64,000 nucleotides of DNA from Nereida sp. (GTDB taxonomy: Bacteria; Pseudomonadota; Alphaproteobacteria; Rhodobacterales; Rhodobacteraceae). Each line of letters opens with the position of its first letter. Positions within the stretch are counted from its first letter, which is position 1. A program made the position numbers and the translations under genes. The notes below the pieces were generated by a model. The model had not been told where the DNA came from. It saw nothing but the letters and a program-made list of their open reading frames with translations, and did not search any database. Location of the stretch: NCBI RefSeq assembly GCF_965655635.1, contig NZ_CBFHHE010000004.1, positions 30,158 to 94,157 on the forward strand. The letters run 5' to 3'. Below are positions 1 to 64,000 of this stretch, one piece after another.

Positions 1-92
1 GTCGGCGTAGCCGCGTGTGCTAAGCTCGGAAATGCGCAGTGTCTCGTGCAGCACAAACGCCATGTCTTTGGTGGGGGCGGTGTAATGGGGCA
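1..92 (-). CDS. 5' end of an acyl-CoA dehydrogenase (runs off the window edge); apparent 1-nt frameshift after codon 2-3
   Basis: The minus strand reads YTAPTKDMAFVLHETLRISELSTRGYAD, typical of Rhodobacterales acyl-CoA dehydrogenase N-termini. The SD-preceded ATG (GGAGA, 8 nt before ATG at 92) is one base out of frame with it. It lies downstream of a LiuR-like regulator. Confidence 0.65.
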
Positions 93-120
93 TAACGGAT
101 CTCTCCCTGATCGGTACTTT

Positions 121-591
121 TTAGTTAGGTGTTTCGTTTGCGTTGCTGGCGATAATTACAGCCCCCCACGCAAGTTGTTCTTTGAGGTCTTCGATTGCCT
201 CGGTCAGTTCATCGCGCTGGGCGATCATCGCGTTTAGGCGGTCTTGAGCAATCTGGTAGGTGCGCTTTAGCTGGGTCTGCTGCTGGTCGCCCATGTCATA
301 CAGATCCAGCAACTGGCGGATGTCCTCTAGGCTGAACCCAAAGCGTTTGCCGCGCAAAATCAGCTTGAGCCGCGCGCGGTCACGTTTGGTGAAAAGGCGG
401 CGTTGGCCTTCGCGGATCGGGAACAGCAGTTCCTTGGCCTCATAAAAGCGCAACGTGCGGGCGGTGACGTCAAATGCCTCGCACATTTCACGGATGCTCA
501 TCATGCGGTCCGTGACGAAAAGATCATCCGGCGTGGTGGCGCCAACAGAGGTGTGCGCCGACGTGATTTGGGGGGTGTCTACATGTGTCAT
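121..591 (-). CDS. liuR: MerR-family transcriptional regulator, LiuR-like
   Basis: MerR HTH SIREMCEAFDVTARTLRFYE and RLKLILRGKRFGFSLEDI. A LiuR-type palindrome lies upstream and an acyl-CoA dehydrogenase downstream. The start is uncertain (591 chosen; 597 or a later Met possible). Confidence 0.8.
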   Translation of the reverse strand: MTHVDTPQITSAHTSVGATTPDDLFVTDRMMSIREMCEAFDVTARTLRFYEAKELLFPIREGQRRLFTKRDRARLKLILRGKRFGFSLEDIRQLLDLYDMGDQQQTQLKRTYQIAQDRLNAMIAQRDELTEAIEDLKEQLAWGAVIIASNANETPN

Positions 592-611
592 GCCCAAGTG
601 CTAGCAAACAG

Positions 612-627
612 TTGACGTTAACGTAAA
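612..627. promoter_or_regulatory. LiuR-type operator TTGACGTTAACGTAAA
   Basis: Near-perfect 16-bp palindrome matching the LiuR consensus TTTACGTwwACGTAAA, 20 bp upstream of the MerR gene (autoregulation geometry). Confidence 0.7.
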
Positions 628-770
628 TGTAACGCCGCGTCACTTTTCGCAAGGTAAACAACTCGTGAATCAAACATGAATAATTAACCAGTTTCCATGG
701 CCTAAAGCGCCCTGAAATTAGCAAAAATCGCTGTGTTTATTGGGATTTTGTACCGGCTACTCAGGTGCGC

Positions 771-1145
771 TTAGGACGAAATCTCATCTGCTGTAAGATT
801 CCGCAGGCGGCGCAACTCTTCGGTGGTTTCAACCAATTGGCGCTGCTGTTCTTCCAGTTCGGCCAGTTGCACATCAGCCAGCTCAACCCATGCGCGCATC
901 TGAGTCTCTGTGCCCTCGTGATCATAGATCAATAGCCACTGACGGATATCTTCAAGCGGGAAACCAAAGCGGCGACCGCGCAAAATAAGCGTCATGCGGG
1001 CACATTCACGGGTGCTGTAAAAGCGCGCGCGGCCTTCTTTGCGGGGGGTCAGAAGATCAATGTACTCGTAATAGCGCAGGGTGCGCGGCGTGACGTTAAA
1101 CCGGGTACACATCTCTTTGAAGTTGAGGTCTTCGGTCGTGTTCAC
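771..1145 (-). CDS. MerR-family transcriptional regulator (paralog of the adjacent one)
   Basis: FKEMCTRFNVTPRTLRYYE HTH and ILRGRRFGFPLEDIRQWL, followed by a coiled-coil tail. Confidence 0.88.
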   Translation of the reverse strand: MNTTEDLNFKEMCTRFNVTPRTLRYYEYIDLLTPRKEGRARFYSTRECARMTLILRGRRFGFPLEDIRQWLLIYDHEGTETQMRAWVELADVQLAELEEQQRQLVETTEELRRLRNLTADEISS

Positions 1146-1341
1146 GGGGCAAATACTCCTGAAAATCTATTCTGACATTACGGCAAGTCGGGGGCAGCTT
1201 GCAACCGCTTCGCCAGTGGCGCATCACTAAATAGACTTGCACAAGGTGTTTGGCAGGTGAATGTTGCGTATGCGCGGGTCTGCATAATTTTGTGCCCGCT
1301 GCACCGCGCTTTGTGATGCGCACTGACGGAGAGCCGCTGAG

Positions 1342-1782
1342 ATGACCACCCCTGAAAATGCTGACCGCCAAGCGCGGATTGCTGCGCAATTTATCGCGGC
1401 GATTCCACATTCGACTGCCTTGGGTATGCAGGTACAAAGCGTGTCCGGAGGGGTGGCTGAAATCACCATGCCGTATGACAAAAAACTGGTGGGAGACCCT
1501 GCCACAGGGGTGATCCACGGGGGGGCCGTATCGGCGTTGATGGATACGTGCGGCGGGGCTGCGGTGCTGTGCCATGACGCGGGGCCCATCGGGACAGCGA
1601 CCATTGATTTGCGTATCGATTACATGCGCGCGGCCACGCCAGGTCAGACCATTACAGCGCGCGCGGAATGCTATCACGTCACGCGGTCTGTCGCGTTCGT
1701 GCGGGCCACGGCGGTGGATGAAGACACGGGGCGGCCCGTGGCCACGGCAACCGGTGCCTTTACGGTGGAGTTTGCGAAATGA
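1342..1782 (+). CDS. PaaI-family (hotdog-fold) thioesterase
   Basis: GVIHGGAVSALMD and TIDLRIDYMR motifs. Confidence 0.9.
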   Translation: MTTPENADRQARIAAQFIAAIPHSTALGMQVQSVSGGVAEITMPYDKKLVGDPATGVIHGGAVSALMDTCGGAAVLCHDAGPIGTATIDLRIDYMRAATPGQTITARAECYHVTRSVAFVRATAVDEDTGRPVATATGAFTVEFAK

Positions 1783-2336
1783 GCGCGTCTGACAAAAACA
1801 CCCGCCCCGCGCCCGAACCAGTTCAGGTGGTCAAACAGCGTCGTGACCGCGCGCTTCAGGCGTTGGTGTCGGGCATTCCTTATGTGCAGTTTTTGGGCAT
1901 TGAATTTGACCGACGCGGAGATGAGCTGACGGCAACGCTGCGCTATGATCCCAAGTTGATCGGCAATCCGCTTTTGCCCGCGATACACGGCGGGGCAACG
2001 GCGGCTTTTCTGGAAACAGCGGCGATTATTGAACTGGGCTGGGCGCGTGTCTGGAGCGACGTGGAAAGCGGTGCGCTGGACGTTGAGGCGATGACACCTG
2101 AGAGCCTGCCGCGCTTGCCCAAGACGATAGATTTTACTGTAGATTACCTGCGGTCGGGCTTGCCCCGCGATGCGTATGCACGGGCGCGGATCAACCGATC
2201 GGGGCGGCGGTTTGCCTCTGTGCATGTTGAGGCGTGGCAAGACAATCGCAGCAAGCTTTTCGCCCAAGGGACAGGCCACTTCGTGATGCCAGAGCGAAAT
2301 GATGGCGCAGATGCAGCCGCACGTGATCGCGGGTGA
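1779..2336 (+). CDS. PaaI-family thioesterase
   Basis: AIHGGATAAFLE and TIDFTVDYLR motifs; 4-nt overlap with the preceding gene. Confidence 0.9.
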   Translation: MSASDKNTRPAPEPVQVVKQRRDRALQALVSGIPYVQFLGIEFDRRGDELTATLRYDPKLIGNPLLPAIHGGATAAFLETAAIIELGWARVWSDVESGALDVEAMTPESLPRLPKTIDFTVDYLRSGLPRDAYARARINRSGRRFASVHVEAWQDNRSKLFAQGTGHFVMPERNDGADAAARDRG

Positions 2337-3691
2337 GTGCCCAAGCGCCTGATCCCAAAGCGCAGCCCCCCGAGGATGCAGCCGCTGGTCCTTTGACCCA
2401 TAAACGTGTGCTGCACATCGCGCTTCCGATTGTGCTGTCTAACGCTACGGTGCCGATTTTGGGCGCTGTTGATACGGGCGTTGTGGGGCAAATTGGCGAT
2501 CCTGTGCCTATCGGGGCTGTGGGGATCGGTGCGATAATTCTAAGTGCGATTTATTGGGTTTTCGGGTTCTTGCGCATGGGCACAGCGGGTCTGACGGCAC
2601 AGGCCGCCGGTGCACGCGACGAAGGCGAGATGGCGGCGTTACTCTCGCGGGCGATGTTGATCGGGATTGGGGCTGGCATTGTGATCATTGCTGCCCAAGT
2701 GGCCTTTTTTGCAGGGGCGTTCATGATTTCGCCTGCCAGTCCGCAGGTTGAGGGGCTGGCCCGCGAATACATGAGCATCCGTGTCTGGTCCGCGCCTGCG
2801 GCCATTGCGCTTTACGGCATTACCGGTTGGTTGGTGGGGCGCGAAAACACCATGGGCGTGTTTGCCATTCAGCTGTTGGTAAACCTTGCTAACATGGGGT
2901 TAAGCGTGCTGTTGGGGCTGAAACTTGGCTGGGGTGTAAGCGGCGTGGCGTGGGCTACAGTGCTTGCCGAGTGGTCCGGTTTGGCTTTTGGGCTGTGGCT
3001 GTGCCGCGGGGTGTTTTGGGGTCCCTATTGGCGCAGTGTGGCGCGGGTTTTTGATAAAGCGCGTTTGGTCAATATGATGTCCGTCAACACAGACATTATG
3101 ATCCGGTCCGTGTTGTTACAGGCGATTTTCGTATCTTTTCTGTTTTTCGGATCGGGGATGGGCAATGTGGATTTGGCCGCAAACCAGATCCTTTTGCAGT
3201 TTTTATACGTGACGGCCTACGCCATGGACGGGTTTGCGTTTGCCGCCGAGGCGATCGTGGGCCGCGCGATGGGCGCACGCGATCCGGCTCGGTTGCGGCG
3301 TGGGGCTATTTTGACAAGTGGATGGGGTTTGGGCATTTGCGCGGTGTTGGCGCTGGCTTTTGCGCTGGCTGGTGGGGCTGTGATTGATGTGATGACCACG
3401 GCGCCCGATGTGCGCGCAGCGGCGCGAGAGTATCTGCCATATATGGTTGCCGCACCCCTGCTTGGCACCGCGTCATGGATGCTGGATGGCATTTTCATTG
3501 GGGCCACCCGCAGCCGCGATATGCGCAACATGATGCTGGTCTCGGCGCTGATTTATTTTGCCGGTGCGGTGGTGCTGTTGCCGATCCTTGGAAATCACGG
3601 CCTGTGGCTGTGTTTACTGCTGAGTTTTGTGGCGCGCGGCATTACGTTGGGTCTGCGGTATCCGGCCCTTGAGCGGGCCGCGGCGCGCTGA
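2333..3691 (+). CDS. dinF: MATE-family efflux transporter (DinF-like)
   Basis: IALPIVLSNATVPILGAVDT, FGFLRMGT and AYAMDGFAFAAE; about 12 hydrophobic segments. Confidence 0.88.
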   Translation: MSAQAPDPKAQPPEDAAAGPLTHKRVLHIALPIVLSNATVPILGAVDTGVVGQIGDPVPIGAVGIGAIILSAIYWVFGFLRMGTAGLTAQAAGARDEGEMAALLSRAMLIGIGAGIVIIAAQVAFFAGAFMISPASPQVEGLAREYMSIRVWSAPAAIALYGITGWLVGRENTMGVFAIQLLVNLANMGLSVLLGLKLGWGVSGVAWATVLAEWSGLAFGLWLCRGVFWGPYWRSVARVFDKARLVNMMSVNTDIMIRSVLLQAIFVSFLFFGSGMGNVDLAANQILLQFLYVTAYAMDGFAFAAEAIVGRAMGARDPARLRRGAILTSGWGLGICAVLALAFALAGGAVIDVMTTAPDVRAAAREYLPYMVAAPLLGTASWMLDGIFIGATRSRDMRNMMLVSALIYFAGAVVLLPILGNHGLWLCLLLSFVARGITLGLRYPALERAAAR

Positions 3692-4744
3692 TCAAAGCCA
3701 GCGGTCGCGGTCTGTGCCAACAGCGTCTTTGACGTTGTCGAACCCGTCTTGGCGCAAAAGCGTATCCACCCCGTTTGCGAGATCACGGACCAACGAAAGG
3801 CCGCCGTAAACCAAACCGGAATAAAGCTGCACCGCAGAGGCGCCCGCTTTGATTTTGGCATAGGCCTGTGCTGGTGTGGCCACGCCGCCCACACCAATAA
3901 GCGGGATATCCGTCAGACCAAAGAGCCGCGCCAGAACCCGCGTGGACATCTCGAAGAGTGGTTGGCCCGACAGCCCGCCAGCTTCATGTGCGTGTGCAGA
4001 ATTTAACCCGTCGCGGCGCAGGGTAGTGTTGGTGGCGATGATCGCATCAAGGCCCGCGTCGTTTGCGACTTCTGCCACATCCGCAATGTCTGCATCGCTG
4101 AGATCCGGCGCGATTTTGAGGAACACGGGCGTTGTGCCGCGCACCGCCATTACGCCCGCCAGCAATTCGGCGAGGGCCGCTTTGCCTTGCAGGTCACGCA
4201 GCTTTTCGGTGTTAGGGCTTGAAACGTTCACGGTGGCAAAATCAACCACGTCGCGGACCCGCTCCATCACGGTAGCGAAATCTGCTGCGCGGTCTGTGCT
4301 GTTTTTGTTGGCGCCAAGGTTTAAGCCCACGGGGATCGCGCCATCTGTTGTGGTTTTGCGCGCCGCCAGACGGGTTGCGATGGCGTCCATACCGTCATTG
4401 TTAAAGCCAAAACGGTTGATCACCGCAGCATCTTCGGCCAGCCGGAAAAGGCGGGGTTTGGGGTTGCCCGGCTGGGGGCGGGGCGTCGCGGCACCCACTT
4501 CCAAAAAGCCGAAACCCGCCTGCTGAAGCTTGCCAATGGCTTGTGCGTTTTTGTCAAAGCCCGCGGCAAGGCCGATGGGGTTGGCAATGTTGATGCCCGC
4601 AATTTGAGTTGCCAGCCGCGCGTTCGTGACAGGGCCGGGCGTTGGGGCGAGGCCTGCGTTGAGCGCTTTCAGCGACAATCCGTGGGCGGTTTCAGGATCA
4701 AAGCTGCGCAGAACGCGCATGCCAATGGTTTCGATTATGCTCAT
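3692..4744 (-). CDS. pyrD: Quinone-dependent dihydroorotate dehydrogenase
   Basis: [33 protein letters not shown] and GGLSG motifs. Start placed at MSIIET, with an ATGA overlap with the DUF952 stop. Confidence 0.96.
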
Positions 4745-5079
4745 GTCATATCCGCCGGAAAACGATGTTGCGCGCCATCCCATGGCAGGGGCACGGCCCA
4801 TTTTGCCTCGTCCAGACGAAGGTCGCGGTAAAGGTGGGGGAAAAAATCACCGCCGCGTGAGGGTTCCCACTTCAGCGCGTCGCCCAAGTTGTCGGTGTCA
4901 TAGGCCAGTAGCCACAGGTCTTCGACAGCTGCAAACCATTTGGACGCGGTTTCGCCTGCCTGTGCTGCTGTTGAGAAGTGGACATAGCCATCGGCGACAT
5001 CAATCGGCGCGCCTTGGGTCTGGCCCGCGTCTTGGAGGGCGGCCCATTCATCTGACCGCATGATTTTATAGATCAACAT
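4741..5079 (-). CDS. DUF952 family protein
   Basis: IYKI...DGYVHFST...Q..ET..KWF and [14 protein letters not shown]; the family is commonly paired with pyrD in alphaproteobacteria. Confidence 0.88.
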
Positions 5080-5222
5080 GGGGCTTCAAGTGCCGGCGAA
5101 ATGTGCAGCCGTCAAGCATCTGTTACGTTATTGGCCCATGAAGTGGCCATGGTAGGCGATGTCTACTGGACACAATTCAAAGGGTGCGCCACGCTTGCGC
5201 TATCTGACAAAGGGGATTCCAC

Positions 5223-6800
5223 ATGATTAATCGTCTGCTTACTTCTGTCGCTGCTTTGGCAGTGAGTGCTGGGGCTGCTGCCGCTGACTATTCACTGACC
5301 ATTTTGCACACAAACGACTTTCACGCCCGCTTTGAGCCGATCAGTAAATATGATGGTCCGTGCTCGGCGGAAGATAACACCGAAGGCAAGTGTTTTGGCG
5401 GCTCTGCCCGTTTGGTAACAGCTGTTGAAGACGCACGTGCGCGCAGCAACAACTTTATTCTTGTGGATGGCGGCGATCAGTTTCAGGGGTCACTCTTTTA
5501 TACGTATTATAAAGGCAAAGTTGCCGCCGAGATGATGAACAAAATGGGCTATGACGGGATGACCGTGGGTAACCACGAGTTTGACGACGGCCCAGAAGTG
5601 TTGCGCGGTTTCATGGATGCGGTGGATTTCCCGGTCTTGATGTCAAATGCGGACTTTTCGGCAGAGCCTGCTTTGGCGGATAAATTGCTGAAATCTACAG
5701 TGATCGAGCGCGACGGTGAGAAGATTGGCATTATCGGTCTGACCCCAGAAGACACAGATGAGCTCGCCTCACCAGGTCCGAACATCAGCTTCAGTGACCC
5801 TGTCACCGCCGTGCAGGGCGAAGTGGACCGTCTAAGCGCGCAAGGCATCAACAAGATTGTTGTGCTGTCACACTCTGGCTTTGATGTGGACAAGCGCGTT
5901 GCTGCAAATGTGACGGGTGTTGATGTGATCGTGGGCGGTCACTCAAACACGTTGCTGTCAAACACCCAAGAGCGCGCGGTCGACGTTTATCCCGTGATGG
6001 TTGGCGACACAGCCATTGTGCAGGCCTATGCATACGGCAAGTTTTTAGGCGAATTGAACGTGACTTTCGACGATGCGGGCGTGATCACCCAAGCGGTGGG
6101 CGAGCCGATCATCACATCGTCTGAAGTGGGTGAAGACGCGGGCACTGTGGCACGCATTGCCGAGTTGGCCGCACCCCTTGATGAGATCCGCCAGAAAGTT
6201 GTGGCCAGTGCTGCAGCCCCGATTGAAGGCGACCGAGCAGTGTGTCGCGTGATGGAATGCGCCATGGGTAACTTGGTGGCGGACGCCATGCTTGAGCGCG
6301 TTGCAGACCAAGGTGTGACAATCGCGATTGCGAACTCTGGCGGTTTGCGGGCCAGCATCGACGCAGGCGAAGTGACAATGGGCGAAGTTTTCACTGTGCT
6401 GCCGTTCCAAAACACATTATCGACGTTCCAGATTGATGGCGCGGGTGTCATTGCGGCACTTGAAAACGGTGTGAGCCAGCTTGAAGAAGTAAAAGGCCGC
6501 TTTCCACAGGTTGCGGGCTTGAAGTTCACACTTGATCCCACGGTGGCACCAAACGAGGGTCGCATCCAAGATGTGATGGTGCAGACCGCATCTGGTTTTG
6601 TGGCGATTGATCCAGCGGCAACATATTCAGTTGTGACGAATAACTATGTCCGCAACGGTGGTGACGGCTACAAAATGTTCGCAGGCGACGATAAAAATGC
6701 CTACGACTTTGGGCCGGACCTTGCCGATGTTGTTGCGGAATACCTCGCAAAATCAGGTCCTTATGCGCCATACACAGATGGCCGTATTGCGGTAAAGTAG
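5223..6800 (+). CDS. Periplasmic 5'-nucleotidase / UDP-sugar hydrolase
   Basis: Signal peptide; ILHTNDFH, DGGDQFQG, GNHEFD and VGGHSN metallophosphoesterase motifs; C-terminal NSGGLR...LPFQN domain. Confidence 0.94.
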   Translation: MINRLLTSVAALAVSAGAAAADYSLTILHTNDFHARFEPISKYDGPCSAEDNTEGKCFGGSARLVTAVEDARARSNNFILVDGGDQFQGSLFYTYYKGKVAAEMMNKMGYDGMTVGNHEFDDGPEVLRGFMDAVDFPVLMSNADFSAEPALADKLLKSTVIERDGEKIGIIGLTPEDTDELASPGPNISFSDPVTAVQGEVDRLSAQGINKIVVLSHSGFDVDKRVAANVTGVDVIVGGHSNTLLSNTQERAVDVYPVMVGDTAIVQAYAYGKFLGELNVTFDDAGVITQAVGEPIITSSEVGEDAGTVARIAELAAPLDEIRQKVVASAAAPIEGDRAVCRVMECAMGNLVADAMLERVADQGVTIAIANSGGLRASIDAGEVTMGEVFTVLPFQNTLSTFQIDGAGVIAALENGVSQLEEVKGRFPQVAGLKFTLDPTVAPNEGRIQDVMVQTASGFVAIDPAATYSVVTNNYVRNGGDGYKMFAGDDKNAYDFGPDLADVVAEYLAKSGPYAPYTDGRIAVK

Positions 6801-6823
6801 GCCTGTTGCATCAATGTCTAATC

Positions 6824-6858
6824 ACGGCGCGTAGGGCTCCCTGCGCGCCGTTTTTGTT
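6824..6858 (+). terminator. Rho-independent terminator
   Basis: ACGGCGCGTAGG-gctc-CCTGCGCGCCGT stem followed by TTTTGTTT, just after the nucleotidase stop. Confidence 0.85.
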
Positions 6859-7159
6859 TGAATTTGATGGTGATTTGTTGGGGTAATTAGGTGGGGGACA
6901 CACGGCGTTCGTATGCCCCCGTTATGAACGTGACCGGCACTAATTAGTTAATAAACTATGTAGGAAGTCAGTCCATTTTTAGTATCTAGTTGCGACCAAG
7001 TAAAAATACGATGAATCTAGCGGACGAATTGTGAAATATTTGCACATTCAATCGATTGGACGCGTGCAGGTGTGGTGATTAGCGGGTATCGGGTCTGTAT
7101 GAACACATCACCTACAACCGCTTGACGATGGTCGCGCACTAACTTATTCGGACAGCAGC

Positions 7160-7233
7160 GCGGGTGTTGTGTAATGGTAAGACCTCAGCCTTCCAAGCTG
7201 ATGATACGGGTTCGATTCCCGTCACCCGCTCCA
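7160..7233 (+). tRNA. tRNA-Gly (TCC)
   Basis: Acceptor stem GCGGGTG/CACCCGC, anticodon arm TCAGC-CTTCCAA-GCTGA, GGTTCGATTCC T-arm, encoded CCA; 74 nt. Confidence 0.96.
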
Positions 7234-7343
7234 ATCTACCCCTCTTAGATTTCGGACTGTGTGTCGCAGGGCACGGCTGTTGCTTGGCTTGCTCCTATGC
7301 GGGGGGAGGGCTATAGCGATCTCGCACTGATAATCGAGGCCCC

Positions 7344-9143
7344 ATGGCGCGTTCCAAAACTACCCCGCCCATCACAACTGACGAAGAACGCGCCAAGTCG
7401 AAGGACTTTGGGGCCCTTCGGGGTTTGGTACCCTTCATAAAACCTTACACGGCGCTTTTGGTGGCGGCGGTTTTTGCGCTGATCTCGACGGCGGTGATCA
7501 GTTTGGTGTTGCCGCTGGCGGTGCGCCGGGTGGTGGATAACTTCAACACTGGTGACGCGGAAATCCTTGATCAGTATTTCTTGGCGGCATTGGTCGTGGC
7601 GGGACTTTTGGCGTTGGGCACGGGGCTGCGGTTTTATCTTGTCACCCGTCTCGGCGAGCGGGTCGTGACAGATATCCGCATGGCCGTATTTGACCGAGTT
7701 ATCGGTCTGTCGCCTGCATTTTTTGAAAAGATCATGACCGGTGAGGTGCTCAGCCGGATCACGACCGACACTACGTTGATCCAGTCGGTCATCGGTTCGT
7801 CCATATCGATCGCGGCACGTAACGCGTTGATTTTGCTGGGCGGGATGGTGTTGATGTTGTTGACCTCGGCCAAACTTACGTCACTGGTGCTGTTGATCGT
7901 GCCCGCTGTAATTGTGCCGATCATTGTGTTGGGCCGCCGTTTGCGCGTGCTCAGCCGCGAGAACCAAGACTGGATCGCGGCGTCCTCAGGCACTGCGTCC
8001 GAGACACTTTTGGCCGTTCAAACCGTTCAGGCTTTTACGTCCGAAGGGCACACACGGGCGCAATTTGCGGATGTGACGGAAAAGAGTTTTGTCGCTGCGA
8101 AAAAGCGGGTGCTGACCCGCGCACTGATGACCGTGATTGTAATCTTTCTTGTCTTTACGGGCATTGTTGGCGTGCTGTGGATCGGGGCGAATGACGTAAG
8201 CGCCGGTGCGATGACCGCGGGTGAATTGGTGCAGTTCGTCATCTACGCGGTCATGGTTGCGGGGGCTGTTGCTGCCTTGTCCGAGATCTGGTCCGAGTTG
8301 CAACGCGCGGCGGGCGCGACCGAAAGACTGGTTGAGTTATTACATGCCGAAGATACCGTGCTGGATCCCGCGTTGCCTGTTGCGTTGCCCGATGCAAAGC
8401 ACGGCACAGTCAGCTTTGAGGATGTCACTTTCCGCTATCCCGCGCGGCCCAATGCGGCCGCGCTTGACGGTATTTCGTTCAGCGTGAAGCCTGGTGAAAC
8501 GGTAGCACTTGTTGGCCCGTCCGGTGCGGGTAAGTCGACAATCATTCAGCTGCTGCAGCGTTTTTACGACCCCCAAGCGGGGTGCATTATGCTGAACGGT
8601 GTCGACCTGCGCGATATGGAGCGTGCGGCATTTCGTCGTGCAATCGCTTTGGTTCCCCAAGAGCCGGTCATCTTTGCAGCCTCTGCGGCAGATAATATTC
8701 GCTTCGGCATGCCCGCTGCCACGGACGCCGAGGTTGTTGCGGCTGCCAAAGCCGCCGCCGCCGATGAGTTCTTAAGCGCGCTGCCCGAAGGGTATGACAC
8801 CTATGTGGGTGAGCGCGGTGTGATGCTGTCTGGCGGGCAAAAACAGCGCATTGCGATTGCCCGTGCAATTTTGCGCGATGCCCCTGTTTTGTTGCTTGAT
8901 GAGGCCACTTCCGCGCTTGATGCGGCGTCTGAGCGCGCGGTGCAGCAGGCGGTGCAAACCCTGTCGGCGGACCGCACAACGTTGATCGTGGCGCACCGTT
9001 TGGCGACCATCAAACAGGCGGACCGGATCGTGGTTTTTGATCAAGGCAAGATCGTAGCTACCGGCACCCATGATGAACTGGTTGCGCAAGACGGACTTTA
9101 TGCGCGGCTTGCACGATTGCAGTTTACTGCAGAAATCGCGTAA
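7344..9143 (+). CDS. ABC exporter, fused TMD + ATPase (MsbA/ExsA-like)
   Basis: Six TM helices, Walker A GPSGAGKS, signature LSGGQKQR, Walker B LLLDEATSALD, and H-loop. Confidence 0.93.
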   Translation: MARSKTTPPITTDEERAKSKDFGALRGLVPFIKPYTALLVAAVFALISTAVISLVLPLAVRRVVDNFNTGDAEILDQYFLAALVVAGLLALGTGLRFYLVTRLGERVVTDIRMAVFDRVIGLSPAFFEKIMTGEVLSRITTDTTLIQSVIGSSISIAARNALILLGGMVLMLLTSAKLTSLVLLIVPAVIVPIIVLGRRLRVLSRENQDWIAASSGTASETLLAVQTVQAFTSEGHTRAQFADVTEKSFVAAKKRVLTRALMTVIVIFLVFTGIVGVLWIGANDVSAGAMTAGELVQFVIYAVMVAGAVAALSEIWSELQRAAGATERLVELLHAEDTVLDPALPVALPDAKHGTVSFEDVTFRYPARPNAAALDGISFSVKPGETVALVGPSGAGKSTIIQLLQRFYDPQAGCIMLNGVDLRDMERAAFRRAIALVPQEPVIFAASAADNIRFGMPAATDAEVVAAAKAAAADEFLSALPEGYDTYVGERGVMLSGGQKQRIAIARAILRDAPVLLLDEATSALDAASERAVQQAVQTLSADRTTLIVAHRLATIKQADRIVVFDQGKIVATGTHDELVAQDGLYARLARLQFTAEIA

Positions 9144-9262
9144 ATTTTCGAAAGTTGCTGTAGTTTTTCGTGGCGTCACACTTGCTGTGATTTGCGTTTG
9201 GCCACACGATGCTAAAACGCGTGGGCTTTGGTGCGGCGCGTTCTCTTTGGGAGGAGACCACT

Positions 9263-11149
9263 ATGTCCATTTTCGCATCGAAAGATGACATCACTGCGAT
9301 CAATAACGCGATGCCCTATGAGGACCGCGACAGGCCAGCGACGATGTATGCGTTTATGAAGGATGTTAAAGACCGTTTCGGGTCGCGCCCTGCGATTTCG
9401 TATCAGATTTTCTCTGGTCCGAAAGATGCAGCTGAGACGCTGACTTGGGATGAGTTTTTCGTGCGCAGTGTTCAGGCTGCTAACTTGTTCCGCAGTCTTG
9501 GTGTTGGTGAAAAAGACACAGTGGCATTTGTGTTGCCCAACTGTAATGAGACGGCGGCGACAGTCATTGGCGGTATGATCGCGGGCATCGTGAACCCTGT
9601 GAACCCGCTTTTGGACGCCACACAAATCGGGGCCATTCTGCGCGAGACAAAAGCCAAAGTTGTTGTCACGCTGAAGGCGTTTCCAAAAACTGACGTGGCA
9701 CAAAAAACTGCCGAAGCGGTGGCACTTGCGCCGAATGTTAAGCATGTGATTGAGGTTGATCTGCTGCGGTATGTGACCGGCGTCAAGAAGATGATCATCC
9801 CGCTGATCCGTCCCAAAAACCCTGTCAGCCACAACGCCAAAGTGCACCAATGGGATACTGCGGTGGGTGCACAGAACACGACGCTTGATTTTGCTGACAG
9901 TGAAGGTGACCGCGTGGCGGCTTACTTCCACACGGGCGGTACCACGGGCATGCCAAAAGTGGCGCAGCACCGCTATTCGGGGATGATTTACAACGGCTGG
10001 ATCGGTGACACGCTGCTGTTTACGGAAGAAGATAATGTGATCTGTCCGCTACCGATGTTCCACGTTTTTGCGGTCCATGTGATCATGATGGCGATGATCA
10101 GTTCCGGCGCGCATGTGGTGTTCCCGACGCCACAAGGTTACCGCGGTGACGGGGTGTTTGATAACTTCTGGAAGCTGATCGAGCGCTGGCAGATCACGTT
10201 TGTCATTACTGTTCCGACGGCAATTTCTGCGCTGATGCAGCGTCCGGTAGATGCGGATATTTCATCGATCAAAACGGCGTTTTCAGGCTCAAGCCCGCTG
10301 CCTTTGGAGCTGTTTAAAAAGTTTGAAGGCGCGACCGGTGTGAACGTCGTTGAAGGCTACGGTCTTACCGAGGCCACATGTCTGGTCAGCTGTAATCCGG
10401 TTGGTGGCCTTAAGAAGGTTGGTTCAGTTGGATTGCCCTTGCCGTACACGGATGTGAAAATCCTGATGGACACCGCTGATGGTCCCAAAGAAATGGGCGT
10501 TGATGAGATCGGTGAGGTTTGTGTTGATAACCACGGTGTCTATGCGGGCAATACCTATACAGAGGCCGAGAAGAACCAAAACCTCTATCATTTTGACACA
10601 TATTTGCGCACGGGCGATCTGGGTCGAATTGATGAAGACGGCTATCTTTGGATTACCGGACGGGCGAAAGATTTGATCATTCGCGGTGGTCACAACATTG
10701 ACCCTGCTGAAATCGAAGAGGCACTTGCGGGTCACGATGCGGTTGCGATGGTGGGTGCGATTGGTCAACCAGATGCGCACTCAGGCGAGTTGCCATGTGC
10801 CTATGTGGAACTTGTGCAAGGTGCGTCCGTTAGCGTCGATGAGTTGATGGAATACGCCAAGGCCAACATCCATGAACGGGCGGCTTTCCTCAAGTATATT
10901 GAGATTTTGGACGAGCTTCCCAAGACCGCGGTTGGCAAAGTCTTTAAACCTGATCTGCGAAAATCTGCGATCACGCGTATTTACGACAAGGCGCTTTCGG
11001 ATGCTGGTTTGGCGGTGCGCGTGGCCGAAGTTCAAGACAACAAGAAGCAGGGTTTGCTGGCTATGCTGACCCCCGTTGAAGGCGTGAGTGACGCGCAAGT
11101 CACTGACGTATTGGGCAGCTTCACACGGCCTTGGCAGTGGGCTGACTAA
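9263..11149 (+). CDS. Acyl-CoA synthetase (AMP-binding family)
   Basis: FHTGGTTGMPK, EGYGLTE and RTGDLG...GRAKDLIIRGGHN motifs; SD GAGGAG before ATG 9263. Confidence 0.92.
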   Translation: MSIFASKDDITAINNAMPYEDRDRPATMYAFMKDVKDRFGSRPAISYQIFSGPKDAAETLTWDEFFVRSVQAANLFRSLGVGEKDTVAFVLPNCNETAATVIGGMIAGIVNPVNPLLDATQIGAILRETKAKVVVTLKAFPKTDVAQKTAEAVALAPNVKHVIEVDLLRYVTGVKKMIIPLIRPKNPVSHNAKVHQWDTAVGAQNTTLDFADSEGDRVAAYFHTGGTTGMPKVAQHRYSGMIYNGWIGDTLLFTEEDNVICPLPMFHVFAVHVIMMAMISSGAHVVFPTPQGYRGDGVFDNFWKLIERWQITFVITVPTAISALMQRPVDADISSIKTAFSGSSPLPLELFKKFEGATGVNVVEGYGLTEATCLVSCNPVGGLKKVGSVGLPLPYTDVKILMDTADGPKEMGVDEIGEVCVDNHGVYAGNTYTEAEKNQNLYHFDTYLRTGDLGRIDEDGYLWITGRAKDLIIRGGHNIDPAEIEEALAGHDAVAMVGAIGQPDAHSGELPCAYVELVQGASVSVDELMEYAKANIHERAAFLKYIEILDELPKTAVGKVFKPDLRKSAITRIYDKALSDAGLAVRVAEVQDNKKQGLLAMLTPVEGVSDAQVTDVLGSFTRPWQWAD

Positions 11150-11317
11150 AGCGCTTCACACCATAGCGGCGTGATCGGGCTTGCAATGCGCCCGCGCGCC
11201 GCGCCATACATTGCGGTGACCCCTTAAGGTACGCGCAGGGAGGGCGGTGATACATCGTCTTGCGGGTGCTTTTTGTTAACGCGCGGTGATAAACACCGCC
11301 TCTTCAGGAGCCAACAT

Positions 11318-12817
11318 ATGCAAGAGCTAACTCATTACATTAATGGTGCCCACGTCAAAGGAACCTCGGGCCGTTTTGCGGATGTGTTCAACCCCGCTAC
11401 AGGCGAAGTTCAGGCGCAGGTGCCTTTGGCCTCTGAGGCCGAAATGGCCCATGCCGTTGAGGTTGCAGCACAGGCACAGCCTGCGTGGGCAGCCGTAAAC
11501 CCGCAGCGCCGCGCACGGGTGTTGATGAAGTTTGTTGATCTGCTTAACCGCGATATGCAAAAGCTTGCAGAGGCCCTGAGCCGCGAGCACGGCAAAACCG
11601 TTCCAGATGCCAAAGGGGACGTACAGCGCGGTCTTGAGGTGGTTGAGTATTGCATTGGTGCGCCGCATCTTTTGAAGGGCGAATACACCGACAGCGCGGG
11701 CCCCGGCATTGATATGTATTCTATGCGCCAAGCGCTTGGGGTGACGGCGGGCATTACGCCGTTTAACTTTCCTGCGATGATCCCGATGTGGATGTTTGCG
11801 CCCGCGATTGCCTGCGGTAACGCGTTTATCCTCAAGCCGTCCGAGCGTGACCCATCTGTGCCACTTATGCTTGCGGAGTTGATGGAAGAGGCCGGTTTGC
11901 CTAAAGGTATTTTGCAGGTTGTGAACGGCGATAAAGTGTCCGTCGATGCAATCCTGCACAATGACACCATTCAGTCCGTTGGCTTCGTGGGCTCTACACC
12001 GATTGCGGAATATATCTATGCGACGGGATGTGCGAACGGCAAACGCGTCCAGTGTTTTGGTGGGGCGAAAAACCACATGATCATCATGCCTGACGCGGAT
12101 ATGGACCAAGCTGCAGATGCTTTAGTTGGTGCGGGCTACGGTGCTGCTGGCGAGCGTTGCATGGCCATTTCTGTGGCCGTGCCCGTAGGCGATGAGACGG
12201 CTGACCGGTTGATCGAAAAGCTGGTGCCACGCATTGAGGCGTTGAAAGTCGGGCCGTACACTGCGGGCACTGATGTGGATTACGGCCCCGTCGTGACAGC
12301 CGCCGCAAAAGCCAACATTGAGCGTCTCGTACAAACCGGCATCGACCAAGGTGCAAAGCTGGTTGTGGATGGACGTAACTTTAACTTGCAAGGTTACGAA
12401 GACGGATTTTTCGTGGGTCCGCACCTGTTTGATGACGTCACAAGAGACATGGATATTTATAAGCACGAGATTTTCGGGCCAGTCCTGTCAACGGTGCGCG
12501 CGCAGTCCTACGAGGAAGCCCTTGGCCTTGCGATGGACCATGAATACGGCAACGGCACAGCGATCTTCACCCGTGACGGCGATGCCGCGCGTGACTTTGC
12601 CAACCGCGTGAACGTGGGCATGGTGGGGATCAACGTACCAATTCCAGTGCCGCTAGCCTACCACACATTTGGCGGCTGGAAGAAATCTGTCTTTGGCGAT
12701 TTGAACCAGCACGGACCAGATGCGTTTAAATTCTACACCCGCACCAAAACAGTCACCTCACGCTGGCCGTCAGGCATCAAAGAGGGTGGCGAGTTTTCTA
12801 TTCCTGTTATGGAATAA
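11318..12817 (+). CDS. mmsA: CoA-acylating (methyl)malonate-semialdehyde dehydrogenase
   Basis: ITPFNFPAMIP, KPSERDP, FVGSTP, GGAKNH, GAAGERCMA and EIFGPV motifs; SD AGGAG before ATG 11318. Confidence 0.94.
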   Translation: MQELTHYINGAHVKGTSGRFADVFNPATGEVQAQVPLASEAEMAHAVEVAAQAQPAWAAVNPQRRARVLMKFVDLLNRDMQKLAEALSREHGKTVPDAKGDVQRGLEVVEYCIGAPHLLKGEYTDSAGPGIDMYSMRQALGVTAGITPFNFPAMIPMWMFAPAIACGNAFILKPSERDPSVPLMLAELMEEAGLPKGILQVVNGDKVSVDAILHNDTIQSVGFVGSTPIAEYIYATGCANGKRVQCFGGAKNHMIIMPDADMDQAADALVGAGYGAAGERCMAISVAVPVGDETADRLIEKLVPRIEALKVGPYTAGTDVDYGPVVTAAAKANIERLVQTGIDQGAKLVVDGRNFNLQGYEDGFFVGPHLFDDVTRDMDIYKHEIFGPVLSTVRAQSYEEALGLAMDHEYGNGTAIFTRDGDAARDFANRVNVGMVGINVPIPVPLAYHTFGGWKKSVFGDLNQHGPDAFKFYTRTKTVTSRWPSGIKEGGEFSIPVME

Positions 12818-12858
12818 GCGGCTTTGGTTTAGTCGACGAGCTGACCGACACTAACTTG

Positions 12859-12889
12859 AAAAAGCCCTGCATGATTGTGGGGCTTTTTT
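12859..12889 (+). terminator. Rho-independent terminator (possibly bidirectional)
   Basis: AAAAAGCCCTGCA-tgat-TGTGGGGCTTTTTT. Confidence 0.85.
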
Positions 12890-13045
12890 ATGAGGGAGTT
12901 AGTTCGGTTCAGAGACGTCTGGTCTTCAATAGCGGTATTCTTAACATCGCGTAATATTGATAACTCTCAGTAAGACAGCCTATGATTGTTTTTGGGCGTT
13001 TTTTTGCGACCGTATTGAATAGTGTCGGTAACGAGTGTTGGTATA

Positions 13046-13975
13046 ATGAATGAAAAAGCGCTGATCACCGGCATTGAGGGGCAAGACGGGTCTTATTTGG
13101 CCGATTTTTTGTTAGCTAAAGGGTATGAGGTGCACGGGATCAAGCGGCGGTCTTCGTTTTTCAATACTGATCGCATTGACCACATCTACCAAGACCCACA
13201 TGTGCCAAATGCGCAGTTAAAACTTCACTACGGCGACCTGACTGACAGTTCGAATTTGACACGGATCATGCGCGAAGTAGAGCCTGATGAGGTTTATAAT
13301 CTGGGTGCGCAGTCCCATGTCGCGGTAAGTTTTGAGGCGCCTGAGTACACGGCCGATGTGGACGCGCTTGGGACGTTGCGGATGCTTGAGGCAATTCGGC
13401 TTTTGGGCCTTGAGCAAAAGACCCGCTTCTACCAAGCGTCCACGTCCGAGTTGTACGGCCTTGTTCAAGAGACCCCTCAGCGCGAGACGACGCCTTTTTA
13501 CCCACGCTCTCCGTATGCTGTGGCCAAGCTTTATAGCTATTGGATGACTGTGAATTACCGCGAGGCGTATGGGATGTATGCCTGTAACGGGATACTTTTT
13601 AACCACGAAAGTCCGCGTCGGGGTGAGACTTTCGTGACCCGTAAAATTACTCGTGGGCTGGCTAATATCGCACAAGGGTTGGAAGAATGTCTTTATATGG
13701 GCAACATCGACAGCCTTCGCGATTGGGGGCATGCGCTGGACTATGTGCGGATGCAATGGATGATGTTGCAGCAGGACGCGGCAGAGGACTTTGTGATCGC
13801 GACTGGCAAGCAATATTCCGTTCGTGAGGTCATTATATGGGCAGCGCAGGAGTTGGGGATTACGTTGGCGTTTAGTAGTTCTGACGTTGATGAAATCGCG
13901 ATAGTGGATGCCATTGAGGGTGATAGCGCCCCAGGTCTGAGCGTGAACAGCCGGAAGACTGTTGATCGCGAATAG
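13046..13975 (+). pseudogene. gmd: GDP-mannose 4,6-dehydratase, C-terminally truncated
   Basis: [15 protein letters not shown], [28 protein letters not shown] and RDWGHA are present. Homology stops at about 13945 and the conserved D..YFRP.EV..L.GD..KA...LGW tail is missing. No fcl or other sugar genes are adjacent. Confidence 0.85.
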
Positions 13976-14208
13976 CCTGCGTCTTGAACCACTTGCATGA
14001 CGTTTAAGCTGCGCAAGCTTTTCGATCGCGCGCCAAGGCGAAGTGCTGCGATCAAAAATGCGATGAAGCGATCATCTGGTACATGTTCTTGGGCGGCGGC
14101 TTCAATTTCAGGCATCCTCGCTTGGATCAGCTTATCGGGCTTGGCATTTTGAGCCTCAAAATCGAAGTCAGCGATGCCCGGGATGTCTTTGCTCATGCGT
14201 CGGCTCAT
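13942..14208 (-). pseudogene. Truncated TetR-like HTH regulator
   Basis: [21 protein letters not shown] resembles TetR helices 2-3. Directly afterwards the frame becomes antisense gmd sequence, so no ligand-binding domain follows. Confidence 0.55.
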
Positions 14209-14536
14209 ACATTGTTAATTTAGCGCCGTTCCAGCGGTAGGGGTAACAAACTATTCGCCATAGATTTACCAAATTAGTGTCAAGGTAATACTTTGCGGCA
14301 ACCTAAAGTCAACTCGCTGTGATCTCTCATGTTTAATGAATTAAAAACAATGGACTACAGGTATTTTTCGGTTTCAGTTCCATTTCCGCCCGCTCGTATT
14401 ATAAGCCAAATTTCGCTGTGCTAGCAATTTACGAGGGTGGGATAATGGTCTGAAAAAATGGGTAATATTGGCAGGACTGATAGTGCATTAAATGGTGGGG
14501 TTTTCATCGGGTTGCGTTGCAAACTGGGGTGCGCCG

Positions 14537-14812
14537 ATGATTGATACCAGCGGAAACCAACTTCTGTGGCAGGCCGTTTTAATGCGTGTGCTGCAAGACA
14601 TCCGCGACGTAAACCGCGGCGTTGACGGCTACTCGCATTTCATCTCCGCATCGCGTTGGATCGGCACTTATCCCTCCAGAGAGTTCTCCGAAGTGTGTGC
14701 GCTTGCGGGCTACGAGGCAGATTTTATCCACCCAAGATTTTTGCGCATTGTGAGAGAAACGCAAGCAAGGCTGGCGCAGCGAAAGTGTTCAGATTTGGTT
14801 GCTGCGGAGTAG
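14537..14812 (+). CDS. Hypothetical 91-aa protein (LW.AV...D...W...F..VC.LAG pattern)
   Basis: Isolated ORF with protein-like composition, ending LVAAE. The pattern is reminiscent of small phage/prophage hypotheticals (recalled, not searched). Confidence 0.65.
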   Translation: MIDTSGNQLLWQAVLMRVLQDIRDVNRGVDGYSHFISASRWIGTYPSREFSEVCALAGYEADFIHPRFLRIVRETQARLAQRKCSDLVAAE

Positions 14813-15002
14813 GCCATTGTGCAGGCGCGGCATGTTCTGATCGTATGCCGAGGATAGATCATTGCACAAAAGCGACATTTCTGACGTTTTTGGACAAAAG
14901 CTCTTGTGGCTCGGTGTCTGTTGGGGGAGGTTATGTGCAACAGTGCGCGTGAATAAGCCTTTCACCGAAGCGAACGTGCTGAAGTTCAAACGGGAGACTG
15001 AA

Positions 15003-15971
15003 ATGAAAAAGACATTACTTGGCGTTGTTGCCGCGACTTCGATGGGCCTTATGGGGACCACAGCGATGGCGGACTGCGGCGATGTATCCATTACCGAGAT
15101 GGATTGGGCGTCTTCGGCGGTTGTGACATCTGTATCAAAGTTCCTGATGGAGCAGGGTTACGGCTGCAACGTGACTGTTGTTCCGTCCTCAACAGTACCT
15201 GCGCTGACATCTGTTGCTGAAACAGGTGAGCCGGACATCGTGACCGAGACTTGGGTCAACAATCTTCCGGTTTATGAGGAACTGATCGCTTCTGGTAAGC
15301 TTATTGTTGTCGCTGATGTTCTGTCAGACGGTGGCGTTGAGGGTTGGTGGATCCCACAGTACCTTGCAGATGCGCACCCTGAGTTGCTGACAATTGAAGG
15401 CGTGGTAGCAAATCCTGATCTTGTTGGTGGACGTTTCCACGATTGTCCATCGGGTTGGGCATGTGAAATCATCAATAATAACAACGTCAAAGCCGCTAAT
15501 TTGGAAGCTAACGGTATCGAGCGCTTCCAGCATGGTTCAGGTGAGACACTCGCCACTGCGATTGCTTCTGCGTATTCTGACAAAGCGCCATGGTTTGGTT
15601 ACTACTGGGCACCAACATCTGTGCTTGGCAAATACCCAATGGTACGTGTTGATGTAGGAGAGCATGATCCAGAAGCGCATGCATGTAATAGCGATGTTAA
15701 CTGTGCCGCACCTCGACTATCGGCGTACCCGAAATCAAAAGTTACGACGGCGGTATCCGGAATGTTCGCCGACCGCGAGCCAGAGATAGTTGAGTTGATG
15801 AGTAACGTAAGCTTTACAAACGCCCAGATGGGCGAACTTCTGGCTTGGCAGCAAGATAACAATGCAAGTTATGATGAGGCTGCAGTTTACTTCCTGACGA
15901 ACAACAAAGACGTCTGGGGTAACTGGCTGAACGCAGAAGCAAAAGAAAAGCTGTCCGCACTGCTTCAGTAA
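15003..15971 (+). CDS. Glycine betaine/proline-type ABC substrate-binding protein (ProX/OpuAC family), orphan
   Basis: SD GGGAG; signal peptide MKKTLLG...AMA; CG.V.ITEMDWAS, ETW, EGWWIP and YYWAPT (Trp-rich quaternary-amine cage). Confidence 0.88.
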   Translation: MKKTLLGVVAATSMGLMGTTAMADCGDVSITEMDWASSAVVTSVSKFLMEQGYGCNVTVVPSSTVPALTSVAETGEPDIVTETWVNNLPVYEELIASGKLIVVADVLSDGGVEGWWIPQYLADAHPELLTIEGVVANPDLVGGRFHDCPSGWACEIINNNNVKAANLEANGIERFQHGSGETLATAIASAYSDKAPWFGYYWAPTSVLGKYPMVRVDVGEHDPEAHACNSDVNCAAPRLSAYPKSKVTTAVSGMFADREPEIVELMSNVSFTNAQMGELLAWQQDNNASYDEAAVYFLTNNKDVWGNWLNAEAKEKLSALLQ

Positions 15972-15990
15972 GGCTGTCTGGATAAAATAT

Positions 15991-16023
15991 AGAAACGCCC
16001 GCTCTCTTGAGTGGGCGTTTTCT
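15991..16023. terminator. Bidirectional Rho-independent terminator
   Basis: AGAAACGCCCGCTC-tctt-GAGTGGGCGTTTTCT between convergent genes. Confidence 0.82.
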
Positions 16024-16246
16024 GTTTGGGGCACACTTCTGCGCATAGTCGTTTTGATCGAACTCGATAGATCCTAGAGTTCTGATTACTATTCTTTGTG
16101 CGCTGGAAAACCTGCTGCTGAGGTGCGTTATTTGGGCTTGCATAATCACACCATGCTGACCGCGGGCCAAATGTGGCACAATTCGCATCAAAGTCCTTAG
16201 CCGTCATGATCTAGGCTCTCAGTTATTGGGCGCTATCGTTTTCCAG

Positions 16247-17128
16247 TTAGAGTCCGTTGACGGGGACTTTGAGCATTGGGTTGCCGTCTTTGTCGGTTGG
16301 GACCTCGCCTGCGCGCATGTTTACTTGGAGTGACGGGATGATCAGCTTCGGCATAGCGAGCTGTGCGTCGCGTTCCGTACGGAACTTGATAAAGTCCTCA
16401 CGTGTTTTGTCGCCGCCCACGTGGATGTTGTTGGCCTTCTCATCGGCCACTGTCGTTTCCCACTGAATGTCGCGCCCGTTGGGGCCGTAGTCGTGGCACA
16501 TGAACAAACGCATGTCGTCCGGCAGGGCCAGAACCTTCATGATGCTGTCGTAAAGCTCCTCAGCAGAGCCGCCCGGGAAATCACAGCGCGCTGACCCACC
16601 GTCGGGCATAAACAGGGTGTCGCCCGTAAAGGCCGCGTTGCCCATGACGTGCACCATACAAGCGGGCGTATGGCCGGGCGTATACATGGCAAAGCCCTGC
16701 ATATTGCCGATCATATAGGTGTCGCCGTCCTCAAACAGCGCGTCAAACTGACTGCCGTCCCGTTGGAACTCGGTCCCCTCGTTGAAGACCTTGCCAAACA
16801 CTTCCTGCACAACCGTGATCTTGTGACCAACCCCAATTTTGCCGCCCAGTCTTTGTTGAATATAGGGGGCCGCGCTTAGGTGATCCGCGTGGACATGGGT
16901 CTCGATGATCCATTCCAGCTTCAGCCTGCGCGCCTCAATCTGGCGGATCAGCTCATCGGCGTGATCAAAGGTGATGCGACCGGCTGCGTAGTCGATGTCC
17001 ATAACGCTGTCGATGATCGCGCAGGCATCAGATGTGGGGTCTTTGACGATGTAGCTGATCGTGTTTGTTGCATCATCAAAAAAGGCCTGAACGTCAGGGG
17101 TGATGTCCATGTTTACGGGGTACGTCAT
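16247..17128 (-). CDS. Persulfide (sulfur) dioxygenase, MBL fold (ETHE1/Sdo/Blh-like)
   Basis: ETHVHADH, TPGHT, GDTLFMPDGGSARCDFPGG, MCHDY and PSLQVN motifs; SD AGGAG before MTYPVN. Confidence 0.88.
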   Translation of the reverse strand: MTYPVNMDITPDVQAFFDDATNTISYIVKDPTSDACAIIDSVMDIDYAAGRITFDHADELIRQIEARRLKLEWIIETHVHADHLSAAPYIQQRLGGKIGVGHKITVVQEVFGKVFNEGTEFQRDGSQFDALFEDGDTYMIGNMQGFAMYTPGHTPACMVHVMGNAAFTGDTLFMPDGGSARCDFPGGSAEELYDSIMKVLALPDDMRLFMCHDYGPNGRDIQWETTVADEKANNIHVGGDKTREDFIKFRTERDAQLAMPKLIIPSLQVNMRAGEVPTDKDGNPMLKVPVNGL

Positions 17129-17226
17129 TGTCAATCTCCTTGGTCTCAGGTGCAGGTGGTGGCCGCAGCTTTGCGTCATCCTCAGTGTGTGGGCGGGCAG
17201 TATGCCACCAATGTGAGCGCAGTGTT

Positions 17227-17658
17227 TTATTGAGGCACAGCCGCCGTCGTCATCCGTGTCATCAGGCGTCGCAGGGCAAGTCCAACAACCACCGCAGCTA
17301 TAAACAGAACCACTTCCCAACGCCCCGTTCCAAGGGCGGGAATAGCTGCTCCGGGGCAAAACCCGGCAATGCCCCAGCCGATGCCAAATAACGCAGAGCC
17401 ACCGACAAGGTTGGGATCAATATTGGTTGCGTTTGGTACTTGGAACGTACCGCCAAACAAGGGATGCGCGCGGCGCCACACAGCGCGGTACCCAATCCCT
17501 GTGACAACCAGTGCACCACCCATCACAAAGGCGAGGCTGGGGTCCCATGTGCCTGCAATGTCAAAGAAGTTCAGCACTTTGGCTGGGTTCATCATACCCG
17601 ACAGAGCGATCCCGATACCAAAGACAAGACCTGTGAGGCCAGCAAAAATCAGTTTCAT
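17227..17658 (-). CDS. Half-size YeeE/YedE-family membrane protein
   Basis: GM.NPAKV.NF.D..G.WDPSL.FVM and FGIGWGIAGFCPG motifs. Confidence 0.9.
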   Translation of the reverse strand: MKLIFAGLTGLVFGIGIALSGMMNPAKVLNFFDIAGTWDPSLAFVMGGALVVTGIGYRAVWRRAHPLFGGTFQVPNATNIDPNLVGGSALFGIGWGIAGFCPGAAIPALGTGRWEVVLFIAAVVVGLALRRLMTRMTTAAVPQ

Positions 17659-17661
17659 GGA

Positions 17662-18093
17662 TCAGGCTCCAAATATGTGACGAATGATAAAGACGGTGAT
17701 GCCGGCGGTGGCCATAAAGGTAGGCACTGCAACAAGCGACCGAATGGAAAAGCGCGACAATCCGCAGACCCCGTGACCCGATGTGCACCCAGATCCTAAG
17801 CTTGCGCCAAACCCCACGATGATGCCGCCGATCACAATCATGGTGGGGCTTACTGGCACATCGACAGCGGGCATTGTGCCACTGACCAAAAAGATCACAC
17901 CGGGTGCAGCGATCATGCCAAGGATCATGGCAGCGCGCCACGATGCCTCTGCACGGTTTTGTGCAAAAACCAGACCGGACATGATACCGGTGGCCCCCAG
18001 AATGCGGCCAAGGCCAAGCATCAACATAACGGCGCCAAGACCAATCGCGAGGCCACCGCCAAGGGAGGCAAAAGGAGTGAAAGCTGTTTCCAT
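17662..18093 (-). CDS. Half-size YeeE/YedE-family membrane protein
   Basis: TPF.SLGGG..IG, GRILGATG and GSGCTSGHGVCGLSR.S.RS motifs; alternative start at 18105. Confidence 0.9.
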   Translation of the reverse strand: METAFTPFASLGGGLAIGLGAVMLMLGLGRILGATGIMSGLVFAQNRAEASWRAAMILGMIAAPGVIFLVSGTMPAVDVPVSPTMIVIGGIIVGFGASLGSGCTSGHGVCGLSRFSIRSLVAVPTFMATAGITVFIIRHIFGA

Positions 18094-18095
18094 GA

Positions 18096-18167
18096 TTATG
18101 TCCATCCTGTCTTGATGCCAGCCGCCGTCGTAAAACGTCGCGCCGTGCTGCTTGAATTAATGATCAT
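18096..18167 (-). CDS. Putative 23-aa leader ORF (MIINSSSTARRFTTAAGIKTGWT)
   Basis: Strong SD GAGGAGG 5 nt before the ATG; the stop ends 2 nt before the YeeE ATG. Confidence 0.3.
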   Translation of the reverse strand: MIINSSSTARRFTTAAGIKTGWT

Positions 18168-18584
18168 GAATGCCTCCTCGGGACGATAACATAGCCGAAG
18201 AATACACCCCAACAGCTGCGCCTTCAGTGACATTGTCACTTAAGGAATAAGAAGCTGAAAACATGCTGGAACAGTGTTTCATTTTCAGTAGATAGGATCA
18301 GCCTGCGCGTCCTCGCAGACATTTTCTCAGAGGCTCTGAATGTACTCTGCGCGGCTAAACACTCAATCAGCAGACTAATCCCAGCGATTGAGCCAAATGG
18401 GTATCACCTTGGTTGTACGGTAAGGTTATGCCACTTCTGAACAGACTGGCTCTAGATAGCCTAGCCCCAAACCGTAAACGTTTGAACAGGTTTGCAACTT
18501 TGATTTTGCGTTGTCAGATCAGTGTGCCGTACCTGTCGATCCGCTAGCGAAGCTCAAATTGATGACGCCTACTAAATAATGAGT

Positions 18585-19178
18585 TTAGCCACTTCCAGGG
18601 CGAACCGTCAGACCCAATATGTTCCAGCTTTGCATGCCGCCACGATAGTACCGAATTTTTTCGGCTGGATATCCCGCAGCAATCATACGCCGAGCAGCAG
18701 TGGGTGATTGGCCGCACCACGGACCGTTACAAAATAGAACAACAATCGGAGCCGCATCACTGCAGATCCATCCATCGAAATCAATCTCGCACCCAAGCTC
18801 ATCCAATCTGTCCGCAGCTTGTGTATACGGGATAGAGATTGCGCCCGGTATCGTAGATTTATCGTAGTCAGTGCGTATTCGCCCATCGACCAATACAGCA
18901 TCTTCTCGTTGTAAAAACTCAAGAACTTCCAATTCGCCAACTGGCGCAACACCAGGAGCAGGTATCATTGGTTGGATGCAAAAGTTTGGACATGGCCGTG
19001 ACGTTTGTGTCCAAGGTTCTTGCAACCGTGCATTCGGATCCTGGTTGCGCTTGATATCAACTATGCCATTAGCGGTCTGAACTGTTACGCTCAATAGGTC
19101 TTTGGCAATGCCGACGTCGCCAGCTTGCGCCGAGCCCGCCATCATCACACAACAAACAATTAGTTCTTTTAAACGCAT
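18585..19178 (-). CDS. Exported rhodanese-domain sulfurtransferase at the end of the sox operon
   Basis: Signal peptide (MRLKELIVCCVMMAGSAQA), DGR...Y...TIPGA, active loop FCNGPWCGQS, YRGGMQSW; extra Cys pairs (CPNFC). Confidence 0.85.
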   Translation of the reverse strand: MRLKELIVCCVMMAGSAQAGDVGIAKDLLSVTVQTANGIVDIKRNQDPNARLQEPWTQTSRPCPNFCIQPMIPAPGVAPVGELEVLEFLQREDAVLVDGRIRTDYDKSTIPGAISIPYTQAADRLDELGCEIDFDGWICSDAAPIVVLFCNGPWCGQSPTAARRMIAAGYPAEKIRYYRGGMQSWNILGLTVRPGSG

Positions 19179-19318
19179 GAAGTTAGCCACCTTAACTACT
19201 GGTTTTATAATATAAATCGGAAATAAACTTACGCGAAAGACCGGCACAGCTTGGCTCAACACACGGGCCAGAAAACTCTCGGACGGCAGATTGCGCCCGA
19301 GAGTGTTTTTAAAATCTA

Positions 19319-20584
19319 TTACCCGAACATGTCCGCAGTAATACCAGAGTACCAACCTTCAGATTCGAGGTAGGTTGCCTTACGTACTTCAGAACTCTCA
19401 CCGGTAGATGAGATGAAGCCATCAACTTTGGCGATCTTTTCATCGGTGGCTTCATATGTTGCGCCAACTTTAACACCGTTGTCAGTGTCGATCAGCGACC
19501 AGCATGTGTTAGAGAACTTGGCAGGGAACACACGTGAACCCGTCAGCGCTCCACGAATTGCGTTTGCACATACCTTGGCTTGGCTATTTGCAGAGAACCC
19601 TGACTTTGGCATATCGCCTTGCTGTGAAGCGTCGCCAAGAACATATACGTCTGCATCTGCTTTGCTTGACATGTCAGCAGCATTCACCGGCGCCCAATTG
19701 CCTTGAGTAACGCCTGCAATTTCAGCAATTTTACCGGCCTTCATGGCTGGGATGACGTTGCACACGTCAACATTGACAACCTCTCCATCAATGCTGAGCG
19801 TCATACCATTCGGATCAACTTCGACGTTACCGCCGCCAAATTCTTCACCGACCCAATCGATCATACCGCCATAATTATTTGCCCAACCCTCTTGGAATAG
19901 AGCCATTTTTGAGAATTTCGGCTTAGGGTCTGCAACAATAATTTTTGCAGTTGGGTTATTTGCTTTGAGGTAATGCGCAACCATCGAGACCCGCTCATAT
20001 GGGCCTGGAGGGCAGCGATATGGGTTTGGTGGAGCTACCATCGCGAATACACCACCCTCAGGCATCGCAGCCAACTGAGCTTTCAAAAGCTCGGTTTGAG
20101 AGCCTCCCTTATAAGCATGAGGCATCGCGTTTTGTGCCGTCACATCCCATCCGGCTACTGCGTTATCAACAAAATCGATACCGGGGCTTAACACCAATTT
20201 GTCGTATGTAAGCGTTGCTCCACCGGCCAACGTTACTTGCTTACTATCGCGGTCAACACCAATGGCCCAATCGTGAATAACATTCACGCCAGCGGCAGCC
20301 AAACCACCGTAGCTGTGACCGAGTTCATCCATCTCCTTAAAACCACCGAGGTACAGGTTTGAGAAGAAGCAGGTGTAGTAGGTACGGGTGGGCTCAATGA
20401 GTGTTACATCAATTTCGCCTTTACTATCTTTAGCGATATAACGAGCCGCAGTCGCACCGCCTGCACCACCACCAATTACAACGACGCGCGGCTTGCCGTT
20501 TCCTGCAGCCAACGCCATAGGAGCCGATAAAGCAGCAGACGCCGCCGCTGTGGCACCCAAAAACTTTCTTCTGTTTATAGTCAT
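19319..20584 (-). CDS. soxF: Flavocytochrome c sulfide dehydrogenase flavoprotein
   Basis: TAT RRKFL, VVVIGGGAGG, TCFFSN, PYRCPPGPYER, PKSGFSANSQAK and NTCWS motifs. Confidence 0.94.
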   Translation of the reverse strand: MTINRRKFLGATAAASAALSAPMALAAGNGKPRVVVIGGGAGGATAARYIAKDSKGEIDVTLIEPTRTYYTCFFSNLYLGGFKEMDELGHSYGGLAAAGVNVIHDWAIGVDRDSKQVTLAGGATLTYDKLVLSPGIDFVDNAVAGWDVTAQNAMPHAYKGGSQTELLKAQLAAMPEGGVFAMVAPPNPYRCPPGPYERVSMVAHYLKANNPTAKIIVADPKPKFSKMALFQEGWANNYGGMIDWVGEEFGGGNVEVDPNGMTLSIDGEVVNVDVCNVIPAMKAGKIAEIAGVTQGNWAPVNAADMSSKADADVYVLGDASQQGDMPKSGFSANSQAKVCANAIRGALTGSRVFPAKFSNTCWSLIDTDNGVKVGATYEATDEKIAKVDGFISSTGESSEVRKATYLESEGWYSGITADMFG

Positions 20585-20607
20585 TTCTTATTCCTCCCTT
20601 TATTGCC

Positions 20608-21294
20608 TCAGTTTCCGAGGCTTTTGAAATACGCTGCAAGCGCAGCGATCTCATCATTGGCCAAACGACCAGTGACCATTTGCATCACGGAATTATCGCG
20701 ATACTTTTCTTTGTAAGCGTGCATTGCTGTAACGAAATCTGCCTCGTCCCAGCCTGTAATGCCGGGGATGCCATCATTGGCACCACTGGATAAATGACAT
20801 GTGGTACACTCGGACCCGAGGTACTCACCATAAGCGACGTCACCATCCATAGCCAATATTTCTTGTGATACAGAAAAACCGGCTTCGGTAGCGATCGAGC
20901 TATCAGAATATGTTGTGAGGTACGCTATCACATCTGCGCGCTCCTCAGGTTTTGTTAAGCCCCTAAAACTCATCCGTGTTCCTGGCAGGTATTTTTTCGG
21001 AGCCTCTAGGAAAGCATTAAGAGCCGCTTCATCCCAAACCAGACCGTCAGCAGCGGCATTTTTCAAAGCCTTAGAGTATTTCACACCATCAATATTTGCA
21101 GCAGGTGCGCCAATGATATTGTTGAGGTTGGGGCCGACGCGATTACGCGCATCATCACCCACCATGTGGCAGCTGGCGCATTTCCTATAGACTTTTTTGC
21201 CCGCATCAGGGTCCCCTACACTTTCCGCGTGAGCGGAAAATGTAGAGACCGTCAGCCCAACACATAATCCTATTCTAGAAAGATCCAAAAGCAT
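20608..21294 (-). CDS. soxE: Dihaem cytochrome c
   Basis: CASCH and CTTCH haem motifs, c2-like GPNLN and PGTRM; lies between soxD and soxF. Confidence 0.88.
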   Translation of the reverse strand: MLLDLSRIGLCVGLTVSTFSAHAESVGDPDAGKKVYRKCASCHMVGDDARNRVGPNLNNIIGAPAANIDGVKYSKALKNAAADGLVWDEAALNAFLEAPKKYLPGTRMSFRGLTKPEERADVIAYLTTYSDSSIATEAGFSVSQEILAMDGDVAYGEYLGSECTTCHLSSGANDGIPGITGWDEADFVTAMHAYKEKYRDNSVMQMVTGRLANDEIAALAAYFKSLGN

Positions 21295-21296
21295 GA

Positions 21297-22619
21297 TTAT
21301 TCGCCAAATGTTCGCAAGTATTCGATAACTGCCTGCTGGTCAGATGCTTTCTTCAGGCCGGGAAAAGCCATCTTCGTACCCTTCATATACGATTTTGGTT
21401 TTTCCAAAAAACCGGCCAAGGCTTCATCATCCCAAACCAAACCATCCTCAAGCGCTGCTGTAAACACCTTTGAATATTTGAAGCCGTCGACCGACCCCAT
21501 GGTCCGACCAACAATGCCGTTCAAATGCGGGCCAGAACCATTCTTTGCTCCCTCTCCAACCCCATGGCATGCTCGGCATTTCTTAAATACTTTTTTGCCA
21601 TCATCAATCAACTGTGCTTCCTGATCCTCTGCGGACACCTCTTCAACAATCGCCTTTGTGGCGGCAGGTGCTTTTGGCGCAACAGTGGCTGCAGGGATAA
21701 ATGCTGGGCCAGTGGCCGTGAATGACGGCAGACCATCAATCGTGGCATTGTTCATGACCGAATTGGAACCACCTTCTGGCGGTGTCTCAACCAAGAAGAC
21801 AGACCGCATCGTGACTTCGACTTCTTCTTTACAGTTTTTCATGCATGGTTCAGTGCGCCAAGCCGCGTACTCAGTTTCAGCGCGGTCATCCAAAACAAAA
21901 CCGTCTTCGTTGTGCATTTCGAAGTCAGCAAAATTTTCTTGTGATAGCACAAAATCGTCATCAACCATGTCATTGGAATAAAGAATATAAGCAACGATCG
22001 CGTACGTTTCATCCGCAGTCAGAGTCCCTGCTGCACCGAACGGCATTGAGCGATTGATGTAGTCCCACACAGTAGAAAGATGAGGCCAGTAGGAGCCTAC
22101 TGTTTTGATTGGGTCCTCATCTGCCAGCGTGTCAAAACCTCCCGCCAGCACCGGCCAATTGTCAACACCTTCAGCGAAGTCACCGTGACAGGCGGCACAT
22201 TGATCCGCAAAGACCTCTTCACCTGTGAACACATCGCCAGATCCCACGGGTAACCCGCGTCCATCTGGTAGGACATCCACGTCCCATGCTGCGATTTCCT
22301 CGGACAGCGCTAAACGACCAATTTGATATGTGTCGGCTTTGAGCGGTGCAGGCTCTGCAACGGAGCCAACCTGGGAGGCAGCTGCTGCCAGATTAGTTTC
22401 GACAGTTGTCAAACGATCTTGAAGAGCTTGGACAACTTCATTCTGTGCATCGCTTGCATTCTGTGCCGCTGATGTCCGAGCGTTGGCTTGATCAAGCTGA
22501 ATTTCGAGGGACTCGATAGTGCTCTTGTTGTAATCACGCCCCGCTAGTCCAAATGCGAGCCCAAGTGCTAATGCTGTGCCACTGGCTGCCGGCAGGAAGA
22601 TATTAAGAAACTTCGACAT
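21297..22619 (-). CDS. soxD: Sulfur dehydrogenase cytochrome subunit with extended N-terminus
   Basis: EEIAAWDVDV.PDGRGLP.GSG, CAACH, KTVGSYWP and DYINRSMPF motifs; second haem domain CRACH. Confidence 0.94.
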   Translation of the reverse strand: MSKFLNIFLPAASGTALALGLAFGLAGRDYNKSTIESLEIQLDQANARTSAAQNASDAQNEVVQALQDRLTTVETNLAAAASQVGSVAEPAPLKADTYQIGRLALSEEIAAWDVDVLPDGRGLPVGSGDVFTGEEVFADQCAACHGDFAEGVDNWPVLAGGFDTLADEDPIKTVGSYWPHLSTVWDYINRSMPFGAAGTLTADETYAIVAYILYSNDMVDDDFVLSQENFADFEMHNEDGFVLDDRAETEYAAWRTEPCMKNCKEEVEVTMRSVFLVETPPEGGSNSVMNNATIDGLPSFTATGPAFIPAATVAPKAPAATKAIVEEVSAEDQEAQLIDDGKKVFKKCRACHGVGEGAKNGSGPHLNGIVGRTMGSVDGFKYSKVFTAALEDGLVWDDEALAGFLEKPKSYMKGTKMAFPGLKKASDQQAVIEYLRTFGE

Positions 22620-23865
22620 TCTCGGCTTTCCCTTCTACGTCTACGTACCAAGTTTGGATACAGTTGTTGTGATACACAGCGTTCTCGCCACGTTGTTCTC
22701 TCAGTTGTTCTTTAGTTGGTTGAACGTAGCCGGTGTCATCCATAGCTCGTGCTTGCAAAAGCATCGGCGTACCGTCCCACTCTGTATCTAAGTAGAACCG
22801 CGTCAGCGCTTTTGTGTCACCCTGCTTGCCAAGCCGCGCAGTTTCCCAAGTAATACCGCCATCTTTGGACACGTCTACGCGCGTGATCTGACCGTGACCT
22901 GACCAAGCCAGACCGGAAATAACCATCGGCCCTGCACCATGTGTAACGGGCATTTGCGGGCTCGGAGATGTAATGACAGACTTTGCGTCCATGACCCACG
23001 TCCACTTGCGTGCTACGCCATCCTCGTAAACGTCGGTATATTTTGATGTTTCTTCGCGGCTCTCAACTGCGCGATCAGTGATTTCAATACGGCGCAACCA
23101 CTTAACCCAAAGGTTACCCTCCCAACCAGGTACTACCAAACGCACTGGATATCCGTGCTCCATCCGCAAGGCTTCACCGTTTGCTTTGAAAGCTACCAAA
23201 ACGTCATCCAGCGCTTTTTCCATAGGTATGGAGCGTCCGTTCGATGATGCATCGGCGCCTTCAACATAAACCCATTTATCCAAAGAGATGTCAGCTCCCG
23301 CTTCTTTTAGAAGCGTCCGCAAAGGAACACCGGTGTATTCCATGTTGTGGATCATCCCATGTGTAAATTGTACGCCGTTCAGCTGCGCACCGGCCCACTC
23401 CATACCCGTGTTGGCAGCACATTCACAGAAATACACATGGTTTTCGCGTGGCAACCGCTCAAGATCTTCATAGGTAAACACCAAAGGCCGATCCACAAGA
23501 CCATTGATCATCAAGCGGTAGTCATCTTTGTGAAGTTCAATCGCGCCTGAGTGATGGCGTTCAAACGCACACCCTTGGGGTGTGATTGTGCCTTCAAGCG
23601 CATGAATTGGGGTGAAATTGATAGACGAAATAGGTGAGGCTGTCAGCCATTCAACATTGCGACGAATAACGTCGGACTCGAAGCTAATCGGAAGGCCGTA
23701 AGGTGTCTCATCTACCCCCGCGCCCAGATATGAGGCCCAGTCCTGCAGCTCGGTAATGGCTGGATCAGGTGTTTGGGCACTAACAGTACCAGCAGCTGTG
23801 CCTGCTGCTACTGCAGCACTTCCTCGCAAGAAGGCGCGACGGGAGGTTTTAGACATCTCATCCAT
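22603..23865 (-). CDS. soxC: Sulfur dehydrogenase molybdoprotein subunit
   Basis: TAT SRRAFL, FERHHSG, Moco Cys FCECAAN, GYPVRLVVPGWEGN and SGLAWSG motifs. Confidence 0.96.
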   Translation of the reverse strand: MDEMSKTSRRAFLRGSAAVAAGTAAGTVSAQTPDPAITELQDWASYLGAGVDETPYGLPISFESDVIRRNVEWLTASPISSINFTPIHALEGTITPQGCAFERHHSGAIELHKDDYRLMINGLVDRPLVFTYEDLERLPRENHVYFCECAANTGMEWAGAQLNGVQFTHGMIHNMEYTGVPLRTLLKEAGADISLDKWVYVEGADASSNGRSIPMEKALDDVLVAFKANGEALRMEHGYPVRLVVPGWEGNLWVKWLRRIEITDRAVESREETSKYTDVYEDGVARKWTWVMDAKSVITSPSPQMPVTHGAGPMVISGLAWSGHGQITRVDVSKDGGITWETARLGKQGDTKALTRFYLDTEWDGTPMLLQARAMDDTGYVQPTKEQLREQRGENAVYHNNCIQTWYVDVEGKAENVEVS

Positions 23866-23889
23866 TTATTGAGTTCTCCAATTTTCTAT

Positions 23890-25587
23890 TCAAAGGCCAA
23901 CGACGTCGACGCTGTTGTTTTCTGACACTGTTACAGTACCGAGCTTGCGGATATGGTTCTCGACCACATCCCAGATTTGGGGTCCTTCGGTTCCCTCGTT
24001 CACGCTAGCCCAACCGGCAACAACGTAAGAATGAGACGGATCAATACGCTCGCCGGTAGCGAGTAATGTCATTTCGGAAATGCGCTCACCCTGGGGCTTG
24101 CTAACGTCAATCCGGTAACCGAGGCCACCGGTACGCACCATATCGCCACCCTGTTGATAATAAGGGTCCGGATTAAAGATGTTGTCGGCGACGTCTTCCA
24201 AAATCACTTTTAGAAATTCACCTGTCATTTCACTACGATACGCCTGACCGTAAGACATCGAAGTGACGCCAAACAAATCTTCGCGCGTGATATCCTGACC
24301 AGGCACAAGCGATGGCCCCCACCGCACGCCCGGACTTAGCGCAATCTGCGCATCACGTTCGCTGAGCAATGCGTCACAAATCAAATCATCCCAAGTTCCA
24401 TTGAAGTTCCCACGACGATACAAAAGGCTATCAGTACGTCCTAAAACTTCAGTCAGCTCAGGCAAATAGGGAGCGCGCTCGGCATCAATGATCGCAGCCA
24501 CTTCAGCATCTGGGGCAATTACATCAGAAAAAATTGGTATCAGTTTGGTGCGGTACCCCATCATCCGGCCATCTCGAATATCAAGATCGACACGGCTCAC
24601 AAACTTACCATTAGAGCCTGATGGCAATACGATCGTACCACCAACGACTACAGGTTCAGGTAGCGCATCATGTGTGTGACCAGATAGAATAACGTCGATG
24701 CCAGGAACTACGCTGGCCATCTTCTTGTCCACATCAAAACCGTTGTGGCTTAGAACAACAACGCATTCCGCACCTTCGGCGCGTACCTTCTCAACCATCT
24801 TCGCCATGTTTTCATCGCGAATACCAAACGAGAACTCTGGGAACATCCAGCCTGGATTGGCAATTGGCATGTATGGGAATGCTTGACCGATTACAGCAAT
24901 CTTCGTTCCACCACGCTCAAAAATTTTATAGGGTGGAAACAGATTAGATGGCTCGTCCCATTCAGAATCAAAGATGTTCTGCCCGAGCGCCGCAAAAGGA
25001 AGACTTTCGACAAGCTCGGTCACGCGCTCAGTGCCCAAAGTAAATTCCCAGTGGAACGTCATCGCGTCAGGCTCTAGCGCGTTCATGACATTCACCATGT
25101 CTTGCGCCTGTGTCATGTGCGTTGTGTAGGAGCCGTGCCAAGTATCGCCACCGTCCAACAAGATAGCATCGGGACGATCAGCACGAATAGCTTTCACAAC
25201 CGTCGCCACACGGTCCAAGCCGCCAACACGTCCGTACCCTTGTGCCAGAGACGAAAAATCGCCTGAACTCAGGGCATAGTGGCTGGGACTGCCGTCCTCG
25301 ATGCCGTACATTCTACGGAAATCAGCACCTGTGACGTGCGGAACCGCACCGGCATTGGCCCCAACCCCGATATTCACCGAAGGCTCGCGAAAATAGATTG
25401 GTTTCAGTTGTCCATGAATATCTGTGATGTGGATGAGTGAAACGTTCCCGTAGGTATCAAACTCGAGTAGCTGATCCTGACTGAGCCGCTGTTGGGCAGC
25501 CAAACGTGCCCAGTTCCCAAAGCCAGAGCCACCAACGATGGCTGAGGCCGCCATACCAACTTGCAAAAAATCTCGACGTGAAATCAT
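23890..25587 (-). CDS. soxB: Thiosulfohydrolase
   Basis: TAT SRRDFL, HITDIHGQL.P.YFREPS, DGGDTW, HWEF, SGHTHD, RRGNF and DPYYQQGGDM motifs. Confidence 0.96.
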   Translation of the reverse strand: MISRRDFLQVGMAASAIVGGSGFGNWARLAAQQRLSQDQLLEFDTYGNVSLIHITDIHGQLKPIYFREPSVNIGVGANAGAVPHVTGADFRRMYGIEDGSPSHYALSSGDFSSLAQGYGRVGGLDRVATVVKAIRADRPDAILLDGGDTWHGSYTTHMTQAQDMVNVMNALEPDAMTFHWEFTLGTERVTELVESLPFAALGQNIFDSEWDEPSNLFPPYKIFERGGTKIAVIGQAFPYMPIANPGWMFPEFSFGIRDENMAKMVEKVRAEGAECVVVLSHNGFDVDKKMASVVPGIDVILSGHTHDALPEPVVVGGTIVLPSGSNGKFVSRVDLDIRDGRMMGYRTKLIPIFSDVIAPDAEVAAIIDAERAPYLPELTEVLGRTDSLLYRRGNFNGTWDDLICDALLSERDAQIALSPGVRWGPSLVPGQDITREDLFGVTSMSYGQAYRSEMTGEFLKVILEDVADNIFNPDPYYQQGGDMVRTGGLGYRIDVSKPQGERISEMTLLATGERIDPSHSYVVAGWASVNEGTEGPQIWDVVENHIRKLGTVTVSENNSVDVVGL

Positions 25588-25818
25588 TCGATGAATTCTT
25601 TCTATAAGCTATATGAATATTGGAATGTCATTTCGTGCACATTTCCATATTCAGGGTTGGTTGCGGATCAATTGGAGCAATTGGCTAAAGCGGTTTCGGA
25701 AGACCGTCTGGTTTTACCGGCTGGTCTTAAAAACAAATGTGAGAACCAAAGGTGTCGCGGCCTTAAACCGTAACTAAGTGCTGAAAATTAATTCAGGCAC
25801 CCTCTGGCGCAAATCTCA

Positions 25819-26148
25819 CTAAGAAACGCTGACCTTCTTTTTCGCCTCATAGATATCGCCATCGTCGTCGTACCATTTGAAAGTGAACTCACCACTTTCT
25901 GGGACAATCGCTTCAAACTGAAAATACGGGTTCGTAGAAATGGCCGGCTCAAGTGCGACATCAATCACATTTTCGCCGTTAAATTCGGCCGTAAAGCGGT
26001 TGATAATCGACCTCGGAATAAGGTTACCGTCATCATCCTTACGCTGACCGCTTTCCATTTTGTGGCTGATCAGTGTCTTGATTGTAATTGCCTCACCAGC
26101 TTCAGCTGTTTTGGGTACTTTCACCCGTGGTTTCACACCAGATGCCAT
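25819..26148 (-). CDS. soxZ: Sulfur carrier subunit Z
   Basis: IKTLISHKMESGQRKD, AISTNPYF.F and W.DDDG motifs; SD AGGAGA before MASGVKPRVK (109 aa). Confidence 0.96.
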   Translation of the reverse strand: MASGVKPRVKVPKTAEAGEAITIKTLISHKMESGQRKDDDGNLIPRSIINRFTAEFNGENVIDVALEPAISTNPYFQFEAIVPESGEFTFKWYDDDGDIYEAKKKVSVS

Positions 26149-26210
26149 ATTGTATCTCCTAGGTATATTGTCAGCACCGCTGACAGTATGAATATTTGAA
26201 GTGCAGCTAA

Positions 26211-26648
26211 TTAGCCGCCACAACCACCGATGGTCACTTTGACATTTGCCTTAGCCATCTGGAATGAACCGTCTTCCATCTCTGCAACAGCCACGACGTT
26301 CTGCGTTGTGGATAGTCGGATTCGTGTAGACGCTGTGCGCGACGCACTCAGCGCACCAAACTTGAAGGTGGCAACGCTTGGAGTTGGGTTCCCATCAGCG
26401 AACAAAGTGATCGCAACAGCACCCGGAGCATCTATTTCTACGGGAACAGTGTTGCCATTCTCAGCAATTTCAGGGGCCGTTATGGAAATGCCACCTTCGA
26501 CAGCACCTGCGCCGCCTGTAAGAGCTGCAATTGCATCATCTGTCAGGCTTGCAAGGGCCGGCGTACCTACAACAGCGGTCATCGCCAATGCGCAACCACC
26601 CAAAGAAAGGATCGAGCGCCTGTTAAACTGTCTAGTATGGGTAGTCAT
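26211..26648 (-). CDS. soxY: Sulfur carrier subunit Y
   Basis: TAT-like NRRSIL, APEIAENGNTVPV and intact swinging arm VKVTIGGCGG. Confidence 0.96.
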   Translation of the reverse strand: MTTHTRQFNRRSILSLGGCALAMTAVVGTPALASLTDDAIAALTGGAGAVEGGISITAPEIAENGNTVPVEIDAPGAVAITLFADGNPTPSVATFKFGALSASRTASTRIRLSTTQNVVAVAEMEDGSFQMAKANVKVTIGGCGG

Positions 26649-27015
26649 GTCGGTAGGTTTCCCTTCCTGTAGTTAAAAAGTGAGAGACGGTGAATTCGCA
26701 ACAGCGCGCTTGATCAAAGAGGCGTTGGGCGGGTGTTACAACCGGATGCCTTCTATGGCCAGTGGAGATACAAACAGTCGATGACGCATATTGCAGCATT
26801 ATTAGTCGCCCCTCCCAAGCCGATTCAGTTGCCGATTTATGGTATGCTAATGGACACCAACACATTCACGCAACAACAAATTCAATTAAAAGAATTGTTA
26901 TATTTGTTAGCAGGTGCAGAAAAATAAGTAATATTTTGCGCATAATGCCAATCTGGAAAGGCCAAACAGACTACTGGACTATACAACACTTAGCCACAAT
27001 GCCGCAGCGCAGCAG

Positions 27016-27167
27016 TCAGCTGTAAGGATATAAATCGGGTAAAATGAGCTTCAAAAGCCCCAGTCCAAAGTCATTCAGCAATCGCGTAGGTTGGCTTACA
27101 GGGCCGCAAACCATCTTACATGTAATAAGCCAGGCAGCCAAAACTCCGACGTTTTTGTTACACGCAT
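27016..27167 (-). pseudogene. Possible decayed 5' remnant of soxW
   Basis: An ATG 14 nt after the soxV stop, behind AGGGTGA. With +1 in the A5 run it reads MRVTKNVGVLAAWLIT...LNDFGL, signal-peptide-like and vaguely like the SoxW LGDDGL. No CxxC is left. Confidence 0.2.
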
Positions 27168-27181
27168 TCACCCTACGCTCA

Positions 27182-27922
27182 CTAGCCGAGCGTGCTAAAC
27201 CAGGGCACATAATCGAGCATCATTTGCGCAATAGCCCCAATCTGATCGGTCCCCACAAGAATTCCGAATGTAATCAGGCATAAACCAGTGACCTTTTCGA
27301 CTACCCCAAGATATGCCCTAAACCGCAAGATCCATGATGTGAACTGATCCACAAATAGCGATACGAGAACAAATGGCATGGTCATGCCCGCTCCGTAAAC
27401 AAATAATAACCATGCTCCCTCTGCAGCAGTATCTTGCGCGGCAGCCGTAAATAAAATTGCGGCAAGGACTGGCCCCACACATGGGGTCCAACCAAAAGCA
27501 AATGCCAACCCCACAACATAAGCGCCTACAAATCTTGAAGGATCAATCAAACGGGTTTCAATTCTGACCTGGCGGTGGAACGCAGCGATTTGAACGGTAC
27601 CCAAAAAATGCAGACCCATTACAATTAATAGGCACGAAGCCACCAATCGAATTACATCAAACCAATCTTGCACCAGCACACCCAGAGTGCTGGCACTCGC
27701 CCCCAAAGCGACAAATACTGTAATGATACCAAGACCGAAAAAGATAGAAGAAGTTACTGCCCGCGCCCGTCCAGAGATAATCGTGTTCTCGCTGGCTTGA
27801 GCTTCGTTAAGACGTGAGCCGGCAAAATAACTCACATAAAATGGCACTATCGGCAAAACGCAGGGGGACAAAAAAGACAAAAGGCCCGCTGTAAGGGCGC
27901 CAACTGTAGTCACCTCGAACAT
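27182..27922 (-). CDS. soxV: CcdA/DsbD-like membrane thiol-disulfide transporter
   Basis: SFLSPCVLP and FGWTPCVGPVL (both catalytic Cys); position divergent from soxS; SD GGAG before MFEV. Confidence 0.88.
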   Translation of the reverse strand: MFEVTTVGALTAGLLSFLSPCVLPIVPFYVSYFAGSRLNEAQASENTIISGRARAVTSSIFFGLGIITVFVALGASASTLGVLVQDWFDVIRLVASCLLIVMGLHFLGTVQIAAFHRQVRIETRLIDPSRFVGAYVVGLAFAFGWTPCVGPVLAAILFTAAAQDTAAEGAWLLFVYGAGMTMPFVLVSLFVDQFTSWILRFRAYLGVVEKVTGLCLITFGILVGTDQIGAIAQMMLDYVPWFSTLG

Positions 27923-28005
27923 TTTAACTCCGTCACTCACTTGAGCAATTTGCATAAAGGCATATATTGGAGGCATGAGAGACGTCAACGAAAGGGCGCT
28001 CCAGC

Positions 28006-28368
28006 ATGTTCAGAGCGATTTTTACAGCGACGTTACTTTGTATTCCCTGCACCGCATTTGCAGAGACATTGTTACTTATGGCTGAGAGGGACGGATGTTA
28101 TTGGTGTGATCGATGGGATGCTGAGATAGCAGAAATTTATCCAAAAACTTCTGAAGGAAAAACTGCTCGCCTTGAACGCTTTGATATCAAAACGGGAGCG
28201 CGAGACGTAGAACTTGAGAAGTCTGTCCGTTTTACACCCACTTTTATTCTTGTTAATGACGGTAAGGAAGTTGGCCGTATCGAAGGCTATCCCGGTGAAG
28301 ACTTCTTTTGGGCAATGCTTTCGATGATGCTCAAAGATGCTGATATACCTTTTGAACAAGCGAGTTGA
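28006..28368 (+). CDS. soxS: Periplasmic thioredoxin-like protein
   Basis: Signal peptide, GCYWC, FTPTF and RIEGYPGEDFFW motifs. Confidence 0.88.
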   Translation: MFRAIFTATLLCIPCTAFAETLLLMAERDGCYWCDRWDAEIAEIYPKTSEGKTARLERFDIKTGARDVELEKSVRFTPTFILVNDGKEVGRIEGYPGEDFFWAMLSMMLKDADIPFEQAS

Positions 28369-28757
28369 TCCCTATGGATAGTCAAACTGTCACATCCAAC
28401 ATCCGCACTGATGAAGCAAAGAGTAAACTGCCTGTGTTTGACATAAATATGTGCCCCGAGGACATGGAGAAAATGGTTGCTAACGCCGAACAGGCATCAA
28501 GCTTCCTAAAGGCGATCAGTCACGAAGGTAGATTGATGATTTTGTGTCATCTGGCATTGGGCGAAAGGTCTGTAACAGAGCTTGAAGAGCTTTTATCTGC
28601 TCGGCAGGCAAGCGTTTCACAACAGCTAACTCGGCTCCGCTTTGAAGGCCTGGTAAAGCCTCGTAGAGATGGCAAGGCTATTTACTATAGCTTGACAGAT
28701 GACCGCCCTCGGCAAATCATAGAAGTAGTATATGATCTGTTTTGCAAAAACAGCTAG
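28365..28757 (+). CDS. soxR: ArsR/BigR-type sulfane-sensing repressor
   Basis: LKAISHEGRLMILCHL, SQQLTRLR and C-terminal LFC (two Cys as in BigR/SqrR/SoxR); start at 28365 or 28374. Confidence 0.88.
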   Translation: MIPMDSQTVTSNIRTDEAKSKLPVFDINMCPEDMEKMVANAEQASSFLKAISHEGRLMILCHLALGERSVTELEELLSARQASVSQQLTRLRFEGLVKPRRDGKAIYYSLTDDRPRQIIEVVYDLFCKNS

Positions 28758-28793
28758 CCAAACTTCTCGCCCAAGTTTGGTCGGGAGGATTAG

Positions 28794-29849
28794 ATGTCTA
28801 TGGAAGTTCTTGGAGAAGCAAACACAATAGCTTTGATAGGCCTACTGGGCGGAATAGCCCTTGGGTTAGCCGCAAGGCTGGGCCGCTTTTGCACTTTAGG
28901 TGCAATTGAGGATTATCTCTATGGAGCTGACCCCAGGCGTATGGGAATGTGGGGTGTCTCTGTTGGAGTAGCAATTATCGGAACACAGGTGTTGTTAGGT
29001 GCCGCTTTTGTCGAAGGCAGCTACGTCGCATATCTATCACGCGCCTGGAACCCGCTCAGCACAGTCATAGGTGGGCTGCTTTTTGGATACGGCATGGCCC
29101 TGACGGGCAACTGCGGCTATGGAGCGCTCGCACGACTAGGTGGTGGTGACCTACGGGCATTTGTCATTGTGCTGGTTATGGGGCTTTCCGCATATTTCGT
29201 CATGTCAGGTCCTCTCGCCCATTTGCGAGTAATGTTGTTTCCCGTGGTACAAAGCTCAGACACAAGCCAAGGGTTGGCCCAGTTGTTGAATGGTTTTGGC
29301 GTAGAACCTTGGGTGGTTGGTATCGTAGCAGGGACGGTTATTGTTCTAGCATCGCTTCGAACTGCACGAGGCAAACCTTTTCAAAGCTACGCGTTATGGG
29401 GAGTGCTCGTGGGCCTTGCCATCACATCCGGCTGGGTGGGCACACATTGGGTGGCGACAGTCGGCTTTGACGGCGAACCTATCCGCACACATACTTTTGC
29501 GGCACCCGTTGGAGATACAATCTTCTATAGCATGACAGCATCCGGAAATACTGTTTCGTTTAGCGTAGGTTCCGTCATGGGCGTCATTATTGGAGCCGCA
29601 TTTGGTTCAATGTTCAAAAAGCAATTCCGCTGGGAGGCGTGCGAAGATCCGCGAGAGCTGAAACGACAGATTTTTGGAGCCGCGCTAATGGGTGTCGGCG
29701 CAATATTGGCGGTAGGGTGTAGCGTGGGTCAGGGTATCGCTGCGTTTTCAGTCTTAGCATACAGTGCACCGGTTACACTTATCGCAATCTTTTGTGGCGC
29801 GGCATTTGGTCTGAGGCAACTAATCACAGGCTTTAAAGTCGCTCTCTAG
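28794..29849 (+). CDS. soxT: Full-length YeeE/YedE sulfur transporter
   Basis: RFCTLG, GNCGYG and GCSVGQG Cys motifs; third gene of the soxSRT arrangement. Confidence 0.85.
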   Translation: MSMEVLGEANTIALIGLLGGIALGLAARLGRFCTLGAIEDYLYGADPRRMGMWGVSVGVAIIGTQVLLGAAFVEGSYVAYLSRAWNPLSTVIGGLLFGYGMALTGNCGYGALARLGGGDLRAFVIVLVMGLSAYFVMSGPLAHLRVMLFPVVQSSDTSQGLAQLLNGFGVEPWVVGIVAGTVIVLASLRTARGKPFQSYALWGVLVGLAITSGWVGTHWVATVGFDGEPIRTHTFAAPVGDTIFYSMTASGNTVSFSVGSVMGVIIGAAFGSMFKKQFRWEACEDPRELKRQIFGAALMGVGAILAVGCSVGQGIAAFSVLAYSAPVTLIAIFCGAAFGLRQLITGFKVAL

Positions 29850-30135
29850 GCGCTTCCATTTTTCTTCACAACTACTTCAAACCTGCGGCTAGCGCCTAAC
29901 ACGCACAACAAAACTATCGCCGCGCAAATTATTGATTGTGGGTGGTTAATTTATGAAACTTTCATAATCAATATTGTATCTGTGGTTCGCCCCCCCGGGC
30001 ACCATTTGACAAGCAGTATTAGTGACCAATATGAGCGCCATACACGCTTAAGCTGTGTATTTAATACTCAAGTATGACCGTTATTTGAAAACCATTACCC
30101 ATGGAGGGATCCATTCATCAGAAGCTTTCGCTGGC

Positions 30136-30894
30136 TTAAACCTTGATAGCTCTATTCAACTTTTTCATCTCTGTCCGGAAATCACGTAATTTTTTCTCAT
30201 CGTTTCCGTATGCATTGATGTCGAGTAGGTAGGGGCTCATTTCAGCAGTCGCTCTGGCCATCTCGCGTAAATCTGTGACTTCGGCCTGTGAGATAACAGC
30301 AGCGTTTATGTTGCGTAGCCCCGCCATCTGACTGGTCGCCTCAGTATATCCGGACATGTAAATGCGGGCGTTATCGTTTTCAATTATCACCCTGATGTCT
30401 GTTTGGTCACTACTTTTAGACACGCCAGCGGTTGCGGTGAACTCCAGCCCATCAACTGGCTGACTAGCTCCAAATTCGGACGACGTGATGACATTGTTTG
30501 AAATCATTAACGGTAGTTCATTGATTACGGCTTGCGGCGCAAGTACGACTATATTGCGGCGTAGCATCCCGATCATGGTTCGCACACTGAGGTGGTCCGG
30601 GTGTGCCCGTGTCAGCACCACAACATCCGGTGAGCCATAGGCAGCGTATTGAATTTGGGAACCAGTAGGGTCGATCAAAATGGTGGTGTTGGCCCAAACA
30701 ATTGTGACGTTTGCACCCGATGTCGTGACAATCTGTAGAAGCCTATCAAGCACAGAAGTCTGCTGCGCTTGATAGATGTGTGAGACGCTTGTGCCGTGTT
30801 CAATGGCTCGTTGTTCTGCTGTGCCCGCAAGTGTCGTGAGCATGAACACAACGAATGCTAGGCCAAGCTTAGAAAGCATATTGAACAACGGCAT
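30136..30894 (-). CDS. Exported MBL-fold protein with degenerate metal site
   Basis: Signal-like N-terminus; ILIDP, LTRAHPDHL (vs THxHxDH) and IYMSGYT (vs GDT). Confidence 0.7.
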   Translation of the reverse strand: MPLFNMLSKLGLAFVVFMLTTLAGTAEQRAIEHGTSVSHIYQAQQTSVLDRLLQIVTTSGANVTIVWANTTILIDPTGSQIQYAAYGSPDVVVLTRAHPDHLSVRTMIGMLRRNIVVLAPQAVINELPLMISNNVITSSEFGASQPVDGLEFTATAGVSKSSDQTDIRVIIENDNARIYMSGYTEATSQMAGLRNINAAVISQAEVTDLREMARATAEMSPYLLDINAYGNDEKKLRDFRTEMKKLNRAIKV

Positions 30895-30907
30895 GACGGT
30901 GTGTCCC

Positions 30908-31822
30908 TTAACCAGCGAGATACGTGCGGAACCACGCTACCATACGTTGCTCGGCAAGCTTGGCAGCAGCCTCATCATAGCGTGGTGTCGTATCATTGTG
31001 AAATCCGTGGTTCACGCCGGGATAAATATGAGCTTCGTAAGGGTTGTCGTTCTCTTCCATCGCAACTTGGAAAGCGGGCCACATCGCGTTGATGCGCTGA
31101 TCCAATGCTGCAAGTTGAACCATGAGCGGCGCATTGATCCGTGCAACCTGTTCTGCATCTGGGAATGAGCCATAAAAAGGCACACCCGCTGCCATTTCGG
31201 GATACGCAGCTGCAAGCCGTGTCACGACGCCGCCTCCGTAACAAAAACCAGTCGCGCCGACTTTGCCGTTAGTACCTTCAAGGTTCTGCAAATATTCAAA
31301 GCCCGCAAAAAAGTCATTCAAAAGCGCGCCCTGATCCAAGGTCCGCTGCATTGTTCGGCCTTCATCATCCGTACCTGGATACCCCCCAAGGGATGACAGT
31401 CCGTCTGGGCCCATTGCGATAAAACCTGCCTTGGCAAGACGACGGACCACGTCACGAATATACGGGTTCAAACCGCGGTTTTCATGAACAACCAAAATAG
31501 CCGCCGGTGGACGCTCTGGGTTATTATTAGCAGGACACACAAGATACGCATTGATGTCGCCGGTTCCATCGGGGCTTGCGTAAGTGATGTCTTCACCCAC
31601 GATATACGGATCGTCTGAGGCAACCTGCTCGGCCAGCGCATAATTTGGGGATAGCGTTCCTAAAATCGCGGCAGCAGTAATGCCGCCAACAGCCCATTTG
31701 CCCGCACGATCCAAAAACTCACGTTTCGAGATTTTGCCGTGGGCATAATAGTCATAGAGATCCAAAAGGTCTTGATCGAAATCATCAGCCGTCAAGCGGC
31801 GCGCGCTTGTTTGAACAGTCAT
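30908..31822 (-). CDS. Dienelactone hydrolase family (YghX-like)
   Basis: LYDYYAHG.IS.REFL, VHENRGLNPYI, nucleophile GFCYGG and NHGFHND motifs. Confidence 0.9.
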   Translation of the reverse strand: MTVQTSARRLTADDFDQDLLDLYDYYAHGKISKREFLDRAGKWAVGGITAAAILGTLSPNYALAEQVASDDPYIVGEDITYASPDGTGDINAYLVCPANNNPERPPAAILVVHENRGLNPYIRDVVRRLAKAGFIAMGPDGLSSLGGYPGTDDEGRTMQRTLDQGALLNDFFAGFEYLQNLEGTNGKVGATGFCYGGGVVTRLAAAYPEMAAGVPFYGSFPDAEQVARINAPLMVQLAALDQRINAMWPAFQVAMEENDNPYEAHIYPGVNHGFHNDTTPRYDEAAAKLAEQRMVAWFRTYLAG

Positions 31823-31937
31823 CTCATTTACTCCAAGGTACCAATTAAGCAGAAGTATCTCGCTATTGGGCGATGACTACCGCAGCAGATCACATGTCTG
31901 TGTGAATTTTTGCGGGTTCGCGGTGCTGTCAAACATG

Positions 31938-31953
31938 TGCGCCTATTGTCGCA
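31938..31953. promoter_or_regulatory. Possible RegA/PrrA-type site upstream of cydAB
   Basis: TGCGCC-TATT-GTCGCA resembles YGCGRC-Nx-GTCGC; RegA is known to control cydAB in Rhodobacter. Confidence 0.4.
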
Positions 31954-32026
31954 TGATCTTCCCCTGTAGGGCAGTGCAGCATACTTTAGCACCAGAAATT
32001 ACCGTATTTTCGTTCTGGAGCTTCTG

Positions 32027-33415
32027 GTGGACACACTTCTTCTTTCTCGTATTCAGTTTGGTGCGAATATCTCGTTTCACATTCTGTTTCCAACAATCAC
32101 CATCGCATTAGGATGGGTATTGTTGTTCTTTAAGGTGCGCTTCACCGCGACCGCAGAGCAAAAGTGGATGGACGGCTATATGTTCTGGGTGAAGGTATTT
32201 GCATTATCTTTCGCCATGGGTGTCGTGTCCGGTATCACGATGTCGTTCCAATTCGGCACAAACTGGCCAGGCTTCATGGAAACCGTTGGCAATGTGGCGG
32301 GCCCTCTACTGGCCTATGAAATCATGACTGCCTTTTTCCTTGAGGCGGTATTTCTTGGAATTATGCTGTTTGGGGCCTCACGGGTGAAACCTTGGGTGCA
32401 CACCTTGGCCACGTTTTTAGTCGCCTTCGGGACAACAATGTCGACGTTCTGGATCATCGTTTTGAATTCATGGATGCACACCCCCCAAGGCTATGAGGTG
32501 ATCGACGGCGTTGTGCACGCAACCAACTGGCTTGAGATCATCTTCAACCCGTCAATGCCTTATCGCTTTATTCACATGATGCTGGCGTCTGGACTGACGG
32601 TTGCCTTTTTGGTGGCGGGTATTTCGGCCCTGCGGATGTTGTGGGGCGACCACGGCGAGGACGTAAAGACTGCGCTTCGCGTTGGTGTCATCGCTGGTGC
32701 TGGACTTATCCCCCTACAAATCCTGGCTGGTGATTTTCACGGACTAAATACTCTCGAATATCAGCCAGCAAAAGTAGCTGCGATGGAAGGCAACTGGGAG
32801 ATGGGCCCGAATGTGCCGTTGGTGCTTTTTGCTCTGCCCGACCAGGAGGCGCGTGAAAACCGCTTTGAGATTGCTGTTCCTAACGGTGCCTCACTCATCT
32901 TGACCCACAAAGCGGACGGTGTCGTGCCAGGTCTGAATGACTTTGTCACTGAGGACGGTGAGGTGTTGCACCCACGCGTGGCGCCTGTGTTTTTCAGCTT
33001 CCGTATCATGGTGGGCACAGGCATGGCGATGCTGTTACTGTCATGGGGTGGTGTTGTGATGCTGCGCAAATACGGCGCCGAGGCGATGCCAAAGACGGCT
33101 CTCTATGCATTCTGTGCCATGAGCTTTAGCGGCTGGATCGCGACATTAGCCGGTTGGTACACTACTGAAATCGGACGGCAGCCATGGCTTGTCCAAGGCG
33201 TGCTCACCACCAAAGACGCCGTAAGCGACGTACCAAGCGCAATGGTTCTAAGTACACTGATTGGGTACCTTGTGGTCTATGCGGTGCTAGTCGTGGCTTA
33301 TATTGGTGTCATCACGTATCTCGCGCGCAAGGCGACCCGTGGCGAGCCATTCTCATCGCGTACTTACCCGCGTCGTGGCGAAGCGGTAGCATCCAACCTG
33401 CAACCAGGAGAATAA
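32027..33415 (+). CDS. cydA: Cytochrome bd quinol oxidase subunit I (short Q-loop, CioA-like)
   Basis: HILFP, FQFGTNW, RFIHM, QPAKVAAMEG, FRIMVG and EIGRQPW motifs. Confidence 0.95.
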   Translation: MDTLLLSRIQFGANISFHILFPTITIALGWVLLFFKVRFTATAEQKWMDGYMFWVKVFALSFAMGVVSGITMSFQFGTNWPGFMETVGNVAGPLLAYEIMTAFFLEAVFLGIMLFGASRVKPWVHTLATFLVAFGTTMSTFWIIVLNSWMHTPQGYEVIDGVVHATNWLEIIFNPSMPYRFIHMMLASGLTVAFLVAGISALRMLWGDHGEDVKTALRVGVIAGAGLIPLQILAGDFHGLNTLEYQPAKVAAMEGNWEMGPNVPLVLFALPDQEARENRFEIAVPNGASLILTHKADGVVPGLNDFVTEDGEVLHPRVAPVFFSFRIMVGTGMAMLLLSWGGVVMLRKYGAEAMPKTALYAFCAMSFSGWIATLAGWYTTEIGRQPWLVQGVLTTKDAVSDVPSAMVLSTLIGYLVVYAVLVVAYIGVITYLARKATRGEPFSSRTYPRRGEAVASNLQPGE

Positions 33416-34428
33416 TGATGGATTATTTCGGTGATCCCGCGGTCTGGCTGCCATGGACTTTTGCGGCCCTGATGGGTCTATCCATTCTGATCTACGTGGT
33501 GTTGGATGGATTTGACCTTGGGGTTGGGTTGCTGATGCCGCTCTCCAATGACGATGAAAAAGACCAACTCGTGGCGTCCATCGGCCCTTTTTGGGATGCC
33601 AATGAAACGTGGCTAGTACTTGCGGTCGGTCTTTTGCTGGTGGCCTTCCCCACGGCCCACGGAACTATTTTGACGGCACTTTATCTACCAGTTTTTGTGA
33701 TGCTTATCGGGCTCATCTTGCGGGGCATTTCATTTGAAATGCGCGCCAAGGCACCCAGTACCCAAAAACCAATGTGGAACGGCGCTTTTTTTGCGGGCTC
33801 GCTTATGGCCTCACTCAGCCAAGGTTTCATGCTAGGCATGTATATCATGGGCCTGACTTGGACCCTGCCCAATGTGATTTTCGCGCTTCTCACGGCAGTT
33901 TTCTTAACTGTTGGCTACAGCTTTATTGGTGCGGCATGGCTTATCTCAAAAACGGATGGGCAATTACAACGACATGCGATCCGGTGGGCAAAGGGGGGCA
34001 TTTGGGGCCTCATCCTTGGGATAGGGTCGATTTCATTGGCCACTCCTTTTGTCAGCACCCGTATTTTCGATAAGTGGTTTAGTTGGCCAGAAGCGCTTTA
34101 TCTTTCGCCAATGCCAATCTTGTCTGCAGCGCTAGTTGTGTTCTTGTGGTGGCAATTAGGGCGGATGCCCCTCACTAATGACAGATGGGCATGGACGCCG
34201 TTTGCCGCAGCAATTGGGTTGTTTACGTTAGCTTTTGCTGGGATGGCGTACTCATTCTACCCCTATGTAGTACCAGAAAAAATCACGATTTACGAGGCCG
34301 CATCAGCACCGGAAAGCCTTTTCATTATTTTGATTGGAACGCTTTTCGTTGTGCCTGCGATCTTGGCGTATACGGTCCTGTCATATTACATTTTCCGCGG
34401 TAAAGCGACGGCGCTTCGATACGACTGA
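33415..34428 (+). CDS. cydB: Cytochrome bd quinol oxidase subunit II
   Basis: LDGFDLGVG, IGPFWDANETWLV and LRGISFE motifs; TAATG overlap with cydA. Confidence 0.95.
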   Translation: MMDYFGDPAVWLPWTFAALMGLSILIYVVLDGFDLGVGLLMPLSNDDEKDQLVASIGPFWDANETWLVLAVGLLLVAFPTAHGTILTALYLPVFVMLIGLILRGISFEMRAKAPSTQKPMWNGAFFAGSLMASLSQGFMLGMYIMGLTWTLPNVIFALLTAVFLTVGYSFIGAAWLISKTDGQLQRHAIRWAKGGIWGLILGIGSISLATPFVSTRIFDKWFSWPEALYLSPMPILSAALVVFLWWQLGRMPLTNDRWAWTPFAAAIGLFTLAFAGMAYSFYPYVVPEKITIYEAASAPESLFIILIGTLFVVPAILAYTVLSYYIFRGKATALRYD

Positions 34429-34538
34429 TGCGTGTAAGCCTTCGCAACAATGAACATAAGCTGTTCGGCGCTTTGCCTTCTCATTGAACCATCTAGCACA
34501 TAGCCTTTGGTCAAACGACGCTTAGATAGGAGCAAACC

Positions 34539-35471
34539 ATGAGTTGGAACCCAAGCATTGAACCACATTGTCCTGATGCAGGGTCGATGGACTCTATTGA
34601 GACATTAATCGTTCCGCGTGCTCGTGATATTGGTGATTTTGAAGTTCGTCGTGCGTTGCCTTCGGTTGAACGCAAGATGGTCGGCCCGTTTGTATTTTTT
34701 GATCAGATGGGCCCCGCAGAATTTTTGACCGATCAAGGCATTGATGTGCGGCCGCACCCGCATATTGGTCTCGCAACAGTGACCTATTTATATCAAGGCG
34801 AATTCCAGCACCGTGACAGCCTTGGCACAAATCAAATGATTTACCCCGGTGAGGTAAATTGGATGATCGCGGGTAACGGAGTAACGCATTCCGAGCGAAC
34901 CAGCGCACAAACAAGAGCAAGTGGTGGCAAATTGTTTGGCATTCAGACTTGGGTTGCATTGCCTGAAGAGCATGAAGAAACAAATGCGGGCTTCGAACAC
35001 CATAAAGAAGCCGAGCTGCCGTTTTTGGAAGGCGAAGGTAAACAGGTCCGCTTGATCTTGGGGTATGCTTGGGGTGAACGCGCACCCACCAAAACATTCT
35101 CTGAGATGTTTTATGGAGACGTGCTGCTTGAACGCGGTGCGATGCTTCCCCTGCCCGATGATCATGAGGACCGTGGGCTTTATGTAACCTCAGGGTCCAT
35201 TGAAGTGGCTGGGGATACTTTTGAAGCTGGTCAAATGATGGTGTTCCGCCCAGGTGACAAGATTACCGTAAAGGCCAGTTCTTCAGGCGCGCGTCTAATG
35301 GCCTTGGGCGGTGAAACCCTCAATGGTCCCCGTCATATTTGGTGGAACTTTGTAGCGTCTTCGCGTGACAAGATTGAAGCCGCCAAGGTTGCTTGGGCGA
35401 CCGGTGATTGGGCGCATGGTCGGTTCCAATTGCCACCTGACGATAATGATGAATTCATCCCCCTGCCCTAG
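34539..35471 (+). CDS. Pirin-family protein
   Basis: GPFVFFDQ, HPHIGL.TVTY, H.DSLG and GVTHSE (iron ligands). Confidence 0.93.
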   Translation: MSWNPSIEPHCPDAGSMDSIETLIVPRARDIGDFEVRRALPSVERKMVGPFVFFDQMGPAEFLTDQGIDVRPHPHIGLATVTYLYQGEFQHRDSLGTNQMIYPGEVNWMIAGNGVTHSERTSAQTRASGGKLFGIQTWVALPEEHEETNAGFEHHKEAELPFLEGEGKQVRLILGYAWGERAPTKTFSEMFYGDVLLERGAMLPLPDDHEDRGLYVTSGSIEVAGDTFEAGQMMVFRPGDKITVKASSSGARLMALGGETLNGPRHIWWNFVASSRDKIEAAKVAWATGDWAHGRFQLPPDDNDEFIPLP

Positions 35472-35696
35472 TTTGCCAATTTAAGTGGAAAAAGCAAAAA
35501 TCGGCTAAGTAAGATCATTTGTCTCAATTGGTTAGGCGTAAAGGTTAAAATAATCTAGGCAACTCACTTTAGCGAAACAATTTTCCACCGTGTGTAATTA
35601 TGCAGAATATTGTCCTTCATGAGGGCTCTTTGGCCCCATTTACCAAAATTAAATTTTCCCTTAATGCCGCTTTGAAACAAATTTAGGGACCGCGTC

Positions 35697-36620
35697 ATGA
35701 GACTTATTCTTACCACACTCGTCGCAATCGTTGGCATTGCTACAGCGCCGCTCGCGGCAACATTTGGACCGCTTGTCGAAGCTAATGATCTTGCCAACGC
35801 TCTAGATGCGAAACAACCTGTTCTTCTTGATATCCGCAACGACGGCTATGCGGACTCCCACGTGGACGGCGCACTTTGGGCACCGTACAAATTGTTCCGT
35901 GGCACCAAAGACAATCCCGGTGGCCTTATGGATTTGGCGGTTTTGGAAGAGCACCTTGAGAAGCTAGGCCTCGAACAAGATGAACCAATTGTCATTATTT
36001 CAGAAGGTAACACTGATACAGATTTTGGTGCAGCAGCGCGTGTCTATTGGACACTTAAATCAACAGGCTTCACTGACCTGAGCATCCTGAACGGTGGTCG
36101 GATTGCATGGAGAAATGCAAACCTGCCCCTAAACAACACGCTTGAAACCGCAGTACCAAGCCAGCTGAACCTTGAGTTTGATACCACTTGGTTGGCGGAT
36201 ACTCAGCACGTGTCTTCGGTGGTGAAAGGTGAGAATTCAGGGCTGTTGGTTGATGCACGGCTGCCCGAGTTCTTTGCCGGCGACAAAGCACACGGTGCTG
36301 CGAAGCGTCCAGGAACGTTGCCCGGTGCTATTAATCAGTCCTACACAACATTTTTCGAAAATGGTGCCGCAGCCATCTCAACCCCGACAGATATCTCCGC
36401 TTTGAAAGCATCACTCGGCATTAAGGGTGACGAAGAGGTAATCTCGTTTTGCAACACTGGGCACTGGGCCGCGACACATTGGTTCGCTCTGTCCGAGCTT
36501 GCGGATGTTGAAAACGCAAAGCTCTACGCTGGATCGATGGTTGAGTATTCCAACGCGGACTTGCCGATGGAAAACACACCAGGCGTCTTTAAGAACCTGC
36601 TTCGTCAAATTGGGTTCTAG
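35697..36620 (+). CDS. Exported tandem-domain rhodanese/sulfurtransferase
   Basis: Signal peptide, LLDIR, AARVYWTL, ILNGG..AW, DAR...F.G, GTLPGA, active loop FCNTGHWA and LYAGSM.EY motifs. Confidence 0.9.
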   Translation: MRLILTTLVAIVGIATAPLAATFGPLVEANDLANALDAKQPVLLDIRNDGYADSHVDGALWAPYKLFRGTKDNPGGLMDLAVLEEHLEKLGLEQDEPIVIISEGNTDTDFGAAARVYWTLKSTGFTDLSILNGGRIAWRNANLPLNNTLETAVPSQLNLEFDTTWLADTQHVSSVVKGENSGLLVDARLPEFFAGDKAHGAAKRPGTLPGAINQSYTTFFENGAAAISTPTDISALKASLGIKGDEEVISFCNTGHWAATHWFALSELADVENAKLYAGSMVEYSNADLPMENTPGVFKNLLRQIGF

Positions 36621-36622
36621 CT

Positions 36623-37747
36623 TTGTCTGATCTTGCGCAACCAATTGCGGGGGGCAACCCCCGCAAATTTTTCACGTCTGCGGCAATGTTATTCTTTGCT
36701 GTATTCATATGCTTGTCTGTGTCTGCAATTGCCGGTCTTCGATATGGTTTAATGATTGCGATCGGCCTTGGATTTGGAGCCACTTTAGAAGGACTGCGCT
36801 TTGGCTTTGCAGGGCCATGGCGGGCGATGATTTTACGACGTGACCCTTCGGGTATCTGGGCTCAGCTCCTTGCAATCGGAATTGTAGCGTTATTTGCGAT
36901 ACCACTCATCAATAGTAACTCTGGTGAAGTTAACGCCGCAGCCGCACCCATTGGATACGCTATGGTTTTGGGCGCCTTTGTTTTTGGTGTCGCAATGCAA
37001 ATTGTGTTGGGATGTGGGTCTGGCACTTTGGTAAACGCTGGATCAGGCAATCTTGTTTCTCTGATAGCCTTGCCCTTCTTTGCCGTTGGCAGTTTTGCAG
37101 GGGCATTTCACCTATCTTGGTGGACGGGTCTTGGCGCGCTTCCAGCACAAAATCTAACTGGTTGGGAAGGTACCTTCACGACTTTGCTCGTTTTGTCATG
37201 CGTTGCTGCGTTTTTGTGGTGGAAGGCAGAGCCACAGCTACGCCGACTTCCCAAGAGATTGATACTAGCAGCAGTGCTAGTTGCTGTATTAGCGCTTCTT
37301 AACTTGGTCGTATCGGGACAACCGTGGGGCGTAGTTTATGGTCTGGGGCTTTGGGTCGCTAAGGGTGCATATTTTTCTGGTGTGGACCTATCCGGATCAG
37401 TTTTTTGGACCGCAGCAGGATCGCTAGAACGCATCCAGGCGAGCGTACTGACAGATTATACGTCACTCACAAATATCGGTTTGATCGCAGGCGCGTTCTT
37501 GGTGGCTTTTTGGCGAAAGGGCTTGTCACAACCACTCCCAAAGGTGCCAATGTCAGCGTGGGTCTACGCAGCAGTCGCAGGGTTTCTAATGGGGTACGCT
37601 GCTAGATTGGCATTTGGGTGTAACGTTGGGGCGTTCTTTTCTGGCATATCCACGGGCAGCCTTCACGGGTGGGTCTGGTTTGCTTTTGCCTTTATGGGAT
37701 CATACTTAGGAATTTATTTGCGCCCACGATTAGGGCTAGAGGTATGA
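36623..37747 (+). CDS. Full-length YeeE/YedE transporter
   Basis: FGFAGPWR, GCGSG.L and FGCNVGAFFSG motifs; starts 2 nt after the rhodanese stop. Confidence 0.9.
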   Translation: MSDLAQPIAGGNPRKFFTSAAMLFFAVFICLSVSAIAGLRYGLMIAIGLGFGATLEGLRFGFAGPWRAMILRRDPSGIWAQLLAIGIVALFAIPLINSNSGEVNAAAAPIGYAMVLGAFVFGVAMQIVLGCGSGTLVNAGSGNLVSLIALPFFAVGSFAGAFHLSWWTGLGALPAQNLTGWEGTFTTLLVLSCVAAFLWWKAEPQLRRLPKRLILAAVLVAVLALLNLVVSGQPWGVVYGLGLWVAKGAYFSGVDLSGSVFWTAAGSLERIQASVLTDYTSLTNIGLIAGAFLVAFWRKGLSQPLPKVPMSAWVYAAVAGFLMGYAARLAFGCNVGAFFSGISTGSLHGWVWFAFAFMGSYLGIYLRPRLGLEV

Positions 37748-37926
37748 CTTTGACAAGATATCTCACTGCGTCACTCGCGATAACACTTGTCGCCAGCTTT
37801 CTGGTCTTTGACCTAATCATGATACCGCCGAACCCATACGTTGCGCCGAGTGCCATAAGCCTTGGATCAGGTGAGGTAGCAGTAGGCGGGTTTTGCGGAG
37901 ATTTACCAGTTACGACGAACAAATGA
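37744..37926 (+). CDS. About 60-aa single-TM microprotein with GGFCG motif
   Basis: ATGA overlap with the YeeE stop (or TTG 37750 with SD GAGGT). One hydrophobic helix, a Pro-rich linker and a lone Cys in GGFCG. Confidence 0.6.
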   Translation: MTLTRYLTASLAITLVASFLVFDLIMIPPNPYVAPSAISLGSGEVAVGGFCGDLPVTTNK

Positions 37927-38114
37927 AGACTTTGCATTTTTGAGGCAGTGAGCAGAGTTCACAGTGAGCTAGGCAAACTCCCTTTCCCCGTCGCCGCCAC
38001 CAGAAATTATAAAAGTAGCATTCGATATTCTTGAAACTCGGGCTTATCGCTTGACCGGTTTCATCGTTATGCATTCATGAAGTTAACAGCACTTCAAAAA
38101 CGGATGACAAACCG

Positions 38115-40550
38115 ATGAGAGATCAGGCGCGCGTAGTGGTTATTGGTGGCGGTATCGCTGGATGTTCAGCGCTCTACCACCTTACGCAAGAAGGCTGGAC
38201 CGACGTTATGCTGATTGAGCGTGACGAGTTGACATCTGGCACCACTTGGCACTCAGCCGCCCAGGTCACCAACTTTGGTACGACCCAAACGATGGTCGGC
38301 CTGAAGACACACTCGATCAATCTATACAAAGAGCTGCGCGACGACCCCGAATACCCCGTCGGCTATAATTATGGCGACGGGGGCATCCGCCTTGCCAATA
38401 CAGAAGCGCAAATGGATGGATACCGGCAGTTCACATCAATGGCAGCGGGCATGGATGTTGAATTTGAGGTACTTGATGCTGATGAATGCGCGCGGCGGCA
38501 CCCACTTATTTCGACAGATAATCTGCTCGGAGGTCTATGGGATCCAACTGACGGCCATATTGATCCCGCACAGTTGTGCCAAGCACTGGCTCGTCGTGCG
38601 CGTCTTGCCGGCGCTGAAGTTAACCGCCACACGCCAGTCACAGGGCTCACTCAACATGCGGACAGCACATGGACCGTCCACACTGAGAAGGGTGACGTAA
38701 AGTGCGAAATTATCGTGAACGCAGGCGGCTACAGGTGCAATGAGATTGGCGCGATGATGGGCGTCCAGCACCCAGTTGCATCAATGGAACACCAGTATTT
38801 TCTAACCGAAGACATCCCTGCGATTGCTGAGGCAGGTCACCGGATGCCACTGCTGCGTTGCCCGATCAGCGACTATTACTCACGCCAAGAAAAGGGTGGG
38901 TTGCTGCTTGGATTTTATGAACAGGATTGCCGGACTTGGGGGATGGACGGCATTGATCCTAAATTTACGAATGCGCTGTGCCCAGATGATTTAGATCGCG
39001 TCACTGATGTCCTTGAAGGTGCGTTTGAGCGGATGCCAGTGTTGATGGAAACAGGCATTCGCGAAGTGGTAAACGGCCCCATTACCTACACCATTGATGG
39101 CGCGCCTCTTGTTGGCCCGATCCCCAGAAAACGAAACGCATTCTGCATCATTGGTCTGCGCGCAGGTCTGGGTGAAGGGGGCGGCCATGGCTGGCTCTTG
39201 GCGCAGCAGATCGTTCACGGTGAAGCGCAATATGACACGTGGGTTATCGATCCGCGGCGCTTTACCGGTCATGCGACTGTCGAGTTAACGGCACTCAAAG
39301 CGATCGAGGACTATCAAAACGAATTCCGCTTCCATTTCCCACATGAACACCGTCCCGCCGGACGCCCCATGAAAACAACACCACTCACACAGGTCCTTGT
39401 CTCTGAAGGGGCGGAAATGGGCACCATCAACGGTTGGGAGCGGGTTGATTACATCAAACCGACACCAGATTTCAAAGAAATTCTTGGGTTCAAGTTTAAC
39501 GAAGTCCACGGCGTTGTGGCTAAAGAAGTCGCTGCAATCTCAACGAACGTTGGGATGACAGAGGTTTCGGGGTTCAACCGCTTTGAACTGACGGGCGCGG
39601 ATGTCCACAGCTTTCTTGATCGTATGATGTGCGGCACTGTCAGCAAGCGCGAGGGCCGTGTGGGCCTAGGCTATCTTCTAAACAATCACGGCCTGCTCAA
39701 AGCCGAAGCAACAATTGCGAATATCCCTGCGTCTGATCGTGGCCCAAAACGTGTTTGGTACGGGTCGGCTGCGGCCTCTGAATACCACGATATGGATTGG
39801 CTAAAAGCGCATATCAAAGCAGACGAAGACGTCGAAATTCGCTCACTTACAAACGCACAAACGATCCTTGTGATTGCCGGACCAAACGCGCGCGATGTTT
39901 TGTCTATGGCTGCTCGCGGGGACTGGTCGCGTGAGGCATTTCCATGGCTGTCCGTGCGTGAAACTCACATCGGAATTGCGCCCGCGACTGTGCTTGGCGT
40001 CAGTTTTTCAGGAGAGCTGGCCTATGAGATCCATGTTCCGAATGAAAGTTTACATGCGGCTTACGTTGCTCTGCGTAAGGCTGGCGAGGCGCATGGCATG
40101 ACACTATTTGGATCACGGGCTGTGGAATCCATGCGAATGGAGAAAGGCTTTTTGCACTGGAAGTCCGATATTCTGACGGAATTTGATCCCTTTGAAACTG
40201 GACTAGAGCGTTTTGTCAGGCTCAACAAAGGCGACTTTATTGGTAAAGATGCACTTGAAAAACGTATGGTCGCTGGCCAACAGCATAAACTGGTGACGCT
40301 CATAATTGACGCAAAGCACGCACCCGCCCACGGAGGCGCATCTGTACGTCTGGATGGGCGGATTATCGGGACCGTAACTTCCGGGGACTGGGGCCACCGC
40401 GTAGATAAAAACCTTGCCTACGCATTTATAGAGCCTGAATTTTCTCAAGTAGGCACAACAATGACGGTCGATATTATTGGCGAAGCATTCGCAGCCGAAG
40501 TCATCGAAAGCGGACCGTACGATCCCTATTATAGCCGCATTCGCAGCTAA
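38115..40550 (+). CDS. GcvT-family FAD oxidoreductase (dimethylglycine dehydrogenase-like)
   Basis: VIGGGIAG, LTSGTTWHSA, NGPI.YT.DG, GGG.G..LA and C-terminal aminomethyltransferase domain (SMRMEKG). Confidence 0.92.
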   Translation: MRDQARVVVIGGGIAGCSALYHLTQEGWTDVMLIERDELTSGTTWHSAAQVTNFGTTQTMVGLKTHSINLYKELRDDPEYPVGYNYGDGGIRLANTEAQMDGYRQFTSMAAGMDVEFEVLDADECARRHPLISTDNLLGGLWDPTDGHIDPAQLCQALARRARLAGAEVNRHTPVTGLTQHADSTWTVHTEKGDVKCEIIVNAGGYRCNEIGAMMGVQHPVASMEHQYFLTEDIPAIAEAGHRMPLLRCPISDYYSRQEKGGLLLGFYEQDCRTWGMDGIDPKFTNALCPDDLDRVTDVLEGAFERMPVLMETGIREVVNGPITYTIDGAPLVGPIPRKRNAFCIIGLRAGLGEGGGHGWLLAQQIVHGEAQYDTWVIDPRRFTGHATVELTALKAIEDYQNEFRFHFPHEHRPAGRPMKTTPLTQVLVSEGAEMGTINGWERVDYIKPTPDFKEILGFKFNEVHGVVAKEVAAISTNVGMTEVSGFNRFELTGADVHSFLDRMMCGTVSKREGRVGLGYLLNNHGLLKAEATIANIPASDRGPKRVWYGSAAASEYHDMDWLKAHIKADEDVEIRSLTNAQTILVIAGPNARDVLSMAARGDWSREAFPWLSVRETHIGIAPATVLGVSFSGELAYEIHVPNESLHAAYVALRKAGEAHGMTLFGSRAVESMRMEKGFLHWKSDILTEFDPFETGLERFVRLNKGDFIGKDALEKRMVAGQQHKLVTLIIDAKHAPAHGGASVRLDGRIIGTVTSGDWGHRVDKNLAYAFIEPEFSQVGTTMTVDIIGEAFAAEVIESGPYDPYYSRIRS

Positions 40551-42190
40551 GTTTCGGGTGTGAAATTTTGCGCGACGGGACCGCGGTAGGCTGTTATCAT
40601 TTCCGGGTCTACTTCGGTGCCGTCCTTCAAGAACGGCAAAATTCCCTTGCGCAGTGACTTACCGCGCATCGCAGCGATATCGTCATCTGACCGCGTAACC
40701 CTTTGTGACATGCGTCGGCCCCACTTTGCCAAATAACCGTAAAGCCGGTCGATTTCAGCCTGATGTGTTGACCCTTTTGCAAGGTCGTGCACCTCGTTTG
40801 GGTCAATCTTCAAATCGAACAACATTGGACGGAAGCCCCCTTCCGCATGCATCATTTTGAAACGGCCATCAAACACCATGAATAGCCTCGCATCCCGGGG
40901 TTCAAGGCCCAACTTGACTGCCTGTGGTGTCGTTGAAAAATCATATTCGCTGATTGCGTAATCTCGGGTTTTTGTAGGCTGACCATGCAGAAACGGTACA
41001 AGGCTTTGGCCTTCAAGGATGTGAGCAGCGATTGTGCCACCGGCCACATCTACAAACGTAGGAACAAGATCAATAGCCTCGACGAGCGCATCGCACGTCG
41101 TGCCGCGCGTTGCATCTGCACTGCTCCGAGGATCAAAAATAATCATCGGCACTTTAACGGATGGCTCGTGAAAAAGATCCTTCTCACCAAGCCAATGATC
41201 CCCAAGAAAATCGCCATGATCTGACGTGAGAACGATCATCGTATCATCCAACTTGCCTGTCACTTCAAGGTGATCCAGAAGACGACCCAAGTGATCATCA
41301 CACTGCTTGATCAAGCCCATGTAAGCCGGCACCACTTTGGCACGCACATCATCATGTTGGAAAGCCGCTGCAATTTTATTGCCCATATATGCGTCATAAA
41401 CGGGGTGTGCGTTTTCACGCTCAACCGGATCACGGTTAGGTGGCAGAACGTGCTCGGGCTCGAATATATTATGGTAGGGTGCGGGCACAATATAGGGCCA
41501 ATGGGGCTTGATATAACTGACATGAGCGCACCAGGGCCCCTCAGCCGTATCGACAAATTTGATAGCCTCAGAGGTCAGCCACGCGGTCTCACTGTCTTCT
41601 TCGCGAATGTTTGCCGGCCTATCCGCATTATCAAACATCCAACCCGAGGCTTGCTCACCGTCTTGCAGACCAGCATTCGCATGAGCGGCCCACGGATTAT
41701 CCGCCTCATATCCTTTGGTCTTAAGGTACTCATTATAGGGCGAGCGTTGCTCGTCGTAAAATCCATCAGGACCTTGTGCCCAAAGCCCATCATCACGAAT
41801 AACAACGTCAAAACCACATTCCGCTTGGCGGGCACCAATCACGCTATCGGCCGCAAGGCCCAAACGCGCCATGCCTTCTGAATCTACGCGCATATGGGTT
41901 TTGCCGATCAAGTAGCAATCCATCCCTGCTTTGCGCAAATGATCCCCCATCGTCATTTCACCCACACGCAGCGGAAAACCGTTCCATTGTGCCCCGTGGG
42001 ATGACGTATAGCGGCCTGTGTAAAAGCTCATCCGGCTGGCACCGCAAATAGGTGATTGAACATATGCGTTCGTAAACCGCACTCCCATTTGCGCAACTCG
42101 GTCAAAATTTGGCGTGGACAGGTACGGGTGGCCAGCGCAACTCAAGTAATCGAACCGTAGTTGGTCATACATGATGAAAAGGATGTTCAT
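40547..42190 (-). CDS. Sulfatase (arylsulfatase / phosphonate monoester hydrolase group)
   Basis: NILFIMYDQLR, FGly motif variant CGASR, TGRY, GKTH, KPHWP and SDHGD.LGDHW.GEK motifs. Confidence 0.9.
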   Translation of the reverse strand: MNILFIMYDQLRFDYLSCAGHPYLSTPNFDRVAQMGVRFTNAYVQSPICGASRMSFYTGRYTSSHGAQWNGFPLRVGEMTMGDHLRKAGMDCYLIGKTHMRVDSEGMARLGLAADSVIGARQAECGFDVVIRDDGLWAQGPDGFYDEQRSPYNEYLKTKGYEADNPWAAHANAGLQDGEQASGWMFDNADRPANIREEDSETAWLTSEAIKFVDTAEGPWCAHVSYIKPHWPYIVPAPYHNIFEPEHVLPPNRDPVERENAHPVYDAYMGNKIAAAFQHDDVRAKVVPAYMGLIKQCDDHLGRLLDHLEVTGKLDDTMIVLTSDHGDFLGDHWLGEKDLFHEPSVKVPMIIFDPRSSADATRGTTCDALVEAIDLVPTFVDVAGGTIAAHILEGQSLVPFLHGQPTKTRDYAISEYDFSTTPQAVKLGLEPRDARLFMVFDGRFKMMHAEGGFRPMLFDLKIDPNEVHDLAKGSTHQAEIDRLYGYLAKWGRRMSQRVTRSDDDIAAMRGKSLRKGILPFLKDGTEVDPEMITAYRGPVAQNFTPET

Positions 42191-42422
42191 TTCTTGGTGC
42201 TGCCCTGTCTTGTAGACTTTGATTTCCACCAAGGCTTAGCACGCCAAGACAGGCTATTCACCACTGATAGTACATTTCTGGACCGACGGAATTATGCGGT
42301 TTGCACCTGATCCGCACTACGTGATCCAATTCATCAAAGTTTAAGATCGAAAGCCAGAATGCGAAAAAGCAAAAGACATCTTCCCTTGACTAGGTATAGA
42401 TTTGCCCCTTAGCTTACTATTA

Positions 42423-42436
42423 TTAGCGCGCGCTAA
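42423..42436. promoter_or_regulatory. LacI-type operator TTAGCGCGCGCTAA
   Basis: Perfect 14-bp palindrome with a central CG just upstream of the LacI gene; a near copy lies before smoE. Confidence 0.75.
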
Positions 42437-42459
42437 AAATCAAAATATCAGGTGATAAA

Positions 42460-43491
42460 ATGGGACAACCAAAAATTCGCAATATGGAAGAATTCGCAAA
42501 CATAAGCGGAATTTCTCGCCCAACTGTCTCAAAATATTTCAACAACCCTGAAAGCGTACGCACGTCGACCCGAACAAAGATTGAAGCTGCCCTGAAGCGG
42601 TACGATTATCAGCCTAACGTTTTTGCGATGAACCAAAATAGGCGCACGACCAAGAACATTGGCGTGGTTGTTCCAAACCTCGCCGACCCCTTCTTTTCGG
42701 AGATTGGGCGGCGCGTCGAATTGGCCTGTATTGATGCTGGCTACAGCCCCATCTTGCTCAGCTCACACGGCAGCCCTGAGATGGAGCGGGACAATCTCAC
42801 ATCCTTACGCGCGCTCAAACCGGCTGGTGTCTTGCTTGCGCCGTTCGGACGCATGTCGGATGTTGAGGCCGTACAGACCTTTGACGCCGATTTCCCACTC
42901 GTACTATTTGACGCAAATATGAGCAGTATCGGCCACGCATTTGTTGGAACAGACAATGCCCAAAGCGTTGATTTAATGGTGGAATACCTTAGTCGCAGTG
43001 GCGAAGCGCCTTGCTTCTTTGAAATGAAGTCACCAACAAACCCCAATGCCAACAAGCGCCGCCAGGCCTATCTCGAAAGTATGGAACGTCACGGCCATGT
43101 GCCGCGTATCTATCAAGCTGACGGTGAGGGCTGGAACTTTGAGGAAATTGGCAAGGTTGAAGGTGGACGCCTTCTGGCCGCTAAGTCTTTTGAGACCAAC
43201 ACTATTCTTTGCAGTAATGATCGCCTTGCTATTGGGATGTTGTCGGCGGCCTATGACCTAGGTTTACGTGTAGGGCATGGTCCGGAGTGTGACTTGCGCA
43301 TTGCAGGACACGACGATCACCCGTTCTCTAAATTCACCTGCCCGCCGCTCACTACGATTGCTCAAGACTATGAGGCAATCGCGAATCGTGCGGTGCGTGA
43401 GTTGTTCAGCACGTTGAAGGCCGAAGATCGGACAAAAGATCGCTCAGAGACAACTTTTGACGGCCGTCTTATTATGCGCGAGTCCGCCTAA
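42460..43491 (+). CDS. LacI-family regulator of the polyol operon
   Basis: MEEFA..SGISRPTVSKYFN, Y.PN..A and P.LTTI.QD motifs. Confidence 0.92.
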   Translation: MGQPKIRNMEEFANISGISRPTVSKYFNNPESVRTSTRTKIEAALKRYDYQPNVFAMNQNRRTTKNIGVVVPNLADPFFSEIGRRVELACIDAGYSPILLSSHGSPEMERDNLTSLRALKPAGVLLAPFGRMSDVEAVQTFDADFPLVLFDANMSSIGHAFVGTDNAQSVDLMVEYLSRSGEAPCFFEMKSPTNPNANKRRQAYLESMERHGHVPRIYQADGEGWNFEEIGKVEGGRLLAAKSFETNTILCSNDRLAIGMLSAAYDLGLRVGHGPECDLRIAGHDDHPFSKFTCPPLTTIAQDYEAIANRAVRELFSTLKAEDRTKDRSETTFDGRLIMRESA

Positions 43492-43522
43492 GTCCTTGAT
43501 TGAACGCCCGCTTTAAATAAAA

Positions 43523-43536
43523 TTTACGCGCGCTAA
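43523..43536. promoter_or_regulatory. LacI-type operator TTTACGCGCGCTAA
   Basis: 12/14 match to the palindrome at 42423, 70 bp upstream of smoE. Confidence 0.72.
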
Positions 43537-43605
43537 TTTATAATTGACTTCGCGTTGCCGTATCACCTAGTATAATTCTCATGACCCAAAGAGGAGGAAA
43601 TTTGG

Positions 43606-44898
43606 ATGTCTATCAAGAAAGCATTATACGCAGCTACAGCGATGTCACTTTTTGCAGCCGGCGGCGCGATTGCAGACGGTCACTCAAAAGAATTGACGAT
43701 TGCGATCGTAAACAACGGTCACATGATCAACATGCAGAAAGTTGCAGAAGCTTACACAGAAGAAACAGGCGTTAAGCTGAACTGGGTTTCTCTGGAGGAA
43801 GGTGTTCTGCGTGAGCAAGTAACGTCCGACACAGCAACCGGTGGTGGCCAATACGACATCATCAATATCGGCATGCAGGAAGCACCGATTTGGGGTGCAG
43901 CTGGCTGGATCGAACCCCTAGAGTTTGGCGCAGACTACGACGTTGACGACATCCTGCCGGCTATGCGCGCCGGCTTATCACACGAAGGCACGCTTTATGC
44001 AGCACCATTTTATGGTGAAAGTTCAATGGTTATGTACCGCAAAGACCTGACAGACGCAGCTGGCGTGACAATTGCTGACAATGATAGCTGGGAAAACATT
44101 ACAGCTGCGGCTGCAGCAATGCACGATCCAGACAACGGCGTCTATGGTGCCTGTTTGCGCGGGAAGCCAGGCTGGGGAGATGGCATGGCATTCGTAACAA
44201 CCGTCGCAAACTCTTTTGGAGCAGCCTGGTTTGACAAAGATTACAATCCTACGCTGAATACACCAGAATGGAATGCAGCGGTTACAATGTATGTGAACCT
44301 GCTAAACAACTACGGCCCTCCAGGTTCTGAAGGCAACTCTTTTAACGAGATCCTTGCTCTTTATAACGAAGACAAATGTGGCCTCTGGATTGACGCAACA
44401 ATTGCCGCTTCCTTCCTTGAAAACGAAAACGTTGCGTATGCTCAGTCTCCAAATGCTGGTAACCCAGTAGGTGCAAATTGGCTATGGGCATGGGCAATGG
44501 CGATCCCTGCTGGTTCCCCAAATGCAGACGAGTCTCAGAAGTTCATTGAGTGGGCAACATCTAAAGAGTACGTTCAAGCTGTAGGTAACCACCCAGACTT
44601 TGGTTGGGGATCAGTGCCAACAGGACAGCGTGCCTCTACGTATGCGATCCCTGAATTCCAAGCCGTTGCGAAGTTCGCAGCAGCTGAAATGGCTGCAATC
44701 GACTCAGCAGCTCCTGAAGCAACAGATTTGAAGCCATATGTTGGCGTACAATTTGTAGCGATCCCTGAGTTCCCAGAGGTTGGTTCCGCAGTTTCTCAAG
44801 AGATTGCAGCAGCATTGTCTGGTGCAAAGTCTGTCGAAGATGCATTGGCAGCAGGTCAAGCCGCAGCTGAATCAATCATGACTGAAGCGGGCTACTAA
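43606..44898 (+). CDS. smoE: Sorbitol/mannitol ABC substrate-binding protein
   Basis: Signal peptide; TIAIVNNGHMI.MQ, LEEGVLR, PFYGESS, LRGKPGWG and WLWAW motifs. Confidence 0.88.
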   Translation: MSIKKALYAATAMSLFAAGGAIADGHSKELTIAIVNNGHMINMQKVAEAYTEETGVKLNWVSLEEGVLREQVTSDTATGGGQYDIINIGMQEAPIWGAAGWIEPLEFGADYDVDDILPAMRAGLSHEGTLYAAPFYGESSMVMYRKDLTDAAGVTIADNDSWENITAAAAAMHDPDNGVYGACLRGKPGWGDGMAFVTTVANSFGAAWFDKDYNPTLNTPEWNAAVTMYVNLLNNYGPPGSEGNSFNEILALYNEDKCGLWIDATIAASFLENENVAYAQSPNAGNPVGANWLWAWAMAIPAGSPNADESQKFIEWATSKEYVQAVGNHPDFGWGSVPTGQRASTYAIPEFQAVAKFAAAEMAAIDSAAPEATDLKPYVGVQFVAIPEFPEVGSAVSQEIAAALSGAKSVEDALAAGQAAAESIMTEAGY

Positions 44899-44916
44899 GT
44901 TCTGCTTTAGGTTTTC

Positions 44917-44944
44917 GGAAGGCCCGGCTCTGGTCGGGCCTTCC
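44917..44944 (+). terminator. Intra-operon hairpin after the binding-protein gene
   Basis: GGAAGGCCCG-N8-CGGGCCTTCC; weak U-tract, so probably an mRNA-stabilising or attenuating hairpin. Confidence 0.55.
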
Positions 44945-45068
44945 ACTTTAGACGAACAGTGGGCGTCGCGGCCCAGATCGACCGCCACACAACAGCATAC
45001 CAATCACCATTCAGTTAAATTACTCTTAGAACATCGCGAGCAACGTGCTTCGCAGGAGATCTCTAGTC

Positions 45069-46007
45069 ATGTCTAACAGAACGCTTCCACGCTTGCTTCA
45101 GTCTCCGGCAGTTGTCCTGCTGTTGATCTGGATGCTTGTGCCGCTTTCGATGACGCTTTATTTTTCGTTTATTCGCTATGTGCTGAATAACCTGCGCAAA
45201 CCAGAGTGGACGACACCCGCCCTCAGTAACTGGCGTGGTTTTGGCAACTACGAATTTGTCCTGAAGTCCAAAGATTTTATTTTTGCGATCCAGAACAGCC
45301 TTCTGATTGTTTGCAGCATTCTCTTCCTGACCGTGATCCTTGGCGTTCTGATCGCCGTGTTGATCAACAAGTCATTCCCCGGACAAGGCATCGTTCGCGT
45401 TCTCTTGATCTCTCCTTTCTTCGTCATGCCAGCGGTAAACGCAGTTTTGTGGATTAACATGATCCTTGACCCAGTTCTCGGCCTACAGGGCATCGCCGTC
45501 GGCAGTATAAACGACCTAGTCGATGGGCTGAGGGCCGCACCCGGTGTTGGCTGGTTCTTCTCGCTTTGGCCTGAATTGACCCCGATTTCATTCCGCGCAA
45601 CGCAAACTTCTGCTTATGCGGTGATCATCATGGTCACATGGCAGTGGACTCCTTTTGCAATCTTGATCTTCATGACGTCCTTGCAGTCTGAGGATCAGCA
45701 ACAAAAAGAAGCTGCCATCCTTGATGGGGCAAGCACGTGGTCGCAGTTCCGCTTTTTGACGCTACCGCATCTGGGTCGTCCCATTGCGATTGTGGTGATG
45801 ATCCAAGCGATTTTCCACCTCTCGCTTTATGCGGAAATCGAAATCGTAAGCCGCGGCAACGGGAATAAAAACTTGCCTTATTTGATTGGTGAATTTGCCA
45901 ACAACAACATCGGTGCAGCTTCCGCGACAGGAATCTTTGCCGTCATCCTAGCCAACATCGTAGCAATTTTCTTGCTGCGCATGGTTGGCAAGACATTGAT
46001 GGAGTAA
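45069..46007 (+). CDS. smoF: Polyol ABC permease
   Basis: PAV.LL.IWMLVPLSMTLYFSF, WQWTPFA and EAA.LDGA motifs. Confidence 0.86.
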   Translation: MSNRTLPRLLQSPAVVLLLIWMLVPLSMTLYFSFIRYVLNNLRKPEWTTPALSNWRGFGNYEFVLKSKDFIFAIQNSLLIVCSILFLTVILGVLIAVLINKSFPGQGIVRVLLISPFFVMPAVNAVLWINMILDPVLGLQGIAVGSINDLVDGLRAAPGVGWFFSLWPELTPISFRATQTSAYAVIIMVTWQWTPFAILIFMTSLQSEDQQQKEAAILDGASTWSQFRFLTLPHLGRPIAIVVMIQAIFHLSLYAEIEIVSRGNGNKNLPYLIGEFANNNIGAASATGIFAVILANIVAIFLLRMVGKTLME

Positions 46008-46012
46008 CGGAC

Positions 46013-46846
46013 ATGGCGATTGTTGCACAGTCTTCGAAATACGGACAAATCAGCCGCACTCTTTTGGCCTGGATTGTTGGATTATTGTTCTTCTTCCCCA
46101 TCTTCTGGCTTGTTCTTACAAGTTTTAAGACAGATGCGGATGCGGTGAAGCCAGAATTCTTGTTCTTCTTCACGCCGACGCTAGAGAATTATACCAACAT
46201 GACCGACAACTATGACTACTGGCGCTTTGCGACCAACTCAGTCATCACTTCGGTGTTCGCGACGATCTTCGCGCTCGCAGTTGGTATTCCGTGTGCCTAC
46301 TCCATGGCGTTCAACCCAACACGCGCAACTAAAGATGTCCTGATGTGGATGCTCTCAACCAAGATGCTGCCCGCAGCGGCAGTCCTTTACCCGATGACCT
46401 TCCTGACCAAAAGTCTGGGGCTGTTTGATACGCACTTCATGGTCATTCTGGTTCTGTGCCTGATTAACGTTCCGATCGTGATCTGGATGCTTTTCACCTA
46501 CTTCAAAGAGATCCCAAAAGAGATCATCGAAGCAGGCCAAATGGACGGCGTGAACACATGGGGAGAGATCAAAGAGATCCTCATCCCACTCGCATGGGGC
46601 GGCATCGCATCAACAGCATTGCTCTGCTTTATCTTTTGCTGGAACGAAGCGTATTGGACGGTTCGCTTAACGACAACAGACGCCGCGACCCTGTCAAAAC
46701 TCATCGAAGGGAACCGCGCACCAGAGGGTCTATTTTTTGGACGTCTCTCCGCTGTCTCCGCAGCTGCTGTTGGCCCAATCATTGTCTTGGGCTGGTTCTG
46801 TCAAAAACAATTGGTCCAAGGCCTCAGCTTTGGCGCCGTCAAGTAA
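46013..46846 (+). CDS. smoG: Polyol ABC permease
   Basis: FFPIFW.VLTSFKT, WMLSTKMLP and EAGQMDG motifs. Confidence 0.88.
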   Translation: MAIVAQSSKYGQISRTLLAWIVGLLFFFPIFWLVLTSFKTDADAVKPEFLFFFTPTLENYTNMTDNYDYWRFATNSVITSVFATIFALAVGIPCAYSMAFNPTRATKDVLMWMLSTKMLPAAAVLYPMTFLTKSLGLFDTHFMVILVLCLINVPIVIWMLFTYFKEIPKEIIEAGQMDGVNTWGEIKEILIPLAWGGIASTALLCFIFCWNEAYWTVRLTTTDAATLSKLIEGNRAPEGLFFGRLSAVSAAAVGPIIVLGWFCQKQLVQGLSFGAVK

Positions 46847-46867
46847 TACCTAGAATAGGATAATATC

Positions 46868-47872
46868 ATGGGACGTATCGTACTTGAACAAGTGACCAAG
46901 AGCTTTGGTGAAACACAAGTCATCCCTCCATTGGATCTCACAATTGAAGACAGTGAATTTGCAGTCTTTGTTGGGCCATCAGGCTGCGGGAAGTCAACTC
47001 TGCTGCGCTTAATCGCAGGGCTTGAGGACACAACATCCGGCAAGGTTTTGATCGACGACGAAGACGTAACTTCAGTCTCTCCTTCCAAACGCGGCCTAGC
47101 GATGGTGTTTCAGTCCTATGCACTTTACCCGCATATGACAGTGCGCAAGAACATCGCCTTTCCGATGCGTATGGCAGGCATGAGCGAGGAAGAGCAGAAC
47201 AAGCGTATTGAGGCGGCGGCTGCCTCTTTGAACCTCACTGATTATCTGGACCGCAAGCCGGGCCAATTATCTGGCGGTCAGCGTCAGCGTGTGGCCATTG
47301 GCCGAGCGATTGTGCGAGATCCGTCTGCATTCCTCTTTGACGAGCCGCTCTCAAACCTTGACGCGGCATTGCGCGTTGGGATGCGTCTTGAGATCACAGA
47401 GATGCATGAGCGTATGCAGACAACGATGATTTACGTGACGCACGACCAAGTCGAAGCGATGACGATGGCCAATAAAATCGTCGTGCTGCAAGCAGGCGTA
47501 ATTGAGCAAGTCGGCTCGCCACTGGAACTATATCACAAGCCGCGCAACAAGTTTGTCGCTGGTTTCATTGGTAGCCCAAAGATGAATCTGATCGAAGGTG
47601 CAGTAGCTAAAAAATATGGCGCTGAAACGATTGGCATTCGTCCAGAGCATGTGACTGCCTCTAAAACCAGTGGCCTTTGGCAAGGCACGGTTGGTGTGGC
47701 CGAGCATCTGGGGTCTGATACCTTCGTCCACGTCCATGGCATCGAAGACTGTGACCCAATGACAGTCCGCGCAGCGGGAGATGCTACATTCAAGCATGGT
47801 GAAGAGATTTTCCTCACACCAGACGAAACGCAGCTTCACAAGTTCGACACAGCTGGATTGCGGATCGAGTAA
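46868..47872 (+). CDS. smoK: Polyol ABC ATPase
   Basis: [28 protein letters not shown] and DEPLSNLD motifs. Confidence 0.9.
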
Positions 47873-48642
47873 TGCAACTGGCTGGCAAGACAGCACTGAT
47901 TACAGGAGCCGCCCGAGGTATCGGGCGCGCTTTTGCTGAGGCATACATCGCTGAAGGCGCGCATGTAGCGATTGCCGATATTGACGGCACACGTGCTGCA
48001 ACAACTGCTGGTGAGCTAGGTGACCGTGCTATTGCTGTGCATATTGATGTCAGAGATCCAGCAAGCATTGACACCGCAGTTGCCGCTACGATTGAGCAGT
48101 TCGGTCACATCGACATTCTAATCAACAACGCGGCGGTATTTACGGCTGCACCCATCGTTGAAATTAAGCGCGCAGATTATCAACGCGTGTTCGACATCAA
48201 CGTATCGGGCACACTGTTCACCATGCAAGCTGTGGCACGCCACATGATCGAACGTAGCCAAGGTGGTAAGATCATCAACATGGCCTCGCAAGCTGGTCGT
48301 CGCGGTGAACCACTCGTAGCGGTCTATTGTGCGACCAAGGCCGCAGTAATCAGCCTGACCCAATCCGCTGGTCTCGATTTGATTAAACATGGGATCAACG
48401 TAAACGCGATTTCACCCGGCGTGGTGGACGGTGAGCATTGGGACGGCGTGGATGCGTTCTTTGTCAAGCATGAGAACAAAGCACCGGGACAGAAGAAAAA
48501 AGAGGTTGGTGCCGCCGTTCCCTATGGGCGCATGGGCACAGCCCAAGACCTCACTGGCATGGCCATCTTTCTGGCCAGCGATGCGGCGAATTACATCGTG
48601 GCGCAAACATACAATGTGGATGGTGGACAATGGATGAGCTGA
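47872..48642 (+). CDS. smoS: Sorbitol (L-iditol) dehydrogenase, SDR family
   Basis: TGAARGIG, NNAA, SQAGRRGE.LV..YCATK and GVVDGEHWD motifs. Confidence 0.92.
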   Translation: MQLAGKTALITGAARGIGRAFAEAYIAEGAHVAIADIDGTRAATTAGELGDRAIAVHIDVRDPASIDTAVAATIEQFGHIDILINNAAVFTAAPIVEIKRADYQRVFDINVSGTLFTMQAVARHMIERSQGGKIINMASQAGRRGEPLVAVYCATKAAVISLTQSAGLDLIKHGINVNAISPGVVDGEHWDGVDAFFVKHENKAPGQKKKEVGAAVPYGRMGTAQDLTGMAIFLASDAANYIVAQTYNVDGGQWMS

Positions 48643-50120
48643 TCTCCCTTTCTAATGCGACGTTGGATCAACTGAGCGTTGAACACCCGCGATACGATCG
48701 CACCGCCCTCACCCCTGGTATCGTGCATATTGGCGTTGGTAATTTTCACCGCGCGCATCAGGCGTGGTATTTGCATCGTTTGATGCAAGCAGGAGAAGCC
48801 CATGATTGGGCCATTATTGGCGCAGGTGTGCGGCCCTATGATGCGGCAATGCGTGAAAAACTCTTGGCACAGGATTGCCTGACGACGTTGGTTGAACTGG
48901 ACCCTGAAACCGTTTCTGCAGAAGTCGTTGGCTCCATGATTGATTACCTGCCTATCGAGGAAGGGAATGCGCCCCTCATCGCGCAAATGGCTGACCCTGC
49001 TATTCGTATTGTTGCAATGACAGTCACTGAAAGCGGCTATTACATCGACCCCGTTACTAAAGGTTTTGACGCAGCGCATCCAGATTTGCTGCACGATGCC
49101 GCCCACCCCGACACGCCGCGCACCGCCTTTGGCGCACTGGTTGCAGCCCTCAAGCTACGCCGCGCGGCGGATCACGCGCCTTTCACAGGATTGAGCTGCG
49201 ACAACTTGCAAGGCAACGGTGATATCTTGCGCCAGACTGTCGTATCGTTGGCGCGTCTTTCTGATCCAGACCTTGCGGATTGGATTGATGGCAATGCGAC
49301 TTTTCCAAACTCTATGGTCGACTGTATCGCGCCCGTAACGGGTCCGAAAGAACTTGCCCTTGCGCATGATTTCGGGATCAAAGACGCCGCTGTAGTCACG
49401 CACGAAGCATTCCGCCAATGGGTGATTGAAGACAAATTCTGCGCAGGCCGCCCCGCTTGGGACACGGTTGGAGTAACCTTCTCCGACGATGTCCACGCGT
49501 TTGAAACCATGAAAATTCGCATCCTTAATGCCGGCCATCAAGTTATCGCAAACGTTGGCGAAACACTAAGTATCGAAACGATTGCGGGCTGCATGACGCA
49601 CTCGGCGATCCGTACTTTCTTTGGCAAGGTTGAGCGCGACGAGATTGCGCCAACCGTGGCACCTGTTCCCGGCAAGACACCCGCGGCTTATGTTGATTTG
49701 ATCGAAGCACGTTTCTCAAACCCGCGTATTGTTGACACAACCCGCCGCGTTGCCTTTGATGGGTCTGCGCGCCACACTGGTTTCGTGTTACCTGTCCTGC
49801 ATGATCAACTCGCAGCAGGTCGATCTGTGAGCGGCCTTGCCTTGGTCGAAGCTCTTTGGGCGCGAATGTGCGCCGGTACACGCGAAGACGGCACAATCAT
49901 TGAAGCGAACGATCCAATTTGGGGTGAGCTGAAAGCCACAGCATTGGAAGCGAAAGAGCAGCCTACCGCATGGCTGGACCAGAGCAATATCTACGGTGAT
50001 TTGCGCGATGCAGAGCCATTTCATGACGCTTTTTGCCGTTGGCTGACGATCATTTGGGATCAAGGATGCGTTGCGGCAATGAATGAATACACCGCCTTTG
50101 ATCACAAAAAGTCTGCGTAA
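48630..50120 (+). CDS. mtlK: Mannitol 2-dehydrogenase
   Basis: HIGVGNFHRAHQ, TVTE.GY, SCDN, FPNSMVD.I.P, QWVIED and K.RILNAGH motifs. Confidence 0.92.
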   Translation: MDELISLSNATLDQLSVEHPRYDRTALTPGIVHIGVGNFHRAHQAWYLHRLMQAGEAHDWAIIGAGVRPYDAAMREKLLAQDCLTTLVELDPETVSAEVVGSMIDYLPIEEGNAPLIAQMADPAIRIVAMTVTESGYYIDPVTKGFDAAHPDLLHDAAHPDTPRTAFGALVAALKLRRAADHAPFTGLSCDNLQGNGDILRQTVVSLARLSDPDLADWIDGNATFPNSMVDCIAPVTGPKELALAHDFGIKDAAVVTHEAFRQWVIEDKFCAGRPAWDTVGVTFSDDVHAFETMKIRILNAGHQVIANVGETLSIETIAGCMTHSAIRTFFGKVERDEIAPTVAPVPGKTPAAYVDLIEARFSNPRIVDTTRRVAFDGSARHTGFVLPVLHDQLAAGRSVSGLALVEALWARMCAGTREDGTIIEANDPIWGELKATALEAKEQPTAWLDQSNIYGDLRDAEPFHDAFCRWLTIIWDQGCVAAMNEYTAFDHKKSA

Positions 50121-50196
50121 CCTGCTAATCCAACTGTACTCCCCAGTCAGGTAAGACCGTCACGTCGAGCGAAGAAATGCTAAACGTGACGGTGGA

Positions 50197-50727
50197 TCAG
50201 CCGAATATTTGCTGACGGAACTGATCCATGTAAATTTTGACCCAAGGCGTAAATTGAGCCGGATCAGTGTCGATCGCTTGATCGATTTCAGCGAAAGACA
50301 TCCAGCGGCAGTCCATAACTTCCGCTGGATTAGGGTCTACACCCAAGCTTTGATCAACATGACCCACGAAAACGTCAACGACCTCGTGCTCGATCAAGCC
50401 TTGGAAAACATCCGCGCGGTATTCAACCGTGTCCGCAAACACAGGCTTAACACCAACGATCCCCAGTTCTTCGGTCAAACGGCGTTCAGCACATACCGCT
50501 GCATCCTCGTCCCAATCAGGATGCGTACAACAGGTATTCGCCCACAGAGCCGGTGTATGATATTTGCACATGGCACGCTGCTGAAGCAGCACTTTATCGC
50601 CCGCAAGTAAGAAGACAGATACAGCCTTATGACGCAGGCCACGCTGATGCACCTCGAGTTTCTCGACCGGTGTCAGAACACCATCAACCCACGCAGGGAT
50701 CATCACGTCCAAAGCTATATCCTTCAT
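50197..50727 (-). CDS. idi: Isopentenyl-diphosphate isomerase type 1
   Basis: GL.H.AVSVF, QQRA..KY, WANTCCTHP, EHEVVDVF and FTPW motifs. Confidence 0.94.
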   Translation of the reverse strand: MKDIALDVMIPAWVDGVLTPVEKLEVHQRGLRHKAVSVFLLAGDKVLLQQRAMCKYHTPALWANTCCTHPDWDEDAAVCAERRLTEELGIVGVKPVFADTVEYRADVFQGLIEHEVVDVFVGHVDQSLGVDPNPAEVMDCRWMSFAEIDQAIDTDPAQFTPWVKIYMDQFRQQIFG

Positions 50728-50737
50728 CTGCGCACCC

Positions 50738-51913
50738 TTACGTTCGAAGCGGGTTCACGAGCCCCATCAGATGCGCGACGTTCTTAATACCGATCTTGAT
50801 GTGCGCCAAGGGCCGTTTCGCCACCAGCTTTTTATGCATATACGCTTCGAACGTAAGCCGTTGCACGTCAATATCATGGCACAGGCTGACAAACCGTTCG
50901 CGGCGCTCGTCACTTTTATAATACGCCTCCTGCATTGCGCCTAAAATTTTGAACACGCCTTTATGTTCGCGCATAAATAGTTTGCGTGCCAACTGCAGAT
51001 CTTTCACACGACCAGACGTAAGGCACGCCGTCGCTGCAGTTGCAGCTGCACGGCCACCGGCCATCGCGTAGAAAATTCCTTCCCCAGATGACGGGGCAAC
51101 AACACCAGCCGCGTCGCCCGCAAGAACAACGTCTTTGCCGTTATCCCATCGACTTAGCGGCTTAAGCGGGATAGGCGCACCTTCTTTACGCAGGGTTTTG
51201 CAACCACTCAAACCTGACGCCATTCGCAGATCTGCCGTTGCCTGCTTAAGGTCAACGCCTTCAATGCCAGTCCCCATACCAACGCTTGCAGAGGTACCAT
51301 GGGGGAAGACCCAACCGTAAAAGTCCGGCGAGATTTTACCGTCATAGATCACGTCACACCGCAGGGGGTCGTAAGCTTCGCTTAGCGTCGGCGCCTCAAT
51401 AATCTCGTGGTACGCGATTACGTAAGGAATGGTATCACCGCCAGGGACCTCGGCACGGGCAACGTCCGAGCGTGCGCCATCAGCACCAATGATCAGCTTT
51501 GTTTCCAGCGCCATTTCTTCACGAGTTTCTTTATCGCGGTAGATCACCTTTGTGCCGTCATCGCGTTCAATACGTAGAAATGTACCCGTAAAGCGCGCAA
51601 CCCCTGCATCAGCCGCGCGGCATCGCAAGAATTCATCAAAGTCTTTACGGTCAACCATTCCGACGTAACCATTCTCAATCGGAATATCTACTTTCCGGCC
51701 CGTGGGACTGATCATCCGAGCCGTTGTGATCTTAGCCACGAGTTGCTCATCAGGGATACGGAATTCAGTAATTGCAACTGGTGGAATTGCACCACCGCAA
51801 GGCTTAATCCGCCCTGCCCGATCAAGCATTGCCACGGATTTTCCCGAGCGTGCCAAGTCTTCGGCAGCCGTCGCACCAGAAGGTCCACCCCCCACAACAA
51901 CAACATCATACAT
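50738..51913 (-). CDS. bchP: Geranylgeranyl reductase
   Basis: VVGGGPSGATAA, KPCGGAIP, GADGARS, YGWVFPH and GDAAG.V...SGEGI motifs. Confidence 0.96.
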   Translation of the reverse strand: MYDVVVVGGGPSGATAAEDLARSGKSVAMLDRAGRIKPCGGAIPPVAITEFRIPDEQLVAKITTARMISPTGRKVDIPIENGYVGMVDRKDFDEFLRCRAADAGVARFTGTFLRIERDDGTKVIYRDKETREEMALETKLIIGADGARSDVARAEVPGGDTIPYVIAYHEIIEAPTLSEAYDPLRCDVIYDGKISPDFYGWVFPHGTSASVGMGTGIEGVDLKQATADLRMASGLSGCKTLRKEGAPIPLKPLSRWDNGKDVVLAGDAAGVVAPSSGEGIFYAMAGGRAAATAATACLTSGRVKDLQLARKLFMREHKGVFKILGAMQEAYYKSDERRERFVSLCHDIDVQRLTFEAYMHKKLVAKRPLAHIKIGIKNVAHLMGLVNPLRT

Positions 51914-51916
51914 TAG

Positions 51917-53197
51917 TTATTCTCCTGCGATCAGCCGCGCGTCTGGCGCACGGTTTTCCATGGTGCGGCTAGCCATAAGCGCCGCGGCTAAAAAGAGAGA
52001 TGCTTCGAGCAAAAAGACAGCACCGAAAGCCGTCGCGTCTGGCAAAGGGCCGCGCATAAGATCAACAGCCGCGGCACCAAGAAGGCCACCGAAACCTGCG
52101 GCAATCGCTTGGGCAGCGCCCCAAAGACCCATTCGGGTCCCCTCACGTGTCTCACGACCGTCGCCCGCAAGTGCCATCATCGAGCCAATTGCAGCAACAG
52201 CGAACATACCGTTGAAAAAGCCCAAACCCACAACGAACGGCGTCAGCGGAATATGCCCCAGTTGACCGATGATCGTGATAAAGATCAGTGTCAGAGCAGA
52301 GCCAAGACAACCCGCAACAACCCAATGGCGTAACTGGCCAAGACGAAGGCCCGTGGCGGCAATTCCTACTGTAAGCATTCCAATGAACACGCCACCGTTT
52401 TGCGCACCCGACAGGGACGTTGATTGACCAGGCGTAAATCCAAAAACAAGGCCGGCGTAAGGCTCAAGAATAAGTTCCTGCATGAAATACGCGGTCATCG
52501 AAAGGAAAACGAAGATGGTGAATATGCGTGCTTTAGGCTCTGACCACACTTCGCGGAGACCTTCGGCAAACCCCATCGGATCAGCGGTCGAAAGGTGTGA
52601 GGTGATGCCTCTTTCAATACCTAGTGTAGCCAGCATCGTAACACCAACTGCAGATACACATACGATAGCAACAATCTTCAGCAGAAGTTCGGGTGAATAT
52701 GGATCAAGGAACGCACCTACAGTACCAGCGGTCACTGCAATACCGAAAATCATCATTAGCCATGTTATTGTGGCAGCTGCTGCGCGCCGATGTGGGGCCG
52801 TTGATGTAGCCAGAAACGCAAGAAGTGACGTGCCAGAGGCACCTACCCCAAGCCCGATAAGTGCGTAACTGACTATTGAAAGCAACAGCCCCGAAATCCA
52901 AAGGGTTTGCAAAAGAACAACCCCGAGGGCTGCACCAAATCCGCCAAGCGCCAATGCAATCATGCCCAGAATGATCCAGCGCGTCCGATTGCCCCCTTGG
53001 TCACTTATGAACCCCCAATTTGGGCGCGTCATTTGAATACCGTAATGCAACGCAACAAGAAGTCCTGGAAGGACTGCGGGCAATGCCAGTTCAATAACCA
53101 TCAAACGGTTTAGGGTCGAAGTTGTGAGTACAACAATCGCACCCAAACATGTCTGGACCAGACCAAGCCGCACAATTGAGAGCCAACCAAGCGTCAT
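51917..53197 (-). CDS. PucC/BCD-family MFS protein
   Basis: IVRLGLVQ..LGAIVVL.TSTLNR, QELILEPYAG and GLWGAAQA motifs; position between bchG and bchP. Confidence 0.9.
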   Translation of the reverse strand: MTLGWLSIVRLGLVQTCLGAIVVLTTSTLNRLMVIELALPAVLPGLLVALHYGIQMTRPNWGFISDQGGNRTRWIILGMIALALGGFGAALGVVLLQTLWISGLLLSIVSYALIGLGVGASGTSLLAFLATSTAPHRRAAAATITWLMMIFGIAVTAGTVGAFLDPYSPELLLKIVAIVCVSAVGVTMLATLGIERGITSHLSTADPMGFAEGLREVWSEPKARIFTIFVFLSMTAYFMQELILEPYAGLVFGFTPGQSTSLSGAQNGGVFIGMLTVGIAATGLRLGQLRHWVVAGCLGSALTLIFITIIGQLGHIPLTPFVVGLGFFNGMFAVAAIGSMMALAGDGRETREGTRMGLWGAAQAIAAGFGGLLGAAAVDLMRGPLPDATAFGAVFLLEASLFLAAALMASRTMENRAPDARLIAGE

Positions 53198-54096
53198 AGG
53201 CCAACCGTCCGTACTGCAAACGCAGCTATCATCATACCGCTGACATAAAGAGTGACACCTGTTCCATTATACCACGGCGCGTTACCCTTTGGGTCGTTTA
53301 GCAAAACGCGCATTGCCCAAAGTTGAAACGCAAGAACACCTGCCACAGCAAGCCCATGAAGCGGGCGGTCCCATGTAAATAAAAGACCAGCGACAATGAC
53401 CTGTGGAACCGCCATAACCCAACAGGCGAGTTTCGCTGCGCGCTCTGGACCCATTGTTACAGGCAAAGAGTTCACGCCCATCACGCGGTCGCCTTCCAGG
53501 GCCTTAAAATCGTTTAATGTCATGATGCCATGCGCGCCAACGGCGTAGAGCAATGCAAGCAGGCAGACTTCCAAGGACGGCGCCGTCGCACTGAGAATTG
53601 CTGCGCCCGTAAACCATGGCAATCCCTCATAGGATAACCCAACAAGCCCAGGCCCCCACCATCCAGATCGCTTCAAGCGGACCGGCTCGGCAGAATAAGC
53701 CCAAGCAGCAAGCACCCCAATAATTGTGGCGCCAAAACCCCAAGAACCAAGCTGATATCCGACGGCAAGTGACAGAACGGACATACCCAGAGCAATCCAA
53801 AGACCCCAACGCCCAGGAATACGCCCCGAAGGAATGGGGCGATCGGGCTCGTTGATCGCATCTACATGACGGTCGCACCAATCATTAGCTGCTTGCGACA
53901 TCCCACACACGATGGGGCCTGCAAGCAAAACGCCCAAGATAACCAGCCACCATTGGCCGCTTGGAGAGACACCTGCACTGACAATACCGCAAAGATATGC
54001 CCACATAGGTGGGAACCACGTGATCGGCTTGATCAGGCGGAGCATTGCACGGGGTTCGGGCAAAGTGCGGGAATGGCTAATTTCGCTGACACTCAT
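53194..54096 (-). CDS. bchG: Bacteriochlorophyll synthase
   Basis: KPITWFPPMWA, NDWCDRHVDAINEP.RPIPSGR and NDFKALEGD motifs. Confidence 0.96.
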   Translation of the reverse strand: MSVSEISHSRTLPEPRAMLRLIKPITWFPPMWAYLCGIVSAGVSPSGQWWLVILGVLLAGPIVCGMSQAANDWCDRHVDAINEPDRPIPSGRIPGRWGLWIALGMSVLSLAVGYQLGSWGFGATIIGVLAAWAYSAEPVRLKRSGWWGPGLVGLSYEGLPWFTGAAILSATAPSLEVCLLALLYAVGAHGIMTLNDFKALEGDRVMGVNSLPVTMGPERAAKLACWVMAVPQVIVAGLLFTWDRPLHGLAVAGVLAFQLWAMRVLLNDPKGNAPWYNGTGVTLYVSGMMIAAFAVRTVGL

Positions 54097-54097
54097 G

Positions 54098-54150
54098 TGT
54101 CAACTAAACATTACATTTTGCGATTCAACAAGTGTAAAAGCTGATTGACG
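54098..54150. promoter_or_regulatory. Tandem PpsR boxes upstream of bchG
   Basis: TGT-N12-ACA at 54098-54115 (perfect) and TGT-N12-ACG at 54133-54150 (one mismatch). Confidence 0.8.
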
Positions 54151-55566
54151 CTATTCGTCTGTGCTTTTTGCCAAAAGGCCAAATTTACGCAGCTTCACAT
54201 AAAGCGACTGTCGCGACAGACCCAGCATCTCTGCAGCTGCGACACGGTTATTGCCCGTTAACTCAACAGCCGTTTCGATGCACATTTTTTCAACAACATC
54301 AGTGGTGTCCGCAACGATATCTTTGAGAGTTGCGTTACCAACCAGCTCCATCACAGACTGAGCAGCATCATCACTTACAGGACCAGCAGTAGGGCGGCCT
54401 AGCTCAGCACGGCTCGTATCACGGATGACAAAAACAAAGCTTGGGCTAGTAGTATCTGCCAAATAAGTCGCAGAAATTTCAACGGCACGGCTACCGTCAT
54501 AATCTCCGATCAACTTAGTCGCGTACATCCGCATTTGACCTGTACGCGCAGCGTTCTCAAGAAGCACCTTTTGATCAACGCCCCCACGAACCAAGAAATC
54601 GCTGATCTGGCGACCTTTCACGTTCGTAATATGACCTGCATCCGCAAGAGTTAGGAAACTATCGTTAGCGGAGCGAATAACACCTAACGCATCCGTAAAG
54701 ACAATTGCATCAACGCCTTCCTCATAAAAGGACTGCAAATCTTCAACAAAGGCATCGCCGATACGGCTACCGGTATCTGTATTTTCCAAACGACATAACA
54801 AAAGCTTTTCACCCGCCGCGCGGAATAGGCTCGGCTGAACAGAAAGCGTAAGTTTAGACGCCCGCACCATAAGCTCCATCGGAGCAAAACTATCCGAAAT
54901 TGCAAGGTTATGCAGCGTTTCCAGCAGCTCGCCTTTGCGACGACCATCAAAGACCTGGGCAACAGCACCGCCCATCAAATCATCACGGGACGCACCCAAT
55001 AGCTTTGCCGCATTACGGTTCAGATCTGCGATCCGACCAGAGGTCGCGTTAATGAAGACCAACGCATCGGTGCTCGCCTCCATTAAGACGCGATAGCGCG
55101 TGTCAAAATCGCGGCGCTGCTCGTAATCTTGTTCGAGAGCAATTTGCGTTTTCACCAGCTGCTGCTGCATTTCCGCAATCGGACGCAAGTCACGGCCAAG
55201 GATCAACAAGCTGCCATCAGGTCCAAGCCTGTGGAACGTGTATTGGATAGGAAATTGCACTGACGCTTCAACGTGGTTCAGCTCAATCGGACGCTCGCAA
55301 TCAGTGCCAGCAAGAAACAGCTCAAGCTTTGCATCAAGTTTATCGACACTTTCAGATGTCAGCACATCGCGAATATTACGCCCCTGCCAACGATGCACCG
55401 CGCCAAAGTCTGCGCCTGCTTTCTTGCTCATGACAGAGAGAACCTCGCCATGTAGCGAGATCACAAATGCCAAATCAGACGTTGCAGCAATAAGCTGGCC
55501 CAAAATGTCCGGGCTCACCAACGGCATCGAACTACCCGCCCAATACTCTTGTCCACGCGAGGTCAT
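54151..55566 (-). CDS. ppsR: Photosynthesis gene repressor
   Basis: PAS domains, DLRPIAE.QQ.LV, EKMCIETA and Fis-type HTH NRVAAAEMLGLSRQSLYVKL. Confidence 0.96.
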   Translation of the reverse strand: MTSRGQEYWAGSSMPLVSPDILGQLIAATSDLAFVISLHGEVLSVMSKKAGADFGAVHRWQGRNIRDVLTSESVDKLDAKLELFLAGTDCERPIELNHVEASVQFPIQYTFHRLGPDGSLLILGRDLRPIAEMQQQLVKTQIALEQDYEQRRDFDTRYRVLMEASTDALVFINATSGRIADLNRNAAKLLGASRDDLMGGAVAQVFDGRRKGELLETLHNLAISDSFAPMELMVRASKLTLSVQPSLFRAAGEKLLLCRLENTDTGSRIGDAFVEDLQSFYEEGVDAIVFTDALGVIRSANDSFLTLADAGHITNVKGRQISDFLVRGGVDQKVLLENAARTGQMRMYATKLIGDYDGSRAVEISATYLADTTSPSFVFVIRDTSRAELGRPTAGPVSDDAAQSVMELVGNATLKDIVADTTDVVEKMCIETAVELTGNNRVAAAEMLGLSRQSLYVKLRKFGLLAKSTDE

Positions 55567-55598
55567 GTGCGCGCCTTCAAAATCATATGCATTCTGCT

Positions 55599-56387
55599 TC
55601 AGACTTTCTTTCTCGGGCGTGGCGCGCCTTGGTTTGAAACTATCAGACCGCATTTTTGTAATGCTCTTTTCGGATCTGATTCCACATGATCTGCTCCAGT
55701 GAGTGCCTTAATATCCAGCTTCTGACTTAGGAGCGAGCCGCCTACAATAATTGGCACATGCTGCTTAGCCGTCTTGCGTATATTTAAGATACATTCACGA
55801 ATATGTTCAAGTCTTTCACCATCAGATGCGGATATCATAATTGCGTCATATGACGATTTAGACACTTCTTCTGCGACCACCTTCACAGGCTTATCCATCA
55901 GCAATCGACACGAGACGCCGGACCGGCGCAATTGTGCAGCAGCAACTCCCGCACCCAGAGTGTGATAATCCCGCTCTAAAACGACCATCAGGACGCTTGG
56001 TCCAACAACAACTTTATTGGCGTTCGCCTGTGCGGCTGGCGGCATCAAATCGCGCAGCATACCCTGAAGACGCGCAACCGCGATGGTCACATCTGCAAAG
56101 CTTGCCTCATCTTTGCACCACTGATCGCCCATCACACGAGCAGCCTCTGGAATGTAGACGTCACAAATTTCTTCGTCTGTCAGACCAAGCATCTTGGCTT
56201 CTGTGCGCCAAACATCACGGGCGCTCGGGTCATAGTCCCTGATAGCACTGCACAATGAAAACAAAACATCGGGCCGCGCATCGCTCAAGGCATTTGCGCG
56301 CTCGTCCGCGAGCTTCATCAAAACCCGTTCGGCGAGACTATCAACTTTCGGGGCGTGGCGGCGCTGGCTGATCTTTCGATCCGACAT
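55599..56387 (-). CDS. ppaA: B12-binding antirepressor (PpaA/AerR)
   Basis: YIP.AAR.MG..W..D..SF..VT..VARLQ and cobalamin-binding DYHTLG; SD AGGAG. Confidence 0.92.
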   Translation of the reverse strand: MSDRKISQRRHAPKVDSLAERVLMKLADERANALSDARPDVLFSLCSAIRDYDPSARDVWRTEAKMLGLTDEEICDVYIPEAARVMGDQWCKDEASFADVTIAVARLQGMLRDLMPPAAQANANKVVVGPSVLMVVLERDYHTLGAGVAAAQLRRSGVSCRLLMDKPVKVVAEEVSKSSYDAIMISASDGERLEHIRECILNIRKTAKQHVPIIVGGSLLSQKLDIKALTGADHVESDPKRALQKCGLIVSNQGAPRPRKKV

Positions 56388-56485
56388 TTTAGCTCCTAAT
56401 GACCCCAAAAGGCGGGGCCGATCCAACGACTCAAACAAGCCGCTTGAAGTCATACTAACACATGTAACCTAGATTCTATACCCAT

Positions 56486-56503
56486 TGTAAAAAGAATTAG
56501 ACA
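56486..56503. promoter_or_regulatory. PpsR box (ppaA side of the divergent promoter)
   Basis: TGT-AAAAAGAATTAG-ACA. Confidence 0.78.
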
Positions 56504-56597
56504 CCACGGGGTATTCCCAAGGCTCAAACACCAAACTTCGCACAGAATGCAAAGCCCAGCTTACAAATGCTCACTTTGGCATATGTCAACTCTTGGG

Positions 56598-56615
56598 TGT
56601 AAGTTTTAGTTGACA
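56598..56615. promoter_or_regulatory. PpsR box overlapping the bchF -35 (TTGACA)
   Basis: TGT-AAGTTTTAGTTG-ACA; part of the larger inverted repeat TGTCAACT-N16-AGTTGACA (56584-56615). Confidence 0.82.
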
Positions 56616-56670
56616 CATTACCCATTTCAGACCACCCTCACCCCACACCACTTGTCAGGGAGTCGGTCTT

Positions 56671-59957
<3,287 letters not shown>

Positions 59958-59968
<11 letters not shown>

Positions 59969-62900
59969 GGTAAGCATCCCTTATCGCGTGGCTATCGTCA
60001 CGCTTGATCGCCATGCCGGCGGATCAATCGCGCGCGCCATGCCAAACTTGCGCGCTGACTTTCCAGGCCTTGAAGTGAGCGTTCACGCAGCTGCTGAATG
60101 GGGGGACAACCCAGAAGCACTTGCAACCGCACGTCACGACATCGACCATGCAGATATTATTGTGGGCAATCTACTGTTTCTTGAAGATCACCTGAAGGCG
60201 GTTTTGCCGAACATGATCGCGCGCAGACCTTCGCTTGATGCATTTGTTGGCGTGATTGCGGACCCAAGCATTACGAGCCTGACCAAGATGGGCGACTTGG
60301 ATATGTCCAAGCCGACCTCTGGCGCCATGGCCATCCTTAAAAAGCTCAAGCCAAAAACAGGTAAGCAGGCATCAGGCGAAGGCCAGATGAAAATGCTCCG
60401 CCGCCTGCCTAAAATTCTGAAGTTCATCCCCGGCAAAGCTCAAGATCTCCGCGCGTATTTTCTGTCGATGCAGTATTGGCTTGGTGGATCGGACGACAAC
60501 CTTGAGGCCATGCTGCGCTTCCTGGTAAGCCGGTACTCTGAAAATCGCGGTTGGAACGAGATTGAGGCCGCCGCCCCCATCGATTACCCCGAAGTTGGCC
60601 TGTACCACCCAGACCTTACAGGCACGAAAATCGTCACTGATCTTGCTGAATTGCCGCAAAGCGATGCAACTGCAACAGTCGGAATTCTGATGTTGCGCAG
60701 CTACATCCTGTCGGGGGATTGCGCTCATTATGATGCAGTTATCCGCGCGTTTGAAGCAAAAGGAATGCGCGTTATTGCGGGCTTTGCGGGGGGCCTCGAT
60801 GGCCGCCCCGCCATTGAGCAATACTTCGACGGTGTCGATACGATGGTATCGCTGACCGGTTTCAGTCTTGTTGGCGGCCCGGCCTACAACAACAGCAATG
60901 CCGCAATCGAGACACTTACAAAGCTTGATGTTCCGTATGTCGCTGCTCATCCGCTTGAATTTCAAACGCTGAGCCAATGGTCGTCTAGCGATGGTGGCCT
61001 TGGCCCCGTTGAAACGACAATGCTAATCGCCCTGCCCGAGATTGACGGCGCCACAAACCCCACAGTCTACGCAGGTCGCCACAGTGAAACGGGCTGTCAG
61101 GGCTGCGCGTATATGTGCAAAGCCAGTACCATCAGCAAAGCTATGGCACCGTGTCATGAACGCATTGATGTGTTGGCAGAAAAAGTGGCGCGGCTCGCTA
61201 ATCTGCGCCGTAAGGAAAACGCTGACAAAAAGATTGGCATTGTGCTGTTTGGTTTTCCACCAAACGCCGGCGCCGTTGGAACCGCCGCGTATCTGTCCGT
61301 ATTTGAGAGCCTTTTCAATACGCTGACAAAAATGCAAGCCAGCGGCTATGAGGTTGAGGTGCCCGCAGATGTGGACAGCCTTCGCACGATCGTTTTGCAG
61401 GGCAACAGCGGCCAATACGGTCAAGAAGCTAACGTTGCCGATCACGTTTCTGCCGATCATATCGTTGAGAACACGCCACCCCTAGCGGCCATTGAAAGCG
61501 TTTGGGGGCCCGCCCCCGGCAAGGTTCAATCAGACGGGCGCGGCGTATTCATCTTGGGCGCACATTTCGGAAACGTCTTTGTCGGTGTTCAGCCAACTTT
61601 TGGGTACGAAGGTGACCCGATGCGGTTACTCTTTGAAAAAGGGTTCGCCCCTACCCATGCATTCGCCCAATTCTACTTGTGGCTCCGCAACACATATCAA
61701 GCTGATGCTTTGCTACATTTTGGGATGCACGGCGCACTTGAATTCATGCCGGGCAAGCAAGCAGGTCTCGGCGCGCAGGATTGGCCAGATAGGCTTATCG
61801 GTGAGATGCCAAACGTCTACCTCTACGCATCGAATAATCCATCTGAAGCCACGTTAGCAAAACGTCGTAGTAACGCCGTAACCATTACGCATCTGACGCC
61901 ACCACTTGCCAAGTCTGGTCTCTATAAAGGCTTAAACGCCCTGAAAGATACGTTAACGCGGTACCGTGGCACTGCTAAGAACGATCCGTCACGCAGTGAC
62001 CTAGAGCAGTTGATCCGCGACCAAGCAAACGCTGTTGATATGAACGGGCGTGATCCTGAAAGCCTGTGGCTTAAGCTGCTTGAAACAGAACACGCGCTGA
62101 TCCCCGAGGGGCTCCATATCGTTGGCAAACCCATGTCTGATGCGGCGCGTCATGATCACGTTTCCACAATGGCTGATCAATCTTCTGAGGCTCGCGCGCG
62201 CGTCGATGCACTGCTGCAAGACGACACTGAGTTACCTGCGCTAATGCGTGCATTAAGTGCGCGCTATATTGCCCCTGTTGCGGGTGGTGATCTGATCCGT
62301 AGTCCCGATGTCCTTCCCACAGGCCGCAATATTCACGCGTTTGATCCGTTTAGAATGCCAACAGAATTTGCATTGCGCGACGGCCAAAAGCAGGCCCAAG
62401 TGTTGTTAGACGCTCAAACCGAACTTCCGCGCAGCATCGCGTTGGTGCTTTGGGGCAGCGACAATATCAAATCAGATGGTGGCCCGATCGCACAAGCCCT
62501 TGCTTTGCTGGGCGCAAAGCCACGCTTTGACAGCTATGGCCGATTGTCAGGGGCTGATCTTATTCCCCTCGAGAAGCTGGGGCGCCCACGCATTGATGTG
62601 GTTATGACCCTGTCTGGTATTTTCCGCGACCTGCTACCTTTACAAACCAAGATGTTGGCTGAGGCCGCCTATAAATGCGCAGCCGCAGATGAACCAACTA
62701 GCCAGAATTTTGTGCGTGCACATGCCCTGTCTTACGCAGAACAAATGGATGTTGATCTGGAAACCGCAGCACTGCGGGTCTTTTCCAATGCCAACGGCGC
62801 TTACGGTTCAAACGTAAACGCCCTGGTGGATGCCAGCGCATTTGATGACGAAGACGAGCTGGCCGACGCCTACGAGGCACGCAAGTCATTCGCCTACGGA

Positions 62901-63497
62901 ATGGACGGCAAGGCGGCGGCACAAGCAGAACTGCTCCAAAAGCAGCTTAAAGATGTGGATGTAGCCTATCAAAACCTTGAAAGTGTTGAGCTGGGTGTCA
63001 CCACCGTTGACCACTATTTTGACACCCTCGGCGGTATTGCCCGGGCGGTAAAGCGCGCCAAAGGCGGCGCTGAGCCAGCTGTATTCATCGGCGATCAAAC
63101 AATGGGTGATGCAAAGGTGCGCACCTTGTCTGAGCAAGTCGCCCTTGAGACTAGATCGCGCAGCCTCAACCCAAAGTGGTTCGAAGGAATGCTGCAGCAC
63201 GGACACGAAGGCGTGCGCCAAATTGAGGCGTGCGTAACGAACACGATGGGCTGGTCTGCAACGACCGGCCAAGTGGATGAATGGGTCTATGAACGGCTCT
63301 CTGAAACCTTCGTTCTTGACGACGCGATGCGCCAGCGGCTGGCGGATCTGAACCCGCAAGCTTCGGTACGCATGGCCAATCGCCTGCTTGAAGCAAGCGA
63401 CAGAAATTATTGGACCCCCGACGCGGAAACACTCGCCGCGCTGCAAGATGCGGCCGATGCGCTCGAGGATCAAATGGAAGGAATTGCGGCGCAATAG
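59958..63497 (+). CDS. bchH: Magnesium chelatase subunit H
   Basis: [41 protein letters not shown] and DHYFDTLGG motifs. Confidence 0.96.

Positions 63498-64000
<503 letters not shown>

Follow-up and report, generated by a model that had tools for sequence, protein, structure and literature searches.

An exported rhodanese beside soxF in the Nereida lineage: a possible accessory sulfur transferase of the roseobacter Sox pathway

SoxAX, as known from Paracoccus and Rhodovulum, is a haem c enzyme that couples the substrate oxidatively to SoxY, with release of two electrons, and to our knowledge it has been held indispensable for placing any substrate on SoxY. Among rhodaneses, the classical TST-type thiosulfate:cyanide sulfurtransferases have a six-residue cationic active-site loop, CRxGx[R/T], whose Arg or Lys binds thiosulfate, and Sud of Wolinella succinogenes is a periplasmic rhodanese with a single Cys that ferries polysulfide sulfur to a respiratory enzyme in polysulfide reduction. 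The PQQ-associated CXXCW proteins of TIGR03865 are exported, rhodanese-like, carry two nearby Cys and occur with SoxYZ-like carriers. In vitro, the SoxXA of P. pantotrophus is needed for thiosulfate, sulfite, sulfur and H2S alike (PMC5371076). For the periplasmic rhodanese SoxL of Allochromatium vinosum (Alvin_2171; Welte et al. 2009, cited by PMC3368242 and PMC5573963), an action on the sulfane sulfur carried by SoxY has been proposed. As far as these accounts of it extend, the soxL gene follows soxXAK in an organism without SoxCD, and the presumed task of the protein is to take sulfur off SoxY for delivery toward sulfur globules.

Here, an exported rhodanese encoded next to soxF is described from a 64,000-nucleotide stretch of a Nereida sp. 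genome (the window; contig NZ_CBFHHE010000004.1), and its features are collected in Table 1. The protein is tentatively read as a Sox-associated periplasmic sulfane-sulfur transferase that acts on SoxY and is accessory to the roseobacter Sox pathway, with a probability put at roughly 45%. It resembles SoxL in being a periplasmic rhodanese, encoded with sox genes, for which SoxY sulfane is the proposed substrate, the likeness being one of published description. The periplasmic location that it would share with SoxL is predicted from its N-terminus, but an adjacent soxXA(K) in a setting without SoxCD was not found: SoxCD is present, SoxXA is missing from the locus, and the protein carries an extra CPPFC extension and a C-x4-C loop.

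Table 1. Features of the rhodanese gene and its surroundings, with related sox loci (positions are those of the window unless another genome is named).
Feature	Position	Strand	Remarks
Exported rhodanese CDS	18585..19178	minus	197 aa (P0001), including stop codon
Shine-Dalgarno sequence AAGGTGG	19187..19193	minus	8 nt ahead of the rhodanese ATG (19178)
Sec-type signal peptide (predicted), residues 1-19, MRLKELIVCCVMMAGSAQA	19122..19178	minus	From sequence; low-pLDDT helix at 4-13
N-terminal extension, residues 20-77	18948..19121	minus	From the model; beta-hairpin (30-44) and long ordered loop
CPNFC motif (C63, C67)	18978..18992	minus	Inside the family-wide TSRxCPPFCIQP block
Single rhodanese domain, residues about 78-190	18609..18947	minus	Pfam; Foldseek and VIA-align
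C130 (LGC) to C139 (WIC)	18762..18791	minus	Ends of beta-hairpin 130-133/136-139; alignment and model
Active-site loop C150-N-G-P-W-C155-G	18711..18731	minus	Canonical catalytic Cys; second Cys nearby
Terminator-like hairpin (19275-19304) and U tract	19269..19304	minus	Immediately past the soxF stop
soxF (flavocytochrome c sulfide dehydrogenase flavoprotein)	19319..20584	minus	Neighbour upstream of the rhodanese
soxE, soxD, soxC, soxB	20608..25587	minus	
soxZ	25819..26148	minus	
soxY	26211..26648	minus	Product ends in GGCGG
Gene-free stretch, 530 bp	26649..27181	minus	Site of soxW and soxX in canonical clusters
YeeE/YedE-like transporter in two pieces (Sulf_transp, DUF6691) and persulfide-dioxygenase-like MBL protein	16247..18105	minus	
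Second sox locus of G151	L020 (G151:C7:1-12000) and L007 (G151:C38)		
SoxA-less sox loci of five other genera			L028 (G010), L029 (G020), L030 (G035), L031 (G070), L032 (G012)

The start codon at 19178 is favoured over a TTG at 19355 because most homologs, of which roughly 4,000 were found by homology search, are about 197 residues long. The longer, TTG-initiated frame, which overlaps soxF, was ruled out as the rhodanese gene by this homolog length and by the Shine-Dalgarno sequence ahead of the ATG. The N-terminus (MRLKELIVCCVMMAGSAQA, cleaved before a G) combines a charged n-region, a hydrophobic core and an AQA cleavage motif and reads as a Sec signal peptide; each of the 39 family members in the alignment begins with a hydrophobic segment of this kind. 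C9 and C10 leave with the predicted signal peptide. A lipoprotein reading of LIVC/LIAC near the N-terminus was rejected, as the Cys lies too near the start and is not conserved.

PF00581 (Rhodanese) matches residues 84-186 with an E-value of 7e-12 and 46.1 bits against a cut-off of 22.2, and no other Pfam domain was found in the 197 residues. No curated NCBIfam family was reached; the best, TIGR03865, scored 28.2 bits against a cut-off of 128.05, so the protein is not a member of that family, from which its motif also differs (C-x4-C, with a W before the second Cys). The AlphaFold2 model, built from a 39-sequence family alignment (pLDDT 92.3, pTM 0.85), predicts an alpha/beta rhodanese fold in which the catalytic Cys opens the loop after the central strand. 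Residues ~66-197 superpose on single-domain sulfurtransferases with Z scores up to 14.5 (Foldseek, VIA-align), and C150 is aligned with the catalytic Cys of solved rhodaneses, including 3d1p, while a sequence search of the PDB gave marginal rhodanese hits only. The same fold and catalytic Cys position are shared by Francisella 6mxv (Z 14.5, rmsd 2.5, 123 residues aligned), GlpE (Z 12.2), human TSTD1 (Z 12.0) and E. coli PspE (Z 9.7), the last of which is likewise periplasmic. Identity to these four is 16-27%, and the window rhodanese differs from them by a loop one residue longer with a second Cys and no Arg or Lys, by an unmatched N-terminal extension of ~58 residues and by two probable disulfides. 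Sud (1qxn) matches in fold (Z 9.0, rmsd 3.6, 119 aligned), with no sequence-level relation beyond it. The CNGPWCG loop spans seven residues before the helix, one more than in classical sulfurtransferases, and with neither Arg nor Lys it does not follow the TST-type pattern.

The N-terminal extension has no Pfam match, residues 20-85 searched alone giving none even at an E-value of 10, and residues 20-57 were covered by no match in the structural search. Its TSRxCPPFCIQP block is strongly conserved throughout the 39-sequence alignment, in which C130 and C139 are present in the closest subfamily only, C150 or C155 is replaced in several distant members, and some lack both. Since the CPPFC pair varies independently of the one in the loop and C130/C139 are restricted to one subfamily, C63-C67 and C130-C139 are probably structural disulfides, with C150 and C155 as the likely reactive pair. 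The best explanation of these features is a catalytically competent single-domain rhodanese of an uncurated, undescribed subfamily, recognisable by its N-terminal CPPFC extension and C-x4-C loop. About 377 clusters belong to the exported-rhodanese family at E below 1e-10, and a literature search on the family, on soxF-linked rhodaneses and on SoxXA-less roseobacter clusters found nothing specific. Tandem duplications and fusions to Sel1 repeats or PilJ-type periplasmic sensor domains also occur (P0122, P0147, P0149, P0172, P0182, P0183). An exported rhodanese with a signal peptide had been called at this gene by an earlier, sequence-only reading, and the ORF, the N-terminus and the Pfam match agree with that call; the Cys motifs it listed, CPNFC (C63/C67), LGC (C130), WIC (C139) and FCNGPWC (C150/C155), are all present.

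On the minus strand, the genes run soxV, a 530-bp gap, soxYZ, a 230-bp gap, soxBCDEF, the rhodanese, a 480-bp gap, the transporter and the dioxygenase-like gene, with soxS, soxR and a YeeE/SoxT gene divergent from them. The soxZ-soxB interval of 230 bp holds no soxA, and the window locus has no room for soxA, soxX or soxW. The rhodanese is physically tied to this sox cluster, in which profile searches and tblastn found none of these three genes. The window soxV and soxS (27182-28368) have omega values of about 0.26-0.34 between this genome and its N. ignava-like relative, against 0.02-0.05 for soxB, soxC, soxD, soxF, soxY and soxZ, and the SoxV shares no more than 47% identity with the canonical protein of a congener. 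The window also encodes another exported rhodanese, P0271 (35697-36620), with two domains and a FCNTGHWA loop, which adjoins a YeeE gene; it is a candidate for another periplasmic sulfur-handler in the same genome.

The rhodanese had also been presented as the last gene in the direction of the sox transcript. It does lie on the same strand, 140 bp downstream of soxF, but its place in that transcript is doubtful on account of the hairpin after soxF. The 30-nt hairpin folds at -24.9 kcal/mol, against -14.7 +/- 2.6 for shuffled sequences (z -3.9), and is followed by UUUUCU, an AT-rich stretch and then the ribosome-binding site, an arrangement conserved in N. ignava. A promoter and terminator consensus scan of the minus strand between soxF and the rhodanese returned nothing; the hairpin loop exceeds what that scan allows. 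The rhodanese is probably transcribed separately, or by attenuated read-through, and is not simply the last cistron of a sox operon. A 9-mer (ATAAATCGG) found upstream of both soxY and the rhodanese was discarded as a shared operator, as it is not conserved in N. ignava and is absent at all other loci.

A survey of 150 Rhodobacteraceae genera, each represented by one genome, found orthologs, defined by an identity of 52% or more along almost the whole protein, in 28. SoxA and SoxB were both present in 27 of these, the exception being a 63%-complete genome, and SoxA was present in 59 of the 122 genera without an ortholog, related genomes not being independent samples. The rhodanese is enriched in Sox-positive genomes, which have SoxAX, although the co-occurrence could in part reflect shared ancestry or ecology. 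In all but a few genomes the ortholog is found on another contig or tens of kilobases from sox. Yoonia algicola alone has it as close as 3 kb to a complete sox cluster, and it follows soxF only in the Nereida lineage. The earlier reading had stated that similar rhodaneses accompany complete sox clusters too, and both the SoxA counts and the Yoonia locus agree. In the neighbourhoods inspected from Phaeobacter, Roseibacterium, Roseibium and metagenome contigs, the gene stands alone among unrelated neighbours and has a sigma-70-like promoter. At five such loci (L003, L021, L023, L024, L025) the promoter-like element reads TCGACT - 17 nt - ATATAC/GATACG, ~35 nt before the ribosome-binding site. 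The neighbourhoods of three distant family members had no recurring partner and were of non-sulfur character.

The genome analysed comprises 2.22 Mb in 68 contigs and is 94.9% complete. HMM and tblastn searches of all of it found no SoxA, SoxW or SoxX over cut-off and no SoxA/TsdA-type domain or cytochrome, and a tblastn search for relics of soxW, soxX and soxA, in which a congener's canonical proteins were run against the whole genome, returned only noise and the expected weak soxE hit. The comparison within the genus covered four genomes. In G112 the soxVWXYZABCDEF cluster is canonical and the rhodanese has a 39% paralog but no ortholog, and G152 has neither sox genes nor an ortholog; within the genus, the ortholog is found only in the two genomes with a soxWXA-less locus, that is, this one and the Nereida ignava-like G151, in which the same soxV-YZ-BCDEF-rhodanese locus is present. 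A distant paralog (about 37-45%) in G152 is in two pieces in different frames and is possibly a pseudogene (G152:C5:85703-86180). G151 also has a second locus, soxV2-W-X-Y2-Z2-A, which is split over two contigs, lies beside a tRNA-Arg, ends at a DDE transposase and is island-like. This locus accounts for the complete sox set listed in the N. ignava genome paper (PMC4770636). Its soxYZ DNA is 97% identical to that of the window and only 93% to the locus-1 copy in G151, a pattern suggestive of gene conversion, or of transfer from one Nereida lineage to another. In the genome analysed here, the contig syntenic with the flank of the second locus holds an unrelated 784-codon gene instead. This, together with the genome-wide negative searches, makes a real loss of SoxAX likely, though it is unproven as the assembly is incomplete. 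The genome also has a second molybdopterin domain of the sulfite-oxidase family (G000:C55:2-418), truncated where its contig stops; it could be of the MsrP or SorA type and bears on the fate of free sulfite.

Codons 44-197 of the rhodanese are under strong purifying selection between this genome and its N. ignava-like relative (omega 0.076), comparable with soxB, soxC, soxD, soxF, soxY and soxZ in the same pair (omega 0.02-0.05). Codons 1-43 (19050-19178), which cover the signal peptide and the first beta-hairpin, show 15.5 nonsynonymous against 2.5 synonymous changes (omega about 2). Docking of the mature rhodanese to mature SoxY and SoxZ scored 0.44, the best of three controls scoring 0.13; this places it in the class of weak support, in which, according to the docking tool, most passes are wrong unless the prior is strong. 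Among solved complexes 58 of 80 came up to the mark, as did two of 110 mismatches, but a score of at most 0.60 with the mark reached was seen for only seven of the 80 complexes and yet for both of the passing mismatches. Contact agreement between runs was at least 72%, and partner pLDDT at least 91.

In the proposed role as a Sox accessory, Cys150 would pick up sulfane sulfur as a persulfide, from polysulfide or persulfide that is produced by SoxEF or abiotically, or possibly from thiosulfate. It might then exchange this sulfur with the Cys on the GGCGG arm of SoxY, the presumed partner, either loading or unloading the carrier, and a resolving or protecting role may fall to Cys155. The stand-alone gene of most roseobacters would supply an enzyme that works alongside SoxAX; in the Nereida lineage it would have moved beside soxF, in a cluster from which soxW, soxX and soxA were lost. 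Co-occurrence with Sox, the pattern within the genus, selection, proximity to sox in Yoonia and Nereida, docking and the precedent of SoxL speak for such a helper, while monocistronic unlinked orthologs, non-sulfur contexts, relatives without the loop Cys, the hairpin, a loop without Arg or Lys and the weak docking class speak against it.

A serious rival, although an unlikely one, is a housekeeping periplasmic rhodanese, active in cyanide or sulfane detoxification or in PspE-like thiol-redox upkeep, whose adjacency to soxF is an accident of rearrangement. The solitary genes in Phaeobacter, Roseibacterium, Roseibium and metagenome contigs, and likewise in distant relatives, are in keeping with such a role, as are the promoter-like elements of the gene itself and the terminator ahead of it; the region downstream of soxF moreover varies between genera, and some family members lack the catalytic Cys or are fused to Sel1 or PilJ domains. 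Against it stand the strong co-occurrence with Sox (27 of 28 genera with an ortholog, compared with 59 of the 122 others), the restriction of the ortholog within the genus to genomes with a soxWXA-less locus, and the proximity to sox in both Yoonia and Nereida, which are separate lineages. The role of Sox accessory is preferred.

The earlier reading had put the rhodanese forward as a candidate substitute for SoxAX. In such a substitution, sulfane from thiosulfate cleavage or from the SoxF product would be placed on the SoxY Cys as a persulfide without electron release, and SoxCD and SoxB would finish the oxidation. The finishing step fits the accepted Sox cycle, with which the chemistry as a whole is compatible, but the loading step, where thiosulfate is the donor, meets a loop that lacks the cationic residue for binding it, and a further sink would be required for the free sulfite that thiosulfate cleavage releases. 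SoxAX and the rhodanese would share only the proposed outcome, sulfur on the SoxY Cys, for the rhodanese could transfer sulfane only, without electron release, and its 197 residues hold no CxxCH haem motif or SoxA-TsdA domain. In favour of a substitute are the failure to find SoxA, SoxX, SoxW or a TsdA-type cytochrome in this genome, the other gene that occupies the site of the sister species' soxVWXYZA, the intactness of all remaining sox genes under strongly purifying selection, the confinement of the ortholog within the genus to soxWXA-less loci, and the docking to SoxYZ (weak class).

The comparative data turn against the substitution. Not only is SoxA present in 27 of the 28 ortholog-bearing genera, but sox clusters without SoxA were found in five other genera (genomes 97-99% complete), where soxYZ is directly followed by soxB, with soxCDEF in three of the five; none of these genomes has a SoxA/TsdA-type cytochrome anywhere or an ortholog of the rhodanese, and none has a rhodanese domain on the sox contig. 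Across genomes, then, presence of the rhodanese does not correlate with absence of SoxAX, and SoxAX-less systems do not need this rhodanese, as these five genera have neither an ortholog nor a linked rhodanese. Their SoxB proteins are 65-73% identical to that of the window, against 81% for a canonical congener, and from these sequence comparisons SoxAX-less clusters seem recurrent and independently derived. Furthermore, G151 keeps soxVWXYZA together with the same soxF-rhodanese locus, so the linkage did not arise as compensation. With the hairpin between soxF and the rhodanese, and with the loss itself unproven in a 94.9%-complete, 68-contig genome, the substitution for SoxAX is judged decidedly improbable.

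There is, similarly, only a small chance that in this genome, and perhaps for the locus-1 SoxYZ of N. ignava, the rhodanese loads SoxY non-oxidatively, so that sulfane from SoxEF polysulfide or from thiosulfate would enter a SoxAX-independent Sox cycle run by SoxCD and SoxB. Very improbable, too, is service to the downstream genes, with periplasmic sulfur passed through the two-piece YeeE/YedE-like channel to the persulfide-dioxygenase-like enzyme as might be done by the rhodanese and YeeE module at 35697-37926: Sulf_transp, DUF6691 and the MBL/Blh-like gene come next on the same strand in both Nereida genomes and the Yoonia ortholog is near soxT/YeeE, but a 480-bp gap precedes the transporter and orthologs elsewhere have no such neighbours.

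The rhodanese family is widespread, uncurated and never characterised, and it tracks Sox-positive marine roseobacters. If SoxAX is truly missing here, the rhodanese, tentatively an accessory of the Sox pathway, would be the most obvious remaining loader of SoxY, which would be a possible consequence and not the conserved role of the family. Six Rhodobacteraceae genera, including this one, combine intact soxYZB(-CDEF) clusters with a genome in which no SoxA was found, and SoxY must therefore be loaded by other means in them. For that function the rhodanese offers a testable candidate in a single lineage; the comparison across genomes shows that it cannot be the general answer. As Nereida ignava is cultured, the question is open to a genetic test.

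Follow-up and report, generated by a model that had tools for sequence, protein, structure and literature searches.

In alphaproteobacteria, Sox clusters of the Paracoccus pantotrophus type have the order soxSRT <> soxVWXYZABCDEF(GH). The cytochrome SoxAX (SoxXA) couples thiosulfate to the carrier protein SoxY. Truncated Sox systems without SoxCD also exist, in which SoxXA-YZ-B is combined with rDsr or sHdr. For Campylobacterota, one report (PMC12936845) describes a two-locus Sox system with duplicated SoxYZ, soxABXY1Z1 and soxCDY2Z2.

The stretch of DNA analysed here, 64,000 nucleotides of a Nereida genome (henceforth the window), carries a sox cluster of the order soxT-R-S <> soxV-(533 bp)-soxYZ-(231 bp)-soxBCDEF with all genes intact. 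It shares gene order, orientation, orthologous proteins and the soxW-soxX intergenic motif with the Paracoccus pantotrophus type, and SoxB is 79-86% and SoxC up to 90% identical to their counterparts in canonical roseobacter clusters. In contrast to the Paracoccus type, the cluster lacks soxW, soxX and soxA, its soxV and soxS have diverged further, and genes for a rhodanese-like protein, PmpAB-like proteins and a Blh-like persulfide dioxygenase (PDO) stand in place of soxG and soxH. As in the SoxCD-less truncated systems, a subset of genes is retained under selection, but the opposite part is missing: soxCD is present and soxXA absent, which rules out assignment to that type.

Gene content of the main sox cluster

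The 11 sox genes contain no frameshift, stop or truncation. Three of them are located on the plus strand: soxT (28794-29849) encodes a YeeE/TsuA-like sulfur transporter (PF04143, 185 bits; TsuA-like in NCBIfam; dN/dS 0.065 versus the sister species G001), soxR (28365-28757) an ArsR/BigR-type repressor (HTH_5; BigR-like 99 bits, ArsR/SmtB subfamily 80 bits) and soxS (28006-28368) a periplasmic thioredoxin-like protein with a CYWC motif and a weak Thioredoxin_2 match (dN/dS 0.26), which is syntenic with soxS in about 69 loci. The remaining genes are encoded on the minus strand. The soxV gene (27182-27988) codes for a DsbD/CcdA-type membrane thiol-disulfide transporter (DsbD_TM, 68 bits) with both DsbD-type cysteines. 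Its real start is probably at 27922, yielding a 246 aa product as called in other assemblies, and its dN/dS of 0.34 represents the weakest constraint in the cluster. SoxY (26211-26648; TIGR04488, 140 bits, cut-off 125) is the carrier protein and ends in VTIGGCGG; it is followed by SoxZ (25819-26148; TIGR04490, 104 bits, cut-off 76). The thiosulfohydrolase SoxB (23890-25587) aligns over its full length with TIGR04486 (816 bits, cut-off 550; dN/dS 0.019), and soxC (22603-23865) encodes the molybdenum subunit of sulfane dehydrogenase (TIGR04555, 584 bits, cut-off 420; dN/dS 0.017). SoxD (21297-22619) is a dihaem cytochrome c with two CxxCH motifs in the long 440-aa form, which is also found in canonical relatives with soxXA (L006, L007, L011). 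SoxE (20608-21294) is likewise a dihaem cytochrome c with two CxxCH motifs; on the SoxX model it scores 28 bits, below the cut-off of 61. SoxF (19319-20584) is a flavocytochrome c sulfide dehydrogenase flavoprotein (FCSD_central PF21706, 158 bits; FCSD-flav_bind PF09242, 73 bits; Pyr_redox_2; dN/dS 0.035). By domain criteria, a flavoprotein with a dihaem partner, SoxEF is classified as a flavocytochrome c sulfide dehydrogenase. Thus, SoxYZ with its GGCGG arm, SoxB and SoxCD are all encoded in the window. The original gene calls and coordinates were correct, with SoxB, SoxC, SoxY and SoxZ passing the NCBIfam equivalog cut-offs, and the retained genes are indeed full length with key residues (GGCGG in SoxY, CYWC in SoxS, the SoxV cysteine pair).

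Downstream of soxF and on the same strand, a periplasmic rhodanese-like protein (18585-19178) is encoded, with a Rhodanese domain, the active-site loop CNGPWC and a signal-peptide-like N-terminus from MRLKEL. Among about 90 loci, a rhodanese-like gene follows soxF elsewhere only in G001, i.e. it is lineage-specific. The genes that follow, also on the minus strand, encode two YeeE/PmpAB-like membrane proteins of half size (17662-18105 and 17227-17658; PF04143, DUF6691) and a Blh-like PDO (16247-17359; Lactamase_B). The C-terminal PDO part of the latter reaches 359 bits on the Blh model; the missing rhodanese part explains why the cut-off of 625 is not attained.

The purifying selection predicted for the retained genes was substantiated: in pairwise comparison with G001, which cannot detect a recent loss, dN/dS amounts to 0.02-0.05 for soxB, C, F, Y, D and Z. 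Derived amino acid changes are symmetric, with 28 in the window genome versus 34 in G001, the latter possessing SoxXA. Furthermore, exact copies of the cluster proteins recur in several samples.

The missing soxW, soxX and soxA

The soxV-soxY gap (26649-27181) is exactly 533 bp long and occupies the place of soxW and soxX in canonical clusters; the soxZ-soxB gap (25588-25818) comprises exactly 231 bp at the place of soxA. In canonical relatives, these sites span about 1200 bp (soxW and soxX) and about 1000 bp (soxA), and among 80 SoxB loci, canonical spacing was found in every one that covers these sites except for two Gemmobacter metagenome-assembled genomes (MAGs). As had been noted initially, no CxxCH is encoded in either gap, which holds for all six frames. 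About 70 sequences of SoxW, SoxX and SoxA served to build profile HMMs, which revealed no remnants of the three genes in the two gaps. The V-Y gap also contains two small open reading frames; both are disrupted in G001 and hence do not represent genes. This gap is 87.8% identical between the window and G001 with five gapped positions, in contrast to 92-97% and no gaps in coding regions. Hence, the cluster has lost soxW, soxX and soxA between intact neighbours, as originally proposed.

The source genome is a MAG of 68 contigs and 2.2 Mb that is 95% complete, with the smallest binned contigs measuring 1.1 kb. A search of the whole assembled MAG with profiles for SoxA (TIGR04484), SoxX (TIGR04485) and the SoxA/TsdA domain (PF21342) yielded nothing above cut-off, in line with the prediction, and tblastn with roseobacter SoxW, SoxX and SoxA produced no match. 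The SoxAX component of a complete Kelly-Friedrich Sox system was thus not found in this 95%-complete MAG, whereas sister species G001 has both genes. The MAG origin is the only argument for an assembly artefact, in which a collapse would have removed soxW, soxX and soxA from the contig. Identical V-Y and Z-B junctions were recovered in G001 as well as in no fewer than four independent assemblies from ENA and Logan (ERZ23491764, ERZ23491286, ERR15116867, ERR4674077), the ERZ23491764 scaffold being 83 kb long. This refutes the artefact, to which we assign practically no probability.

Within the V-Y gap lies the conserved motif TGAATTTGTTGTTGC (26870-26884, minus strand), which in canonical clusters forms the intergenic element between soxW and soxX. 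A scan of 70 loci detected it, with at most three mismatches, in the V-Y interval of about 40, and it is also present in G001 and G391; in Shimia L008, it is located about 80 bp upstream of soxX. The motif is inferred to be a likely promoter or SoxR operator.

A second locus in the sister species

Contig C25 of G001 carries the same cluster without soxW, soxX and soxA (93.8% nucleotide identity) with gaps of 534 and 234 bp, whose sequences are 88% identical to those of the window. The deletions are therefore shared by descent and older than the species split. In addition, G001 has a second locus with the order soxV'-W-X-Y'-Z'-A-hemA-rhodanese-SoxH-like hydrolases (MBL), assembled from the start of contig C7 and from C38, which are identical in their overlap. 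Its SoxA (215 bits, cut-off 110) and SoxX (94 bits, cut-off 61) both score above the model cut-offs. The locus is situated in a tRNA/integrase island region and adjoined by an integrase gene and tRNA-Arg.

Over 736 nt, the soxY'Z' genes of this island show 22 differences from the window soxYZ and 49 from the main copy of G001 itself. For the segment from mature SoxY to SoxZ, identity to the main-cluster copy amounts to 96-97%. Mature SoxY of the window and SoxY' of the island are about 98% identical, and their signal peptides are unrelated. SoxV and SoxV' share only 56% identity, and the other genes flanking soxY'Z' have no counterpart in the main cluster. The 97% identity between mature soxY'Z' and the window soxYZ suggests that the two loci once resided in one genome and underwent gene conversion.

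Island variants in other metagenomes are 93-96% identical to that of G001 at the nucleotide level and have the same gene order. They were always assembled on contigs of 1.2-5.2 kb, so that a MAG could easily miss the island. No island sequence was found on the 68 contigs of our MAG, although contigs down to 1.1 kb had been binned. In the window genome, the assembly covers both known island junctions, and other genes lie next to them: the tRNA-Arg segment abuts a gene for a 774-aa autotransporter-like protein, and the tRNA-Phe segment two small unrelated ORFs. Two Gemmobacter MAGs with clusters devoid of soxW, soxX and soxA also have soxXA beside a second soxYZ at another site. Hence, soxA and soxX elsewhere in the genome, which would contradict their predicted loss, occur in G001 and these two MAGs, each time with their own soxYZ, but not in the 95%-complete MAG of the window.

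As in the two-locus system of Campylobacterota, Sox in G001 and the Gemmobacter MAGs is divided into SoxXA and SoxCD modules, each with soxYZ. However, here soxB is encoded with soxCD and not with soxXA, the XA module is found in a mobile-island region, and in the window's own genome it was not detected. Gene conversion would account for the two soxYZ copies being nearly identical and not diverged paralogues.

We consider it quite likely that the Sox system was split over two loci in the ancestor shared with G001 and that the window represents the main one. The soxTRS <> soxV-YZ-BCDEF cluster lost soxW, soxX and soxA before the species diverged, and the old soxW-soxX intergenic control element stayed in front of soxY. 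Presumably, the two loci were co-resident and exchanged sequence, and W, X and A were dropped from the main cluster as redundant, i.e. duplication or acquisition was followed by complementary loss. SoxXA would act in trans in these genomes by coupling thiosulfate to SoxY, after which SoxB, SoxCD and SoxEF from the main locus would finish the canonical oxidation to sulfate. Most likely, W, X and A were lost because the second locus supplied them: the G001 locus and the soxYZ gene conversion argue for this redundancy, which explains the selective loss. The loss of both subunits at two sites therefore need not mean, as proposed originally, that the pathway was re-purposed to run without SoxAX, and this conclusion is not supported in its original form. 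The lineage probably has a two-site Sox system. For the window population, we lean slightly towards the island being really lost; that it exists unassembled or unbinned is a serious possibility with somewhat less than an even chance. Strong constraint, change counts symmetric with the SoxXA-bearing G001 and the two-site Gemmobacter MAGs were counted in favour of the two-locus history; the missing island contigs, the occupied junctions, the sox-free congener G003 and well-assembled relatives without SoxA, SoxX and TsdA were counted against it.

Rival readings and meaning for the family

About 3% of the SoxB-positive genus representatives in the family have neither SoxA nor SoxX nor TsdA, the result of the survey suggested for Rhodobacterales with soxYZBCD and without soxAX. 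At least 96% complete and free of SoxA, SoxX and PF21342 are G013, G015, G023, G067, G096, G340 and the 2-contig genome G391. At the locus examined, G096 has only soxYZB, whereas the other six clusters resemble the window in composition, and that of G391 additionally in the order soxTRS <> V-YZ-BCDEF and the short gaps. Their origins are independent. Profile HMMs still detect SoxX and SoxA remnants in the gaps of G391, so that the loss there is real and occurred in place, but none in the window. The composition is thus not unique. Literature searches indeed found no characterised counterpart with SoxCD but without SoxXA and no experimental characterisation of SoxAX-free Rhodobacterales clusters.

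These genomes bear on a rival reading, in which the genome-wide loss of SoxAX is real and a SoxAX-independent pathway works. SoxY would be loaded by sulfide via the SoxEF flavocytochrome c, by the neighbouring periplasmic rhodanese-like protein as a sulfane donor or by tetrathionate or polysulfide reacting directly with the thiol of SoxY, and SoxCD and SoxB would then release sulfate. The MAG without SoxA, SoxX, SoxW or a TsdA domain, the filled island junctions, the control motif kept upstream of soxY and strong purifying selection with evolution no faster than in G001 are consistent with it, as are the at least five independent origins of the same composition, the persistence with intact genes in the SoxAX-free genomes of at least 96% completeness, the in-place loss in G391 and the lineage-specific rhodanese-like gene. 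However, the MAG is only 95% complete and the island a flexible region that assembles poorly, pairwise dN/dS is blind to recent loss, and the sister with the same cluster and rhodanese gene has SoxXA, so that neither the cluster type nor the rhodanese gene is a specific replacement. SoxB branches of SoxAX-free genomes are mostly long (0.25-3.2 versus a median of 0.12), which relaxed constraint explains as well as a new function. Of the alternative loading routes envisaged originally, the sulfide/polysulfide route is disfavoured, since oxidation of persulfurated Paracoccus SoxYZ in vitro still needed SoxAX (PMC5336275). The same study shows that SoxY can be charged chemically by tetrathionate in vitro, which is in favour of this reading. 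Altogether, we regard it as rather unlikely. The broader proposal, that the window population and at least six other Rhodobacterales genera truly lack SoxA, SoxX and TsdA and keep soxYZ-B-CD-EF as a working SoxAX-independent periplasmic pathway, appears doubtful to much the same degree.

Alternatively, the island would have been lost truly and recently, and the main cluster would be a non-functional remnant whose decay is yet to come. The genus displays a matching gradient from G002 with a canonical cluster over G001 with a split one and the window genome with the main locus only to G003 without any sox genes, the latter indicating that sox is dispensable and being lost here. The genome is small (2.2 Mb versus 2.9-3.1 Mb), constraint on soxV and soxS is already weaker (dN/dS 0.34 and 0.26), and decaying clusters occur in the family, e.g. 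a soxB pseudogene with an in-frame stop in G247. By contrast, the 11 intact genes, the lack of excess derived substitutions compared with G001 and the exact protein copies in several samples argue against a remnant, which we deem rather improbable.

In genome surveys of the marine sulfur cycle, soxB or the completeness of a single cluster usually serves as the indicator of thiosulfate oxidation. The two-locus arrangement, which we prefer, means that a roseobacter lineage can divide Sox between a core locus and a poorly assembling mobile island. Consequently, MAG calls of an "incomplete Sox" can be artefacts, and thiosulfate use can vary between strains. Gene conversion between the two soxYZ copies, as deduced from the sequences, would be a clear mark of functional coupling of the loci. 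To our knowledge, current biochemistry offers no explanation for the role of an intact SoxYZ-B-CD without SoxAX and TsdA. Should the SoxAX-independent pathway be true, it would constitute a repeatedly arisen, uncharacterised Sox variant in which SoxY is charged via SoxEF, rhodanese, tetrathionate or polysulfide. Separate from the window, the approximately 3% of SoxB-positive genera without SoxAX and TsdA are interesting in their own right and can be tested directly in isolates.

The main sox cluster and its surroundings

The main cluster comprises soxF (19319-20584), soxE, soxD and soxC (between soxF and soxB), soxB (23890-25587), soxZ (25819-26148), soxY (26211-26648) and soxV (27182-27988) on the minus strand. 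On the plus strand and divergent from the soxV side, soxS, soxR and soxT are located (28006-29849). ORF listing and family scans of the window reproduced the gene map of the original prediction base for base. SoxB, SoxC, SoxY (GGCGG type) and SoxZ pass the NCBIfam equivalog cut-offs with full-length alignments, SoxD and SoxE contain two CxxCH motifs apiece, and SoxV has retained both DsbD-type cysteines. SoxB is 84-86% identical to its counterparts in Tateyamaria, Shimia, Roseovarius and related MAGs. Judged by this sequence, the organism belongs to the roseobacter group of the Rhodobacterales.

The cluster was predicted to lack soxW, soxX and soxA while being otherwise intact, and this was confirmed. 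Neither the 533 bp soxV-soxY gap nor the 231 bp soxZ-soxB gap contains a CxxCH motif in any frame. Profile HMMs for SoxW, SoxX and SoxA, each based on about 70 sequences, did not detect remnants in six-frame translations of either gap in the window or in G001, the genome of a sister species in the same genus (2.9 Mb, 100% complete). Two small ORFs of 77 and 64 aa in the V-Y gap were discarded as genes: They match no family and are disrupted in G001. In essentially all of 80 related loci, about 1200 bp with soxW and soxX separate soxV from soxY, and about 1000 bp with soxA separate soxZ from soxB. The sole exceptions are two Gemmobacter MAGs. This means, the absence of the three genes is a real departure from the norm. 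Misassembly at the two gaps, which the original prediction had considered, was ruled out. The cluster of G001 (contig C25, 93.8% nucleotide identity) has gaps of 534 and 234 bp, and exact SoxB, SoxC and SoxY protein copies with the same junctions are present in independent ENA and Logan assemblies. One independent contig carrying the window-type cluster is an 83-kb scaffold. SoxE was rejected as a replacement cytochrome, as it reaches only 28 bits on the SoxX model. The long SoxD form was rejected as a SoxXA substitute, since it also occurs in clusters with soxXA.

The V-Y gap contains the 15-nt motif TGAATTTGTTGTTGC (26870-26884), which is retained in G001 and in G391, another Rhodobacterales genome. 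Canonical clusters have it between soxW and soxX; in the Shimia locus L008, about 80 bp separate it from the downstream soxX. It is a candidate promoter or SoxR operator that would now drive soxYZBCDEF. Simple promoter and terminator scans of both gaps yielded nothing beyond shuffled expectation.

Directly downstream of soxF, genes for a rhodanese-like protein, two YeeE/PmpAB-like proteins and a Blh-like persulfide dioxygenase are located on the minus strand (16247-19178). The rhodanese-like protein is periplasmic and has a CNGPWC loop. Among about 90 loci, its gene was found only in the window lineage, including the SoxXA-bearing G001. Both YeeE/PmpAB-like membrane proteins are half-size, and the Blh-like protein lacks its rhodanese domain. 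Together, these genes resemble a sulfide/persulfide module of the BigR-regulon type that is fused to the sox cluster, and the PmpAB-like and Blh-like genes suggest sulfide/persulfide handling around it. Subunit I of a cytochrome bd oxidase (512 bits) is encoded at 32027-33415, 2 kb from soxT. bd oxidases generally tolerate sulfide, and the one near soxT may be relevant to the sulfide-handling neighbourhood.

A second sox locus in the sister genome

In addition to the cluster on C25, G001 encodes a true SoxX (94 bits, cut-off 61) and a true SoxA (215 bits, cut-off 110). Their genes are sited at the start of contig C7 and on C38, which share an identical overlap of about 520 bp. The joined order is soxV' (249 aa), soxW (198 aa), soxX (151 aa), soxY' (138 aa, GGCGG), soxZ' and soxA (275 aa). 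Downstream of soxA, genes for 5-aminolevulinate synthase, a rhodanese and SoxH-like metallo-hydrolases as well as a transposase fragment follow, and the other side is occupied by a tyrosine-integrase island and tRNA-Arg. As each of the two loci has its own soxV and soxYZ, the Sox system of the sister is split over two loci. The original prediction had allowed for soxA and soxX elsewhere in the genome. This applies to G001 and its second locus but not to the source MAG of the window (2.22 Mb, 68 contigs, 94.9% complete): The proposed HMM search found no match above cut-off for SoxA (TIGR04484), SoxX (TIGR04485) or the SoxA/TsdA cytochrome domain (PF21342) in this MAG. A tblastn search of the MAG with SoxW, SoxX and SoxA of seven roseobacter clusters revealed only the weak general cytochrome c likeness between SoxX and SoxE.

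In every case, the soxA gene of this island is followed by a gene for a full-length 5-aminolevulinate synthase paralogue (664 bits; L087:1498-2715 on G001 C38; L109:1074-2291). Two further hemA-like genes of the genome are 65-68% identical to it at the nucleotide level. Haem for the c-type cytochromes SoxXA could come from this paralogue.

Island soxY'Z' and main soxYZ are homologous from just past the SoxY signal peptide to near the end of soxZ. Over 736 nt, island soxY'Z' differs at 22 positions from soxYZ of the window (97.0% identity) and at 49 from the main soxYZ of G001 itself; the main soxYZ copies of window and G001 differ at 34. The SoxY proteins of the two loci share about 98% identity in their mature part but have unrelated signal peptides, and SoxV is only 56% identical to island SoxV'. 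A second island variant from another metagenome displays the same soxYZ conversion pattern. This is what gene conversion between loci of one genome would look like, and the conversion would date from about the split of the two species or later.

The WXA deletions are common to both species. Therefore, the simplest history is that their ancestor would have held main cluster and second locus together. In this ancestor, W, X and A would have been redundant and dropped from the main cluster. Redundancy would explain why both subunits of the heterodimer vanished from two separate sites while function remained unchanged. Redundancy with an island-borne soxVWXYZA locus is the best explanation for the selective loss of the three genes from the cluster. 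The original prediction had interpreted this loss as a re-purposed, SoxAX-independent pathway. The loss itself stands, but re-purposing is not needed, since redundancy with a second locus of the G001 type suffices. With SoxXA provided in trans, SoxXA would couple thiosulfate to the SoxY cysteine, SoxB would remove sulfate, SoxCD would then oxidise the sulfane sulfur, and SoxB would free the second sulfate. SoxEF would feed in sulfide.

In a SoxB tree, the window cluster groups with Tateyamaria-like clusters, whereas the cluster of its congener G002 groups with Amylibacter- and Roseovarius-like ones, and the two are not sisters. This placement suggests that sox clusters have been replaced horizontally inside the genus.

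Presence or loss of the island in the window's species

The window's species might still possess the island, left out by assembly or binning, or it might have truly lost it. The former is given slightly less than an even chance. At least nine public assemblies contain island-type SoxA (92-99% identical). The gene order is soxX-Y'-Z'-A-hemA in all of them, and the contigs never exceed the range of 1.2-5.2 kb, with low coverage in both ENA contigs that record a value. Furthermore, the island surroundings are full of short dispersed repeats where contigs end. Real loss is considered slightly more probable than not. Contigs down to 1.1 kb were binned in the MAG, and none has island sequence. The segment beside tRNA-Arg, which adjoins the island in G001, meets a 774-aa autotransporter-like gene in the MAG, and the tRNA-Phe segment, which adjoins it in another variant, meets two unrelated small ORFs. 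In addition, the genus comprises G002 with a canonical cluster and G003 without sox genes, so its sox content is in flux. Among matches in public assemblies, island-type SoxA and exact copies of window proteins never came from one run; they came closest to sharing a sample in ERR4674057 and ERR4674077, two runs from a single accession series.

Contig C50 of the MAG was considered as an empty island site, as both flank-like sequences surround two unrelated ORFs beside tRNA-Phe in the same order. This site cannot be closed, because its flanks are made up of dispersed repeats, which also occur on C36 and at which contigs end. Contig-end overlaps did not provide a usable assembly graph. In both genomes, contigs of the island regions have a dispersed repeat of about 84 bp (copies 86-96% identical) at their ends or close to them (MAG C38:78-161, C36:198-270 and C34:16385-16468; G001 C7:8040-8123 and others), and it probably causes the assembly breaks there. 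At the tRNA-Phe locus (C50:7164-8801, C36:362-1324), repeated att-like partial tRNAs and flank elements bracket different small cargo modules, and the locus resembles an array of integrated elements. In other genomes, one of its flank elements also adjoins the sox island. The predicted 774-aa surface protein (L096:250-2574, MAG C38), encoded beside tRNA-Arg where the sister has the island, comprises DUF285-like and cadherin-like repeats and an autotransporter-like C-terminus, as judged by reading its sequence.

The retained genes proved to be under strong constraint. Between window and G001, dN/dS (Nei-Gojobori) is 0.017-0.051 for soxC, B, F, Y, D and Z, 0.065 for soxT, 0.13 for soxR and soxE, 0.26 for soxS and 0.34 for soxV. 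Outgroup-polarised derived amino-acid changes are symmetric (28 in the window genome, 34 in G001). Hence, the genes are as constrained as in the SoxXA-bearing sister. Such constraint would fit a present island, a very recent loss and a SoxAX-independent function alike and does not discriminate between them. soxV and soxS (27182-28368) evolve much faster than the genes at 0.02-0.05, which may reflect relaxed constraint after soxW loss or takeover by the second soxV-soxW pair.

SoxB without SoxA in the family

The original prediction had also raised the question how often such clusters occur without soxAX. The survey covered 400 genus representatives of the family with a completeness of at least 95%. 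SoxB is present in 240 of them and SoxA in 239, and ten of the SoxB-positive ones lack SoxA. Two SoxA-less cases were dismissed as artefact or decay: G155 is a fragmented genome in which SoxX is present, and soxB of G247 is a pseudogene. The decaying cluster of G247, which belongs to another genus (C44:257247-260305), has an intact soxX, and its soxB lacks the N-terminal third and contains an in-frame TAG. Eight genomes with SoxB have neither SoxA nor SoxX above cut-off nor PF21342: the window genome, G013, G015, G023, G067, G096, G340 and G391. G023 has one SoxX-like match of 47 bits (cut-off 61). G391 (5.0 Mb, two contigs) shares the window's layout, soxTRS <> V-YZ-BCDEF. Its gaps hold recognisable SoxX and SoxA fragments (E-values 7e-4 and 9e-5, small search); among window, G001 and G391, only these gaps contained remnants detectable with the SoxW, SoxX and SoxA profile HMMs. 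According to the SoxB tree, WXA-less clusters must have arisen independently at least five times.

In the Gemmobacter MAGs, unlike in the MAG of the window, soxXA is found at another site, next to additional copies of soxYZ and soxF. The proteins of this locus, soxZ-soxY <> soxF'-soxX-soxA (L093:4015-7925, L094:3654-7563), share only 30-44% identity with their roseobacter counterparts. The locus complements the WXA-less main cluster, so that these MAGs represent an independent case of a Sox system split in two.

Without any SoxXA, SoxY would need charging by another route. Literature searches yielded no characterised Sox system without SoxAX. SoxY can be charged chemically by tetrathionate, but with purified Paracoccus enzymes, SoxAX was still needed for the oxidation of persulfurated SoxYZ (PMC5336275). 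This study cuts both ways on SoxAX-free charging of SoxY. SoxB branches in SoxAX-free genomes are mostly long, which is compatible with relaxed constraint or a new function. The SoxAX-free and TsdA-free SoxYZ-B-CD state is real and recurrent in Rhodobacterales, whatever this MAG holds. The well-assembled SoxAX-free genomes are the more interesting by-product of the analysis, and they can be tested in culture.

Follow-up and report, generated by a model that had tools for sequence, protein, structure and literature searches.

Layout of the cassette

The window analysed here is a 64,000-nucleotide stretch of a Nereida sp. contig (NZ_CBFHHE010000004.1), and its positions 35697-37926 on the forward strand carry three tightly joined genes, which encode an exported tandem rhodanese, a channel of the YeeE/TsuA fold and a 60-aa microprotein (Table 1). 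A preliminary description had proposed this set of products, with the third as an ORF of about 60 aa with one TM helix, in a tight operon with a 2-nt gap and an ATGA overlap. Both points were confirmed, the latter directly in the sequence and the former by PF00581 and a signal peptide, by PF04143 and by a helix in the AF2 model. The 2-nt gap separates the rhodanese from YeeE if the latter starts with TTG at 36623, the sole canonical start that keeps the N-terminal "RK + helix" common to all orthologues. In most orthologues the YeeE start is offset from the rhodanese stop by −4 to +4 nt. The ATG of the microORF overlaps the TGA of YeeE as ATGA, and the cassette genes are in differing frames at every locus.

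Table 1 Features of the cassette and the region upstream of it.
Feature	Positions	Strand	Remarks
Intergenic region, 225 nt, presumed promoter	35472..35696	+	Pirin stop to rhodanese ATG
Exported tandem-domain rhodanese, 307 aa	35697..36620	+	PF00581, E=4e-19, two stretches
Clade-specific amphipathic helix at the rhodanese C-terminus, consensus NxPGLxxNLLNQI	36576..36617	+	Hydrophobic moment
YeeE/TsuA-fold channel, 374 aa	36623..37747	+	PF04143, E=7e-46
Terminator-like GC hairpin, then T-run, within the 5' end of the YeeE ORF	36645..36666	+	9-bp stem, 7 GC pairs
Microprotein, 60 aa, one TM helix and tail	37744..37926	+	ATGA overlap; present at 80/80 loci

One weak sigma-70-like site was detected upstream (35473-35501), which is not above shuffle expectation, and an Rfam search of the region upstream of the cassette found no riboswitch or other RNA element. 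The count of terminator-like sites in the cassette region was also not above shuffle expectation; the hairpin early in YeeE is possibly a candidate intra-operon attenuator. A complete sox cluster lies 6 kb upstream of the cassette in the same window. As the preliminary description had stated, the TusA-like YeeD/TsuB partner is absent: no TusA/YeeD gene was found in or beside the operon, and the only PF01206 match of the genome lies on another contig.

The rhodanese and the channel

The rhodanese is predicted to be Sec-exported, as all 81 orthologues carry a signal peptide (residues ~1-22 in the window protein) with a basic N-terminus, a hydrophobic core and an AxA-type site; a Tat signal was rejected for want of a conserved second Arg. 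The sole Cys of the window rhodanese, Cys252 (codon 36450-36452) in CNTGHWA, matches the position of the catalytic Cys in both SseA (1URH) and RhdA (1E0C), with no gap in the loop, and it is the only invariant Cys in the 81 orthologues. With two domains and the catalytic Cys in the C-terminal one, the protein belongs to the tandem rhodaneses, scoring below the cut-offs of the SseA (3-MST) model (91.6 bits, cut-off 250) and the ExtH model (53.6 bits, cut-off 200). The amphipathic helix at its C-terminus extends beyond what aligns with solved rhodaneses and has a median hydrophobic moment of 2.0, where the background averages 0.71 and has its 95th percentile at 1.32.

YeeE matched PF04143 with 157.6 bits (cut-off 27) over profile positions 3-309 of 310, placing it in the superfamily. 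Its AF2 model (pLDDT 88.5) retrieved 6LEO, 8J4C and 8K1R as the top Foldseek matches, with a target-normalised TM-score of 0.77 to 6LEO, so that the hourglass fold of TsuA is recognised in it; an extra N-terminal helix, TM0, spans residues 13-37. Two cysteines are invariant, Cys131 (37013-37015) and Cys333 (37619-37621), equivalent to the central C91 and the periplasm-side C293 of StYeeE, whereas an invariant Gly61, in RFGFAGPWR, takes the place of the cytoplasm-side C22 (the roles of C22, C91 and C293 are described in PMC7449682). The YeeE clade thus lacks the full set of three TsuA cysteines, and it also lacks an adjacent YeeD/TsuB, since the 81 loci show no conserved neighbour beyond the rhodanese and the microORF. 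The NCBIfam TsuA models scored below their cut-offs (NF052577, 62 bits against 400; NF041049, 31.6 bits against 645), as did the YedE/FdhT model (67 bits against 350). We hold with moderate confidence that the cysteine chemistry of the cassette is shifted towards the periplasm relative to the known YeeE-YeeD system. A salt bridge between Asp23 of the microprotein and the invariant Arg40 of YeeE, at the outer end of TM0, was considered but is not supported, as the Arg is sometimes present in microprotein-less paralogues too.

The microprotein gene is conserved

AF2 predicted one confident helix at residues 3-26 of the microprotein (37750-37821), followed by a disordered tail of ~35 residues. 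The single Cys previously noticed in GGFCG near the C-terminus is Cys51 (codon 37894-37896). The invariant residues are D23 (37810-37812), P35, G41-S42-G43 and C51, the tail also bears an NPY motif, and 13 of the 15 invariant or near-invariant columns lie at or past Asp23. A single Cys is present in 77/80 microproteins, 4-14 residues from the C-terminus and within GGFCG(A/D)LP or G(A/G)HCA. Neither a lipobox nor a CaaX-type modification fits, in motif or in spacing.

The microORF might be untranslated and be conserved as part of an RNA or DNA element where yeeE has its 3' end, and other frames of the stretch are often open too in GC-rich genomes. We consider this scarcely credible: diversity by codon position is 0.38/0.26/0.62, with third positions the most variable, the median dN/dS is 0.31, the frame is open at 81/81 loci with start codons at the YeeE stop, conservation at the amino-acid level reaches down to ~35% identity, and the Rfam search gave no match. 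These patterns indicate a real, conserved gene under purifying selection.

The family comprises 84 representative clusters among 1.84 billion proteins. The microprotein has no family match in Pfam or NCBIfam, and none was found in Pfam for 78 members at E up to 0.1; full-text literature searches retrieved no description of the trio or the microprotein. It represents a new microprotein family, unnamed in Pfam and NCBIfam and undescribed as far as the literature was searched, and within these sources the earlier word "undescribed" holds. The expectation that standard annotation could miss the gene was right only in part, because PGAP does call it, labelling the orthologues "hypothetical protein".

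The trio is inherited as a unit

The order rhodanese-YeeE-microORF was found at 80/80 loci with a YeeE orthologue, with a YeeE-microORF overlap of 4 nt at 72/80. Among 301 Rhodobacteraceae genera, the microprotein and a YeeE orthologue (55% identity or more) occurred in the identical 28 genomes, ~9% of the genera sampled, and were always adjacent (28/28). The pattern of the microORF is far beyond chance (80/80 loci, 28/28 genomes of 301). The flanks are not conserved, which shows that the three genes travel together, and they do so between genomes and plasmids. The cassette is also present in Stappiaceae, Hoeflea, Cohaesibacter, Saliniramus and the gammaproteobacterium Granulosicoccus; its hosts are common marine heterotrophs and sulfur oxidisers. 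The remotest microprotein relatives that we checked (E 1e-4 to 1e-9) lie directly 3' of a Sulf_transp gene, which is preceded by a rhodanese wherever upstream sequence exists. The conservation check that had been proposed for the ORF thus gave a positive answer, as Alpha- and Gammaproteobacteria alike retain the ORF, its Cys and the layout of TM helix plus tail, in strict linkage to rhodanese-YeeE. No link between the cassette and Sox was found in the 301 genomes, SoxY being present in 18/28 cassette-positive genomes and 194/301 overall (64% both).

One clade replaces GGFCG by G(A/G)HCA. This clade has five clade-diagnostic columns in the rhodanese, the most of 19 comparable clades (0-3 in clades outside the lineage, three in a nested 7-tip clade and four in an enclosing 11-tip clade), and none in YeeE. 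The observation may hint at co-evolution of the microprotein with the rhodanese, and it represents a single evolutionary event.

Predicted topology

The microprotein would sit in the membrane N-in/C-out and add an eleventh helix to the channel complex. We cite for this topology the conserved Arg5 ahead of the helix, the span of that helix (residues 3-26) and two in-frame fusions of the microprotein to the YeeE C-terminus. Natural and engineered YeeE-YeeD fusions exist (PMC11073785), which puts the C-terminus of YeeE in the cytoplasm. Of the genes concerned, P0049 (126 aa) is a fragment from a contig of 825 bp, P0058 a degenerate YeeE lacking both of its Cys loops and P0087 a deletion remnant; fusions in fragmentary or degenerate genes like these may back the topology weakly. 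In the predicted orientation Cys51 would be in the periplasm, alongside the exported rhodanese.

A possible relay and its alternatives

The three genes may form a self-contained, translationally coupled cassette that moves reduced sulfur across the inner membrane, a reading to which we give about an even chance. Our preferred reading, at similar odds, is that the microprotein acts as a channel subunit whose disordered tail picks up sulfane sulfur at the rhodanese and ferries it to the mouth of the channel. As a precedent, the SoxY cysteine has been proposed to pass sulfur to the cysteine line of SoxT channels (PMC11582611). The tail would dock via its NPY and GSG motifs, letting Cys51 swing from the active site of the rhodanese to the channel entrance and back, while the C-terminal amphipathic helix would hold the rhodanese at the membrane. 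The rhodanese would load Cys51 with sulfane sulfur, e.g., from thiosulfate with release of sulfite, and Cys51 would offer it to Cys333, from which it would pass Cys131 to a cytoplasmic thiol acceptor. The invariant cysteines of the trio are exactly four (rhodanese C252, microprotein C51, YeeE C131 and C333), two of them on parts that are exported or, by prediction, outward-facing. With only these four, the conserved thiol partner of C51 within the cassette, if it has one, is the catalytic Cys or a channel Cys. The rhodanese loop CNTGHW lacks the basic residues typical of thiosulfate:cyanide sulfurtransferases, which counts against this relay.

A stricter version is a covalent relay from outside the membrane, Cys252 to Cys51 to Cys333 to Cys131, with the microprotein as an independently arisen, minimal, membrane-anchored equivalent of SoxY; we regard this as possible but on the doubtful side. 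The StYeeE cysteines are ~7 Å apart and are thought to hydrogen-bond free thiosulfate rather than bind it covalently (PMC7449682, PMC11582611), which makes covalent relay chemically uncertain. A lone periplasmic thiol would also be exposed to oxidation by DsbA, which counts against the relay in either version. The relay proposed in the preliminary description is supported in part: conservation, linkage, a predicted topology with the Cys in the periplasm and a YeeE clade without the cytoplasm-side Cys and YeeD favour it, and the arm resembles that of SoxY by functional analogy alone (no PF13501; GGFCG/GAHCA instead of a terminal GGCGG). If the covalent relay is true, the cassette would be a complete periplasm-to-cytoplasm persulfide import machine with no need for a TusA-like acceptor, and would open a direct way to study how YeeE/SoxT channels are supplied with sulfur.

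The microprotein could instead be a structural or regulatory subunit like CydX, AcrZ or KdpF, which stabilises or gates YeeE and whose Cys reversibly caps Cys333 as a disulfide or persulfide redox plug without carrying any substrate. Its strict co-inheritance and translational coupling with YeeE, the invariant Asp that closes the helix on its outer side, the in-frame fusions and the Cys-less 56-aa single-helix neighbour of soxT1A (PMC11582611) would all suit such a role. However, conservation lies in the tail and not on a helix face, the module always includes an exported rhodanese whose sole conserved Cys is catalytic, and the lone change beside the Cys goes with changes in the rhodanese, not in YeeE; we therefore judge the accessory role unlikely, if a serious contender. 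It is also conceivable that the cassette works outwards, surplus cytoplasmic sulfane sulfur leaving via YeeE and the microprotein Cys for disposal by the periplasmic rhodanese, e.g., onto sulfite (giving thiosulfate) or cyanide. No sequence feature fixes the direction, no cytoplasmic acceptor is encoded and the link to Sox thiosulfate oxidation genes is missing, yet the characterised members of the YeeE family all import (TsuA, SoxT1A/B and PmpAB-type zero-valent sulfur uptake; PMC7449682, PMC11582611) and the cysteines retained in the channel are those on the entry side in the import model, making export distinctly unlikely.

Still more improbable, in our view, is that the hydrophobic segment serves as a Sec signal peptide and is cleaved off, releasing a free periplasmic one-Cys peptide of ~30 residues as a soluble carrier or scavenger. 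The basic N-terminus and the hydrophobic stretch of 17-20 residues would allow it, and many orthologues are AxA-like after Asp23 (e.g., DASA|T, DQATA|E). In the window protein, however, the sequence is DLIM-IPP, without small residues at −1 and −3, position +1 is Pro in several orthologues, the Asp ahead of the putative site is invariant and the predicted helix is 24 residues long; moreover, the fusions to the cytoplasmic C-terminus of YeeE need a membrane-spanning segment.

Comparison with known systems

YeeD/TsuB, on the cytoplasmic side, is the only characterised partner of YeeE, and recent SoxT work speculates on a periplasmic presenter; the present cassette is a compact trio that encodes all candidate sulfur-presenting parts together. 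YgaP-like small TM proteins (DUF2892, PF11127) of ~60 aa also have a conserved Cys and occur near rhodanese and YeeE genes. These proteins have two helices with the Cys inside the membrane domain, and the 78 microprotein members differ in matching no Pfam entry at E up to 0.1.

The cassette is a fresh variant of the YeeE-plus-cysteine-partner theme. In TsuA-TsuB (YeeE-YeeD; E. coli and Spirochaeta thermophila; 6LEO, 8J4C, 8K1R), which takes up thiosulfate, the channel fold is alike, the C91 and C293 equivalents are shared, and a small adjacent gene likewise encodes a partner whose single conserved Cys extends the cysteine line of the channel. TsuB, however, is a soluble cytoplasmic TusA-fold protein that docks by C22, whereas the cassette partner is a membrane protein of one helix whose Cys lies on a presumably periplasmic tail; C22 is replaced by Gly, there is an extra N-terminal helix, and an exported rhodanese always lies upstream. 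SoxY of SoxYZ, in periplasmic Sox thiosulfate oxidation, has one reactive Cys close to its C-terminus, on a flexible, Gly-rich arm in the periplasm, as the microprotein is predicted to have. It differs as a soluble folded domain with a terminal GGCGG and SoxZ as partner, the microprotein being membrane-anchored with its motif short of the end; PF13501 was absent from the window microprotein at E up to 1 and from 78 members at E up to 0.1, and the cassette occurs independently of SoxY.

SoxT1A and SoxT1B of Hyphomicrobium denitrificans are also YeeE-family importers thought to be fed by a periplasmic protein, and a gene adjoining soxT1A encodes a tiny N-in single-helix protein, Hden_0678 (56 aa; PMC11582611). 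Hden_0678 has no Cys, the proposed periplasmic SoxT partners are thioredoxin-like and not rhodaneses, and SoxT proteins, including the window's own SoxT, have all three cysteines. PmpAB/YedE1E2, tied to zero-valent sulfur uptake, likewise have only the C91 and C293 equivalents (PMC11582611), but they are split into two four-helix halves, with no obligate exported rhodanese or Cys-tailed microprotein partner reported.

The Sinorhizobium meliloti pSymB trio was considered as a homologue and rejected, profile comparison giving E=0.031 and a probability of 1.6%, so that homology is unsupported. It is a positional analogue only, in which a rhodanese and a YeeE (39% identity) are followed, with an ATGA overlap, by a 124-aa helix-Asp-Cys/Pro-rich protein.

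A conserved small gene directly downstream of YeeE

The trio of genes that the preliminary description had picked out, a rhodanese, a YeeE channel and a microORF, was confirmed and extended. The window belongs to contig C4 of a 2.2-Mb genome, 95%-complete, whose closest named relative is Nereida ignava (97% amino-acid identity across the YeeE gene). By tblastn, the microORF was found directly 3′ of the YeeE orthologue in 80/80 genome loci retrieved (60–97% YeeE identity), which cover Rhodobacteraceae, Roseibium/Stappia, Hoeflea, Cohaesibacter, Saliniramus and the gammaproteobacterium Granulosicoccus, and in every one of them the rhodanese lay upstream of YeeE. The 4-nt start/stop overlap between YeeE and the microORF was present in 72 loci; the encoded microproteins are 53–63 aa long, and 77 of the 80 have a single Cys, 4–14 residues from the end. 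The microORF is a real gene: its frame was open in 81/81, nucleotide diversity by codon position was 0.38/0.26/0.62 and the median pairwise dN/dS was 0.31. That it is a non-translated element we regard as very improbable.

The microprotein consensus reads MTRR, helix, D, xxxx, PPNPYxAPxxxALGSGxxxxGGFCGALP, with D23, P35, G41, S42, G43 and C51 invariant. From 1.84 billion representative proteins, a profile search retrieved 84 clusters, nearly all of 45–80 aa, sharing the pattern helix-D...(N/D)P(Y/F)...GSG...G(G/A)(F/H)C. All five distant members examined for context were encoded directly 3′ of a Sulf_transp gene, with a rhodanese upstream in every case where the length and integrity of the contig allowed one to be seen.

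No Pfam or NCBIfam model matched the window microprotein or any of the 78 family members. The expectation that standard annotation could miss the gene held in part: the orthologues are unnamed, but PGAP does call the ORF, as "hypothetical protein", beside a "YeeE/YedE family protein" and a "rhodanese-like domain-containing protein". In a full-text literature search, including the key YeeE and SoxT papers, the trio was described nowhere; the closest mention concerns a cysteine-free single-helix protein of 56 aa and unassigned function, encoded beside soxT1A in Hyphomicrobium (PMC11582611).

Features of the window around the rhodanese–YeeE–microORF cassette
Feature	Position	Strand	Remarks
sox cluster, complete	16247-29849		
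soxH-like metallo-beta-lactamase	within 16247-29849		
PmpA-like Sulf_transp	17662-18105		half-size
sox-cluster rhodanese	18585-19355		
soxF, cytochromes, soxC, soxB	within 16247-29849		
soxZ	25819-26223		
soxY	26211-26648		
soxV	27182-27988		
thioredoxin	within 16247-29849		
soxR	28365-28757		ArsR-type
soxT	28794-29849		three-cysteine
upstream flank	32027-35471		cytochrome bd oxidase cydAB, pirin
ORF1 rhodanese	35697-36620	+	307 aa
C-terminal extension of ORF1	36576-36617		NxPGLxxNLLNQI
ORF2 YeeE	36623-37747	+	374 aa, TTG start
terminator-like hairpin	36645-36666		9-bp stem, 7 GC pairs, then ATTTTT
ORF3 microORF	37744-37926	+	60 aa; ATG overlaps preceding TGA as ATGA
downstream flank	38115-42232		DAO/GCV_T dehydrogenase (811 aa, presumably dimethylglycine-dehydrogenase-like), sulfatase

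Distribution and relation to Sox

Of 301 Rhodobacteraceae genomes, sampled at roughly one per genus and searched in six frames, 28 encoded the microprotein, and the genomes with a YeeE orthologue of at least 55% identity were precisely these 28, the two genes having adjacent coordinates. Seven remoter YeeE paralogues (35–39% identity) were accompanied by neither rhodanese nor microprotein. The distribution is patchy, the cassette being missing from one same-genus genome, and it is present on plasmids as well, consistent with an accessory module that is mobile. The flanks of 81 loci held no conserved gene beyond the three, and none of cydAB, the pirin, the dehydrogenase and the sulfatase was kept beside the cassette in other genomes. 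The sox cluster in the window includes soxCD. Because SoxY was found in 18/28 cassette-positive genomes versus 194/301 overall, this proximity is probably incidental, and the cassette is independent of SoxYZ.

Properties of the three proteins

ORF1 encodes a rhodanese of the tandem type (PF00581, E=4e-19) with a sole cysteine, Cys252 in CNTGHWA. This residue lines up, with no gap, with the catalytic cysteines of SseA from E. coli (1URH) and RhdA from Azotobacter (1E0C) and is the only invariant Cys among 81 orthologues. In 81/81 orthologues the N-terminus opens with a basic residue, continues as a hydrophobic core and has an AxA-type site shortly before a conserved FGPL, which marks the rhodanese as exported by Sec. 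Beyond the stretch that aligns with solved rhodaneses lies a conserved, clade-specific C-terminal extension, with a median helical hydrophobic moment of 2.0 versus 1.32 for the 95th percentile of the same proteins' background. This amphipathic helix is not seen in solved rhodaneses and is a candidate for docking to the membrane or to a partner or complex. The terminator-like hairpin, a strong one, lies 25 nt past the rhodanese stop, within the 5′ end of the YeeE ORF, and might leave the membrane genes less strongly expressed than the rhodanese.

ORF2 encodes a protein of the YeeE/YedE type (PF04143, E=7e-46) that scored far under every cut-off of the NCBIfam TsuA and YedE models. Its AF2 model (pLDDT 88.5) matches the thiosulfate transporter 6LEO of Spirochaeta thermophila (TM-score 0.77), beyond whose fold it has an extra N-terminal helix (residues 13–37) preceded by basic residues. 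Such a helix is kept by all orthologues, most of which begin no more than 4 nt from where the rhodanese ends; this supports the TTG start and the 2-nt rhodanese–YeeE gap noted previously. In S. thermophila YeeE (StYeeE), the pore is lined by three cysteines, C293 at the periplasmic end, C91 midway and C22 at the cytoplasmic end, and C22 abuts a "fourth cysteine", Cys17 of the cytoplasmic partner YeeD (PMC7449682; PMC11073785). The equivalents of C91 and C293, C131 and C333, are invariant in the cassette clade, and the C22 position is an invariant Gly within RFGFAGPWR. The reported absence of a YeeD/TsuB partner was borne out, as no TusA/YeeD gene is linked and the genome's only PF01206 match sits on another contig. 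The likeness of this YeeE to the window's own three-cysteine SoxT is at the motif level only.

The AF2 model of the microprotein, built on a 78-sequence alignment, has a confident helix at residues 3–26 (pLDDT 88–97) and an unstructured tail (pLDDT 50–64). A conserved Arg stands before the helix and the invariant Asp at its end. In two metagenomic ORFs the microprotein is fused in frame to the YeeE C-terminus, which is cytoplasmic in solved YeeE–YeeD fusions (PMC11073785); the helix should therefore run from inside to outside with the tail in the periplasm, although both ORFs are fragmentary or degenerate and so support this topology rather than prove it. Of the 15 columns that are invariant or almost so, 13 are at Asp23 or beyond it, as expected if the functional part is the tail and not a helix face.

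A possible sulfur relay and its alternatives

The cassette is a variant of the "YeeE channel plus cysteine partner" theme with a new microprotein family. Its four invariant cysteines are the catalytic one of the exported rhodanese, the one in the tail and, in the pore, the outer and the central one; relative to YeeE–YeeD, the ladder lacks the two inner rungs (C22 and YeeD C17) and gains two outer ones. The most economical reading, a plausible one, is that the rhodanese would acquire sulfane sulfur from a periplasmic donor and hand it to Cys51 on the tethered arm, which would bring it to the pore mouth at Cys333. The relay proposed in the preliminary description, a biochemical hypothesis, passed all available computational tests. 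A link between arm and rhodanese is weakly hinted at by a single evolutionary event: a monophyletic group of 10 loci, in which GGFCG is changed to G(A/G)HCA, has five clade-diagnostic rhodanese columns (E84T, D107E, A211S, N213Y, Y284W) and none in YeeE. The 17 of 19 compared clades outside this lineage have 0–3 such rhodanese columns; for the group itself, a nested version with 7 tips has 3 and an enclosing one with 11 tips has 4.

What speaks against a covalent relay is that the cysteines of StYeeE lie ~7 Å from one another and are believed to steer free thiosulfate via hydrogen bonds (PMC7449682; PMC11582611); the arm might instead just present or release substrate at the mouth. A purely structural or gating role of the microprotein is unlikely but deserves consideration, and outward transport by the cassette for detoxification seems to us improbable. 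It is a little more doubtful still that the hydrophobic segment is a cleaved signal peptide releasing a free Cys peptide: AxA-like residues follow Asp23 in many orthologues, but the DLIM-IPP of the window protein and several cases with Pro at +1 do not fit.

Related and altered loci

In 4/7 of the remoter YeeE paralogues (loci L098, L100, L101 and L102 in other Rhodobacteraceae genomes), YeeE is followed by an exported DUF302 protein of ~160 aa, which may represent a second undescribed type of YeeE partner; this clade likewise lacks the C22 cysteine. On pSymB of Sinorhizobium meliloti 1021 (locus L091, 1958-4565), a rhodanese and a YeeE (39% identity) are followed, with an ATGA overlap, by a 124-aa protein with the same helix-Asp start as the microprotein, but a long Cys/Pro-rich tail (APCAAGAPCSAAAPC...); its homology to the microprotein was below significance. 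Three altered cassette copies in metagenomes (L082, L083/L084 and protein P0087) are decayed: one fragment joins the YeeE C-terminus to the microprotein, another is a 309-aa YeeE that has neither of the Cys loops and is fused to the microprotein, and in a 70-aa remnant the signal peptide of the rhodanese runs into the tail of the microprotein.
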